Origin: Bugula neritina
Taxonomy: Eukaryota; Animalia; Bryozoa
Reading direction: 5' to 3'
Length of the DNA stretch: 64,000 nt
NCBI GenBank assembly: GCA_964035545.1
Contig: OZ037766.1
Location: 7,368,722 to 7,432,721, forward strand
In this document: piece by piece, positions 1 to 64,000 of the stretch
How positions within the stretch are numbered: the stretch's first letter is position 1
How the letters are laid out: the number at the start of each line of letters is the position of its first letter
Translations under genes and position numbers: made by a program
The notes under the pieces: model-generated
Database searches by the model: none
Seen by the model: only the letters and a program-made list of their open reading frames with translations
What the model was told of the DNA's origin: nothing

Positions 1-751
1 GTATCAATATGGCAACTCAGTAGTTGCATGTCAATTGGTAATCACAGACGGCATAGTGGCAGTCACTCACCTACACAGTTACCGTACTTCACTCCTCCTT
101 TCTACGACAATGTCACGTACTGCTACAGTTCCGGGGCTACTCATCCACTTAGTGAACGGCGGAGGCAATGCATTGCAAGTTCTTTGACTATACAGAGAGC
201 GGAAACAGGTCTGGAAGCTGAGCTACTGAATTCTACAACTCTACATATTAACCATAACATTTTCTGCAACGATAAAAGTATGCAAACACCATACGAGAGC
301 CCTACGTAAGTCAAATTCACTATGTTGTACACCTAAATGATAAATCAACTGTAATGTCTTGTCCCTTTTAACTCATGGTTTTATTAGTATATAGCTGCAA
401 TCTAGTAATAAAAATAGAAGGAAGCATTATTGGTGCTATTAATTAAAAAATCTTATAAAATGCTCAACTGTTTGTTCTAATAGACAATTAGAGATATGGG
501 AAGCGAAGATACCAGGGACTTTAGTACCGGAGTATGTGAGTAACGTATCTCAATGCGGTAACTTTACCTGTCCAGCGTGTGCTGGATGTTCTAAGACCGT
601 TCCAACTGCAGAGGCAGAAGAGAAAATACACATACAGGTTTCTGGTTGCTCACACATGAACAGTACTGACTACACATCTCCTCTAGAATTTGCATATAAA
701 TATGTAGTCGTCAAAACTAACACACGATTCCCGTGTAAATATGTAGTGTAA
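1..751 (+). CDS. IL-17-like cystine-knot protein, paralog A; 5' end cut by window edge; exons <1-305 and 484-751
   Basis: Frame open from base 1 (VSIWQLSSC, signal-peptide-like end). Donor AC|GTAAGT at 305/306 and acceptor TAATAG|A at 483/484 join ORFs 28..309 and 536..751 in frame (phase 2). Exon 2 reads ...LVPEYVSNVSQCGNFTCPACAGC...VSGC...SPLEFAYKYVVVKTNTRFPCKYVV*, which aligns with paralog B. Exon 1 has the (T)LH(I/L) motif seen in C and D. Confidence 0.72.
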
Positions 752-2383
752 CTTATCGCATACTATTTTATTATTTTAAATCAGTAGTCATTATAAAAGT
801 TAATATATTTAGCTATTTATTAGCTGCCTGCTCTTTATTTTGTTACATCATATAACTCTGATACCGGTCCAGCCTTTTGCATTTCATTTCTCAGGATCTT
901 TCAATTATTCCTATTTGAATGTCTTGAAGCCAATTGTAGAATTTGTGAGTATCAACTCTATTTTTATACATTTTTATTTTATCAATTCAAAATAGGTATT
1001 CTATTTTTACTTTTACTCAAAAAACCAACTGTAGCTACTATTGATATAAAACTTATTTGATACCATTTTTTAATAGCAATTTCATATCTATTTTGTATAA
1101 AATGTGTAATTTGTATAAATTCATTCATCAACTCTGTTTTTATACGATTTATGCTATGTTAAAAGTCTGCTTGGTATTTTATACTCAGCCTATAGTTTAT
1201 CAATAAATCTATAGCTGGTTAAAAATGACTTTTGTTTAGTAGCTATTTGTGTTAGCTACTGAAAATGTTGATTATCCAGTGAGTGCCATTGAATTTTATA
1301 AAAAGGAAGTATAAATTTCGCAAGCCAATGAGCATTCACTCGACCTCTAATAGGTTTATACAAAATAATCAATGTATACTAGTGGCATTTCGCAATTAAA
1401 AGGTAAATAAAAAGGATTGGTAGCTGGTGAATAACACAACTCAATGTATAACTGCAAAACCTTTCCATGTCAGAAGCCACCTGGAACTTGAAGATGTTTC
1501 CAAATAACTCGTCATGCATGTTTTGGTGTTGGTCTCTTTTTCTTACATTAGCAAATGGAAGCTTTTGGAAATATCTTAATGCTTATGATAGCTACATTTC
1601 ATTTACTTGAATAGCCTGTGGTAGTCATGTATATACCACTTGCACAATATGCATTATAGCAATATTATCAAAGACTGCAAAGGCTATAATTATTTGTAGA
1701 ACTATAGATAAAGAATGCGCAAAACTGTTTGCGGCTGCCTACTTTTTTTCCAATTGTCATATTATTATATTATTACCTTCTTTAATTCCAAGTGGGGTAC
1801 AAGTATTTTAAATATATCAAATTGAAATCCCATCCAGGAGATAATTGCCCAAAGCATTGCTTACCATAAACAGAGTCACATGAAGCAGTAGGAAAGACAG
1901 AAACCTATTTGCCTCAGCTTGTGTTGCTGCATAAATTCCATCTTTCCATTTAGAAAGAAACTAAATGGATGACTGTGTGTACAAATACAAATGATTTATA
2001 ACTTCAAATCTATTATTATAAATGAAAATAATAGACAATAGTTTTGGCACTCTGCCAAAGGAAAGTTGTGCATAGACTATGTGTGGTGACAACTCTTATA
2101 ATAATATGATAGCTATTCCTTAGTGAAGATTGCTTTCTTGGTATCCAACTATATAATTACATAGATCGATAAGCAATCATAATTAGTGCAATGCAATTAA
2201 GTTAGGTGAAGACAACTCTAAAAAAATTAATTTTTCAATTTTGTTTCCAATAAAAAGTTATTCAAGTTATTAGGTAAGATTATGAGTTGTAATGAATATG
2301 CCAGAATTTTATTATTGAACCTTTTATAGATTAGAGTTTACTTGTGTTTAAACACAATGGTTAATCCAAACTGTCTGTTTAGC

Positions 2384-2387
<4 letters not shown>

Positions 2388-2447
<60 letters not shown>
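2388..2447. repeat. (AT)n microsatellite
   Basis: Perfect dinucleotide run. Confidence 0.97.
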
Positions 2448-2451
<4 letters not shown>

Positions 2452-2547
2452 ATACCAGAAATAAGCAAACCTGTTCTCAAAATGATTGATTATATGCATG
2501 CATGGTTCAACTTAACAGATTTAAACTTGTTAGAACTTTTTATGGCA

Positions 2548-3225
2548 TTAACATCTTGATGAAGAAGTACGATTCAGAAGAGAAGGAGCCACTACCTAAA
2601 AGTGCGCAGTTCAACTATCTAGGTACCACCATTCACCAAGAGGGAGGATTTCTTAGAGAAGTAGAGCTGCGCATCTCTAAGGCATGGAGCAAATGGCGCG
2701 ACTTAAGCGGAGTACCGTGCGACAGAAAAATGCCAACGCACTTGAAAGTTTTCATATATAAGACTGCCATTCGCCCTACTCTAACATACGGAAATGAGAC
2801 CTGGCCTGTTACAGGAACTCTGGTAGACAAGGTTAGCTCCTGTGAGATGCGCATGTTAAGGTACTGCGTAGGGATAAGTTTAGAAGATCACAAAAGAAAT
2901 GAAGAGATAACGACAGAAGCTAATATTATGCCAATCAGAGATGTCTTGAGAAAAAAGAGGGTGGAATGGTATGGCCTTGTTTGCCGACGCAAGAAAGATG
3001 AAGATATCAGGAAAGTATATGAAATAAGGGTGGAGAGAAGCAGAGGGCATGCTCGGCCAAAACAATTTTGGAGAAATACAATCAAAGCTGACCTCCGCTG
3101 GCTAGATCTAAACCAGAATGACACAAGTGACCGAGTGAGATGGAAAAGTCTGGTTCACCTGAGGGTTACGCAAAAACCCGCCACCCGATCAGGAAATGGT
3201 GGAGAAAGGTGAGAAGGTGAGAAGA
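2548..3225 (+). mobile_element. 5'-truncated RTE-clade non-LTR retrotransposon (end of RT and C-terminal region)
   Basis: ORF 2502..3212 contains FNYLGTTI...EVELRISKAWSKWR...IRPTLTYGNETW...EMRMLR...WYG, typical of RTE ORF C-termini. Short tandem 3' tail (GAAGGTGA/GAA). Imperfect 16-bp TSD AGAACTTT[T/C]TATG[G/A]CA at 2532-2547 and 3226-3241. Confidence 0.9.
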
Positions 3226-6200
3226 AGAACTTTCTATGACAAATGATTGAAACAACCAGCAAACTTTTCTGGTAACCTTCAACTGTGTTATTGCTTTGTA
3301 TTTGGAGTTATGTGCTCTCATGTTGAGTTTTAGCTCAATTCGGTTTATCCTTTTGTAGCACATGCTTAAAAATTTAGTAAATAGAGACAAACTAAAATTA
3401 ATTTACTAAAATATCATACTAAAATATTTTTAAAGTCATGTTACAATGTTAAATAAGTTATTAATATTTTTAATTACCATTATGTAACTTACATATTGTA
3501 TGTGCATCACTGAAAAAAGTTATGGCTTTGCTGTCTAATATAAAATGAAAAAAAATAGAACAATATAATAATTTGATGGTATTTGGAACTATGCATGCAA
3601 GAGAGCACAATTTCTGTTTGTAAGTTTATTCAGATGTTAAATTAATATTTGTTTCTTGGCTAAAGGAAATATACAGTAATATTACAGCTGCCAATCTACA
3701 GCATCTAATACATTGTAAATAATAACTCTGCTTCTATATATAATTATGACAGCATATTAAAATCATGAAGCCAGGAACGTAAACTCCAACATACTGTAAA
3801 GAAAGTGTGTATTCCAAATTCTTTTTACAAAAAAAACCAGCATGCTTTACACTGGAAGCATCAATGAATAATTATCTAACTCTGCAAGTAATTGGAAAAA
3901 ACTGTGTTTTAGAGATAATCTACTCTTAATTGGCACAAAAATATGTGGCTGATTCCATGCAATGCAGTTGATAGGCAAATATTTAGCTTCCAACTATTCA
4001 TGCAACCCATAAAGGAGGCCTGTGAAAATGTTTCAGTTACCAAATTTCTGGAATGTTTCAATCCTAATGGCGGAAGGTGTAGTATATGCCTTTGTATCCA
4101 AACTAAGGTTTTCTTACCACTATGCTAAACCCTATAATTGGTCTAGGAAAATCATAAGTCTTCTCTATTCCATCTTCTTTATGCCTATTTTAAATACCTT
4201 GAACAAAACAAAATAGCTGGTGGAGATATCTCACCAAAAGTAGACAGCTAATTATACAATAAACTCAATATATATTTAATTCTTATTTTATCTAAATCAA
4301 TGTAAATTACAATGCTATATATATGCACTCTGTGCATATATGCACCCTATGGCTTTATTTAAATACTTTTAATTTTGTAATAACTTTAACCATCAGGTCC
4401 TTTGTTTATATTTAGTGGTGATTGGCACCAAAATATAATTGAAATAATGGAATTTAGCAGTATGTACCCTAGATTAGTAGATACATTGATTTGGTAGTAT
4501 TTTGTTATAATAACTGCTTTTTTTTTATCACTGTTTATAAAATTTTGAAAGTTCCGTAATGGGGAAAAAATATATAAGCATACTAGATATTTACTAAAAA
4601 TATTTTTAGTTTTTTAATAACACCAATCTGATAAAAATAGTACAATTAGTCTGTGTATTTAGAAGGCATGCATCCCCCACACATTGAGTGCTGAGCTGTA
4701 AATATTATTGTTGCTAGCTAATACTCAATGAGTTATTGTGTATTAAGTAAATACCACTGAACAATCGTCTTAGCAAATAGCAAGTAATGAATTGAATGAA
4801 AGTCTGGAGACTGCAGTCTGATTGAGATCAATTTCCACTATAGCTACAATGACTCAATAAGGCTGGGCTACATTTCAGTGCTATTTTTACTTCTGTTTTC
4901 AGCTGTTCATTACGAATGTACCACCATTGTACAGTTCTGCTTACCAAATATATTTGAATACTTGTAATTCTATAGTATTTTGAGTCATACCTTTTAATGA
5001 ACTATATCCTCCATAGAAAGTACTATAATCTATAGCTATGTGTGGGCTTGTTTCAACTTGAGTGGTTTGATTTTAGGCGTTGTTAAGGATGGCTAAACAT
5101 GAGAAAACTTTCAAGCTCGGGCTCAATCTGACTGATTTATATTTGTTGGAATAAACGTATAGGTTTCACTGCTTAAAGGACTTATTCCCCCTTTCACTTA
5201 GCAAATCTTTAGCTAATATTAATACTAACAATTATTTGCTACACTGCTCACTGATTGTAATGTCATAAAGGAAAAGTTTATAGCTAGAATGCAGGAAATC
5301 TGTAGTTTTTTTGACTGATTATTCATTTTTTTAAATTTCTTTTGTTTATTTTAGTGCTCAATATTAACTGAAATTGAGATAAAAAATAACAATTTAAATA
5401 AGCAGGCTGTGATAGCATTGACTTTAAATAATTGTTGCATTATCTAAAATTCGTTTTGAAACAAATCTAAATATCTGCTAATTATTGATTGTTTAACGCA
5501 TAATGCCTTAGTCAACTGGCTGCACTTTCCCATAAAAATGATGAAGAAATTTGTATATAACCCAAGCATATTATTACATCATTCTATCTTTTAAAGACAT
5601 AAATGGGTGATAATTTATAAACTTTTGTTTGGCAATCTTTCTTGAATAGAAAGAATCAGACTTACTTTACAATCAAGTTAATATAAGACAAGCTTGTATA
5701 GTGAGTTGTTTGAAGCTTCTTTAGCTAAATCTATAAACAGCTAACGCATGATCCAAAAAGTAGAAAGTAATTCTCTCCCGTTGAAAGTAATGTTCCAAAA
5801 GTTATCTGTTGGTAAATAACCAATGGGGATTGGCTAGCAAAGTCAATGAAGTAAGAATCACCAGACTAGACCTGTGATGCTGAATTTCAACTTCTGCTTT
5901 TCCTGCATCTCTCTCCGTGACATAACAATGCAGTTTCTGTTCTACCAATAACAAATGAGGAATTAGATTGATAAAACACACAGGTTTCCTTGATGAGTTA
6001 CTGATTACTTTCAACTCAATAAGTAATCGATTTTCAATTATTTCTCCTCCCCATGCAGCACGTAGCATTTCAAAAGTTAGCATAAGTAAATTTTTTTATT
6101 CAATAAGCATATAAGCATTATATTTTTATAAGTGTGGGATAATATAGGAATAAAATTGTTTGCCATAGCCACCAATTAGTGTTGTAAAGTAAGTATGCAA

Positions 6201-6242
6201 TGATATATAATATAACATATAGTATGATAAACTATAATACTC

Positions 6243-6453
6243 ACTCACGCAAGTTTTGAGTCGCTATATCCATGTGAGAAAACCCTTGATGGAAGAGGTT
6301 TTTGTTAAATCGGGCTAAGGACTTATTAAAATGAGGCACAGAAGCAATTATGACTGGATGCTCTTCCTGACATCACCAATGGCCTTTGTCTGGGCTCAAA
6401 CCCATGACCTCGTGTTTACTAGGCAAACGTTCTAACCCCTAGACCGCGGCTGC
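6243..6453 (-). mobile_element. tRNA-Thr(AGT)-derived SINE, copy 1
   Basis: Reverse complement aligns with copies at 16378 and 34866. tRNA-like head with A box (CGGTCTAGGGG), CTAGTAAACA anticodon arm and B-box-like GGTTTGAGCC, followed by core TGGTGATGTCAGGAAGAGCATCCAGTCATAA. Confidence 0.85.
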
Positions 6454-7515
6454 TGATAAGCTATAATACAACTGATGTTATATGCTACATAGCATAATAT
6501 AATATAATAATATAACATTATATAGCAGTATTATATTATATAATACCTATTACATAATAATTCATATAATATTATGTTTACCATGCATATTTTAAAATAT
6601 GAAGTAAGCACTGAATTAGATATTGCAGCTGTATTGGTTTTTTGTCTACTCACTGCTGCATCAATTTCAGAGCTGGAGTTGATCAACAAAATAACAATTA
6701 AGCAACTTTGAACCGTAACATCAATATTTCAATTTTATAAATAATTTAGCAGAAAATTCTATAGTATTATTTGCTGTGGTAAGACAAAGTTGTGATAAGA
6801 GAAATTTGGTTACATATATAGTTTCTCATTAAAATAAATTTTTTCAATTTTAATTTAACTAAGCAGCAATTTATTTGGTGAAACGCTTAAGACTTAGATA
6901 CGTTTTTATTAAATTGCATGTAACTGACTATTATTGAAATGTCTACAATAATTATGAACATAAGAATATATTTTTCTTTCAGTAATATTAAAGTACATAA
7001 ATCTTATTTATAACTTGAAGAAATCAAAATTTACAACAAGTCAAGAAATCATCAAGAAAATATATTCATCTGCTATAAATATAACAAATTATCCTTGAAT
7101 AAAAGATTTTGAGAATTTCTTCTTTTTTCAACTACAAAAATCTATAAAAGAGGTTAAATATAATTTTTGAAAGATGCAGCAGTGAGGATTTTATAAACTA
7201 GTTTCTATAACAGTTATATAGGTATGGTCCATTTTTAAATAATTTGTACTTCTTTGAATAATTTTTATTTCGCAATGTTTTGTATAATTTACAGTTTGTA
7301 CCTTATCAGAAAATCAGTTGATTTAAATTGGTGAAAATGGCTAGAGTGAACATTTCTTTTCAATAATCCAATAGTTATAGCATATGTATCTATATTACTG
7401 CAAGCAAATAGCATATGTATCTATACTGCAAGCAAATAGCTTGGAAATTTGTGTTGAAGTTTTTAAACACTTTTAGGAAAACTCTTGGAATATAAACATA
7501 GTACCATTGTAAAAG

Positions 7516-7736
7516 TGAGTCAGTCAGCATGCATGTAATTGATTACCTTGAGTCAGCAGCGTTCACATCCTTAGTTACCAAAAAACTTTCCATTTTAAAA
7601 TTGACATTAAGGAAACTAAGTTTGCCAGGTGATTGGATAAACAATGGATAAACTGAAGCAAATCATATTCCTAACTGTAATATGTATCTATAATATAACT
7701 TTTTGGAAACCCATAAAAATTGTACCTATATAAAAG
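7516..7736 (+). promoter_or_regulatory. Putative promoter of paralog B: two AP-1 sites and a TATA box
   Basis: TGAGTCA at 7516-7522 and 7549-7555; TATATAAAAG at 7727-7736, about 70 bp upstream of the ATG at 7802. Confidence 0.55.
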
Positions 7737-7801
7737 AACCAGCAATTAGATGATTTACATTTGTATTTTACAACTGATAGAACTACAAGCCAGCAGCAAA
7801 C

Positions 7802-8811
7802 ATGAATTCTTTACGTATGTCGATTTTGTTGACAGCACTGAGTGCAGTTGTATCAACGTTACCAATATCTAACGGTTCTGAAAACAACTTGACTATGTGC
7901 TCGCTTTTGAATGCTACACGAGATGATGACCAGGTGAATCAGGAATACAACAGAGGACTGTCTGCTAACCTTTCTTCTCTGGAAACAATGTCGTTATTCA
8001 ACTCGAGCAGATTTTACATAAGTGACACCAGTCCTTGTTTACTTGTCGGCCTGCCGATGTAAGTAATTAACATTTTTCAATGTTGCATATACTTTCAACA
8101 CTGTTTATTGCAGGTATTTTTAACGTATAAAAGTAATCTAATCTGTAGTACAGAGCAAATATTAATTAGATGGTATTTTTTTAAGTTTTTTGTTTTATAT
8201 TGAGACAATATTGCATTGAAATGTAGTTAGTGTAACATGCTTATACTGAAAATTTTGCCTAAAGAATCATATACTCGAATAAGAAGTCTCTATTTTGCTG
8301 CATATATTCAGTATATAGCATTCATCCATAAAGTGCAATGCAGTGCTCTTTAACTTGAAACCTTACGTTGCCTTCAATCTGCAGCTTCAGGCTGAGAGAT
8401 GTTTGTACAAACACACACAATTGTCTTGTTACACAACTTCACACTAATTTATTTAATAATTTTCGGCTATTCATGCTATAAAAACTATTGATGTAAATAA
8501 CTTATATATATATAGATAATAAAAATAATTTGTTATTGTTTTGCAGTAAAAGACTGACATATGGAGATATCCACGGTCAGATGAATAACAGTACTGTAGA
8601 ATCTGTAGAGATGTGTAACAACTACAGCTCCTGTCCTAGAGTCAGCTACAGGCTGGTCGCTAAGCCAGTACATGACTACAAAGTTCGAGTTATTGCTCAT
8701 TCATGTGAAAGAAGAATAGTTGGACCCAACTTGTCACCTGTCTGGAAATATATATACAAAGCTGTAAAATTTCATGTTGTGAAGAACTATATATGCGTAC
8801 GACCAAATTAA
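7802..8811 (+). CDS. Secreted IL-17-like cystine-knot protein, paralog B (173 aa); exons 7802-8058 and 8547-8811
   Basis: Signal peptide MNSLRMSILLTALSAVVST. Donor AT|GTAAGT and acceptor TTGCAG|T join in frame (phase 2). Exon 2 reads ...VESVEMCNNYSSCP...AHSC...SPVWKYIYKAVKFHVVKNYICVRPN*. Many N-x-S/T sequons. The gene model is solid; the family call rests on paralogy with C and D. Confidence 0.75.
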
Positions 8812-11327
8812 CTGCAAGCAAAAGTTTTGCGTTACTCTTGGTCTCGGTTGGTGAGCTTTGTCGAATCTCTCAAAAATTCAAAAATTTAACTCTACAAAAA
8901 TATTCGTAAGATCTACAATAATCAGATTGTCTCACAGTTAATGATCTGTTGAATGTCTGCTGCTTTTTATATGGTATTTATATTCTTATAAGATATGTTT
9001 GGTCTTTGAATCAAACATCTATCCTAATTTTCTTTTAAATTTTTGCAATTTTTCATATAAAATTGGCATTACCAAGTAACTTAATCTATTAACAAAAAAC
9101 TCATTTATTTACTATAACAGTTATGATGTTTTTTGTTTTAAGCAAATGTATTCACAAATTATTTTAGACTTTAATTTGAATGTCAAAAATATAGTCATTG
9201 GAAATCTAATTCATAATTTGTTTTGTTTACAACGATTTTGCTTTAACATTTAAGGCAGCTAAACTAAATTCATTTCATTTTCTAGTATAACCATCTTCTG
9301 TTCACAAAAGAGAGAACGGTGAACAGCCACTTGAAAACTAGTATCAGCATTTTTAAAGCCATTGCTTACTATATATAAACTTTAGTTTTTGTGGAAAATC
9401 AACCTGCCACAACTAAATTTATAGGTAGAGAAAAAATAAACAGTATGCAAGGCTTTGATCTCTTACAGCACCTACATTTAGTTATTATAGTATAATCGCA
9501 AAAAGCTCTTATTAACTGCTCCAAACAATTTTGAGCTCCAACTAAAAATTAATTTTCCTACTGCAAGAAAACCTTGAACTTATACCTTCTATCAGTGGCC
9601 GCAAACCACAACTACTTCAGATAAAGTAAGTATTTCAGTTAATCTTTTCTGCTTGCAGAATATACTAACTTTATAAAGATAATATACATCATTTTACTCA
9701 TCTTGCTGCAACCTATAGCTTCAACTATACAGCAGTGGCTATAAAGCTATTTGCAACCGTGAAAAAAACTATTTTTAGTTTGATCAATAGCCCAGTGCTA
9801 TATATTCCATTTTACAGCCATTTTGACAAAAATTCATACTAATTGACAAACCAACTGCGTTGTATTTTATGCAGTATATTATACTCTTATATTCGTTGAG
9901 GCTTACGACTCATTTCTGTTAAGTCTTACATTATATCTAATTTGAGAAACTGTAAATGAAGATATAATATAATTATGACAAACTGCATGGATATGACAAC
10001 TACAACCTACACACAAGGAAGCAAACTTTGTTATATTATGAAGTCATTACTTGTTTATTTGTTCCTCATATCAACTGATTGGATAAAACAACAGTTTCCT
10101 GTATGTAAAGTTATAGAATGCTTTACAGTAGCATCTGTAGGTATACAAGGATTTGTTTTAATAAATAATATGATGTCTTCAACAACACCAAGTGAATCTT
10201 AAAGTTCCAAATTATGGGAAAATTGAATTCCGTTTCCCTAACGGATGTTTTAGTAAAAAAATTGTATATATCTATACAAAGTGGATTGGCTTATAGGCAC
10301 GTGATATAGTTTCACAAAAGTAGCAGTTGCATGCTTACAAAATGTATGATCATGGTTTTAATTATTAACTTTAGCTTAATTCTTGCTGAGGTTGTGAAAG
10401 GATGTGTCACCCTTATTATTCTCACAGGGAGTCTATTTAATATGATATACAAAAATAAAACGACCATAACGTATCACTTGAGCGCATAAATGGTAGTAAT
10501 TCATTTATAATCTTCAGTTTTAGTTTTATTTGGCATCATGTTTTTTTACAACTTGCATGGTTCTGTGTAGCAGGGGTTTTATGGCCGAATGGCCTTTGTG
10601 TCGTGAGCCCTCTGTGTTTCTTTTATCCGTTTGCTGGCTTACACTCCTATGTTAAGCCACATACAAGTATGGCTACTCATGTAGAACTATAGAGATATAG
10701 GTGAGAAACTGCTACAACTCAAGAGAAAAGCTTGCATATTATTGCAATTGCAATAAAAGGGAAAAGTGGCTGTCTTTTTAATTGCTTAACTAATCTATTT
10801 CAAGCTCTGTTGGCTCCTGCTAATCAAATGCAGGTTTATAAGCAGCGTAAGGTGTGATCACTACTTAGGAATGTAATTTGTTTTTAAAGCCATGAGGTCA
10901 TGTCAGAGTGTCTTTTAGCAGTGTACTAAAGTTTTATTTAATGAAAATGCTGTGTCTTTACATACAAACAGATTTTCTATAAAGTTAATACAACCATCGC
11001 ATTATTTGTAGCCGTCAAAAATAGCTTAGCACAAAACTGCTTTGGCTGCTGTTCATGCTAATTAAGTTAACATAATATAGTGAGTGATTATAGCAATACA
11101 CCTACGGATTATTCACCCAAGATGTCAAAACAGTTACTTCCTCATTTATGCCTGATTGTGGCTATATGACTGTGGTAGGAGTTGCTGTTAGTCTCGCCCT
11201 ACCACTGCATGGCAATGCTGATGCTCTAGGGCTAAACATGCAGTCTATAGGGCACTTTAAAATTGAAACAGTTTTAGCAATTTCTATATTCAATTATAAA
11301 TTTATAAACATATTTTTCCTTGCGTTA

Positions 11328-11455
<128 letters not shown>

Positions 11456-13296
11456 AGTAATAAGCAGTTGTACTGAAGATTGCTAGCGGTAGCCTCAACT
11501 CTTCAACATTAAACGTTTAATAATGGGATATTTTTGTCTCTAAATTTTAAATTCATCAATAAACATATATATATATCCGTGTTTGACGAAGGGCTGTAGC
11601 CTGTAGAATTGTAAACTAAATTGTTGCTGTCAAAAATGAGCTTTTTACACTTTTTTGCCCAGATAAGAGAAATAGGAAATGCATTAAAGCAAAGTGGTAG
11701 GTTTCCTGTATTGTTATATTGGTTATATTTCAAAGTTAAAAAGATAATTATTGGAGTAATTTAATATTGTTATTTAATATCCTCATGACTAATTGATAGC
11801 TATCATGTGCTATATGAAGGCCACAAGTTCTCCCTATTTGGAAAAGGAAATTTTTATTTCTATCTTTGCGTAGGCTGAGTATAGAACTATAGTGCATTAT
11901 GTAACGCATTTGTCATTCATCGCTGTTGTGATGAGGATATAATGTACTGCCGAACTAAAACTGCCCTTCTCCGGGTTATTGTAGCGTACATTATGATTTT
12001 GGGAATGTTATTACGCAAATATTGTTGGTTTTTCCAAGCGAGATAGTGGAGATCACGCGTGACTGAGTAATGGTACCATGGCAACACGCTTGCTAAATCG
12101 TGTTGAATACTATTACATCGCTAATGATCAAGTTCGGTACGCGTGACTCTGCGATAGCAGATGAAATACCGCTTTGAGATTTTTTTCAGGTCGTTAGAGT
12201 CAGGAGGATATTAGTTTAAACTAAATAGAATGTATCATCATATTTGAAAATTGAACTTTAATCAGCTTAAATAATGTTACTTTGCAGTTCATCTTTGAAA
12301 GCCCTTTGCTGGTTTCAGGCATTTCTTTGGATCATCCCACTGCCAGTTTTAAGCAATTAATAGTAACTATTTTAAATAAATATCTATAATGTAATTGTGC
12401 TTTTTAGCACAAAGTTTTAGCTGTAAACAATATACAGCAAAAATATAGGTATTAACATTGCATACCAACACATAAAACTCAGCCTTAGCAGACTCAACAG
12501 CAAGCTTTTAAACCATATGGAATAAAATTATGCAAGTGGAAAAAACTGTTTACTATGAGTCTAATATTTTCATTTTGCTGTTTCAGCACTGAATCTAGGT
12601 TTGAAGCTATGCTAGATTTTACTTGAAAGGAATGAAAATCATCAAGTGCAAAATTTAGTTTAAAGTTGTTTTAATATAGGCTACTTAATATGCAATTTTA
12701 AATTTGTGAACTCAAAAAACTATAAACACTATAGATAACTGATCAAGCATATATAAATTAAAGATTAGATTGATAACAGCAGTATGTAAATAGAAATATG
12801 TGGGTTAAAGCTGTCAGGTTTTATATGTGGTAATTATGCTACCCTAGGTTGCTTGCAGTAGGTATGTTATGGTATAGTTGGTTTCACTTTTGCTAATTAC
12901 TCAGTGTTGTTTATGAATGTTAATCCATTGCATGGAATAGTTTTATTAAGGAGCAGAACTGATGCTGTGATATATCCTTTGACATTCATATTTTGTATTA
13001 CTTGGAAAATATTATTTTAGATTAGAGCTGTATATATTTCTTATGGAAGCTTCATCAGTTTTGCTCTATCAGTTGATTCCATTGAAAGGCACAGTTTATT
13101 TATAATGCACATAGTGTGCTCTCTCTTATCAATGGGCAGTTTTCAAATACTACGTAGGAAAATCCAACTTAGTTGTATTTTCCCACTCAGCAAATAAATA
13201 CAGGGTCATACCAAACGACTCTTCAGATACAAATAAGCTCTCTTGCGACTTTATTGATAGTGACATCAGCTAAGAGAGTGGTGATAAGTAGACAAA

Positions 13297-13985
13297 ATGA
13301 AAATTATCATATTAACAAAGATTATCTTTCAATACTTCACTTTAGCTTGGGCTTGCAGCTCATTATACGCTGAGGATGTTATCTGTAAACCTCTTTCACA
13401 AAAGGCTTTAGCAAAAAGACTGCTATCTGCCAAGAATTCTCCAGATGCCACGATTTATCCGGTCAAGACTTTCAAACAGTTGCACTTACACCAAGTTGAT
13501 CCGGAGGATGAAGAGCGTCCAGACAAATGCACAAACACAAGCAGTCGAAGAAAAAGCACAATATTTCATTTTCAATCTTATCCCGGATGGTAAGTTCACT
13601 AGATAATATATATCAATAGTTACTGCGCATCACACTGATAATGCTTCATTTGTTTGCGTAATTACTATAGTAGATCTTCAGCAACGGTTCTGACTTTTTT
13701 AGGTACCGCACAACTTGGGCTGTAGACTTCTCTAACAAGGATGCAATACCTATCTATCCTAACCTACTAGTACACAACAGATGCTGTGACGACACTTGCT
13801 ACATTCCAAGTGGAAAAGGTTTATTTCAACCAGGAATAGTCAAGCAGAGAGTTGAAGACACTATTGTATTGCAGCAAAAGAATGGGTGCACTACTGGTGG
13901 GTTTAAAAGATATCAGCCAGTTATAGTTAAACGGTCGCTTTCTTGTCACTGCACCTACCCTCCTCCCCCAATGCCTTCCCTTTAA
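13297..13985 (+). CDS. Secreted IL-17-like cytokine, paralog C (191 aa); exons 13297-13589 and 13703-13985
   Basis: Hydrophobic N-terminus. Donor TG|GTAAGT and acceptor TTTTTTAG|G rebuild a Trp codon. Exon 2 (absent from the ORF track) reads WYRTTWAVDFSNKDAIPIYPNLLVHNRCCDDTCYIPSGKGLFQPGIVKQRVEDTIVLQQKNGCTTGGFKRYQPVIVKRSLSCHCTYPPPPMPSL*. This follows the IL-17 pattern W...YP..L....C-x4-C...VL....C....Y......C-x-C. Confidence 0.85.
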
Positions 13986-14489
13986 TTGAGTAACTGAGAA
14001 CTGGAATTTAGATAACCAGAGAAAGATAATCAACTATCTAGTCAATCAATCATCAATGCATTCTTCCTACAGTAATAGCTGTAACTCCATGTCTACTATA
14101 TAACCAAAGATCTGACCACACTTTGATAACTGATACAATGTTTGGTGTTGATATCATAATATTGTACAAGTTTGATATTTTATCCGGATTAAAAAGTTGT
14201 TTAATTCAATTGTTTGAATACCAGTGATTTACAGCTTCCTTTTTATGCTGACTTTTTTATTCATTTTTATAGTTTGCAGTAATATTCATTACCTGTTATA
14301 GCCCATTATATTACCTGTGTAACAGTGAAATCTAAAAGAATTCACTTTATCTATACCGTTTAACAATTATTTTTATATGGTTTTTGAAAACATTTCTTTA
14401 TTACTTGTTTGATAGAAAGTTGTGAGATAATCGAAGATTTTATATATAATTTATTGGTGCAGTGTATGAGCAACCTTTACAGTAGCACA

Positions 14490-14560
14490 TACTACTACTA
14501 CTACTACTACTAGTAGTAGTACTACTACTACTACTACTACTACTTCTACTACTACAACTA
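14490..14560. repeat. (TAC)n/(TAG)n microsatellite
   Basis: Trinucleotide run with a short internal strand switch. Confidence 0.9.
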
Positions 14561-14819
14561 TTTCATTCCGGCTTCAGATATTTTGTGCAGTTTTTGAATC
14601 TCAGAAAATCATTTATAATTTTACAACTTTTAGCCTATATGACTCTCAATAAAGTGTGAAACTTCATTTGGCATTTTTATGAGTGAAAAGTGTAGGAATT
14701 AATTGTTATATACATGTGATCTATGACTATCAAATTTTAGAAAATTCCCTAGTCTCCAACTGTCAGCTATCACAATAGAATGACAAATTGTTCCACGTGC
14801 TAGTCATGCTAGATGTATT

Positions 14820-14829
14820 GGAAATTCCC
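14820..14829 (-). promoter_or_regulatory. Consensus NF-kB/Rel site (GGGAATTTCC on minus strand)
   Basis: GGAAATTCCC on + strand, with a second near-match GAAAATTCCC at 14740-14749; lies between paralogs C and D. Motif match only. Confidence 0.35.
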
Positions 14830-14990
14830 AATAAAGTTCAATGAACAACGTTGCAGGACTCAAATGTTTGCATTATAATGTTTACAATGTAGTGTAAATT
14901 ACGTACTACTATATACTCACTGTTGCCAATGCTAATGCCAATGCTACAGCTGCTTATACTGCTGCTACGTACTACTACAAACAACAACAA

Positions 14991-15641
14991 TCACCACCAC
15001 CACCACCACCACCACCACCACCACCACCACCACCACCACCACCACCACCACCACCAACACCACCACCACCACCACCACCAACACCACCACCACCACCACC
15101 ACCACCATCACCACCACCACCACCACCACCACCACCACCACCACCACCACCAACACCACCACCACCACCACCAACACCACCATCACCATCACCACCACCA
15201 CCACCACCAACACCACCACCAACACCACCATCATCATCACCACCACCACCACCACCACCACCAACACCACCATCACCACCACCAACACCACCACCACCAC
15301 CACCACCACCAACACCACCATCACCACCACCACCACCACCACCACCACCACCACCACCACCACCACCACCACCACCATCACCACCACCACCACCACCACC
15401 ACCACCACCAACACCACCACCACCACCACCACCAACACCACCACCACCACCACCAACACCACCATCACCATCACCACCACCACCACCACCACCACCAACA
15501 CCACCATCACCATCACCACCACCACCACCACCACCACCAACACCACCATCACCACCACCAACACCACCACCACCACCACCACCACCACCACCACCATCAC
15601 CACCACCACCACCACCACCATCATCATCATCACCATCATCA
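14991..15641. repeat. Long imperfect (CAC)n microsatellite with CAA/CAT interruptions
   Basis: About 650 bp; accounts for the poly-His, poly-Val and poly-Gly ORFs. Confidence 0.95.
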
Positions 15642-16377
15642 CTATTATGCAAGATCAGCAGCAATAACATGTAACATTCTAAATGCTCCTGAAGTTGCAT
15701 TTTATTACTACCCAGCAAAATCTTGTTGCAGTGATTTGCCTATCCGATTGAAGATAGCTATAAACCCTTTTTCCTGATGAGTTTTAATGCTCTATAACAC
15801 ATTAGAAAAAGTACAATATATATACTAGAAGAAATACGAAAGCATTTACAAGTTGTAGCTGTAAGTTTAGTCATAACACTATATATAAAACACAATCTGA
15901 ATTCCAGTCACATGCATGTAACAAAACATAAAAATTCAACTAAAGCAGGAAATCACTCTGCATAGACTAGATACAGGTTTACATTAGTCAAATATACTAT
16001 ATTTACTTCCTTATAATTAAGTTGTGAGATAGCACACATGTATTATTATAACAACGCAGCGTTACTTAAACTGCAGTGAACAAACTATTTTATAAAGATT
16101 TATTCTAAATCTTTAAAACAACTATAATGTTATACCTATTATAATTCCATAGAAACCGTAAAGTAAACATTAAGTGCGTCATTACAAACACTAATTATAA
16201 AATATGTATTATAGTAAGAAGAAATTAACTTGATAACCGTAAACAGCTCATAAGAAATCTATTATAAGCCACTGTATGATGTCATTCCTGTCTTTTAGTT
16301 TTATCAATCCAAGACAGCAGCACTACTTGCAGCAGTACACAGCATGTTTTAGGTAATATTATAATAGTTGAGCTGGG

Positions 16378-16557
16378 AGCAGGTCTAGGCGTAGGAGCGT
16401 TTGCCTAGTAAACACAAAGACTATTGGTGATGCTAGGAAGAGCATCCAGTCATAATTGCTCCTGCGCCTCATCTGAATAAGTCCCTAGCCCAATTTCACA
16501 AAAACCATTTCTATCAGGGGCTTTTCACAGGGATAGCGATTATAAACTTGCGTGAGT
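16378..16557 (+). mobile_element. tRNA-Thr-derived SINE, copy 2 (B box deleted)
   Basis: GGTCTAGGCG...GCGTTTGCCTAGTAAACAC runs almost directly into ATTGGTGATGCTAGGAAGAGCATCCAGTCATAATTGCT...TTGCGTGAGT; collinear with copies 1 and 3. Confidence 0.8.
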
Positions 16558-17107
16558 TTTTTTTATAATAGTTAAGCTATTTTACATGAAGATAGTATTC
16601 TGGGGGAAAGAACATTTCTGACAGCTGATGAAATTAAATTGTTGACTAAATGACAAAGTGGCACATGTGGTTTTCAACCACATTTCTAGTTTCAATATGA
16701 AGATGGTACCTTGTAACACTGACTGGCATAGGAATTGTAAAGCAGTGAGTTCTATGCATCATAAGAAACAATGTGGCCAAGTAGAAAATTTCACCCATAT
16801 TTTCTTGCACTTTAAAAGCAATTCATCAAGATTATTGCTATTTGAGAATTTTTTCAGCACATCCTTAGCACAAATTAGTTAATCTAGGCAGATTTAATTA
16901 TATTAACTATTTATATTTAACAATTGCTTTATATATTATTAAATAAATTACTTAAAGCGCATTAAATAAAGCTTTGGTGATTGAAGTGGAAATGCTAAAA
17001 GCTGTAACTTTATTAGTTAAAGCTCTCGTTACAGTTTTTATGCAGTTGACTTTGTCAACACACTACATTTTCAAAGGACGTATCAAATATATAGGCAAGT
17101 CACGTAT

Positions 17108-17147
<40 letters not shown>

Positions 17148-19167
17148 AATAATGATCTTCCACATAAATATCATTTAAAATTTCCAATAGAGCTATGAAA
17201 AGTGTTTGGCTGAGTTGAATTAAGTGAAATTTGCAGCCTTTTAAAAAAGGTAACATAGCAGCTTAAATATGCTTTCAAACACAATAATATATCAAGAAAA
17301 TATGCCAATATATGCTTGTCTAAATGATGAAACCTACAATATTTTCTATTGCAGTTACTCACTTGTCTTCTATAGGTATTCTGGAGTTTTCAATATAAAT
17401 ATTTATGTTGTGTTTCAATTGGTCAAAAGTTAGCAGCTTCATTACTCTTTGGTTGAGATCAGATTGTCTGCTGCAATAAGTTATTTGACCAATAGAGTGC
17501 GTTTATGAGTCGCACGGGAGTTTTACTTGTTCAAATATATACATTCTATGTGGTTGCTGATTGGCTATTCTTCCTGATTTGCCAACAATTCCTTGTTTGA
17601 ATCTCTTTACCGTCTGCTACTCTCATTAAGAAATAAATGATGAACATTTACGCCACTCAGTGTAATTTATTCTGATGACCTACCAATATTACCAACAGCA
17701 TTTCAATTGCTTCTGAATATCATGTGATCAGCTGATTAGCTGCTGTACAGACAAGATGATGTTAACAGACCAATTATCCATTAGTTGGTGAGAGACAGGT
17801 TTATCTATCTGTTTGGAGAAGCTACTGCAGTCTTCAAAAAAATTTTATGCAAATAAGTAACAGTCTTCAAGCAAAAATTAAATTGGATTGATTGAATGTT
17901 GTTGAAATTTCTAAAGTTTGCTACAAACCCTGTCTGACTTTTTCTTAGTCACAGATGTTAATTGTATTAGGTTTTTAACTGCACTTATAGTATATTAAAC
18001 TTTCTCTGTATTTCCTATTCTCACCAATGTATTGTTATTATGGCATCAACTTTTTCAATTGATGCTAACATCATTTATTATAGTCTTGCTTTATAGCAAA
18101 AAAAAGAAAAAAAAACACTAATTCTGGAATGATTGAGTTTAATCAACTATAACATAGAAAAGCAATTGCATGCACGTGCATAACAATTCAAACAAAAAAT
18201 GCCCTTAAACATAACAATTCAATTAATTTTTGTATGTTTTAACTCCCTATCATAAGTAAAACCATCAGAATATGTTTGTTACATCTTTCTATAAAATCTA
18301 TGAATCTTTGATTTATTCATTTTAATATATCAAACATTGTATTCTTTATTATAAACATAATAATTATAATAGTCTCAGATTAAAAACAGTTCAATACATC
18401 AGATATGCAAATATACAGTTTACAGCTGCATGTATTTTAAAAGTAAATGCTAGTCATCCAGGCTAGCAATGTTCAAGCCTTTTGCAAAAGTTATAGATTC
18501 AAGAGATTATTAAATATTTAATACTCTCTGTATATGAACAGCATAGTGCAGAATTTTTCGAACTGCCAATGATATTAGAGATTAATGCACTTAACAATGG
18601 TTGCCAGTTTTCAAAATAATTATTAAAACTTAAATATCATTTTTTTGAAATGTTGTATTGCCTTGACAGTTATAAAATACTTTTTGTACGAGTGGAAGTA
18701 CATTATTAATATATATACTGTATATCAATAATTTTTATATTGTCTTGAAGGAACTATTGTGAAACATTGCACTATATATTCCCTGAAATGCAATAGTTGG
18801 TTGCCATATTGACATAATATTAAGCAAACATTGGCAAATAAGACAGACTTGAAATATTGTTTTCCCTTTTTGTGGATGGGTTTAATCTAGCCAATGAAAA
18901 TCAAGGTTACAATAAAAGGAAATTTGGATTACCCAGCCAATACTATTTAATTCAACTCTGGACAAAACATGGTCATTGCTAGCAACATTTAGGCACACAC
19001 TGTATTATTAGCAAAGTATACATTCGCCTACATAAAAAACTTCAATATTATTAACTGCTACTTTGCATATACATATAGCCTAATATTTATTCTGTACTCT
19101 ACAACTTTTAGTAAAAAGACTTTTGTACATGAAATTAATATTGAAACAATTTCTACTCAAGACAAAA

Positions 19168-20165
19168 ATGATTTTAGATTGTTTAAAGCTTTTGCTCGTG
19201 TGGTATTTGTTGAGCTCTGAAATCTGTTTGGGCTGCGTTAAACGTACAACAAAAAGAGCTCTTAACTACCGACTACAGATCGCCAAAGATAAAGTTGAAT
19301 CTGACAGATATCGACTTGAAAATTACAACACTCTGCACTTAGTCGAAGTTGACTCTACCAGAAATCAAATCTGTAACAGTACAAGTTTTAAGATGTTTGA
19401 ACAGAAAGTACAACCTCAATGGTAAGTATATCTATTGCCAATATATATGTTTTTATTTAAATAATAGTTAAAGTTTCTATTATTATTCATATTGAATTGT
19501 TATAAAAACATAACTTTATTGCAGCAAATATTTTTTAAGCTCTTTGATTAAATTCTTATATTAGGGATTGTTTTTTTAAATTTATCAACTATAACACATG
19601 TGTGTGCTTAAAATTTGAACATTGTTGACCTGCAATCAGACAGTCTTTCCACTTCTGGCTACTCATTATAAAATTTATAAAATGAAAATAGCAACAATGA
19701 AATTTTAAGTTTTTCTATTATATTATATTTAAAAACAAATTTGTAATAATAATTTTATTATATTATAATGTTCAATAATATCATTAATAACAACTTTTTT
19801 AGCACATATAATGTTTTATCATTTCATAAATCCTCTCTTTTTAATTAATAAATAACACATAATTAAATAAATAAACATAAAAAATTTTTTTTAGGTTTCG
19901 GGAGACTTGGCAAGCAAACACAACAAAAGAAGACGGGTTTGAGATATACCCACCAACTTTAGAACACCACCCCTGTTGTCCAAACTCATGGTGTGACATT
20001 AAAACTGGCGCTGACAGCTCTGTCCCAGGAGTAGTCATGGAATATAAAGACGATACTGTCATACTGAAGCACAAATATGGTAACTGTAACAAGAGAGGTT
20101 ATAAAATATATGAGCCTGTAAGAATATCATTATCCAAATCTTGTCACTGCGTAAGAGCAGGTTAA
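19168..20165 (+). CDS. Secreted IL-17-like cytokine, paralog D (174 aa from ATG 19168; alternative ATG 19129); exons 19168-19421 and 19895-20165
   Basis: Signal peptide MILDCLKLLLVWYLLSSEICLG. Donor TG|GTAAGT and acceptor TTTTTAG|G split a Trp codon as in C. Exon 2 reads WFRETWQANTTKEDGFEIYPPTLEHHPCCPNSWCDIKTGADSSVPGVVMEYKDDTVILKHKYGNCNKRGYKIYEPVRISLSKSCHCVRAG*, a clear paralog of C. Confidence 0.85.
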
Positions 20166-22755
20166 AAGCAGCTGTTATCTCATCAAACGCATGCTGACGA
20201 GATTAGTGTACAATTGTATAACTTAGACAAACCTTTTGGTCACTAATGTTTATACATACTATTTCTTAGCTAAGCACTACCAAGGCCCGGTGGAACTATT
20301 GTCATAATTTTATTTATCAATCATTTTTGCCATATCCGCTATTAATATTACTTATATTTATTTATTTTATACAAATATATACGATATTTTTACAAGGATG
20401 GTGTTACTGTGTGTATAGATATCTATTGTGGCTGCATGTATGATCAGTGAGTGAGAATTCACTGCATACTACCAGCAATCTCTATTTTATTTATCACGCT
20501 GATAAAGATTTACAACAATTTATATTATATCACATCATATTATATTATAGTATATTACATTATATTATATTATCTTACATTATTTTATATATGAAGTGTT
20601 TATACGGATTGCTTTCTTTATACACATGCTTGTGTACAAAGAAGCATGCATACTTAAACATTGTTTCTTTTGTTCAGGCAAATTTTTTTGCAAATAAATA
20701 ATTAAATGAGGGATTAAATTTGAGAAACTTTTTTCTGCAAATGCATCATTACACTGCGCAGCTGCAACTGATGAAATATTCAGGTATACGAGAAGCATTT
20801 TGTTTTTATTACTTAATTACTTTATTTACTTTATGCTATCCTGTAAAGATAAAATGTTCACTAATGTATATTCACGTTAGTAATATCATGCTGCCCATTA
20901 CTTGATGTGTGCATGCATGGAGGGTATAGCAGTAACATTATGAAGCTTTCTGATAAAAAAACAGACAAATTGAAACTACCTGCTGCTTGACTTTTGGAAA
21001 CCAACAGCTAGCAATGAATTCCATAAGTATTTTATTGCTGACTCAATAGATTGCATATAAAAGAGATGCATAATATATTGTTGTTATAATGATTTCATTA
21101 GAAGTTGGTTTTTTGAAAATTTAGGATTTCTCAGACCTAAGTTTGGATAAAGGATTATCCAATGAAATGATAACATTACTATACTATTCTAATAAGTAGG
21201 GAATTTGGTAAATTTCATTCTATAGCAAAACTGACTGCTGTGCAAATGAGTAATATCATGTAAAGAGCTAGCAATGTGGAGAAAACTCCTGCCTCTATAC
21301 TTCCTTGTTGCAATACATATCATAGTGAAGTAAGTGTTCCAGTGTTGTATTTGTATTATAGTAGCATTATGTCTTACTCAACTATCCAATAGACTGCCTA
21401 CTGGATGGAAAACAACAAAAATTTCTACTTGGCCCAGGGAAAGGCGATAGTCCAAAAGTAGACATGTATTCAGTGTATTATAACATGTATTCAGTGTATT
21501 ATAACAACAGTATTTGTTATCATCATGCTAACCAGTGTTGGTGTTTGTACTTAGGTGTGCCTAGATCTGAAATTTCTATTAGCAGTAATTAGTATGTGTC
21601 TTGAGTACCTTAATTGAATAAAAAGATTGTGATTTGCTAAAAAAATATATAAAATGGGTTAAAAAGAAATTGCAAAGCTTTTTGTCTCCATGTGTGGAGA
21701 GGATTTACGAACATCCACACAAGTTTCAATGTTGTTTTTATCAGACCATGTGCTTGGAAGTTTCCAAAATGTTTTTCAAATTATTCTTATAATAAGTGGG
21801 TGCTGACTTATTTTGTATTTTCCCCGTCATTTGCCTATATGTTTATGTTTGGAAAGATTGGTAATGCTGTCAGTCTAATAGTAAAGTGATACCATACTAT
21901 ATCCTATATACCTTGCTTTGGTTTTATAATCCACATGAAAGCTTTTAGGTACATTGCACCAAAATTTTATCAGAGTTTTAGCTTTTTATACTCTTTACTT
22001 ACCAAAAAGCAAATAAAACTGAATACAGTTATTAATGCAAGTATTCCTATTCTACATTAATAGAAAAAATAGTCAAATAAATGAAAAACTAAAAACATTT
22101 ATATTTGGGTTACTGGTAGGTGAATTGGAATCATTGCTTCCATTAAATCATCACATTTAAAAGCTCCTAGCCTTTGAAATGCCATTTTTGTAGACAGTAA
22201 TGCACTAAAAGCATTGACCAGTGCAGTTGTGACTTGTGACAGCAGTTAGCAAGATTGAATCAGCTTATATGCAAACTTCAAACTTTTTTTCTGATAGTGA
22301 TTAGACAAATATTAATAGAATAGCAGAAAATTATAAACACTGAACTTAAACTATTATAGTTCAATATTTATAATTATAAAAATGGTTTGTATTTGGAGTT
22401 GTACCCTCACCAAACAACAGGAATTTGTAGGCAAAGATCTCTAGAAAATTATTTTTTGATGATCAGAGGTTTTTAGGTTGATCACATATTTTGGAAAAGG
22501 GTTAAAGGTTAATGAATATATCGCGCTATATTTTGGTGCCTTGAAATTAAAAAGTCAATTTGATTTCAAAACCAAGTCCAAAGAGATGTAGGAATAAATT
22601 ACTTATACGATGTTTGGGTAGTTTTTGCCTACACCATTTTGACTTTGGTCGAATCATAATATCAAAATATTGCAAACGTTGTCCCAAAACCAAACTGTGA
22701 CAACTTACTTCTTACTTCTAGTTCTTAGTATCACTATTAGTATTAGTATTAGTAT

Positions 22756-23061
22756 TGTTATAATTTTCAGTTTTAGGGTTGATGTACTATCCAGAGAGTC
22801 TATTTGTCTATTATAGAACTGCACCAGGCTAAGTCGAGTGAACGAGTATATTTTATACACAACTATACATTATAAAAACACGATACATTATTTCAAACAA
22901 GTTACACATCTAATCTATTTCACACTCTAGCTTCGACTGAGTTAGCAGCGGGAAACTACAATTGCTGCTAACTATCAACTACGCTAATTGGCTATCCATT
23001 GTTCCGGGTCAATTACGCGACCCTACACGTTGTGCTGCTGGTAGTTCCACGAACCACCACA
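22756..23061 (-). repeat. 3' LTR (LTR-A)
   Basis: TGTTATAATT...CCACCACA; direct repeat of 31731-32036. Confidence 0.96.
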
Positions 23062-23095
23062 CCGCCCCCACCAGCAGAAACCTATCTTTCTGATA
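23062..23095 (-). other. Polypurine tract of the gag-pol unit with preceding hairpin
   Basis: Minus strand: TATCAGAAAGATAGGTTTCTGCT-GGTGGGGGCGG|TGTGG, abutting the 3' LTR. Confidence 0.85.
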
Positions 23096-23340
23096 TATAT
23101 ATAAAAAAACATTCAATAGTAATTGCAGACATCAGTGGACAAAAATAATACATAATATACAGGAAGAGACATAATAATAGACAGAGTCACGGTAACGATC
23201 CGTTGCATACAATTGGCCAGCTATAGATAGACGAGGAATACTAGCTAGCTGTGGTAGTAGACAAGGATTAACCTGTCTAGCAGTTAAGCATTTACACGAG
23301 TTTGGTTCCTCACCAAATGTGGAGTATTCTGGGTAGCATA

Positions 23341-24128
23341 CTAGAGTCCTTGTTGGGCACGCCGGTGCTTGGCTTGGCATGTACGCAGTTTCCGTTTCAT
23401 ACGGCATACGGATCCCTTGAGCTGGAAGAGTCCTGTTGTAGTGTTAAGTAGGTCTGGTGCCAGCTGGGTGAACTCTTCTTGTAATCGTAGGAGGCGTTCT
23501 TCTACTGTGGCTAGTCGTACCGGGTCGGGGGACGGTGTCCGTCTGCGGCGTAAGGGTGGACTGGGGGACCTGGTCCGTCTCTTCGCCGGGGTAGGGGAGA
23601 TCTCTCCTTCTTCTGGATATGTAGTTTCCTCGGGGGTGTATGTAATTTGAGGGCGGTCAGACACCAACGGGGATTGTTGGCGGGCGTTGTCTAACACACG
23701 TTGGAACCCCGAGGATAGAACGGCTAATAGCATGGCCTTCTTTACCAGAGGTCGTATATATGTGAGGAACTCCGGGTACAGCTTAGCGTCGACCACATAG
23801 TTTTCTCCAGGGAAACAGCCCGCCGCTCTGTGTTTGGTGACGGGGTAGGGATACACATCATTGTACCCGCAGGGGCAGAAGGTCAGTAGGAGGTGAGCAT
23901 TGACGTGTAGTTTAAGGGAGCGGTGAGAGGCGCAATCTTCACCACAGATCTGGCATCTCGTCCGTCCTCTGGACCCCCAGGCTGTTTCTATTTCTTCTTC
24001 GGTTTGTGGAGACACCCACCGCCAACGGCGGCGTAGTGGCTCAGGCCGGTCACCACTAGCCTGGTCCTCCGGATACGGAGCGGGAAGTGTTCTATCCCGT
24101 ACCCTGGTTGTAGCGGGTCGAGTGTAAT
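23341..24128 (-). CDS. Accessory ORF3 in the env position: C2H2 zinc finger, second C-x-C...H...C motif, R/S/P-rich basic tract and C-terminal coiled coil; probably a 3' exon of a spliced RNA
   Basis: CQICGEDCASHRSLKLHVNAH; CPCG...KHRAAGC; AKRRTRSPSPPLRRRRTPSP; LATVEERLLRLQEEFTQL. No upstream ATG, but a branch point CACTAAC (24154-24148) and acceptor CTTTTTCAG| at 24129/24128. Confidence 0.75.
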
Positions 24129-24441
24129 CTGAAAAAGTTTCAACAGTGTTAGTGCAGTACACTGCCGTGTTGTCAGCTTGAACAGCTTGGCAACTCCTAA
24201 TTCAGTTACCTCGTAGAGATTAATGATAGTGAATAGTCAGATAGAACCGTATTGCAATGAGATTATAAAAATCTCTAAGTCAAACTGAGTTCTTACTACG
24301 GTATTTCACTAACCTATCTCCAGCTCGATTGATTCAGTGAGTCAGAGCTGAGCGATGCAATCTAGTTTCGTATTAAGATATAGTTAACTCACCCCACGAT
24401 CTGTTGTCGTAAGACATACTGAATATGTGAAATGGTTTGAA

Positions 24442-27400
24442 CTACTGCTTAGAAACACGTCTACTCCTGACTGCATCAGCGTATGAAAAGATCGAGCAAC
24501 GTGGTTGGGGTGCGTGATTAAGACTTTGTGCCCCCGGCGGATGAATTTTATTTCTATTTCCGCCGATGTAAAAGTTGATATTTCCGTGGTGTTGACAACT
24601 CCCACATTTGCTCGATTCTTTTCTCGTACGGTTTTCCCCTAAACTTTCATGTGTGCCGCTTTTAACGCAGTCACATACGAAGTCCTTCAAGTATGCGGGG
24701 GGTTGCCTCGTACGCTGTCCCCTTTCTAGGGGGGGTGACACGCTTGCCGGTTCGTTAGTAGGGGCCTCTAATGGCGTCTCTACTTCACCGTCAGCAGTCA
24801 CCTCTTCTTGTTCTCCGGATGGAGCCCCTCCCTCCGTGGGGGTTTGCACTTCCGGAACCGGCTCGGTTTCTGGAAGTGATGGAATCAGACTTGGCGGTGG
24901 CGGACACGCTTCTGTTGGCAGAAGCTGCCGCTCCTCTCTCACCAAGTTTTCTTCCCGCGGTATGACCACTTCGTATTCAGGTCCATGCCGCCGTCGCCCG
25001 CGCGTTGTTGTCTGCCTTCTGGGCTCTAACAACGGGGGGGCTTCTCCCACTCCGCCGGGGCTAGCCCAATACGGTTTCAAGCGAGACTCATTCTGGATAG
25101 ACACCTGTCCTGAGCGCTCAATCTTGTACGTATGATTGGGCATAGCCTCGACGACCACGTAGGGGCCTACGAACTTAGGCTTCAGCTTATCAGCCTGTCC
25201 GCGGCGCCTACGGTAATTGACCATCCACACCTTATCTCCCCTTTGATAGAGAGGGGGTTCATCGGAATCTTCGTGCCGCACCTTCCACTGCTGTTGACGC
25301 AGTATATCGTGTGCGGCCTTCATCCGTTCCACTAGTTCACTGGCATACTCGTGAACCGAGTTATCTTGCTCTGGAACGTGATAGGCGAGATGGTCAGGGA
25401 CACGAGTCTCTCTCCCGAGCATCAAGAGGTTTGGGGTCTCACCAGTACTGGTGTGTGGGGTGCTACGGTATGCACGCATGACTTGTGGCAACACCGTATC
25501 CCATTCCTCTTGACCTCGTCCAAGGAGGAGACTCCGGAGCGCATCACCTAGCATCCGGTTGTTGCGCTCCACCACCCCATTACCTTGAGGGTGGTAGGGG
25601 GTGGTCCTGCTCTGATTTACTCCCCAGAGGTGGCAAAGGTCGCTCGTCAGTTGAGACTGGAATTGAGCGCCTTGATCAGAGTGTATCTGTTCGGGAAGCC
25701 CAAAATAACAGAATACATGTTGGTCTAGCGCCCTGGCCACTGTTGGGGCTGATGCATCTGGGATGGCCAGAGCATCCGCCCACCTAGTAAAGTGGTCGGT
25801 TAGTACTAGGATCCAATTATTGCCTCTGGGGGTCAGGGGCATGGGTCCGACCAGGTCTACAGCGACTACTTGCCAGGGCCTACCAGCATATAGCCTCCGC
25901 CGTCCTGCTTCACCAGGGGGGCGGCTATGCTTACTGGCCTGGCAGATCTCACACTGTTTGACTCTGAGCCGGACGTCACGCTCCATCTGCGGCCAATACC
26001 ACCGGAGTCGTAATTTGGACATCACTCGCTTGACCCCTGCGTGGGCCTGCTTGTGAGTATCCCAAATCAACTCACGGCGGATGGCTGTGGGGCAGACTAC
26101 CCTCTTCCTTTCCGGGTGTCTACCGCTGGCAGCTAGAGAGATGGTTAGCAACCCATCCTGCCCGATCCGCAGCAAGTCCCAACGCTGACAGTATAGCCTG
26201 AACTCGGCGCATCCCTGTCGTATGCGTTCCTCGCTGGGTCGTCGCCCTTCCCTTTTGGCCCGGTATATGTCTGCCACGACTCCAGGCAGCTCTTCTTGGA
26301 GCTTCTTCAGCTCTCGAACATTACCGGCCAGTACAGGGTTGGCGCGGAGGTTTTGTACATCCTCCGGGGATTCATCAACTCTCTGCCTGAGTTGACCTTG
26401 ATCCCAGCCAAACGGTGCTCCGCGATGAGCCAGCGTCTCCAACTCGCATCGTGGGGGACCTCCATCCCTCCTCTCGATGTTGAGACACTGCTTGCAACCT
26501 CCGTCAGGTCGGCGACTCAACCCATCCGCATTGCTGTGTCTCTTGCCCGGTCGATGTTCGATCCGGTACGAGAATTCAGCTAGGATTTCGAGCCACCGGG
26601 CGACCTGACTAGAGGGCTCTGCTCTCCTGCACAACCAGATCAGCGAGGCATGATCCGTACGCAGCCGGAACTTCCTGCCATATAGGTATGGTCTGAAGTG
26701 CTTCACTGACTTGATTACTGCCAGCAGTTCCTTGCGGGTAGTGCAGTAATTTCGTTCAGCGGGAGAGAGAGACTTGCTGTAGTAGGCTACTACTACTTCT
26801 CGGCCTTCCTGCACTTGTGACAGCACAGCGCCAACATTCTGGTCACTGGCGTCCGTGTCTAGGATGTACTCCAGAGTGGGGTCTGGGTAGGCCAAGATGG
26901 GCGCCGTTAGGAGGCAGCCCTTGAGGCGGTCGAACGCTTCTTGTTCGACTGGAGTCCACTGCCACGTCACTCCCTTTGCGGTAAGCCGGTTTAACGGCTG
27001 GGCTATGCCCGCAAAGTCTGGTATGTATTGCCTGTAATACCCTACCAGCCCCAAGAAAGCCCGGAGTCCGGTCAAGTCTTGGGGGGTGACCCAGTCTTCT
27101 ACTGCCCGTACCTTCTCGGGATCCGTTGCCACGCCGTTTCGACCGACAACGTGCCCCAGGTACTTGACCTCCGGCTGCAACAGAGCGCACTTGGAAGGTT
27201 TGAGCTTAAGACCGGCACCTCGGAGTCTCTCGAAAACCTCCTGCAGACGACTGACATGTGTCTCGAAGTCTGGAGAGATTACGATGACATCATCGAGGTA
27301 GACCAGCAGTGTCTTCCAATGGAGTCCGCTAAGGACTTGTTCCATCAGCCTCTGGAAGGTGGCTGGGGCGGAGGTTAACCCGAAGGGCAGCACCTTCCAC

Positions 27401-29010
27401 TTCCACAAACCGTCCCGTGTGATAAACGCCGCTTTCTCTTGGGCGTCGGGACTCAGAGGAACCTGCCAATAGCCGCTTAGCAAGTCTAACGTACTGAAGT
27501 ACTTGCTGCCGGCTAGAGCGTCCAATGACTCGTCAATACGAGGTAGAGGGTAGGCGTCCTGTATGGTTACGCTATTGAGTTTGCGGTAGTCCACACAGAA
27601 CCGCCAACTGCCGTCTTTCTTCCGGACCAGTACGACTGGCGAGCTCCACGCACTATGGGCGGGCTCTATCAGTCCCCGGTCCAGAAGATCCCGTACTTGT
27701 CGGCTAACCTCCTTCTCTTTCTCCGGCCCCAGCCTGCGTGTGGGCTGCCGGACAGGGACTGTCCCTGCAGTCAGCGGTATTTCGTGTCTGACAATTCCAG
27801 TCAGTCCCACGTCATGCTCCCCGCTGCTGAACACATCATCGTAGTCGCGTAGTAACTTGGCCATAGCTTGGCGTTCTCTGTTACTCGCGCAGCCGCCACT
27901 GGCTGTCTCGTATAACTCCCGGAGATGTGTTGGGACTGCCCCTCGTCCCTGAATAGGGTGTCGAGGGAGTGCCTCTGTCGCATCACCCAGCGACGGGCCT
28001 ACGTCTCCCTCTTGAACAGAGTGAAAACGGCCCAGCATCGACTCAGCCGGGAGCTTGATAGGCTCGGTAAAGGGGTTGACGCACTGCACTAAGATCTCCC
28101 CTTGCTCAGTCAGCTGATTCAGACTGCTGGCAAGTTGGATCTTTTCGTGCGCGCCTTCAACCACCCCGAGTCCAGAGATCCGGCTACTATTCACCCTGCA
28201 GTGAATGGTAGCCCGGGAGCGGCCTGGTATGGTACGGTTGCGTACCACTTGCACACCTCCCACTAAAGGGCAGCCGAACTTGTCGACGCAGGCGAGTTCC
28301 CGCCCGGACATCATCATTGCAGATCTGCTAAAATCTATGTGACATCCGTGCCGTTTAAGGAACGGCATCCCGAGGATAGCATCCTCCTTGAGCTGACTGA
28401 CGATAAACGTCTCTTGGATCGTTTGATCACGGACTTGTCCCGTCAGCTCAATTATACCATAGAAGGGAAGGCATGACCCGTCAGCTAGGGTGCCGTATTC
28501 CCCTTCGTATGCTTCCATCTCGCCCCTGACCCTAGCACTGAGGGTGTCGAAGAGTTGGCGGCTTAAGAGGTTTGTGGTACAGCCCGAATCAATGAGAAAA
28601 GTAACAGCTTTGCCTTCCAGTTTGCCGGGCAAGAAATAGCTGTTCCCATGGGGCTGCACCTGAACTCTCCCTTCAGGCCTTACTCTCGCAGGGAGTACCC
28701 CCCTCGCTTTGGGTCGCGAAGGAGGTCTCTTGGGGCGGTGATAGGCAGGCCTCGGGGGTGCCGAGGCTAGATTCTCAGCTACCTTTGTGTGCTCCCATCC
28801 AGATTCTTGGACTTGTAGCCCTGTGAATCTGTTGTGAAGGGGCATAGAAAAGGCAGCCGCGGGGCGAAGCCCCTTGCTGGTCCGTCGTGGCTGTTGCCAC
28901 TGTTGGTTGCCAGTACGCGGTACCCGTCTGGGTGACCTGCGTTTCTTCTTCCCTAGAGGTTTCGTCGGCCCGCGGAAGGTGGGAACATCTGCGGGCCGCG
29001 GTAGTTTAAC
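24442..29010 (-). CDS. pol: Pol polyprotein (protease, RT, RNase H, integrase), reached by -1 frameshift from gag
   Basis: FLIDSGCT protease; LPFGL and YLDD RT; DTDAS/ELLA/RTDH/ADGLSR RNase H; HHCC, VDLVG/HSDQG/VERNNR DDE and KFVGPY integrase motifs; no stops in ORF 24442..29070. Confidence 0.97.
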   Translation of the reverse strand, partial: VKLPRPADVPTFRGPTKPLGKKKRRSPRRVPRTGNQQWQQPRRTSKGLRPAAAFSMPLHNRFTGLQVQESGWEHTKVAENLASAPPRPAYHRPKRPPSRPKARGVLPARVRPEGRVQVQPHGNSYFLPGKLEGKAVTFLIDSGCTTNLLSRQLFDTLSARVRGEMEAYEGEYGTLADGSCLPFYGIIELTGQVRDQTIQETFIVSQLKEDAILGMPFLKRHGCHIDFSRSAMMMSGRELACVDKFGCPLVGGVQVVRNRTIPGRSRATIHCRVNSSRISGLGVVEGAHEKIQLASSLNQLTEQGEILVQCVNPFTEPIKLPAESMLGRFHSVQEGDVGPSLGDATEALPRHPIQGRGAVPTHLRELYETASGGCASNRERQAMAKLLRDYDDVFSSGEHDVGLTGIVRHEIPLTAGTVPVRQPTRRLGPEKEKEVSRQVRDLLDRGLIEPAHSAWSSPVVLVRKKDGSWRFCVDYRKLNSVTIQDAYPLPRIDESLDALAGSKYFSTLDLLSGYWQVPLSPDAQEKAAFITRDGLWKWKVLPFGLTSAPATFQRLMEQVLSGLHWKTLLVYLDDVIVISPDFETHVSRLQEVFERLRGAGLKLKPSKCALLQPEVKYLGHVVGRNGVATDPEKVRAVEDWVTPQDLTGLRAFLGLVGYYRQYIPDFAGIAQPLNRLTAKGVTWQWTPVEQEAFDRLKGCLLTAPILAYPDPTLEYILDTDASDQNVGAVLSQVQEGREVVVAYYSKSLSPAERNYCTTRKELLAVIKSVKHFRPYLYGRKFRLRTDHASLIWLCRRAEPSSQVARWLEILAEFSYRIEHRPGKRHSNADGLSRRPDGGCKQCLNIERRDGGPPRCELETLAHRGAPFGWDQGQLRQRVDESPEDVQNLRANPVLAGNVRELKKLQEELPGVVADIYRAKREGRRPSEERIRQGCAEFRLYCQRWDLLRIGQDGLLTISLAASGRHPERKRVVCPTAIRRELIWDTHKQAHAGVKRVMSKLRLRWYWPQMERDVRLRVKQCEICQASKHSRPPGEAGRRRLYAGRPWQVVAVDLVGPMPLTPRGNNWILVLTDHFTRWADALAIPDASAPTVARALDQHVFCYFGLPEQIHSDQGAQFQSQLTSDLCHLWGVNQSRTTPYHPQGNGVVERNNRMLGDALRSLLLGRGQEEWDTVLPQVMRAYRSTPHTSTGETPNLLMLGRETRVPDHLAYHVPEQDNSVHEYASELVERMKAAHDILRQQQWKVRHEDSDEPPLYQRGDKVWMVNYRRRRGQADKLKPKFVGPYVVVEAMPNHTYKIERSGQVSIQNESRLKPYWASPGGVGEAPPLLEPRRQTTTRGRRRHGPEYEVVIPREENLVREERQLLPTEACPPPPSLIPSLPETEPVPEVQTPTEGGAPSGEQEEVTADGEVETPLEAPTNEPASVSPPLERGQRTRQPPAYLKDFVCDCVKSGTHESLGENRTRKESSKCGSCQHHGNINFYIGGNRNKIHPPGAQSLNHAPQPRCSIFSYADAVRSRRVSKQ
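28949..29010 (-). other. Candidate -1 ribosomal frameshift signal (slippery heptamer plus pseudoknot)
   Basis: G TTA AAC in the gag frame (29010-29004), 5-nt spacer, 8-bp stem CGGCCCGC/GCGGGCCG, and loop TTCCC complementary to downstream GGGAA. Confidence 0.7.
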
Positions 29011-29840
29011 CCCTGATTTAGGAAGGGACAATATCGGCGGAAGTGTCCTTGATTTCCGCACTCCCAGCAAAAACTGACTGTTTCTCCCTGTGGCGGCGCC
29101 GATGGCCGCATGGGCTCAGGGGCGGTACTCACTGGGTTTTGTGGTGTCAGTGTTGCTATCAGCTTGGCTAGCATGTCCGTCAGTTGAGTGACTTTTGATG
29201 CCGTCGCCAACTGGGACACGGCAGCCGCGGCGGGGGTTTCCTCCCCTTGTCCCGCGGCCGTGTCTGCGCGGTCTATCTCCACTTGGCGGGAGCTTCCGCG
29301 ACTTTTATGCATTTGGTTAGCTAGGAGGTAAGCTTCCCCCTCAGTCAGAGCATCTTCAACGGTGGTGACTCCCCTAGCTAGAAACTGGTGGTGGAGACCC
29401 AGATCGTCGACAGATGCTATGAAAGCGTCGAGGGTGTACCTCTCACGGTTGACTGGGGGCAAGTCGCTGTACGCGATCTGTGCCAGCTTCATGACCGCGG
29501 CGGCATGCTCCCGCAGCGGGGTGCGGGGATCACGCCGCAACCTCTGTAATCGGGCCCTGGCATCTGTAGCCAAGAGGCCAAAGCGGGCCCGCAGAGAAGC
29601 AAAGATATTATCAATGTCTACGCCCAGCCCATAGGGCTTGGCTTTGTCCATCAATGCCATTCTAAGCTTCAGCAGGGCCACCCTAGGGGGCCACTGAGCG
29701 ACGTCCATTACGTCGCTAAACTCTTGGATGAATTGTTCCACCTCCTCTTCACCCGTGAAGGTGGGCGCCTTTAACCTGTAGTGGTATTCAGCTAGTTCTC
29801 GTGGAACCCTTCGCTCTTCTACTACATGGTTAACAGGCAT
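28953..29840 (-). CDS. gag: Gag (295 aa) with CCHC zinc knuckle
   Basis: PTFTGEEEVEQFIQEF capsid-like start; CWECGNQGHFRRYC knuckle; ATG 7 nt after the second PBS; overlaps pol in the -1 frame. Confidence 0.93.
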   Translation of the reverse strand: MPVNHVVEERRVPRELAEYHYRLKAPTFTGEEEVEQFIQEFSDVMDVAQWPPRVALLKLRMALMDKAKPYGLGVDIDNIFASLRARFGLLATDARARLQRLRRDPRTPLREHAAAVMKLAQIAYSDLPPVNRERYTLDAFIASVDDLGLHHQFLARGVTTVEDALTEGEAYLLANQMHKSRGSSRQVEIDRADTAAGQGEETPAAAAVSQLATASKVTQLTDMLAKLIATLTPQNPVSTAPEPMRPSAPPQGETVSFCWECGNQGHFRRYCPFLNQGLNYRGPQMFPPSAGRRNL

Positions 29841-29847
29841 TGTCTCT

Positions 29848-29865
29848 ATCCCACTGCTGCCACCA
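29848..29865 (-). other. Primer-binding site 2 (tRNA-Leu type), directly upstream of gag
   Basis: TGGTGGCAGCAGTGGGAT, 1 nt from the CA end of LTR-B; complementary to a tRNA-Leu(AAG/TAG)-like 3' end ATCCCACYGCTGCCA-CCA; identical to PBS1. Confidence 0.9.
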
Positions 29866-29866
29866 C

Positions 29867-30793
29867 TGTAGTAATTCGTGGAATTACTAGTTTGTGGGTT
29901 TTTATTGTGTATTACTAATTACTGCATCATGCTGTGAGGTTACAGAAGGAACCGAACAAATGGATTAGGAATGCGAGAATTATATTTAAGTAAACAACAT
30001 ACGAGTAAAAATAACATACATCAGCCGAGAAAGAATATACAAAAGTCGTAGTACTACATGAGTTAGCCTGCCAGTTCCAATCTGCCTGTGGGCGGCTGAA
30101 GGTGCTGTATATATACGAGAGCTCGCCTCTGATTGGTTGGTATTAATATCACGTCATCCTGGCCATTACTTCAAGGTTCATCCGGGCAAGCTGATGCATA
30201 GCTGTCACTTTGTTGATGATGGAAAATACCCACACTTGCTCAGACGACTGTAAGCATGATTCATCGCAGCCACAGCTGGCTGGATCGTGATTGGTCCATG
30301 GGTTCCGGTGGACCGCGGGAAGTCCCCGCATTTCACATGTGCCGTACGGCACGAAGGAATGTTAACATGTAGTCAACTGATGTATTGATGAGTGAGTCCA
30401 GCTAAGTGAATGGCCATAGCGTCGCTGGTGCGGAACAGCATACGGTCTCTCTAGTAATGGTGATGCCGTCAAGCTAGGCATTAACTACTAGTACTGGCAG
30501 CCTGTTATGATGACCATGCGTACGCATTACGTTACATTTATTACACTGCAGTCCATGGTTATAGCTGCCGGCGGTGTTCCATTGCCGATGGCGTGACATT
30601 AGTAAACTACTTACGTGACATTAGTAAACTACCTACGTGACATTAGTAAACTACCTACGTGACATTAGTAACTACCTACGTGACTACTAACCGCTAACTA
30701 CTAACCATAGCGGGTTAATTACATCACACATTGACGATGTGTGATTATACTACGACAGGTGAATAATAATATAGATAACCAAAACTCACTACA
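29867..30793 (-). repeat. Internal LTR-like unit (LTR-B, 927 bp), distinct from the terminal LTRs
   Basis: TGTAGT...ACTACA inverted termini with a PPT at its 5' edge and a PBS at its 3' edge. On the minus strand, in order: tandem repeats, CRE-like TGACGTGA (30156-30149), CCAAT (about 30135), TATATATA (about 30115-30108), AATAAA (about 29906-29901). Single copy in the window, so LTR status is inferred from flanking signals. Confidence 0.8.
30592..30684. repeat. About 4.3 copies of a 22-bp tandem repeat CGTGACATTAGTAAACTACCTA in the U3-like part of LTR-B
   Basis: Directly visible; adjacent units, no spacers. Confidence 0.92.
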
Positions 30794-30828
30794 CTCCCCC
30801 CACCATCGGAAAGTACACCTTTCCGATA
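30794..30828 (-). other. Internal polypurine tract (end of cargo unit) with preceding perfect hairpin
   Basis: Minus strand: TATCGGAAAG-GTGTA-CTTTCCGAT-GGTGGGGGGAG|TGTAGT; similar to the terminal PPT cassette. Confidence 0.83.
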
Positions 30829-31078
30829 AGAAAGGAGTACAAGAAAACAAACAGACAAAAAAAAGAAAACACAATTAGAATACAATATAAGAACGCCACC
30901 AAAAAAAAAATATTCACACAGAAACTGCAACAATATAACAGACATTCGGTATACACTACTTACAAATAAGGGAAACTACAGGAGCACAGTCTACAAGTAC
31001 AATAAGCTGGCTAATACCTTAGGATCAGACTTCTGTGTTAGGTTACGAAGGTGTCACTGCTGATATGGCTGGTCGGGT

Positions 31079-31309
31079 TTACCGGGGTCGGGGATATTCT
31101 CTGCCTTGGACATTACTACAAGCAGAGGCTGAGGCCGTGAGATTTTCCTCGGGCTCCTCTGAGCTTGAACACCTATCAAGGAGGGGGTTGACATGAAGGG
31201 CGTGTCCATCATCAGAGCGAAAGTCGGCAAGTCGTTGCCCTGCTCTGGCTATATGCGCCTGTCTTTCCAGCTGCTCCTTAGTGCCACAAAGAGGACGGGT
31301 ACTCTCCAT
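31079..31309 (-). CDS. Cargo-unit ORF B (76 aa from ATG), unknown function
   Basis: MESTRPLCGTKEQLERQAHIARAGQRLADF...; GC-rich; no recognised domain; may be part of a longer disrupted or spliced ORF. Confidence 0.3.
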   Translation of the reverse strand: MESTRPLCGTKEQLERQAHIARAGQRLADFRSDDGHALHVNPLLDRCSSSEEPEENLTASASACSNVQGREYPRPR

Positions 31310-31401
31310 CACGACGCCGTCTGCCGTTCAGTAGTACGCCGAGGTTCTTGAGACGTTTGCCGCCACTTCCAGCGTAAGCTCGACACCTGCTCGTACAACT
31401 C

Positions 31402-31677
31402 TTACTGAAGTGCTTCCCTACAGCGTAGCGTAGCCAGGGAATATGTATAGACAGTGCTCCCCCACGCCACCCGTACTTCCTTCACCAAAGGTCTGCTGAA
31501 TGAGCGGTGTGAATTGTCTACTTGTGCATTGCATTCGCACTGGCAAGACGCCAGACCCTCCCGGTCTTGGGCACTACACGCGTTAGAGAAATACCTGTTA
31601 AAAGGTCGCTGGTGCATTCGATATCTAATGTCATTGTAACAGTCCTGCCTGTAATCTCCTATCCTTGGAAACGGCAT
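31402..31677 (-). CDS. Cargo-unit ORF A (91 aa from first in-frame ATG), Cys/His-containing, unknown function
   Basis: MPFPRIGDYRQDCY...ACSAQ...SCQCECNAQVDNSH...; starts about 35 nt after PBS1, where gag would normally be; no recognised domain. Confidence 0.4.
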   Translation of the reverse strand: MPFPRIGDYRQDCYNDIRYRMHQRPFNRYFSNACSAQDREGLASCQCECNAQVDNSHRSFSRPLVKEVRVAWGSTVYTYSLATLRCREALQ

Positions 31678-31711
31678 CGGTTCTTCATATCCCACAGCAT
31701 TGTACACAAAT

Positions 31712-31729
31712 ATCCCACTGCTGCCACCA
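31712..31729 (-). other. Primer-binding site 1 (tRNA-Leu type)
   Basis: TGGTGGCAGCAGTGGGAT, 1 nt inside the 5' LTR. Confidence 0.92.
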
Positions 31730-31730
31730 C

Positions 31731-32036
31731 TGTAGTAATTTTCAGTTTTAGGGTTGATGTACTATCCAGAGAGTCTATTTGTCTATTATAGAACTGCACC
31801 AGGCTAAGTCGAGTGAACGAGTATATTTTATACACAACTATACATTATAAAAACACGATACATTATTTCAAACAAGTTACACATCTAATCTATTTCACAC
31901 TCAAGCTTCGACTGAGTTAGCAGCGGGAAACTACAATTGCTGCTAACTATCAACTACGCTAATTGGCTATCCATTGTTCCGGGTCAATTACGCGACCCTA
32001 CACGTTGTGCTGCTGGTAGTTCCACGAACCACCACA
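31731..32036 (-). repeat. 5' LTR (LTR-A)
   Basis: TGTAGTAATT...CCACCACA; three mismatches to 22756-23061. Confidence 0.96.
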
Positions 32037-32600
32037 GTATTACTATTACTATTAGTATTAGTATTACTATTAGTATTACTATTAGTATTAGTATAAGTAT
32101 TACTATTAGTATTAGTATTACTATTAGTATTACAGTATGAGTATTAGATTAGTATTACTATTAGTATTAGTGTTACTATTAGTATTACTACAGTACAAGT
32201 TGAAGTTAAGTACAAGTACTAGTACTACTACTACTAGTAGTAGTAGTAGTAGTAGTAGTACAAACTGAAACTACGTCTACTCATGCTAAGTGTAGCTAGT
32301 ACTACGTCTACTCTACTAGAAGTATTAGTAGTACTAGTACTAGTAGTATTACTATTAGTATTAGTAGTACTACTACAACTGTACAAGCTTTTTTGTTTCA
32401 ACCTGACCCTACTATTAGATTAATACTAATACTAATAGTAGTACTAATACTAATAGTAATAGTAATACTAATAATAGTGTAAGTATTAATAAATTTAATG
32501 CTATCAGTATCAGTATGAGTATCAGTATAACTATTACTACCATTACTAATATTTACTAATAATATTAGTATTAGATTAGTATTACAATTTAAATTGGCAA
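32037..32600. repeat. Degenerate (TATTAG/TATTAC/TAG)n simple-repeat field; target of the Gypsy insertion (continues at about 22730-22755)
   Basis: Hexamer and trimer repeats on both sides of the element. Confidence 0.88.
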
Positions 32601-33271
32601 TTGTCATAATAATCATAATGTATCGATATTCATATTGATATAATGATATTTATATTGGTATTGCACAAGTTATTAAAATTGACATGAAATCATAAATGGG
32701 AAATGTTTATTTATTAATGTATTTATTTTTAATGGTAATGGATATTGGTATTAGTATTACTAATAAGTAATAACCTTAAGTCTAAGACATAGTCATAATC
32801 ATAATGATACTGACAACTCTAACTCTAAGTATTAATGTAACTGTGTAAGTAACGACTATAAATGTAAATTAGTGGATAAGTACAACTTGAACTTATGGTA
32901 GTTAACTATAACAGTATAAGTAGCTCATAAACTGAATATAATTGTTCTGGAATTCACATTAAAAAGTTGATGTTATAGTTATACTTGTGCTACATTTTTA
33001 ATAAATCAAACTGGATATCATTGTCCTCCTTATCAAGTGGTGATCATCATTATGAATATAAGTATAGCAGCTATGAGTTATTACTATCAGTAGGACTATG
33101 AGTATGAATCCATTTATTAGTGTTTAAACAAGGTTAAATGTCTAATCAAATATAAATACTTTTTATAAGCATTAACAGGAAGATAATCATATATAGTGTT
33201 ATCTGTGATACTATATGAATATAAATATCACTATATTTTTAATTAATTATTTATTATTAATAATAAATAAT

Positions 33272-33428
33272 TAGCAGCAGTAGTAGTAGCTGTAGCAGTA
33301 ACAGCAGCAGTAGCAGTAGTGGCAACATCAGCAGCAATGGTGGTAGCAGCAGTAGCAGTAGTGGCAGCATCAGCAGCAACGGTAGTAGCAGCAGGAGTAT
33401 TTGCAGTAGAAGCAGTAGAGGTAGTACT
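33272..33428. repeat. Degenerate (GCA/GTA)n trinucleotide repeat
   Basis: Low-complexity run that produces the Ala/Thr ORF 33243..33431. Confidence 0.8.
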
Positions 33429-33807
33429 CATATTTCAACAATAAATAACCTCAAGTTAAGACGATACCATTAAATTTAATAATATAACTTTAGCTCTGAA
33501 AATAAAATTACTTAGAGACATTTATATTAACTTGCAGTCAATCACTCATTGTCACTTTGCTTGTTGGCATATTTATTATAAGCTTATCGGGTAAGTGACA
33601 CTCAAATTATCAAAAGGCTGCATGAAACCCATCACTCAGTGTGAATTAGTGTAACTGTGGGATATTCACTATGGCTGCTGCACACACTTTAAGTATGATA
33701 GCAAATCATTAAATATTGATTGATAATTGTGGTGTTCTCTCACCTAACATTCTAAACCTTGAGGTTGTGTTTGTAATTTAGTTATACGACCCTCTACAGT
33801 CTGAATC

Positions 33808-36800
33808 ATGCTTCGTACCAGCTTGGCCAAAATGAAGTTGGCAGCTACATCTGCTAGTATGAACCAGTTCATGGTAAGTACGATGTTTTAGCTTGTACAC
33901 ATTACCTTGTTGCTTTACCTAATATAAAATCAAGTTGCTTAATTTTGTGCATAATATAATGACGTAACTAATGTAGTATTTTATGTGATAATTGTTTCAT
34001 TTTTGATACGTATTACAAATTTTAGTTGAATTTCAATGTTATTTTTATATAATGATTTGAATTTATAATAACATGCTAGTGGATAGGTAATTTCTTAAAT
34101 TAATGTATCAAATGAATTGCATAGACTGCTATGCAAATGGGTTAGATAGAATAAGTATGTAACTAATTTTTCGAGATTTATTTAAACCCAACGACTTTGT
34201 GGTGTCCAAATTAATAGGTTGCTAAAAGTTGACTAATTTTTAGTAGCTTCTAATTCAGATTGTTGGACGTATATAAACGTATGTGTTTAGATAGTTGAAG
34301 CTGTAATTTACTAATTATGCTTTGCTGATTTTACAACCTGTTTTTAGCTTGTTGGCTAGGTTTTAAAAGTGTGCAAAGAATGGCACTTTAATACCTTAAA
34401 GTTAGATTGAGTTGTCAAAAAAGTAGTTAATACTGAAAGTTGATTGAAAACTAAGAATGGTAATTTGTAGTATGTACTAAATATCACTCAAAACCGTTAA
34501 CTATTGCAAAGGTGTTAAAATATTATATTGTATTAAATATGGTGTAATATGCAGTCATTACATTTATATTCCAATTATAATACAAGACATTATGCTAAGC
34601 CATTGTTGATACCCAGTTCGAAGTTACTCACCCGTTTCTTGTAAAGAACACAGTCTATGTTACTTTAGAGGTTCCAGTCTCCAGTTCTGACGATACAAGC
34701 GAATAGGTGTGCCAGCAGTGAGGCTCTCAAAACTTCACTCTATGATTACCATGTCGAAAAGGGTAAGCACAATGTCATAGTGTTTAACATTACTTTTATG
34801 GTGTACAAGTTTGTCAATTGGTGTGATCAGGAAATTATCACAAGTTAATATAGTTATCCGTATAAGTAGCAACCGTGGTCTAGGGGTTAGAGCGTTGGTT
34901 TAGTAAGCACGAAGTCATGGGTTCAAGCCCCGACATAGGCCATTGGTGATGCTAAGAAGTGTATCCAGTCATAACTGCTCCTGTGCCTCGTCTGAATTAG
35001 TCCTTAGCCCAATTTTACAAAAAAATCTTCTATCAGGGATTTTCTCACAGGGATATGACTATAATTTTGCTTGAGTTGTTTCAATGTAGTCGTCTAGTTT
35101 GAATTTTTAGGTGGGAAGATGGTGGATTTTGCTGGTTGGCTAATGCCGGTGGTGTACTCCAGTGATACCATTATTCAGTCTCATCTTCACACCAGACAAA
35201 GTTGCAGTATATTTGACGTTTCCCACATGTTGCAGACTAAAGTACACGGGAAGCACTCTGTGGACTATTTAGAGTCTTTAGTTGTAGGAGATATAAAAGG
35301 TGGGCTGCACATTCTAATTCTATCATTTCTCTTATTTGGTATTTCTAGCTACAAATTATGTATCAACAACAACAGCAGAGATTGACACTGTAACAATTAC
35401 TTGCAAGTTGTGTGTGGGTGCAGATGATAAAGTGACCTTGACCTTGAGGCTCATCTTGACCTTGAGCCTCACTTTGAATATAGTGTATAGTTCATATGAG
35501 TTGCAGGTCTGGCAGATGACACAGGGACTCTTACTGTCTTCACTAATCAGCAAGGCGGCATTTGTGATGACCTCATAGCTAACAAGACGTCTGACGGGTA
35601 CATCTATGTCGTGTCTAATGCCGGCTGCCGAGATGGTGATCTCGCACTGATGAAGGTAGTAACACTCCCACAGTTTTAATATATATGTACAACATACGGG
35701 TTGCTGTGTACAGCTGACTGCTGTGTATAGCTCCACGTGACATTATAAATATATATTGGTGTTTTTAAGTCACTGACTGCCTTACTCTGAACATTGAAGT
35801 GTTCTAACACTTTTATAATTTATATTGAAACTGGATCTCAGTTAGACAGCTCAATGATTACATTTATATTCTTATCTGTTAATGCAGTGACTGAAAAAGT
35901 TGTGCTTTTCAAACATTTGAATTAAGTTCTCTTGGGTAAGGCAACTCCTACTCACGTAATGCAGCTCGGATTTGCCAAACCCAACTTTTTCTTGCTTTAA
36001 AAATATTTTTTGAGGGAGAATATTAAATTCGCAAACCTAATATCAATGGTGGACATTGTTTTATAGCTGCTTGGAAATGCTGTTGAATTTTAATTAATAT
36101 TATGGCTGTTAACAGTCTCTGTTAATAATTATCTTCAACTGTATTTGTATAATTATATGATATACTATAACGGTTTGTTGTGTGAATATGGAGACTTGCT
36201 GTGTTTATTTTTACACTCCGTATTTCTTATTACCCTGAAACTTGAAATCATAATGAATACAGGTTAAAAATATATTGCAGAGCTGGGCCGGCCCAAGTCA
36301 TTCACTCGACATACTTGAAAATTCTTTACTCGAGTCAACTTGCTAAAACTATTTACTTGACTGCAAGTCTATGAAATTTAAGAAAATGTAGCACACAAAA
36401 CTATTTTTGGTGACTCAGAGCTAGTATGTCTACTAGCCCTGAAATACCAGTAGGTCATATCAGCACAGCTTTAACTCTAGGAGGTAATCTGAACATGCCA
36501 CTTGATTTGTTTGTTCTTCTAACTTTGTAGCGGAAATTAGAAGAGTGCAAGTCTAAAGGATTGGATGTGGAACTGGAAGTGTTAACTAATCCACTTGTCG
36601 CAGTGCAAGGACCTCTCATGTCTAAGGTGAGTAGAGAGTAATCGACACAAGTAAAACTTGCTGTAGAAATCAGAATATCTTCAATGGGCAGATTTTTTTC
36701 TGATCTTTATCACTTTGTTGGCCTGATCTCTTTGGTAACTTTAAATAGAAATTAATTTAAGAGTAGAATATAAGTTGTGTAGTCTATACAAGTAATGATT

Positions 36801-39359
36801 TTTAATTTCGGAGTTGTGAATATACGCTTCTAAAGTTGCATCTTATTGCTAAATGGCAGCTGTTACATGATACACAGCGAAATCATGTTGCAGTGATTTG
36901 CTTATCCAATCAGAAATAGCTAAATTATTTTCCCCTGATGAGTTGTAATGCTTTATAACACAATAAAGAAAGGGCAAAGTTACAAGAAAAATTATAAAAC
37001 CATCTACAAACTGTAGCCATAAGTTTGACAACATTACAATGACCATTCGCTACAGGTGCTGCAAGCTGGTGTAGATGTAGATCTTACTCAACTGTATTTT
37101 ATGAACACCACTATGGCGAGTGTCTTCGGAGTGGAGGGTTGCCGGATTACCAGGTGTGGATACACAGGAGAGGATGGTGTTGAGGTATGACAACTCCTAA
37201 AACTAACCAGTATCCGTAAAGCAGGTTTATAGCGAGTAGTTGTGAGCTGGTATACAGTACACTGTAGCTGGTATTGTAATGGCCATATCTAAATGTTTGT
37301 ATAGCACGTATATAATTGTGACCACATTTCATGAGAAGAAATGTTGTATTTTAAATATTGTAAGCTATAATTTCATATATGTTTAATAAACTATATACAC
37401 TTTTATTGTTAACCGTCAAATCAGTTCTTACTCACCCGTTTATTGACTGATGCTCTTAATTTTAAAATTAACTGCATTTGGTGTTTTGATTGTCAGAATT
37501 TAAATTGGCTGGAAATGAAATACAAATACATATGCACAGTTTCAGCTTGTTTTCTAATAAAATCAGGAGTAAATAATTCAACTCTTTATATTGCTATCAT
37601 TTTTAGAAGCACAATTTTAGCAGTAATAACTGTCTTTATAAACCAGCTAAGAGATTCCAGATGGTCGATATCACTGCTTCTTTATGTTGTATTTCCAGTG
37701 ATGTACACGTAGATCACTGGAAATGTTAACAGGTAGGTTATAACATGATGATGTAATTGGATCAATTTAAACTGAAATCTCCATTCTAGATTTCCATACC
37801 TGAAGGCAAAGAGCACCATATAATGGACTGTTTACTCTCCTCCAAGGAAGCTGGTGTGAAGTTGGCTGGGTTGGGGGCGAGGGACAGTCTAAGGCTTGAA
37901 GCTGGTTTGTGTCTCTATGGAAACGACATTGACGAAACTACAACCCCTGTTGAAGCTGCACTCACTTGGCTCATAGGTTTGTTACTCACGTCTTGGTTTA
38001 TTGATCTGTTACTAAGCTTCCTTCCGTGTTATCTGGTTTCCTGACATTACTTTGTAAGTATTAAACTTAGTTTTTGCCTACTTTCTTGCAGGAGTTGGCT
38101 CCTCGTCTTCCTATTCTCATTCTCTATTCTCTCAAAGCATTAGTTTTCCCATTAAATCATTGACTGCTGAGAAACTCTTGATTCGACAAATATATTTATG
38201 TTTATTTTGTTTGAACAGCTAGGAATATAAAGGATAAATGAAATGGTTGAGGCTCACATTTTAGTTTGCTATACGGGTGACACTTCAACCCTCCCTACTC
38301 AGGGATTACTATGACTCTCTGGTTAATTTTTTATGTCTGGCAGTAATAGTTAAAACCTGCCATAAGTTGTGAATGGTGGCCTATTTCAATGTGAGTATAA
38401 GCACTAAGACTAATACAATAACATGCTGTTGTACGTAGAGTGCAACTTCTGTGTGGTGTATATTGCTAGGTAAACGCAGAAGGCAAGATAGCAATTTTCC
38501 AGGATCTGACGTTATACTACAGCAGCTGAAGGAGAAACCTGCAAGAAAGAGAGTTGGTATTATAACTGAGTCTGGCCCACCACCACGTGGTACGTGCTGT
38601 AAACTGCCCACAAAACTAACTGGAAAAAATACCAGGAGTTTATGTTTACTATTCATGCTTCAATTAGGAGCATGCAACTCCGATTTTGTGGTTATTTTCT
38701 ACATTTTTGATGTGGCGGTGGCTCAAATATGTAATATGCATCAACTTTGCCTAACACTGATTGGTTTCCTATTCCTACAGCATTAAATGTACTGAAAATA
38801 GCCTAAGCAGTGCCACAGCACTTTGATATATGCATGCACTTACCAAGTTGTGGTAGTCCATAGGTTATCAATTAGCTCTCTTAGATAGCCCGACACAAAG
38901 CTGTGTAGTTGGGCATTTAAATGGTTCAACCTTGACTTTAAGCAAAATATTTTCTGAATTGGTGTGATATATTATTTTATATCCTATTGTATTGAGCGCT
39001 GTATTTTCATAAATATTGAGAAGACAATTCTATGCATAATGGTGTTTGTAAAAACTGCCTGCATTTAGTAAAGGAAATATCACTACTTGGTATTACCTAA
39101 TCATGTTGAAAGATTTGATAGCAAATTTATTGAATATGCTTTAGCTGGGTCGAAGGTCATAGTTGATGAGAAGGAAGTGGGCAAGATTACCAGCGGCGTA
39201 CCTTCCCCCTCCCTTAAAAAGAACATAGCTATGGCGTACATCCAAACTCATTGCTCTAAGCTAGGAACTGAGGTTATGGTAGAGACCAGAAATAAACTAA
39301 GCAAAGGAGTCATCAGCAGAATGCCATTTGTACCCAGTAACTACTACCTCAAGAAATAG
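33808..39359 (+). CDS. AMT: Aminomethyltransferase, mitochondrial (glycine cleavage system T protein), 414 aa; exons 33808-33873, 34669-34762, 35111-35299, 35507-35655, 36531-36626, 37056-37184, 37790-37976, 38470-38589, 39145-39359
   Basis: Transit-peptide-like N-terminus; [98 protein letters not shown]. All introns GT-AG with consistent phases (1245 nt total). Probable non-coding first exon ends at 33590. Confidence 0.97.
34866..35076 (+). mobile_element. tRNA-Thr-derived SINE, copy 3 (in AMT intron)
   Basis: A box TGGTCTAGGGG, TTAGTAA loop, B box GGTTCAAGCC, same body as copies 1 and 2. Confidence 0.85.
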
Positions 39360-39835
39360 CCTAATCTATCTCAATCATCTCATAATGTGTCAAGTTGCTT
39401 TATTTTTTTAATATTTTATCCATATATTCGGTGCTTTTTTACTTAATACATTACTGTTTAGTAGCTTTTCAACTACTATGCAAGATTTACACAAAATCTG
39501 ATGGGTTTTTTAATTACCAGCTACTAAAATTTTCTGACATTGGTTTCGAGTAAATGATCTACTAACAATTCTGCTAAGAATTTACCACAGCATCATTATG
39601 CTTATATATTGTTTATTGCCGGTGTCTGACTTTCATATGTATTATATACAAAACATAGAAGTTTTAAAGGCTATACTTTTTATTGTTTTTACAGCTGATA
39701 ATTTTAAAAATAAACACAATCCATCATCGTGTAATAACTTACATAAAATATTTTTAACTGTTTAAAAATTACATCATAACAGATATATAAGACTATAATA
39801 CAGAGATGTTTGGGTACTTCCCCTCCTTTGCCATG

Positions 39836-40672
<837 letters not shown>

Positions 40673-43600
40673 CTTGACTTATAATTACTGAAACAGGAAT
40701 TGGTGTGATCAGCAATTGGAATAGTAAATACAAATGTAAATACAAATGCAAATACAGCATATTCACATTGACCAAGTGAGATTCTAGCAAAAAGCTCAAA
40801 CTCAAAATTATTGATTATTTGATTATTAAACATCGTAAGCATCCAGGTTATTTTGATAAAATCAATTACTGTTAATTAAAAGATCATACTTTTTTAGTAG
40901 CATTCACAAAATATATACAAAAAATCTCAACTCAATATACCAGAAAAAATGAATTAAAATATATGTGTTAATAGCACTGATATTGACGTGACCGTGGCAC
41001 ATGAAAAATCTGAAAAAAGAGTTGTCTTCTTTTTTTCTATATTAATATATAGAGCTTGTCGTGAAAATAAAGATTTTTTTAAAAAAATATTGTGACCCTC
41101 TGGTAACTTCCTGAATTTAGAAAATTAGCTCATATATTTCTTTTCATGTGGACAACAGCTCACTTTTTTTTAAATTTATTTTGAAGCTCTTTTCGTAAAA
41201 AATAATCAAAAGTAAAAAATCCAAAATTTTTACAAATTGGTTCGGGGCTTGACGTGAAAGGCATTTGGACGAAGATGTCAAGGTCACCATTAATAAATTT
41301 ATTTCATCACAATTCACAATACTGCACGGAAAGTTAATGAAGTGAGCTGAAAATTAGGTTGCTAGCATATTGAATTTGATATACATTATATTGATTGTTG
41401 CAGTATTATTTTTGAAATTTGTTTTATCAGTTATGTTTAACTTCTTCATAGAGCTGCTGTTAGACTAAGAGTAAGACATAATATTAGCAACAATGATAAT
41501 ATTAATAATAATATTTTATTATTTATATTAAATTAAAATTATTATTAAATTCACGGTGAAGTATCACTATCACTATGAGTATGAGTATCGTATAAATTAA
41601 TTATGAGTATGAGTATCACTATGACATTAACTCAATCAATGATTGACTATTACTATGAATATGAATATGGCTTCTAATTCTTGTAACTTTTGACTATGAC
41701 GATGCTGATACTGATAATCACTGCCAGCCCAAGTCTCATACTCATAGTGATACTATTAGTATTAATAATTAGTATTACTATTAGTACAACTACTAGTATT
41801 ACTCATAGTTCTGATAATGATGCAGATGATAGTTTTAAAAGTTCTACTTCTACTTTTATAGTAAGCTAGATTGTATATGTTGAGCTCTACTCATTTTTTA
41901 CTACTAATTTGCTAATACTAATACTAATAGTAATAGTAATACTAATAATAGTTATAGTTGTTATAATGATAGTAATACTAATAGTAATAATAACTATTTC
42001 AATTTGATAATTTATGTTTTATAACAGCATTATCGCTTATCATTTACATTGGTTCATAATATGCTTATTTTAATTTTGCTTTGTGTGTTTTGTCATGTTG
42101 TAAATTTAAGTTCGTATGGTTATTTAATGAACTAGAGAACTAGCCAAATGTTATGTAACGGTTGCAGTAATTTACTATAAACTCAGTGAAATTTAAAACC
42201 TAATTGATATTACTATGACATTGATTGTACAGAGGTAGCTAAAATATACATTAAATTACCAATAATTTTAATTCGCCAATACACTATGAGTAGAACAATC
42301 AAATGCAATGATAGAAAATTAATTAGTCATAGCAGCCCGTTGCTTGAGGAACATTGAGCTACAGGTCTAAAATGATGTAGTTTTGTGATCCCTTATATAA
42401 CAAAATAATCTTTTCAAACTGGTTTAATACTTTTATTATAAACACGCTTATCAAAGTAACATGTTTTTGATGTATATTCTATTAAAAAAGCAATCACATC
42501 AGGTTTTCAATTTGTATGTTGTACAAAGTTTATTATGGTGACAAGTTACTAAATTATATGGTTCAGCTTTGTAAAGTAAAGCTGATAAAATAAAAACAAT
42601 TATGTGATTGTTTTACTGCTATATGTTAAATTTAAATGAGTTGAATAATATCCTAGTGCAGTGAATTAGATATTTTTTTAGCCTTGGTACACCTGTTTGT
42701 TATAGGCTAACATTCCACCAATAGAAGAATGGTGCAAGTAGAAGAAATTTCAGGCGCAGAAAGCTAAGGAGCAGTCAGAATGCTGCCAGAGTTGTGAAGA
42801 GGCACTTGAAAAAGCTGAATTTCAATAATGACATGAAATTCGTAACAGATCACCCTGGTGTATTTGAACTGACATGGCCAGCAGAGTTCTCGAAGTCACA
42901 TACAACAGCTATTTACATCATCATGGTTAGCTTAAATTTAATTCCTATATCAGTCTCTAATATATAGTTTGATATCTGCTGTAAATTTGCTTAAGGAGCA
43001 TACACATAACCAAAACTGAGTTACACTATAGTATTTGTTCTTGAATATATTTACCAAGATAAGTAGATTTGCTAATTCATTAACAGTAAAATTATAATGA
43101 TACAACAATTTTTCTTTTAGATGATTCAATCAATAACACAAGACACTACAACATGGTTTTGCAGTTATAGAGTATTAATTTTCTGGCTCTTTCCAAATCT
43201 TCATAGAAGGCAAAGAAAACCACCGTCAGCTTGCCTTTATAACTGAGTGCAAGCTTCTTCCACCTACAGATGATGATAAACAATTTGCTGATGTGGAACT
43301 TTCTAATTTTGTTTACAATGAAGATAGATTATAGGACATTATTCTTTATGTAAAGATTGTCAAGTTTTGTTATAATTAAGAACAGTTTTAGTTTCAATAA
43401 ATCAGTTCAACATTATGGACATCATTGCACAAACATTTTAATCTTTACTACCTACAAAGGTATCTGATGGACTACTTGAAAATACAAAACTATGCTCCAG
43501 ATACACAATGAACTGACCAGCAAAGTTAAAATGAGTTGGAGATGTAGAACATAATATCTTGTTCAAGGCTTTTCCCTGCTGTTGGAACCTTCTACTTCAG

Positions 43601-46585
43601 AACACTGAATTGAACAAACATATGTAGATATATAAAACTTTGCAAACAATGATAATGTGAAATTAGTTGCTAAGTATTACATTGCTAATAAATACAGCAT
43701 TGTGTAATGTTTTATTTAATTTTTTTTGAGCCATTTGATCTATAGGCCTGCATAGTATTTACTATATTATAACTAATAAATTGCAGACACATTATGTCAG
43801 ACCAGTTTCCATTTAAATAGAATCGTGTAGGCTATCAAATTTGTAGAAGTAAAAAACCGAATTCTTATTGAGTAAAATACTTGCCTTTTTTTCATGATGC
43901 CTCTACTGCTAAAAAGAGAAGTTTTTATCAATACAGCTCCATCAATCTGTATCCTGATGAAGCTAGTAGTTTAGGAACATTTGTGGCGGGGAGTGTAGGC
44001 TGAGCTGCAGTATAGGAAGAACCCCAACATATGTAATCTATTCAGCACATTATATGTATATTTATTCAAAAAAGAATTTAGAAAACGCTTTATGAAGCAT
44101 GAACAAAGTAAAAATTAATGCTGGTGAAAGTAATATTATTACACCCATTAGAATTACTAGCAGCTATAGCATTAAAATTATGTATTTTCATAAAAATGTG
44201 TCTAATTTATGCTACAAAGTTATTACTGCCAAAGGTTACAAAATTTACCAGTCACATTCATGCAGCTGGCGGAGAATAACTAACTTTCACATGCAATAAA
44301 TACAATTAGTAGCTCAATCTAAAACTAATGCGCTATTAAATGTTAGGAGTATAAGTTATAGTTATTCTAAGGAATAATTGCAAAAAAGTTACTTAGAGGA
44401 ATTTAACTCTTATTATAATGTAATTATCTTCCAAGATATATTACAACATCACTACTTGGATGCATACAATGTCATATTTATATTGGCATCAACATAATTT
44501 TCAATAATTTCCAATCTATTAACTTGAGCATTATGATTGTGATTATTTTATAAATAAGGCGATGATTAGGCACTGTTGGTATTTTGGTTCAATTTATTAA
44601 TAGCTGTAACAGGCAGAGTTGTAAATATAATGGATATATCAAAATTCCAATGGGTATAGTACTCTAACACAACATTGATACTAATAATTGTAGCCACTTA
44701 CTCTTAGAGTTAGTGAATAATGATACAGTCATAACAATCTGAATTTCAATCAGAATTAGAGATAGGCTGACTGCTTTATAATATTATAGTTATGTCAAAT
44801 TGAATTTATTCACTATAACTATACAATTTATGATTATAATTATAAATTAAAATAATTTAAATATTATATAATATATTGATAATTATTGGAATCATAATTA
44901 TATTTATTGTTATGATCATTATGATTATAATTATTTAATATTATCTTTGTTTGTATTTAAAGTTGTTCCTTAAATTTAAAGTTGTTTAAATTTTATAAAT
45001 TTATTATAATTATATTACTGTATAAGTATTGCTATTAGTATTAGTATAATTAAATTATTATAATTTATATTTTATTATTTATATTATTATTTATTTTACT
45101 TTTTATTTTAAGACCAGCAGTTCAAATTAATACTTGTGTCGTTTGTTTTATATTATAACTTACAAGTATAACTATTAACATAATAATTTTACATTTGTTA
45201 TTAGTATTACTATGAATATAAATATTTATATTAATATAAATATAGCTATTGGTATAACTTATACTTATAGTTATAACTAATATTATAAGTAATAGTTTCG
45301 AAACTGATTCTGCTCCGTAACTGATACTGTCATATGATTATGATTATCATTATGACTGATAATAGTATTAATAAATATAACCATTGAATATTATTAATAA
45401 TAGTTCACCAATAGGCGACAGTCATAGACTTAGAGTTAGAGTGAGAGTCATAGACATACTCATAGTCATAGTGATAGACTAGTGATACTCATAGTCATAC
45501 TGATACTGTGATTTAGTTTCACTGATTCAGTTACAAATTTTAAAACTTGGTTTTACGTAGACAACTACTAACCTATAATTCATCACAAAACGGTTGAAAA
45601 TCATCATTTACTGCATATTTAAGAGTAATTTTCTGGTAGTGTGGTCGACATGATAATTGAAATTAAAATAGGGAAAATAATTATTTTGTGATTTACAGCA
45701 AGTTACAAACTAGCGAAATGGAATAGTCCATTTGAAAACAGTCAAATTAGTTACCTTTCTTGATGTTGCGTAGCTAACGTTAGTTATTAGTAGCCGCCCG
45801 AAGAGTAACATTCATGTGATTTGAACTACGAATAACGAGAATCTGTGACAAACCCGCTTCTTAATAACTTTACGCGATATAAACTCACGCTACAATAGGG
45901 CTATTTTGCCATCCCCACGTCAGAATAGGACACGGAGGGCACGCTCGCGGGCAAGTCTGGGCAAGTCCAAGACACCTAATATGACCACTTTTACTTACAT
46001 TTTTGTAGTGTTTTCGTATAAGAAATTGGATAAAATGCTGATAAAACAGTTGAAAAGCATGCAAACTTTTGCTCAAATGTAATAAATAACCTGGAAGCTT
46101 ACCGCCTTTAATATTAGTATTACGATTATAAAATGATCATAAAGTCAGAGTCACCATCACTTAATCTTATGCTTCTAGTTGTACATATACTTATAGAGTT
46201 GTACTTATAGAGTTATACTTATAGTAATAGTAATGTTATACTTATAGTTGTAACATAAATTAAAACTCTTAGTATTACTCTATTAGTATTAGTATTACTT
46301 AGTCTTATATTTATAATTTTAATTTATAGTTATAAGTTAAGTTGCAACTTATTCATAATTTATTAGTATAAGTATTACTATTATTAATACTAATACTAAT
46401 AGTAATACTGAGTATTAGTACTAGTAGTACTAGTACTAGTAGTAGTATAAGTATCTGTATTACTATTACTATTAGTATTACTGAAAAAAATTAATTAAAT
46501 TAGATTAAAACACTTGAAATATTCAAATGATAAACTAAAATATAACAAATAAAACGTGTGAGGCCAAACTTGAATTTGAAGGTAA

Positions 46586-46799
46586 AATAAAAATAGTTGT
46601 TTTTAAAATTTATGCTTATGTTTGAGTTGAAAACGCTAAAAGCCTTATGTGACTGCGTGGCCATGTAATGGCTTGGCGTGGAGCCAATATGATCTATTAA
46701 CCCTTTGCGTGGAGCTTCGTGGAGCCACGCAACAACACTAAATTTATAACGTTTTCAACTCAAAGATAAGCATAAAATTTAAAAACAACTATTTTTATT
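46586..46799. mobile_element. Foldback/MITE-like element with 50-bp inverted arms
   Basis: 46586-46635 is the reverse complement of 46750-46799 with 2 mismatches; inner TGCGTGGC...GCCACGCA and repeated CGTGGAGC. Confidence 0.75.
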
Positions 46800-47282
46800 G
46801 ATAAAATAAATTTTAATAACATAAATTCAAAAGTAATGTATTTTTATGCAAATCAAAAAGCACGCACCATGGAGTTGTCCTCTTTGTCATATTTTTCTTA
46901 AATTTGTTATCATCTGCTCTGTTGAGAGAGGATATATTCTAAATTGGTGGTCAAAAGTATAATACTGTATTATATAATTAAAATAATATGCTACTTGCAT
47001 ACATTGAATATATCCAATAATTACATCATCCTAATCAATTTTATTAAACAATAAACTTGTCATTACTTTATTCAAGGAATTGAGATCAATTCTTGCATTG
47101 ACTGCTATTAATATACTATATTATAATAATGTATTACAATTAAAATTAACTGGTTAGAAGCCAAAATGTTTGGTAAATAAAATACTGTATTCAAATCCTA
47201 TAATCTAATCTTACAAGTACCGATATATCTTTGGGTGTGTTCTCATAATGCTAACCTCATGAATGTGCATCTTTGGCTTGAA

Positions 47283-48062
47283 TTAAAGGATTGCTCTATC
47301 TTGTCTAATAAATGGCCATTTAGGTCAAACACACATAATATTGTGTTTTTCTAAGCATGCATTGACAAAAAGCATTTGACCAAAGGTAGAAAAAGTTAGT
47401 TGAAGTTGAGGGTGTAGATTGGTAACAGCCAAAACGCCGATTTTGAAATGAGCTGAGAAATGTGACGTAACAGCGCCAGCATTCCTGCTGGTCACGTGAC
47501 TATACAAATGAATAACTATAGAAATATGACTGTGAGATGTGATCTTTCAGCTCGTAATTTGTATATTTATAGAAGTGCAAATATGAATTATCTCAATCTA
47601 TAGTTTTTTGACATGTTAAATAACATGTATGTGATAACATTAGGCCATATTTTGCTTGTAAACATAGAAAAAAGCTTTGCAAAAACATGCATTCTTTAGG
47701 ATGAATGCCTGCGATCGATCTAAACTAGGTCAGATTGTGCAATATTACGGGCGGGCGCACCAAAGCTGACCTATATAGCGCACTGTAACTGCTTGAGCGT
47801 TATTGGTTGATGTTGCGCTCAGCAACCTTGAATACTAGCGTTATAGTTAGCACGTGCAGCATAGTTACTGGCGTTCACACGTCACGTATTAGGCTATTCT
47901 TTTTCATGGCTGAAAATTTTACCTCCCTCAAAATTGGAATTTTGAAAAGCTGTTTTCTAGGCATATATCCCTTTGCAAAGTCACAATTGTTTGCATACAC
48001 ATTAGATTATAGTTCATAATTATAATGTGATTGTAATAAACTAAGATAGAGCAATCCTTTAA
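47283..48062. mobile_element. Non-autonomous DNA transposon (MITE) with TTAA TSD, Kolobok/T2-type
   Basis: TTAA|AGGATTGCTCTATCTT ... AAGATAGAGCAATCCT|TTAA: perfect 16-bp TIR, degenerate subterminal inverted similarity, no coding capacity. Confidence 0.85.
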
Positions 48063-51000
48063 GTTACTTGTAGTATAACATAATGAATAATATATAGCCT
48101 ATATTAAAAGATATGCTTTAGATTGAATCAAAGCCTATCATTATTTATGTATTGCGTCCCGATATAACTAGTGCAGCTGGCATGCCAAGGTTGTACAGAT
48201 AAACACAGGGTCATCAAGTGAGTAATACAATCAAAATAAATTAATGGTTTGCATTAAAAGTGAAAACCTGCTGCGTAACAGCTCAGTGTAGACAAGGTAA
48301 TAAAATACTACAGATGGTTTTTATTAACACAGGTTATAACGCACTTGCATGTATTTTGTAATCAACCCTAGAACTTTTTTAATTTCTATCTACTAGGTAT
48401 ATGCCCCAGGAAGTATGTATCAATGTTTTAGTGTGTCATAAAATATTACCTAAAATTAAAGCAAAACAAAGGATATTTTTGTTTACATGTAGTTTTATGA
48501 ATAAAAATAAACACTGATATCTAGGTAAATTAAATATATTATATTATAAGGTGTAGACATAATTGGGACTTATGGTCATTGATTGTGTAATTAAGTTAAT
48601 TTTGACATCTGTATACAAATGCTAAGCAGCTAAAAATATGCAATAAAGTACCTGAAAATATTCAGAAAAGTTACCTAAATCCAAAATTCCTGTTCAGTTA
48701 AGGCGCTTGTAGACTGCATCACGAAGCAGCTTGCCACACAATATGACGTTAAAACAAGGCACTTCTCTAAAGTACCTTACCAGGCTCGGGAATAAGAATG
48801 CGACACATTAGGAATTATCTACTACTAAAGTGTCAAATGGTATATTATTTGGTTTTAGCTACACGAATTATTAGATGTATTTACTGTTTGTTGTATAATA
48901 TGTCATATAGTTGTACGACTTATAAAAGCCAAATATTTTAAGTTGGCACATTTTTAAGGCGACATTTCCCAAGGTATTTGCCGCCAATGAATGCAATCTA
49001 TTAGGTGCAAATACTAATGAGATTAAAGAAAGCTTGCAATCTGAGATGCTAAAAGCTGTTTCTTTAAATTAAGAACTTATGCTATATATTATGCTCCATA
49101 ATACTGTAGACCAATGACCCAAAACTGTAGACCACACAAATTTAAATTACAATTCATAGAAGAATTTCTAGCTGGGTAGTTTCATTTGTTTTTTCATTTA
49201 GCAGCATATAATAAAATATAGCCTGTGTTTTAATCATCTAAGCCAAAATTGGTGACTAATCTAAATGCTGCAGCAGCAAAGAATAAGAGTAGGCCTAATA
49301 GTAAAAATTAGTATCAGCTCTGTAGTACTTATAAGCATACTGAGCCCAACAAAAATGTTGTCAGCAAATGAACGGTGCATACACAATGTTAGTTGCAAAA
49401 ATTTATTATTAAATGTTATGCTCCGGCATAGGCTACTACCCTGAAGTTGCATTTAGCTAATAGCCAAGATGTCTGTAAATAATTTAATACTGAATAAACG
49501 TAATGTGTTGGGGAGTTTGTAAATCAAATTTTCGAGTTGTTTATTATATAGGTTACTTGAATGTGTAATTTATCCTGAGAAAGTTTCATTCAGTAATTTT
49601 CTCTACTTAGCAATTAAAACTCTTTGAATAATTAGTTTTACCTGTAATATGAGTTGTGTTTCGAAGTCTGTTAGGTGCAGTAAGAAGAATGATGAGGAAG
49701 CCCGTATAATAAATAGACCACATCTGGTGGTGAGATCACTTTAGCGTTAGTCAAATAATCTACAAACTATATCTACAAGTGATAATTAATTACTTTCTTG
49801 TTTGTGAACAAATTGCAATAATAATAATTTGCTATTATAATTATAGTGATCCTAAACTTTTGTGAATTTAGGAACTAAATAATGTGAATTTTTCTAAAAA
49901 AAAGTTTCTTCTAAATACAGTCTAGAAATCGAAATATCTATTCATTGATGGAATATTGTTATTTGAATTAATATAATTATAATGTCCTTTTAGCAAATTT
50001 ATATTTTAATCAGTGGTATTTATTATTTAAAAATAAGCAGAAACAACATTAAATTTTCCTTGAAAAGGGTTGTACAGAACTAAAACAACATAAACTTTAT
50101 TAATTGCTTATATGAAAATATCATATTTTGGACATTGCATAGTACATTGCCTTTAATGGAAACCATAACAAATAATCTTATTCAAATACACCATTCTTAT
50201 TGCTTCCTTTACATTCAACCTTAAATCATAAAAAATGGTTTTAGAGATTTACTGAAGCAGTGTCTTTGTGTTTTTGTCAGCTTATTTTCTGACAAATATA
50301 ACTATGTCCAGACCTGTTAGACAAAAAACATAGAACATGCATTATTGTACTATGAGATGATTTCAGACAAAGTTAAAAGACTGAAATCCCAGACAAATCT
50401 TGTCACATCAATAACAGAAAAATCCAATTAGCAATTCAATTAAAACAGGTAGCTTAGTTCTCCGCTGGTGGTCTGCTTATTACTTTTAATATATTATCCT
50501 TATTATTAATGTGCTGTAATAGATAGATAAATAAATATTTGTGTTGCCACAATACGTAGAGTGTGGTTTGGGGTCATGCTGAGTATAGAGGAAAAGCTAA
50601 AATAGTACCTGATTTAATTGATATAAGCTTAATTCTTAAGCTATGCACTTAGAAAAACTTTTTAATAGTCCTTAACTAAATCATTTTGTAGTAATTTAAA
50701 TTGTAAATATTTAATTTTTTAAACACCACCTGCAACATTATCTTTGCTAAAACGCTTATGAAGACTGCTCTCCTGGGTAAAATATGGCTCATGCACATAA
50801 TTAAAGCGTAGAAATGGGTTTCTGGTCTCATGTATTCCAAAAAACTTTTTAACAAGTACTTTCAATTATAATTGAGTAAACCAATCAAATTAAATAGAAA
50901 ATGACATTATTATTTGCAAGGTTGTTCTAAATGAAGTATAATAAACAGATGGAGAATGGGAAAAAATATGGAGTTACCTTATCACCGCATCTACACGCCT

Positions 51001-54000
51001 TGTATTACATAGTACAATAATACAGCTACACACCTTTGTATTACATAATATAGTAATATAGCAGTTATTGTATATGAATTACATAAAATATATGAGGAAT
51101 ATTATTAAGTAAGCAACTAAAAAGTTAACGAAAAAAGTTACTAGTTGCTAATTTGTTCCTAAGCTTATTTTAAAAGTTCCAAATGTTACAGCCTATATAA
51201 TATTTAGTGTGCCTTACACTTTTATTGCGAGAGCAAAAGAAATGTTTTATTCACACTAACCAATGAAAGAGGTCATCAAAAATACCCCTTCTCCGAATAC
51301 AGACCAGTTTGTGCCATACTAGCTTCTTTATCTAAGCCCCATGCTTGAAATGTGAAACCAACACTTATAAAGCAATTGTGTAGCTTTGTTTAGAATTTAT
51401 TGTTTTTGAAAACATTTTAGTAAATACTTGGTTTAACTTTTTAAGTTTAAAATGCTAGTATTTTTCTATAGTTTATGCTGTAGTCAGCATTAAAATTCCG
51501 TACCTATAATATTACATATTAATAGCTATTTAGTGTTTACAGGATTCACTAAAACCTGGAGGCCTGTCCCTATATAATAGATCTAACCAGGATATGGATA
51601 GCTTCAAAAACACAAAATTCTTAGTAATTCCTCCCATCAAAATTCTAAGCTGCCTCTAAGCTTAGTCCCAAACATAGCTAAGTGGGAAGCAGGGATAATT
51701 CTGTTTAGATCTAATGCACTTCTTTTCATATGACAAGGAATAATAGGCTATTACACACAGCAAGTTGGGTTCGAAATTTACTACAAACAAAAGATTTCCC
51801 TATAAACTGTTGTGTATAACTCTACCTTGTTGTGTCATAAATTATTGTTCATTTATTATTTTCTTTATTGCGGTAACAAACACAGCGATGATTATATTAA
51901 TGAGAATGTTAAGGCCTAGTTGGTTACAAGGCTTGCCATTTATTTTATGTTTGAGTTGAATGAGTAATGCATTGAATGTAAGCACATTTCCCACTTCTTC
52001 GGTGATTAAGTGTGTGCAGAAGTTTAACAAACTATCATTTGTACATCTGTGTAACTCGGACAAGGTAACAATATCATCGTGCCTGGCAACGATTATGTAA
52101 TAATAATAGTGGATAGTTTTGTGTCTTACAGTGAACAATGGCAATCACATTCTGCTTGTTTCCTCATTGCTTTGTTCACAGAGTGAGCTTGAAGCATTAA
52201 TCATTTTATACAAAGGCTTCTTTCTTTTTTAATTTGCTGTTCATAATTACCTAAAAAGATTTTGACACAAATCCATTCAATTAAAAGTCTTTAAAGACTG
52301 TATTGTTTTATAAAAACAAGGATTACAAAAAGGCAATCCACAGTTCTGTTGAGTCCTGGGCTACTTTGAAATCAGCATTAGAACCTGGGATGGATCTTAT
52401 CACTTTGGTCTTTCATGTTGAAAGTTTAGAAGTTACTATAAACTTTACAAAACAATCCAATAATAATATAATAGAATAATTATGCTCCTGTATTTGTCAC
52501 CTTCTATACTAAAGAGTATTTTTTTACTTTTTCAGCTGCATCATCATTGTTATTAATCGTTACTCCATGCATATTTATTCACAAATATTGTCATTGTCAT
52601 CTCATAGACTTCCTAAGGGCTTGAACCGTTTTGGGTCTATAACACCTTAAAAAGCCAAATTTCTATAATTATCTTACCATTCTGACAGACATGCAAGACA
52701 CAAAGTTCATGTTTACACCTCGTCTAACCAGGATGCTGGCCGGCTGCTATCCTATTACACGTTCTCCTCCTCATACCAAACATATTATGAATACTTACAA
52801 TTACTCAACACTATGTATGTTTACATTCTAAACTAAAGCAGACTTTATCTTACCTCTCTAACATCAACAGCATGCTGAGGTGAAACAAGTGGAATAACAT
52901 GACATGCCAGGGTAACCAGTTTGGGAGAATTACACAACCCAATCTTACAGAGATAGGAATAAATATATCTAATCTTCGTAACAAAACATTTTGTTACATT
53001 CAAAATATGCATAGAAAATTGACTGAAACAATTAACATAATCAACCTCTAATAATATTTATATTATCATAAAATCTTTTTGAAATATAAGGCATTGCAAA
53101 ATGTATTATTATAACAGTGTAAATATGTAAGTAATGCAGAAAGGGAATTAGTTGTAGTTTGCTGGCAGCTTCATCACCTCTATGTTTAGTCTACTGCTGC
53201 CTCTCAACAACTTTGCTCTCAGGAATGTCTGCAAATAGGTGTTACTTTCTTTGCACCTTGCTCATTTTTCCTTGCCAACAAAAGTACTCAACCTATGTAA
53301 TCTATTTGCGTAGTAGTTGTATCAATGCCTTTATTAACTGTGGTGTATTGCAAGTTATCTAACCGAGTATTTCAGCAATGCCTTGGTATCAATTGATGTG
53401 CTGATCAGGTATAACGATTTGTAAAAGCATTTTGCAAATTGATAGCTTGGTTAAACTATCAATTTACTTTTAATGTGCTTACATAAAAATCTAAATTATG
53501 GTAATTAATGCATTAAAAATTTTTAGAGTAGCTTTCAACTTTTAAGATTTATTTAATTCTAAAGTCTCAAATGGTCTTTTTAATAAATTTGTCACCCTTC
53601 ATTACTTGGTCTTGTGCAATGACGTGAAAATAGTCTATTTAATTGGCTAGCTTATTTAGCCACAGTGTTAAGAAAAACACAGACTTGTAAGCACTGTTTT
53701 CTTTATCTTGTCATATGATTTGTGAAGTTGGCCAGCTTCTTATTCTCCTCCAATACTGGTGTTAAGACGGTCAGATTTTCCAGCATTAGCTGGTCACTCA
53801 AAGAAAACAAATTATTCCTATTTTGGTTATAGCTTTAATGATTCCTCATCTGGTGTTTTCAGTTAGTCGAGACATGAAGATATTAAAAGAGTTGGGCAAT
53901 GTTAGTTTTTGCTTTCCATATTCTCAAAGAGAAAACAGAATGTACATCCTGAGTAAGCAGCAGACTATCTCAACTACTCGACTCAGCTACAAAATGCATA

Positions 54001-56395
54001 CCAACCTTGCACACAATTCTAATGTTGTTTTGACTTGGTTACAGTGCTATTTAATTATTAAAAATAGGAATTTGATAACAGAAGAGTATGCATTTCAAGT
54101 AATGGACATCACATGACTAAAGACTTTAAACTTGTGGTTGAGTTTTCGTAGGAAAATTTGGAGCTGTAAAGTTGAAATGTTAGCAGCAGATATAAAGTAG
54201 GATGTACAAGAAGCTGTTTGACACTTACAACATATAAGAGGCTCTTCAGATAGGAAGGCTTTCTAGGAGTTTTCAGCTAAGATGGCCGACTAATCACGGG
54301 ATTGACAATAGTTGACAATAATCATTAGAATTTTTAGCCCTTTTCCCAATAATTAGGATAATTGAGAAGAATAATGTTTAATGAAACACTTGACGCATTC
54401 AGTGGTTTGGGAGTTAAATATCTTAGACACCAGAGAGCCAGACTACCACATAATCCTATCTAAATTTTGATACCATCCAAATTAATACATAATAATAGTC
54501 TAACTTATGGCCTAGGTGATGGGATTTTAAACACTTGTATGTAAATCTTAAGGGCTGCTGAATTCCACTAGCCAAGGATTCTGCTCATTGGTGTCAAGAA
54601 GACCTGGTAAAACCCTGAGGAGTGGGCATTAAAGCCAAATCAGCTTACATTAACTGTGGATAAGTGCATATTAATGCAGTCTTATTTGTATTTGGCAACT
54701 AATAGAGTCATTGGCTAGGCAACTGCATATGGTACAGAGGTGCATATTTCTATTTTTTTCCATAAAAATTCATCTGTGACGAAATATGAATCCTGGTAAA
54801 TTTGATGTGCCAAAGGAGCCTATGACGTTGCTACATTGTTGTATTATTGTGATATTATTTGCTGATGCAATACTGACGTTACCAGTTTTAAATTTTAGGA
54901 ACATAATTTGAGATTTTATATTCTTAAGATTCTTAAAATAATTTAAAATAACTAGTTTAGTAAAATATTAGTTATGTAATTATTTGTGTTTATATTGGCA
55001 GCCTAAAGAAATACATTATTTATATCGTATAAGAAAACTTGTTTTTGTCTACAACTTTGTTGAAATTTGTTTTTTATTGCTTGTCATCTTAACTTTATAT
55101 ATTCTGATATAATACTACAAAATGCAATACATATTATCTTTACTCGTACAATGCAAAAACTTTTTATTTAAACTGTTATAAAAGAAATAAATTGTAAGTT
55201 TTTCCAAAAGAAATATGCTTTATATTCGCCTTTCTCAACCCAATTATCATTATAGTCGTAAGTGCAATGACTGTACAGCCGCAGCTTCTAGCAAAAAAGT
55301 TTGAATTTAGTCATAGAAAGTTATGTAATATTACTATTGTGGTAACGTAGCAATTCCAGCCATCTATTACTGAGAGTTTAATGAAAGCAAGGCTTTGTGT
55401 TGCTTCTTCCTTAAAACCTCAACTTTATACAAAAAAAATTATAAAGCATTGTTTGAGGTAACCCTATATAATATTTTATATCATGATATCACAAAAAGTC
55501 TAAATTACAGGGCATTTCAAACCTTATTCAATAGGCAACTGATGGCAATGACTGTCCTAAAATAAAAACTAGATAATTAGTTTTACCGTTTATATATTTT
55601 TAAGAGTTGTCTATCATTTTTAATTCATTCGGTCCAGCTCAGTAGCTGTTGTATTATTTATGATGGTATCAGAAATGCAGACGTATCATACTGCTCAATA
55701 GCATATCTATACTTTATGCATGCGTTCATTCCACGTTGAATTATATAATTGTTTTGCATTTTCTTTTATCCAATTGGTGTAGATATCAACCAACCAATGA
55801 AATAGATGGCACCAACGTAGACGACGTATACTAATATACGTCTCAAATTCCATACCTCTTATTGAAAAGTATTAAATTAATATAATAGAGACATCGCTTA
55901 AGATTACCAAGTATGCTGCATGAGTTTTCAATGGCTAGAAATCTGTAATGTCCGTCTGTTAAGCCTGCATGTATCTTAAAAACAGTATTAATGATAATAC
56001 AGCCTCTATATGGCAACCATAAAGATAGCCTACCATGTTTTACTGTGCAGTTTATAGACCATTGGATGGTCACTACTCACCAAATATCTAAATTAAACTC
56101 TCTCAGACTACCCTAAATCCCACACTTTATCTTATTTGTGTTAAGCCACAGCAACTACTTGATGTAATATTTTTGCATAGCGTCATACATGTACATGCTC
56201 TACAGTCGTGTGTCAAGATGTTGGATAGAGGAAACAGCAGTTATAGTAATAAAATAGTCATAAAACACGCTATAGAATACTATAATCACTATATAATTAC
56301 CTTTATTAAACACTGCAGTGAATGTCTTCTAATTCTGCCTGCATGTTAACTTATCCTATTTTATTCAGTCGCGTGGAGATAGTTAGAAGTGTGGA

Positions 56396-56398
<3 letters not shown>

Positions 56399-56441
<43 letters not shown>
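56399..56441. repeat. (TA)n microsatellite
   Basis: Perfect run. Confidence 0.95.
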
Positions 56442-56445
<4 letters not shown>

Positions 56446-59266
56446 TATAACAATAATAAAAAAATATTCGCACGTGCAGTCTTGACTTTGAAGCTAACAA
56501 TTATTATTTATTTTGTAATGAAGTAAAATAGCAAGAGCTCACTCACATCCTTAGCTACATAGGGACTGCTTTGAATACCTCTCAAACTGATGGAAGCCTA
56601 TTACAGGCTATATGTATTGCATCTGTCATTAAAACACAAAACTAGTAGGCTATAGGATGTAGACCTATACAAGCCTAGTGCTAGTGTCCTAAAGCATTCA
56701 TATGATGTATGGTGGCCTAAGTCAAGGTTGCCTGCCCATGTCTTCCTTAAAATTTAGTGTGTATTACCACTATATATCACTGTTCTTGTCTAGTCATGTT
56801 TGTTTATTATAACAAAGTAAATAATCCATTTTTGTTATGTCAGTGAATCAGGTAATTATGTTACACAAATAACACTGTGTGCCCTTTATTATAGTTTCAT
56901 ACCTGGTGCCCTAATATTGCCAATACTGCAATTTCATTTCATAATTAAAAAGTTTAAATTTAAAATACGACTTGATATATATGAGTATAGCATGTTATAG
57001 TAGTTTCAGAAATCCCTTAACAGTTGCTAACAGATTGTGGTAATTACCAGTTTATGATTATAATGACATTCAAAGCCAGCTCTAGCTTTTATGTTTGCCT
57101 AAAGTCCTTTAATGTATTTAACTATTAAAACACTATTCTACATTTTATCTATATACAATAAAAAGCTTTTTCTCCTATGTAAATTTTTGAGCATGATAGT
57201 GTAAATATGTATATATATAGATAATATATTAAAATATAATATATATCATTAAATATATAAATATAATATGCACAAAGATAATAATTTTCATCATACTTTT
57301 CTTACGAAACATTTAAATGGCAACTGTTATCTTAATGTGTATACAAACGTATTTTATACTGCCTCTATAAAGTTTAGACGTTGATTAAATTTATGAGATG
57401 GTTCAAACCAGCCTGTACTACTATTCTTATTTTCTGTAACAGTTCAATTGTTAAAAGGTTTCAGCACCAAAGTGTTGTGCTGGTAAGACAGTCTGTCAAT
57501 ATAGGCTTATAGGTCTATATGTGAAGCTTACAGCTCATAGAGGAATATAAAGTCTAAAATACTAACAGAAAAGTCGATAATGGAACAGGTGGAAAGTTGA
57601 ATCAGTGTTTGCTTTATATAAACAGTGTATTTCTGATGACTTGCTGTTATAATTGCTGCTATTTACAATTCCCAAACTTCGCATCTGTTCTCAACCAACC
57701 TACAGTTTCAGTTAGCTATACAGATAGAAGATATTGAACTGATATGGTTTAGCAGACATTGAATTAACGATTTTCTACAAAACAACATTTTCTCATCTCA
57801 TAAATCTTATTTTGTGTACAAAAAGTTAACCATTAGTATGCTTAGGTTTGTTATAAAGCAAAGAAGTACAGGCAATTTTGTTCAGCTATTACACTTCATT
57901 AGTGAGAGAAGTTTGGCATGGTAGATGAAATATCTTCGGTTGCTTGGCCATGACTTCCTCATTCTTTCCCTGTATTTTTATTGCACATATAAATATTAAA
58001 TTGTGCACCTTATTAAATCTGCTATGTAATAAATTGCTATACGTTATTTTAAAAATAGTATTTTTAATCCTTAGTATCTGTGATTGTGTTGACTTGAGAG
58101 CCTAGCGTTGGTGTGCTCATTTACTAATCAATATTTTAGCTGCTTTATTAATATTCCATCTACTTGCCAAATCTATCAATCTACCTGCTTTAAATAATGC
58201 AGATTTTATGGACAAAATTAGCTTCTGACATGACAATGATTAAGGCAATTTTGACTACTTCCCGTAATGTATGATTTCAGAGCTGGTGATAGGATTGATG
58301 AAGCAGCTTGCACTCTTGCTTTGTCGTCCACGTAAACCCAGAAAGTTTGTAAACTACATTTACCTTGTCTTATAACAAAATGTGTTGAATAATTAAAGTG
58401 CAGTACATTTGTTTTAGATATTGTAATAGAATCTCGTCATGGATCAAACTTGCATTTGCAGACAAAACTGATGGCAGCGAATTTATTATATCTGCAGGCT
58501 CTGAGGTCCTGACTAAACCATCTGCTATATCAAAGGTGTGTTGGTCTGTTGGTGCAATATTTACCTGCTTATAACAGCTGAAGCTGCACGTATACATTGG
58601 CTGTAACTCATTGCCATGTTCATTATAGAAATCTTAAATTTTACTGAGAGTAATAGTCAGTCTATGCGTGAATGTATGCACCACGTGCACACAATGGACA
58701 AGAAAGCAATCTCTATTGTTTCCTGTTTGTAGTATTTATTCGAAGAAATTTTAGTGATCTCAGTTTGAAAATTAAATAAATATAAATGATCTTACAATAA
58801 ATATTGTAATATGCACAAGCAAAAAGTATATCACTTTGTAAGAGTAATGAAATAAATAATAATACATAAACAAGTAATAATAATTAGGGTCAAGGAATTC
58901 CAGCCTTTGCATAGTTACAGCCAGTTTGCTGTAAAAATGTGTTTGTGTATTGCATGTGAGACCTCTCATGATCAAATACATCACAATTACTTTTAAAAAT
59001 TTAGCAAACGTGGACGGAATAAGGTTGAAAGTTAAACTTTCGAACTTGGAAACGGTTTTTGTTACAATGAAAGCAACTATAATAATAATAAATGACACGC
59101 TAGAGATAGAGCACGACTTGGTCAGATGGGTTCGGACACTGTTAATATACTAGATAGAGAAGCGGAGTGTGAGCGCCTGATTGCATAGTCTAGAGAATTT
59201 TTCGTAGTTGGACTGGTGTCTCTTCTAAGAGAGATACGTTGTGTAAACTTTGGCATATCATTTTTG

Positions 59267-59895
59267 TTAATCACTTCGAGTGTTACCATAACTGTCAGAG
59301 TCAGTACCACAGTTACCACCACCTCCTTCAGCGTTGCAGTAATTTACTAGTTGATGCTTATGTAGACGGGATCTGTAGTCTGATCGTACGACACCTTGAG
59401 TGAACTCATCGTCAAAATCATTGCCATCACGTGATGAATAGTCACTTCTGACTACTGAGAAATCATCAAAGTCGTAATCTGCAATAGCAAAGGATATGCT
59501 TAGAGTTATACCTAATCGAAATGCAACAAGAGAATAAATAGCACGGTTATGATAAATGACATTGGGATCAGGCAAAAAATAAGTTTCAACTAGCAACTAC
59601 CCATCATGCTATGTATGTAGTTCATTAAGGCAAAAATGTATTTAATCATTCTGAACCAAAAAACTGCAAGTTTCCCAATTTGTGAAAATGACAATAAAGC
59701 ATTAATATCTCTTTCTTACTGCCCAATCAGAGCTGTGAAGCTTAGCTGTAACAAGTCATTTCAACTGTAACGGCTTACTAGCTACAGGTGTATGACTTAA
59801 GCTCTACTAGGGTGCAACAGGGATAACTCAAAAAGGTTCTTGCTAGACCTACTGAGACTGAAAATAGCAGACTTACCAGTATTGGTGGAAGACAT
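59267..59895 (-). CDS. Candidate 76-aa acidic microprotein with an internal repeat; exons 59895-59877 and 59478-59267
   Basis: GCAAACATG start, G|GTAAGT donor and TTTGCTATTGCAG| acceptor give MSSTNTDYDFDDFSVVRSDYSSRDGNDFDDEFTQGVVRSDYRSRLHKHQLVNYCNAEGGGGNCGTDSDSYGNTRSD*. The amino-acid repeat uses different synonymous codons. Confidence 0.45.
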
Positions 59896-62800
59896 GTTTG
59901 CTCAAACAGGTTTTATGTGAGTATTAGAATGTAGCTAGGAAAATAATCCACTGAGGTAGTAAAAAGAATGAAGTCAATTCATGAAACAAATATCAAATAT
60001 GTTAGTAAATGACTTGGCGTTGGAGATGGTATCCTCACAATGCTAGGATTGGAAATGATTTCCATGGTGTAGAAGTCACAAATTTATACCTTGCAGCCTT
60101 AATCTTCCAGCGCCTTAAACCTACTGCATAACAAGAGAACTAAAACATATCAATGTGGAAACAGACGTGCACTGTTCGTGTCTTGGATCACAACAGCCAA
60201 TCATACTGCAGGTTGGTATGAGCTACACGTTGTTCAGGTTTCTATTACGTCTGTTATTCAGTTTACACACTACGCCTATGCGAGATGTGTCTATGAGTGT
60301 TATGAGAACTGACTACCTTGTTATCGTATATACTACACTATTCTTCAAATAATAATCACAACGCATGCACCTGAATGTAATATTGTATTGTAAAAATAGG
60401 CTATTGCAATGTGGAATGTACTACAGGTGGGCGTTATTTGCTGCTAACAATCATTTGAAAGGCTATTTTCAATTTCAACTATTTACTGAACGATGACTCA
60501 GTTTGTAATTTGAACCTGATTCGAATGCTAAGGTAACTCACCACTAAAGATGTAAACATTTATTTGTATTTATAGTCTGGTAACAAAATGCGAAGGAAGA
60601 ACTTCACATTTCTTATTGAAGTAAAATACTTTTACTTTTGAGTCATAGTAAAGCAACATTAGCAGAGATGATTAGTCATAATATAGAAACAATTGAAGAT
60701 TTAATCAACGATAATTCATAGGTGGGGAACAATCATAAAGAAATATTTTTGTCAAGGGTGTGCCTATTTCTTAATGAGTAATATTGATTTATGAGTAATA
60801 TATGAAAAGTTGAGAATCATTACAAAATTTTGAATTAAAAATATTAAGTTCAGAAATATTTTTAGCATTGTATAAAGTAATTTAGCTTGTCATAGCCATG
60901 CAAAGTGTTTAAATGTTTTCTTATTTAAATCAGCAACAATTGTCACAATTAGTTGGTGTGTTTTATATCAAATCTTCGTAAACAATATAAACAAACATAT
61001 TTATATAAATTTTACAGTTAGTTACTTTTTCTTTAAAATCTTGTGTAATGGCAATTTTCCATGAAAACCTTGTGAGATTCAAATTATTTGTTTAGATTTT
61101 ATTTCACCTTTAAACTCTGGAATTCAGCTATTCTTCAACTGATGGCCAATTGCTTTACTTCATCCTTCATTTTAACAAAGACAAAATTTATTTTACCGCC
61201 ATGCTAAACAACTCTCGCCAAAATCCTCCATTATTGATGCTCAACATATTACAACCAGTAGACATTGTAATCCAGGTATAAATCTAATTAAATGTTAATG
61301 ATTACCACAGGTATGGCTATGACACTATTCACATTGTTAAACTTTCTATAGACTATCCATCAAGCATTAATCTAAAGAAATGTATATAACATAGTTTAGA
61401 GTCATTCAAAGATTTATTGTTTCTCTGCACTTGTATACTACAAATATACCTACATTTTAATATAGCCTGAGCTACTAAAAAGCAATTACAGTAGGCAAAT
61501 GAACCCCCTCTACATCAAATTTAGGTAATTAATGCTTCAAACAGCTAGAAGAAAAGTAATTGGTACAAACACAAGTTTCTACTTGTCATCATTATCTGAT
61601 AAACAGAAATTGTAATTTTTTAATGACTGCAGCGCTGTAAACTATGGCAGAGTGAAATAAAAATATTTCTGTCAATGAAGTTGGATCAGAAACGCAACCA
61701 CTATGTTTAAAAGAAATACATCCCGATGCAATTTCACTGCTCGCACTTTGCCTAAAAGCATAAATAAAGCTCATTTGCAATATTTGCTTTAATATAACTT
61801 TTTCGAAGTACGTTGTACCTTTATAGCTACTAGACTTTCTTACTGTTTGCAAGGTAACTGTTAAGAACACAGCTATAGCCTAAAGCTCAAAATTGGTTCG
61901 CCAGTTTTAAAAGTATAAATATTGATGCTTCTTGGCCTTAATAATACAATTTTGTGCTTTCTACTTTTTACTGAATCAACTTTAAAAACATTCACCCTTT
62001 ACAGCAATTTTTTGGCATATATATTTTCTTACTTAATACAAGCTAACATCTTAAATAATTAATATTTACATTGATTTTGCTAGCAGAGTTATGCTTCTGC
62101 AATATAAAATATTTAACTTATGTTGAATGGATAACACAGCTTGTGTTGGAAAGTTTTCACCAGAAGATGATTATTCTGTCTAAAAAGTGTAAAATTGCTA
62201 AATAGTGTTAAAAAAAGCAGTTTCTGTTTTGAGATTGGCGGAAATGGCATTATTGGAAATATTTCTATTTTCAACTAACAATATTACAGTTAGTATCAAA
62301 CTGGCTGGAAGCAGAGTGTAGACTAAACCGAAAGCCATGAGACAGAATTATCCCTTCAGCTCCAAGGTAAAGTTGTTTACATTATATCTGGTTATTACAT
62401 GATGGCTAATAGCTAGTTGAAAGTATTTTGTATCTCTATCCATCTATCTCTCTTTATGTTAAAAACTGAATTGGGTTCAATAACAAATGATAGTATAATA
62501 TAATTTACTTTTGTACAAAGGGTGCTGCGAGATATCATCATCCAGGTTAGACGGAACCTAGATATAAATAGAGTTCTATTATGCAATTAATTTTGGAATT
62601 TGCATTTGAATGGTAACATGCTGCTACATTTAAGTGCATTTGACTCGGCGGAAGCAAGTAACTTCCAGTTGTTTGTTTAGTCACTGAAATATTTATCTAC
62701 TCATTTTCTGACTAATAAATTTTAAAAGCTTTATGTTTATGTAACAAGCAGAAGAAATTTTAGCGGGTAAAGTGAATCTATACAAATTATGTGCACAAGG

Positions 62801-64000
62801 TATGTACATAAATGTTCAAACAGATACAATGCCAGCATGTGAGCGTACATCCGTTACAGATTATATTTATGATGCTGAATTTTTACCATGAAAACTTAGA
62901 TAATAGAATTGTATCAAGAGTATCATGGTGTGAATCAAGCTAAAACAAACCAGTTGTAGCAATTTGCACTTGATGGTTTATTAACACTTTGACTAATAAA
63001 TAAATGTTGCTGTGGTAGTCTTGGTGACTGAGAACAACAAATTATGAGCAAAAAGTGTTAAAATCCTACAAACATTACGCCCTGGCCAATGATTGGATTA
63101 GAGCTGATGATGTCATAGGTAACTGTCACTGTTGAGTAAATTGTAATATTGTTGTGTCATCTTGCAAAATATGCCCTGAATATCGCACTCAATGTTTTCT
63201 GCTTGGTTATCTTTGTAGCTATTTACAAGTACGTTTTATATTTCACAAATACGTATGCTACTTTCATAGATAAGTAATTTGCTTTGGATTGATTCAAGTT
63301 CAAATTTTGGCAATTTGTTAGGTGGTGAAGCAATTTGTGGGAAAATATTTATTGTTTTATTGATTGCTTGCAGATTAAAATATTATGAGGCTGAGCCTGA
63401 AATTAATCTGTCACATGAATAGGATTGACTTGTGTACAATAATATAGGTTTAAGTTAATATGGATAAATTAGTGGAAGACAAAACTAAAGCAAAAACAAT
63501 CAGACAAATACTTTTTGTACTTGGTATGCTCTAAACAAAAAATAATTATATAGTTTGTAGCTGTAATCAAAGACCTGTCTTATTAGAATTCCTTTATGTT
63601 GGTTCGGAATGGCAATAAATTCTTGCCAATGCATTTATTGTTTTCTTGCAGCAAATAAATTTACCACAAAAAGAATCAAAGCATATATACAGACTTTTCT
63701 AAGTGGCAAAAAATTACTCTTGGAATTAGTCTAAAGTGAAGGTGCAGACACTTTTGTTTTTTCCTGGTTTGTTGGTAAATAATTTTCTGCTGGGTATATA
63801 ATATAATCTTGCTAAATTAGGTTTTTAAATAATAAAAATGGAATAGCTCAATTAAAATTGAATTAAAATTTTATAAAAAGACAATATGTCTGCTTTATTA
63901 TTTAATTTATTTGTACCCATCTAGGCAAATCAAGTGTCCGTAATTTTCAGCTCACATGACAAAAGAATGTAATTAAACTAAATGGATTAGCTCAGTAAAC

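What the first reader, a model, noticed from the sequence alone, without database searches (positions are those of the whole stretch)
22756..32036. Two-unit Gypsy element with two different LTRs, two PBSs and two PPTs; predicted to alternate between circularly permuted forms
Seen: on the minus strand the order is LTR-A(32036-31731), PBS, unit 1 (about 0.9 kb, small ORFs), PPT, LTR-B(30793-29867), PBS, gag-pol-ORF3, PPT, LTR-A(23061-22756). There is one GTAT TSD, at the outer ends only. LTR-B has TGTAGT...ACTACA ends and its own promoter and poly(A) motifs. It is flanked exactly by a PPT and a PBS rather than a TSD, so it is not a nested solo LTR. Known: ordinary three-LTR tandems from recombination or TRIM arrays have near-identical LTRs; here the middle LTR is three times longer and highly diverged, yet the element is young and intact. 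Inference: on an A-to-A transcript, priming at PBS1 with the terminal PPT regenerates A-I1-B-I2-A. Priming at PBS2 with the internal PPT would give B-I2-A-I1-B, also with TG...CA ends. The element could thus switch which LTR is terminal and run cargo and gag-pol from separate promoters. I do not recall this as a described system, but could not check the literature.
Basis: partly seen in the sequence, partly recalled or inferred. Interest (0 to 1): 0.95.

Follow-up and report, generated by a model that had tools for sequence, protein, structure and literature searches.

The report
Recombinant tandem Gypsy element, mixed LTRs
A young, intact 9.3-kb Gypsy-type retrotransposon really does carry a second, unrelated LTR with its own primer sites in its middle, but it is best read as a tandem recombinant between a coding element and a non-coding partner that share primer sites, which is a known kind of product, rather than as a new alternating system.

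Summary
On the minus strand the order is LTR-A, PBS, a 937-bp non-coding unit, PPT, LTR-B (927 bp), the same PBS, gag-pol-ORF3, PPT, LTR-A. One 4-bp duplication sits at the outer ends. LTR-A and LTR-B resemble each other only at their tips. The two internal units share an identical 20-nt PBS and about 60 nt of homologous sequence next to the PPT, so they come from two families served by the same primer and integrase.

Three-LTR "complex" elements with outer duplications are already described, and so are mixed Tf1/Tf2 tandems made at a shared PBS. The new feature here is an unrelated middle LTR.

Two adjacent bases at the end of the 5' LTR-A match the LTR-B type, while the 3' LTR-A does not. 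This looks like a recombination joint at the PBS.

Unit 1 shows no coding capacity, so "cargo" is not supported. Alternation between permuted forms is mechanistically conceivable but has no evidence.

The decisive test is a census of copies in the host genome. I could not run it, because I left out fetching DNA of relatives: I could not tell whether that step was barred.

The parts
32037..32040 (.). Target-site duplication, upstream copy (4 bp)
   Evidence: Read directly. It matches 22752-22755. It lies in a 6-nt microsatellite.
31731..32036 (-). LTR-A, 5' copy (306 bp, TG..CA). Its last bases are of the LTR-B type.
31711..31730 (-). PBS1: 20-nt string identical to PBS2. The complement of a ...CCA 3' end begins 1 nt after the LTR.
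30794..31730 (-). Unit 1 (I1), 937 bp. No coding capacity was found. Its last ~60 nt are homologous to the end of unit 2.
30794..30804 (-). PPT1, a G-rich run abutting LTR-B. It is held in a strong hairpin (30794-30837).
29867..30793 (-). LTR-B (927 bp, TG..CA). It has a 22-nt x 4.3 tandem repeat at 30592-30684, a TATA-like motif and an AATAAA.
29847..29866 (-). PBS2, identical to PBS1.
28953..29840 (-). gag (295 aa, CCHC knuckle), unbroken.
24442..29070 (-). pol reading frame, -1 relative to gag with a 118-nt overlap, unbroken. Domains: PR 28629-28351, RT 27627-27148, RNase H 26958-26572, IN 26091-25438, SH3-like 25239-25117.
23341..24417 (-). ORF3 gene. My by-eye model is exon 1 24417-24393, intron 24392-24129 (GT..AG, 264 nt, 38% GC) and exon 2 24128-23341. 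The exon-2 frame is unbroken. It belongs to a conserved family of unknown function.
   Evidence: The exons were not joined.
23062..23072 (-). PPT2, a G-rich run abutting the 3' LTR-A.
22756..23061 (-). LTR-A, 3' copy (306 bp).
22752..22755 (.). Target-site duplication, downstream copy (4 bp).
   Evidence: Read directly.

Best explanation
This is a tandem ('complex') recombinant of two related LTR-retrotransposon families that use the same tRNA primer site, a homologous PPT region and similar LTR tips. One family is an autonomous Ty3/gypsy element (gag-pol-ORF3). The other is a non-coding, non-autonomous partner.

The joint was made through the shared PBS, with two possible routes. Route (i) acts inside the particle: the growing minus strand reaches the PBS of one RNA, continues on the PBS of a co-packaged partner RNA, and then completes the usual transfers. 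Route (ii) acts in the nucleus: the single-stranded PBS end of a partner cDNA anneals to the PBS of a resident copy. Either route gives LTR-A, PBS, I1, PPT, LTR-B, PBS, I2, PPT, LTR-A.

The favoured parents are A-I2-A and B-I1-B.

Shown: the anatomy; the shared cis sites; that A and B are otherwise unrelated; that I1 is non-coding and I2 is intact; and the 2-nt patch of LTR-B type at the joint between the 5' LTR-A and PBS1.

Inferred: the recombination route, the parent assignment, and the present behaviour. For the present behaviour, LTR-B probably drives gag-pol-ORF3 mRNA, and LTR-A probably drives a short RNA that ends in LTR-B. Only rare read-through RNA would template the whole unit. Reverse transcription of that RNA could give composite, permuted or resolved simple forms.
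For: The PBS is identical over 20 nt. Together with the last 10 nt of the LTR, 30 nt are identical between the A5'/I1 junction and the B/I2 junction. The last ~60 nt of I1 and I2 align at 76% identity, share the core of the PPT, and have a hairpin that keeps one pair through a G-C to A-T change. All LTR tips fit one pattern, while A and B are otherwise unrelated.

The outer LTRs match at 303 of 306 bases and there is a single outer duplication, which points to one insertion. Two of the three differences are adjacent, lie at the very end of the LTR next to PBS1, and make the 5' copy equal to LTR-B. A recombination joint at the PBS would leave exactly this.

I1 has no similarity to 235 gag, pol and ORF3 queries, and its longest ORF has 0 hits among 1.84 billion representatives.

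Both mechanisms are published. Template switching between co-packaged RNAs gives three-LTR elements with outer duplications (PMC1950507). Recombination of cDNA before integration gives the same kind of product. Tf1 cDNA inserts at the identical PBS of a resident Tf2 and forms tandems separated by one LTR, and this also happens with wild-type integrase and in wild isolates (PMC11042837). Chimeras of an autonomous and a non-autonomous element (Dasheng/RIRE2) are cited in PMC5473765.
Against: No census of other copies was made, so 'one-off' is an inference. The 2-nt patch could instead be a dinucleotide substitution in the 3' copy. It could also arise when an already composite parent is copied with primers on both PBS. 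Homology also exists on the PPT side, so the parents could be A-I1-A and B-I2-B. The in-particle and in-nucleus routes cannot be told apart from one locus. A 99%-identical ORF3 copy exists in a metagenome (P0162), so the coding family occurs elsewhere, but its LTR context is unknown.
Confidence: 0.62

Rival explanations
1. This is a stable two-unit element family that is copied as a whole. It switches between A-I1-B-I2-A and B-I2-A-I1-B according to which PBS/PPT pair is used, and it runs each unit from its own promoter.
For: There are two complete PBS/PPT pairs, and both LTR types have integrase-type tips. LTR-B has promoter-like and poly(A) motifs directly upstream of gag. All parts are equally undecayed, with CpG o/e of 0.75-0.99. 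Sabot and Schulman note that each LTR of a complex element could drive its downstream unit.
Against: There is only a single locus and no other copy in the window. Unit 1 has no detectable coding capacity. An A-to-A template must read through the AATAAA of LTR-B. A and B share no R-like homology, so A-to-B and B-to-A transcripts lack matching ends. The two LTR-A copies are not homogenised at their U5 end. Known recombination routes explain the structure without any selection for it.
Confidence: 0.12
2. The same kind of recombinant, but joined through the PPT-side homology. The parents would then be A-I1-A (a small non-autonomous element with 306-bp LTRs) and B-I2-B (an autonomous element with 927-bp LTRs).
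For: The ends of I1 and I2 are homologous over ~60 nt and share a 9-nt PPT core. A 1.5-kb A-I1-A element would resemble known small non-autonomous elements (TRIM-like elements in animals).
Against: PPT-side identity is much weaker than the 20-30 nt of perfect identity at the PBS. This model leaves the A/PBS1 junction native, so it does not explain the patch of LTR-B type at the end of the 5' LTR-A.
Confidence: 0.13
3. Assembly artefact. Separate A-type and B-type elements were threaded together through the shared 20-30-nt PBS repeat.
For: The observed path uses each of the five segments in an order that a repeat-collapsed graph could produce. No read-level evidence is available.
Against: The contig carries long microsatellites and an 850-bp codon repeat assembled without gaps, which suggests long reads. 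The flanks form one interrupted microsatellite with a matching 4-bp duplication. The mixed joint at the end of the 5' LTR-A is not what simple graph threading would give.
Confidence: 0.05
4. An ordinary nested insertion: a solo LTR-B, or a B element, dropped into an A element.
For: Nesting is the commonest cause of extra LTRs.
Against: LTR-B has no duplication of its own. It is abutted on one side by a PPT and on the other by a PBS identical to the first. Only one LTR-B is present.
Confidence: 0.01

Closest known systems
Template-switching 'complex' LTR retrotransposons (Sabot and Schulman 2007, PMC1950507; also Zeng and Sun 2018, bioRxiv 10.1101/452573)
   Same: Three LTRs and two internal domains, a duplication only at the outer ends, outer LTRs nearly identical, and an origin in one round of reverse transcription or cDNA recombination before integration.
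   Different: In the described cases the three LTRs and both internal domains belong to one family, and the switch is placed in R or the LTRs. Here the middle LTR is unrelated in sequence and three times longer, one unit is non-coding, and the joint is at the PBS.
Tf1/Tf2 tandems made by annealing of the cDNA's single-stranded PBS end to a resident element (Li et al. 2022, PMC11042837)
   Same: Two different elements in tandem, separated by a single LTR, with 100% PBS identity directly behind the intervening LTR. It also occurs with wild-type integrase and in wild isolates.
   Different: Tf1 and Tf2 are close relatives that share long identical stretches, including parts of the LTRs. Here only the PBS, the PPT region and the LTR tips are alike. 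Dependence on host recombination proteins cannot be read from sequence.
Autonomous/non-autonomous partner pairs with chimeras (Dasheng/RIRE2, Jiang et al. 2002 as cited in PMC5473765; BARE2 and Veju as cited in PMC1950507)
   Same: A non-coding element keeps the cis sites of a coding partner, and recombinants between the two occur.
   Different: Those chimeras are two-LTR mosaics in plants. This is a three-LTR tandem in what looks like an animal genome.
Tandemly arrayed TRIM / Cassandra-type elements (PMC6934838, PMC4079214)
   Same: Alternating LTR and internal-domain units share LTRs.
   Different: Those arrays repeat one unit with like LTRs and usually arise by unequal recombination, without a single outer duplication.

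Membership tests
Ty3/gypsy LTR retrotransposon (Metaviridae) | pol domain order protease, RT, RNase H, integrase | tested here: met
   Pfam RVT_1 5e-37, RT_RNaseH_2 5e-36, rve 1.5e-15, Integrase_H2C2 1e-14 and Asp_protease_2 1e-5, in that order.
Ty3/gypsy LTR retrotransposon (Metaviridae) | Direct LTRs with TG..CA ends, a PBS after the 5' LTR, a PPT before the 3' LTR and a 4-6 bp duplication | tested here: met
   The tRNA that matches the PBS was not identified (no tRNA gene in the window).
Ty3/gypsy LTR retrotransposon (Metaviridae) | gag with a CCHC knuckle, upstream of pol | tested here: met
   Read directly in the translation. There was no Pfam gag hit.
Env-bearing gypsy-type elements (errantivirus-like) | A third ORF that encodes a membrane-anchored envelope protein | tested here: not met
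   ORF3 has no Pfam or PDB family. It has no hydrophobic segment (highest 19-residue Kyte-Doolittle mean 1.24). I had an envelope protein in mind, and none came back as a hit.
Complex three-LTR elements formed before integration | An internal LTR, two internal domains, a duplication only outside, and outer LTRs most alike | tested here: met
Complex three-LTR elements formed before integration | All three LTRs belong to one family | tested here: not met
   LTR-B shows no BLASTN similarity to LTR-A apart from the tips.
PBS-directed tandem formation (Tf1/Tf2 type) | Tandem units separated by one LTR, with an identical PBS behind that LTR | tested here: met
   20 of 20 nt identical.
PBS-directed tandem formation (Tf1/Tf2 type) | Insertion into a pre-existing resident copy by host single-strand annealing | not testable with these tools
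   This needs population or ancestral-state data for this locus.
Non-autonomous LTR element (TRIM/LARD-like) for unit 1 | No coding capacity, but a PBS and a PPT are kept | tested here: met
   no coding signal; cis sites.
Non-autonomous LTR element (TRIM/LARD-like) for unit 1 | Exists as free-standing copies with its own pair of like LTRs | not tested
   There is no other copy in the window. DNA of relatives was not fetched.
   This requires the host genome or fetched related loci.

The most novel reading that the evidence does not exclude
The composite is not an accident. It would be a propagating two-unit retroelement family in which an autonomous unit and a non-coding unit with an unrelated LTR are copied together. 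Because each unit has its own PBS and PPT, each round of reverse transcription could yield the composite, its circular permutation, or the two simple elements. The outcome would be a retroelement whose terminal LTR, and therefore its promoter, changes between generations.
Probability: 0.12. Interest if true: 0.8.

Novelty: new variant of a known kind. Interest (0 to 1): 0.4.

Why it matters
If the reading is right, this locus is a clean natural example, in what looks like an animal genome, of two retroelement families with unrelated LTRs being joined through nothing more than a shared primer-binding site. This supports the idea that the PBS and PPT, and not only the LTRs, are recombination hot spots. 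Through them, autonomous elements and their non-coding partners can exchange LTRs and promoters. It also warns annotators that three-LTR structures need not have like LTRs. It would matter much more if a census showed that the composite propagates.

Tried and rejected
- **Nested solo LTR.** Rejected on the junction sequences.
- **LTR-A as a deletion derivative of LTR-B.** Rejected: there is no similarity beyond the tips.
- **Unit 1 as a decayed gag/pol or a cargo gene.** TBLASTN found nothing against 235 queries. Pfam found nothing. Its longest ORF has no homologue among 1.84 billion representatives.
- **Ribozyme-bearing retrozyme or another known RNA.** No Rfam hit at E <= 1.
- **ORF3 as an envelope protein.** No family hit, no membrane segment, and a poor structure model (pLDDT 40), so no fold search was run.
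- **A conserved hairpin before both PPTs.** Only PPT1 folds significantly (z -5.3). PPT2 does not. I keep just the one compensatory pair seen in the alignment.
- **Host identification.** The window's proteins are not in the protein collection. A Pfam scan did not return the interleukin-17 family I had in mind for two Cys-rich exons.
- **One paper could not be read.** PMC166684 is not held.
- **Handling of frames and exons.** gag and pol were searched as separate frames and never joined. The two predicted ORF3 exons were searched or inspected apart, and the joined step was left out.


Full report
**Observation**

On the minus strand of the window there is a 9,281-bp element (32036-22756). Its two terminal direct repeats are 306 bp each and identical at 303 positions.

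- LTR-A 5' copy, 32036-31731.
- A 20-nt PBS-like string, 31730-31711.
- Unit 1, which runs to 30794 (937 bp) and ends in a G-rich PPT-like run.
- LTR-B, 30793-29867 (927 bp, TG..CA).
- The same 20-nt string, 29866-29847.
- gag, starting 6 nt later.
- pol, then ORF3, then a second G-rich run.
- LTR-A 3' copy, 23061-22756.

The only duplication is 4 bp at the outer ends. It sits inside a 6-nt microsatellite that continues on both sides. It is in the right phase for a duplication but is only moderate evidence by itself. LTR-B has no duplication of its own. No other copy of any part lies in the 64 kb.

**Coding content**

- gag is 295 aa and has a CCHC knuckle.
- The pol frame lies at -1 relative to gag, with a 118-nt overlap. 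It carries protease, RT, RNase H, integrase and an SH3-like domain in Ty3/gypsy order.
- ORF3 is open over 273 codons.

Count of breaks: gag 0, pol 0, ORF3 0. The frames were handled separately and never joined.

Pol has thousands of relatives. The best is 72% identical and comes from a metagenome. The named relatives are all animal proteins (Trichinella, a pseudoscorpion, a sardine), and some are annotated as retrovirus-related pol.

**Unit 1 and the two LTRs**

Unit 1 has only short ORFs and no Pfam hit. It shows no TBLASTN similarity to the element's own proteins or to 232 fetched proteins, most of them relatives of the element. Its longest ORF has no homologue among 1.84 billion representatives. 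No Rfam family matches anywhere in the element.

LTR-A and LTR-B share nothing detectable except their tips, where all five ends fit one pattern.

The two internal units share the identical 20-nt PBS. Their last ~60 nt align at 76% identity, share a 9-nt PPT core, and have a small hairpin in which one G-C pair is replaced by A-T. Only the unit-1 hairpin is thermodynamically significant.

I conclude that A, B, I1 and I2 come from two related families that use the same primer, the same plus-strand priming region and the same kind of integrase. One is a coding element and the other a non-coding partner.

**The joint**

The 5' LTR-A/PBS1 junction and the LTR-B/PBS2 junction are identical over 30 nt. 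The two LTR-A copies differ at three positions. Two of these are adjacent and lie within the last five bases, next to PBS1. There the 5' copy has the LTR-B version and the 3' copy does not.

Both outer LTRs are normally regenerated from one template in each cycle (established retroelement biology; also stated). This patch therefore arose when this copy was made, or afterwards.

A recombination joint placed at the LTR-end/PBS junction explains the patch directly. It implies the parents A-I2-A and B-I1-B. A joint on the PPT side would leave the patch unexplained. The alternatives I cannot exclude are a dinucleotide substitution in the 3' copy, or copying of an already composite parent with primers on both PBS.

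**Mechanism and what is known**

Three-LTR complex elements with outer duplications and nearly identical outer LTRs were described in cereals. They were attributed to template switching between co-packaged RNAs (PMC1950507). A rice survey added recombination of cDNA before integration, and LTR swapping (bioRxiv 10.1101/452573).

In fission yeast, Tf1 cDNA inserts at resident Tf2 copies by annealing of its single-stranded PBS end. This gives tandems of two different elements separated by one LTR, with an identical PBS behind it. About 4% of wild-type insertions take this route, and such tandems occur in wild isolates (PMC11042837).

Chimeras between an autonomous and a non-autonomous element are also known (Dasheng/RIRE2, cited in PMC5473765).

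The present element fits these kinds. What differs is that the middle LTR is unrelated in sequence and three times longer, and that one unit is non-coding. I therefore rate it a new variant of a known kind, seen at one locus.

With two PBS and two PPT, reverse transcription of a full LTR-A-to-LTR-A RNA could in principle give the composite, its permutation, or the two simple elements.

Three points count against a dedicated system:
- Unit 1 carries no detectable gene.
- LTR-B contains an AATAAA 39 nt before its end, which an LTR-A-initiated RNA must read through.
- LTR-A and LTR-B share no R-like homology, so transcripts that start in one and end in the other lack matching ends.

LTR-A has a TATAAA but no canonical AATAAA. 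These are motif-level observations only.

**Context**

The host DNA is 31-32% GC with CpG o/e of 0.39-0.44. All parts of the element are 39-57% GC with CpG o/e of 0.75-0.99. The element is therefore young here, or recently arrived.

The flanks carry a multi-exon aminomethyltransferase gene, a LINE-type RT tail and two paralogous Cys-rich exons. Together with the animal relatives of pol, this suggests an animal host, but the species was not identified.

[quoted passage not shown] I could not tell whether the bar on fetching a virus of animals by accession, pattern or look-up covers copies of this element. I therefore fetched no DNA of relatives, which means no look-up of relatives' contigs, no pattern scans and no related-locus scans. 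This is why the census was not done.
- The loss is limited for the closest public piece. The only near-identical protein found (ORF3 copy P0162, 3 differences in 273 residues) sits on a 1,057-bp contig. That contig is too short to reach an LTR.
- The two predicted ORF3 exons were not joined.
- I noticed no slip.

**Verdict**

The best explanation is a recombinant tandem made through the shared PBS (confidence about 0.6). The PPT-side variant stands at about 0.13, a propagating composite family at about 0.12, and misassembly at about 0.05.

Interest is 0.4.

Noticed in passing
window 23341-24417 (-): ORF3 belongs to a conserved family: 71 homologues, nearly all from JGI metagenomes, at 44-99% identity. 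It has a CxxC..H..H motif and a long C-terminal helix, and no Pfam or PDB match and no membrane segment. The frame lacks an ATG. A short ATG exon lies 25 nt after the pol stop, followed by a 264-nt GT..AG intron that is AT-rich, and this would supply the start. Conservation among relatives begins at the predicted acceptor. This is a by-eye splice model, and the exons were not joined.
   Followed up: partly
window 22756-32036 against its flanks: The element is compositionally foreign. It is 39-57% GC with CpG o/e of 0.75-0.99, against 31-32% GC and CpG o/e of 0.39-0.44 in the host. This is compatible with a very recent arrival, possibly by horizontal transfer.
   Followed up: partly
window 30592-30684 (LTR-B): 4.3 tandem copies of a 22-nt unit (97% matches) lie in the presumed U3 of LTR-B. 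They look like an enhancer-type repeat.
   Followed up: no
window 30794-30837 (-): PPT1 is paired with an upstream pyrimidine run in a strong hairpin (-25 kcal/mol, z -5.3). The matching region before PPT2 is not significant.
   Followed up: partly
window 35098-39356 (+): Host aminomethyltransferase (glycine cleavage T protein) gene in at least four exons (Pfam GCV_T and GCV_T_C). It begins about 3 kb from the element.
   Followed up: partly
window 13674-13982 and 19881-20162 (+): Two paralogous Cys-rich exons, 41% identical, each ending in a CxC motif. There was no Pfam hit. I had interleukin-17 in mind, but it did not come back.
   Followed up: partly
window 14923-15777: An ~850-bp imperfect CAY-codon microsatellite (His/Gln run in one frame). 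It accounts for the strong GC-skew spike at 14-16 kb.
   Followed up: no
window 2502-3212 (+): The C-terminal tail of a LINE-type reverse transcriptase. Its 41 relatives (up to 75% identity) are all unnamed metagenome or ENA proteins, so it did not reveal the host.
   Followed up: partly
protein P0162 (JGI metagenome contig of 1057 bp): An ORF3 copy with 3 differences in 273 residues, so the coding family occurs in at least one public metagenome sample.
   Followed up: partly

Follow-up and report, generated by a model that had tools for sequence, protein, structure and literature searches.

The window analysed here is a stretch of 64,000 nucleotides from Bugula neritina, with about 30% G+C overall and a single block of 55% G+C at 22.7-32.0 kb. 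On the minus strand, an insertion at 22756-32036 has the order LTR-A, primer site (PBS), a region that we call u, polypurine tract (PPT), LTR-B, PBS, gag-pol, ORF3, PPT and LTR-A. Its features are the following, read along the element:

32037-32040, minus strand: ATAC, copy of the target-site duplication upstream of the 5' LTR-A
31731-32036, minus strand: 5' LTR-A, 306 bp, TG...CA, whose last 6 nt, ACTACA, form an LTR-B-type tip
32013-32036, minus strand: U3-tip hairpin motif of the 5' LTR-A, 9-bp stem, GTG loop, one G.U pair
31711-31740, minus strand: exact 30-nt repeat, copy 1, made of 10 nt of LTR end, a 1-nt spacer and PBS1
31729-31712, minus strand: PBS1, 18 nt, TGGTGGCAGCAGTGGGAT, the same PBS as in relatives
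30828-31710, minus strand: region u, non-coding internal region of the B-type element
30794-30827, minus strand: 9-bp hairpin (30827-30805; dG -14.1 kcal/mol, p = 0.002), then PPT-B (30804-30794)
29867-30793, minus strand: LTR-B, internal, 927 bp, one copy in the window, with 22-nt tandem repeats (30592-30684), CCAAT and TATA near 30135-30108, and AATAAA (29906-29901)
29867-29890, plus strand: the motif as the LTR-B U5 tip read inward, with a perfect 9-bp stem (29869-29877 with 29881-29889)
29847-29876, minus strand: exact 30-nt repeat, copy 2, with PBS2 at 29865-29848
28953-29840, minus strand: gag ORF, 295 aa
24442-29070, minus strand: pol ORF, 1542 aa, with protease, RT, RNase H and DDE integrase
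23341-24162, minus strand: ORF3, separate, after the pol stop
23062-23092, minus strand: hairpin (23092-23075), then PPT-A (23074-23062)
22756-23061, minus strand: 3' LTR-A, with its U3-tip hairpin at 23061-23038 and a native U5 tip ...ATAACA
22752-22755, minus strand: ATAC, copy of the target-site duplication downstream of the 3' LTR-A

The gag ATG starts 7 nt past PBS2, and the Pfam matches of the pol product follow in the order RVT_1, RT_RNaseH(_2), Integrase_H2C2 and rve, with an aspartyl protease upstream. ORF3 is homologous to a C-terminal extension that relatives carry fused to pol. The domain order, the direct TG...CA LTRs, the PBS, the PPT and the short target duplication identify the insertion as a Ty3/gypsy (Metaviridae) LTR retrotransposon. 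The A/B repeat pattern led us to consider an element of DIRS/Ngaro type, and this was set aside since an rve DDE integrase with a zinc-binding domain is present and a recombinase match is absent. The PBS is presumably similar to the 3' terminus of a eukaryotic tRNA-Leu; no tRNA gene was found in the window or in the fetched loci. The window also holds a LINE-like ORF whose matches are to metagenome proteins only, and an aminomethyltransferase gene split by introns, one exon of which, taken singly, best matches human AMT among solved structures.

Region u measures 917 nt when its terminal 9-bp hairpin and polypurine tract are included. It contains no long ORF, shows no gag or pol similarity to relatives at the protein level and belongs to no Rfam family, and on these grounds the idea that it is a decayed gag, pol or env was dropped. 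Comparison of u, LTR-A, LTR-B and the 3' UTR with about 107 fetched loci by blastn and tblastx returned no similarity.

Searches with the pol product returned metagenome proteins only, the best at 72% identity, while gag retrieved many, much closer relatives from JGI metagenomes at 60-88% identity, the closest of them in samples 3300003318 and 3300002729. A metagenome scan with pol profiles, using generic RT patterns, recovered mostly distant elements, and a scan of genome contigs for U5 plus PBS found eukaryotic retroelements within bacterial MAG bins, mostly with the integrase before the RT and too distant to be of use. In viral contigs there were no matches for the motif, for PPT plus tip, for tip plus PBS or for gag. 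Our family set consists of the contigs of ten pol relatives together with two elements from the metagenome scan (L006 and L008). The LTRs of its members cannot be aligned with one another, and the contigs of several relatives have the layout element-LTR-element, as in a loop or a tandem. What the members have in common are short signals at the LTR boundaries. The PBS, TGGTGGCAGC(G/A)GTGGGAT, is conserved one base past ...ACA, and the polypurine tracts are G-rich and followed by TGT.... A hairpin ends 0-4 nt upstream of the PPT, with a different sequence in every member, and over 12 junctions this arrangement is highly significant (Fisher p = 1.3e-5). The family PBS is found at both U5|PBS junctions of the window; since the PPT-upstream hairpin precedes LTR-A and LTR-B alike, both LTRs are bounded by genuine family-type signals.

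The initial annotation had drawn attention to a 24-nt motif lying at opposite tips of LTR-A and LTR-B, and its description of the sequence proved accurate. The three 24-mers read as it gave them at 29867-29890 (plus strand), 32036-32013 and 23061-23038 (both minus strand), the A and B versions are identical at 19 of 24 positions, and all three form a hairpin whose stem has 9 bp and whose loop is GTG. Pairing is intact at all five positions at which A and B differ (motif positions 4, 7, 8, 18 and 22): pairs 4-22 and 8-18 change from A-T to G-C and pair 7-19 from A-T to G.T, so that all five differences are transitions. The motif is also distinct from any common genomic repeat, as a scan of the 64 kb with a degenerate pattern and up to 3 mismatches retrieved only the three named sites, against 0 sites expected from shuffles; it has no match in Rfam. 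In LTR-B, the stem begins 11 nt past AATAAA and ends 3 nt before the PBS.

Folding as RNA yields -7.9 kcal/mol for the LTR-B U5 tip (z = -2.85) and, for the two copies of the LTR-A U3 tip, -14.5 kcal/mol (z = -3.4) and -14.4 kcal/mol (z = -2.5), whereas the remaining two tips, the U5 of LTR-A and the U3 of LTR-B, fold no better than shuffles. Folds of the motif with DNA parameters are stable as well, at about -5 kcal/mol. An energy test in which the tip was held fixed and the adjacent 21 nt were shuffled gave p = 0.043 for the U3 tip of LTR-A and p = 0.001 for the U5 tip of LTR-B; a statistic that permitted runs of G.U pairs was uninformative.

The sequence TGTrrTrr is common to all four LTR tips. 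The weaker motif that had been noticed at the two other ends is indeed there, but the TGTAGT tip of the 5' LTR-A is secondary, being of B type. The first 10-15 nt of the 24-mer are accounted for by the integrase-recognition tip, which every one of the four ends carries, and the remainder of the motif is an inverted copy of that tip. Two hairpins built on similar tips will have a 3' arm determined by the 5' arm, so that the identities free to differ are those of the closing pair, of the loop (GTG) and of the flank. Past the 10-nt tip, the U3 tip of LTR-A still agrees with the reverse-complemented LTR-B U5 tip at 12 of 14 positions (p ~2.5e-5, or ~1.5e-4 once six possible end pairings are allowed for). 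When position is ignored, the 24-mer by itself reaches only p ~0.18 in the local alignment of A with B, and alignment of the whole of LTR-A with LTR-B in both orientations revealed nothing robust against dinucleotide shuffles. An origin of LTR-A as an inverted B-like LTR was abandoned, the reverse-orientation match CAGGCTAA being within chance. The two 24-mers are best read as having a common origin, as one extended, palindromic module of the LTR tip.

One close relative bears on the ancestry of the two LTRs. The gag relative P0139 led to L106 and L107, which are one locus from two samples. L106 is a canonical A...A element with 74-78% nucleotide identity to the window across gag-pol, rising to 95.6% over the stretch that runs from the PPT-A hairpin through the PPT to nucleotide 10 of U3. 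Its LTRs, of about 371-396 bp, start with TGTGGTGGTT and end with ...AAATTATAACA, and neither u nor LTR-B has an equivalent in this element. Because L106 is A...A and lacks B and u, LTR-A is native to the gag-pol lineage and u and LTR-B are foreign to it. The U5 tips agree with this division: ...ATAACA is carried by the 3' LTR-A of the window and by both LTRs of L106, and ...ACTACA, among the LTRs of the window and L106, only by the 5' LTR-A and LTR-B. LTR-B and u derive from a second element, probably a non-autonomous one, for which no independent B-u-B copy was found, B and u matching nothing in the collections searched.

L106 also provides a third sequence against which the hairpin can be judged. 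Its U3 tip forms the hairpin in the same register, with G.U at pairs 4-22, 7-19 and 8-18; those at 4-22 and 8-18 are intermediate between the A-U of B and the G-C of the window's A. The closing pair is U-A instead of C-G, a double change, the loop is ACA and the outermost pair is lost. At -3.1 kcal/mol the stem is the minimum-energy fold but does no better than shuffles. Among the 27 pair cells of the three sequences, 26 are paired, and three pairs have changed on both sides; pairing in this register reaches 96%, and sliding the partners lowers it to 67% or less. The interpretation given in the initial annotation is supported in part: the motifs are homologous and pairing is retained in A, B and L106, but with three sequences the covariation is not significant, as 76 of 500 shuffles did equally well. 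Transitions by themselves often leave wobble pairing intact, and five random transitions keep all pairs with P = 0.16; for the A/B pair, the chance that five random changes preserve the stem to this extent is 0.04 with transitions only and 0.007 with any substitution. We regard the case for selection on the hairpin as suggestive rather than strong, and the hairpin at present as a candidate cis-element.

The generality of the tip hairpin did not hold up. At 22 other tips from ten relatives, hairpins were not enriched (Fisher p = 0.40), three of them falling below 0.05 (L001-U3, L082-U3 and L085-U5), and another set of U5 tips, eleven distinct ones that share the PBS, likewise showed no enrichment (p = 0.77). 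A stem at the U5 tip occurs among the relatives in L082 and L085 only and is thus not conserved in the way of a U5-IR stem, and L102 has the same tip TGTGGTGGTT with the 3' arm absent. The tip hairpin is lineage-specific and sporadic, not a family hallmark; of the two structural signals, the one with better support is the hairpin that precedes the PPT throughout the family.

How two unrelated LTRs came to share one insertion can be approached through the criteria of Sabot & Schulman 2007 for complexes made by template switching, namely a third LTR inside the complex, internal regions on either side of it, a duplication at the flanks and outer LTRs that are nearly identical, which separate such complexes from post-integration recombinants (PMC1950507). 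In the window, an internal third LTR is bounded by exact PPT|U3 and U5|PBS junctions, a target duplication flanks the whole complex, and the outer LTRs are 99.7% identical over 301 nt (one difference), to which a 2-nt difference at the tip has to be added. Joining the flanks minus one copy of ATAC restores an uninterrupted, in-phase (TAATAS)n hexamer array; the 4-bp ATAC duplication sits in this hexamer repeat and is for that reason weaker evidence than usual. The A-type parent lineage is the one represented by L106.

A and B were presumably joined before integration. Either the RT switched from one co-packaged RNA to another or cDNA forms recombined, and the join would have made use of the shared U5 tip and PBS, 20-30 nt in length. 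Minus-strand synthesis on an A-type RNA would have run up to the PBS, crossed the shared PBS onto a co-packaged B-type RNA (R-U5-PBS-u-PPT-U3-R), made the usual R-mediated jump on that RNA and stopped at the second PBS, where A-type plus-strand strong-stop DNA would land; recombination of cDNA forms over the same homology of 20-30 nt would yield an identical product. The B-type element uses the same tRNA primer site as A, the same type of PPT with an upstream hairpin, and an integrase tip similar to that of A. The join would also have overwritten the tip of the 5' LTR-A with the B tip, which would have needed an additional heteroduplex or patch step. Since both U5 of a daughter copy derive from the 5' U5 of its parent, a composite that had been copied again should show ...ACTACA in both LTR-A; its presence in one LTR-A only dates the fusion and the overwriting to the element's own reverse transcription or to later short-patch conversion. 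The same history bears on the long-range inverted repeat that had been pointed out around gag-pol. A duplex between the U5 of LTR-B and the U3 of LTR-A is predicted at -27.1 kcal/mol, compared with -7.0 and -11.1 for the separate hairpins, but it is not an evolved feature: because A and B come from different elements, it is a by-product of the fusion.

Our overall reading is that the locus is a young, single Ty3/gypsy insertion in which fused elements account for the three LTRs, and that the motif is a palindromic tip module with a role as an RNA-level stem, and to this we give about an even chance (roughly 0.5). The structure itself admits two other histories. Nested insertion, or unequal recombination between neighbours, after integration is the usual route to three-LTR complexes (PMC1950507), and a 4-bp duplication within a repeat could match by chance. 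LTR-B is bounded, though, by an exact PPT with its hairpin and by a PBS, not by a target duplication, which makes nested insertion unlikely; the near-identical outer LTRs and the rebuilt, in-phase empty site point the same way, and A and B offer recombination no LTR homology to use, so that we hold a post-integration origin to be very improbable. The initial annotation had favoured two circularly permuted forms, in which A and B are LTRs of one replicating element and selection maintains, in each form, a hairpin at one end and a plain sequence at the other. On a circular map, A and B do each have a PPT upstream and a PBS downstream, the pairing of the hairpin is preserved, and the loops and tandems seen among relatives' contigs would suit such an element. 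This nevertheless went unsupported: L106 is canonically A...A without B or u, as expected if A and B were joined in one event, B occurs in one copy in everything searched, and the B tip in the 5' but not the 3' LTR-A gives this copy the look of a primary product. We consider permuted forms highly unlikely.

As to the motif, the competing views deny it a role in RNA. It may act solely as double-stranded DNA, an extended site for integrase or a host factor whose half-sites are read by a dimer. TGTrrTrr at all four tips matches published integrase motifs, including TGTGGYG of the CsRN1 clade (PMC3601003), the motif read inward has the same orientation relative to integrase at both ends, and a perfect palindrome is expected for a dimer site as much as for a hairpin. 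Yet the G.T in L106 and in the window's LTR-A keeps an RNA stem while breaking half-site symmetry, and at its opposite tip each LTR lacks a second half-site although the integrase to be bound there is the same, which leaves this view unlikely. A motif without function is in our estimation just as doubtful. It would have arisen at the tip by a snap-back or quasi-palindrome templated event and persisted through intrastrand templated correction or because it is young; in the B stem the tip is repeated in inverted form without a single mismatch (9/9), the wider family lacks enrichment for tip hairpins, all differences are transitions, and the L106 stem is as marginal as decay predicts. Such a view has difficulty with the loop, closing pair and flanks being common to A and B (12/14) when the LTRs are otherwise unalignable, and with the register being kept in L106 after five adjacent changes that include the double change of the closing pair.

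Under the preferred reading, the stem would be an RNA-level structure by the primer site, kept through G.U intermediates, and the G.T pairs of A and L106 favour an RNA stem (or a tolerant single-strand one) over strict half-site symmetry in DNA. In B, the stem-loop lies 3 nt before the PBS, which is where retroviruses have their U5-IR stem. In LTR-A and L106 it starts 2-3 nt past the PPT|U3 junction, so that the A-type stem and the upstream hairpin frame the PPT, as is the case in L001 and L082 with unrelated sequences. Read inward, the motif would correspond to the first DNA made from an RNA primer, the tRNA for B and the PPT for A, and to the end that serves as integrase substrate. The U3 tip and the U5 tip would in this respect be equivalent places, because at both the motif represents the first RNA-primed DNA and the integrase end. 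One may go further and imagine a portable primer-junction module which different lineages place at either LTR tip, which fixes the LTR end for RNase H and integrase and which enables A and B to share machinery; sharing the module, the PBS and the PPT-upstream hairpin would allow a non-autonomous B to be copied together with an autonomous A and even to become fused to it. This extension we regard as improbable.

Several known systems offer partial parallels. Among animal Ty3/gypsy elements, the 5' integrase-recognition motif of the CsRN1 clade is TGTGGYG (PMC3601003, Table 3), and LTR-A, L106 and L102 start with TGTGGTG, all tips having the form TGT...ACA, a likeness that is a lead from a table and not a phylogeny. 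In Sire, the start of U3 pairs with sequence upstream of the PPT and places the PPT in a loop (PMC3601003). The window resembles the PPT stem-loops of Sire and HIV in that pairing of the 5' end of U3 and/or of sequence upstream of the PPT frames the plus-strand primer, and differs from Sire in that its two hairpins are local and separate, the family-wide one preceding the PPT and the other (A-type, L001 and L082) lying wholly within the U3 tip. The U5-IR stem of avian retroviruses overlaps the integration signal and supports the initiation of reverse transcription (PMC3601003), and a similar structure is needed by Tf1, according to what PMC4600332 relates of Lin & Levin 1998. The inverted repeat of LTR-B resembles it in lying in U5 with its 3' arm near the PBS and in overlapping the integrase tip. 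It differs from U5-IR in that the stem is absent from the U5 of LTR-A and from most relatives, and in that the module of the window is also located at a U3 tip.

If our reading is true, the locus is a rare product of reverse transcription across the RNAs of two different retrotransposons, with the shared primer site as the switch point; it would provide direct sequence evidence for the co-packaging of an autonomous and a parasitic family, and would show which short cis-signals a parasite must share. The closest precedent is found in the complexes of Sabot & Schulman 2007 (BMC Genomics 8:247, PMC1950507), which likewise contain two internal regions among three LTRs, are flanked by a duplication and have outer LTRs that hardly differ, features that point to one event of reverse transcription and integration from two packaged RNAs. 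Compared with those complexes, the internal LTR of the window comes from a different family and is alignable at the tips and PBS only, the second internal region is non-coding, and the host genome is AT-rich and not that of a grass.

The hairpin that lies directly before each U3 start, in the window and in its relatives alike, is a conserved structure with better support than the LTR-tip hairpin of the initial annotation, a 24-nt motif placed at the U5 tip of LTR-B and at the U3 tips of LTR-A. In the Ty3/gypsy insertion of the window it occurs twice, together with the polypurine tract (PPT):

Window 23092-23062, minus strand: hairpin and PPT upstream of the U3 start of LTR-A
Window 30827-30794, minus strand: hairpin and PPT upstream of the U3 start of LTR-B

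Every family member, that is, the window and the fetched related loci L001, L006, L082-L086, L102, L104, and L105, carries such a hairpin, whose end lies 0-4 nt upstream of the PPT; the stems differ in sequence between members in a mutually compensating manner, and the combined p value over 12 junctions is 1.3e-5.

At the opposite end of the LTR, the U5 tips of the two LTR-A copies are unlike each other: the tip of the 5' copy, ACTACA (31731-31736), is identical to that of LTR-B, and the tip of the 3' copy, ATAACA (22756-22761), is identical to those of both LTRs of the A-type relative L106 (4910-4915 and 11918-11923). In L106 we also observed, at 4917-4952, a short tandem expansion of CAGCAGTGG in place of the 3' part of its primer-binding site (PBS). 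The U3 part of LTR-B is itself repetitive:

Window 30592-30684: tandem 22-nt repeats, about four copies

The U3 of L001, the closest pol relative, likewise bears short tandem repeats, and shares with LTR-B a 12-nt TGGCAGGCTAAC motif downstream of the TATA box.

The homologue of the C-terminal extension found in the pol of relatives is, in the window (24162-24442), a separate ORF3 past the pol stop, and this copy may not encode a full-length polyprotein. Downstream of pol in L104 (7561-9603) lies a 680-aa ORF with a weak match to a Monjiviricetes fusion-glycoprotein family; it may be an env-like gene. Metagenome contigs of several relatives read as element-LTR-element (L084, L086, L102, and L103 over the whole contig, and L085):

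L085: 174-362 versus 8915-9103

These contigs read either as perfect loops (99-100% identity) or as two halves 94-96% identical; they may represent genuine tandem arrays, or the assembly may have looped through the LTR. Contigs from MAGs classed as bacterial (L087-L099; Ekhidna, Rubritalea, Leptonemataceae) contain Ty3/gypsy elements that share the family PBS, and in several of them integrase lies upstream of reverse transcriptase (RT). These contigs look like eukaryotic host DNA mis-sorted into bacterial genome bins.

Elsewhere the window contains:

2490-3212 (+): LINE-like RT fragment
14860-15780: triplet-repeat block of about 900 bp with strong C-over-G skew
35098-35382, 37790-38041, and 39072-39356 (+): aminomethyltransferase (glycine cleavage T protein) exons

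All relatives of the RT fragment are metagenome proteins, and the triplet block yields long His, Pro, or Thr runs, depending on the frame. The aminomethyltransferase exons, separated by long introns, were considered singly; for the one exon compared, human AMT is the best match among solved structures.
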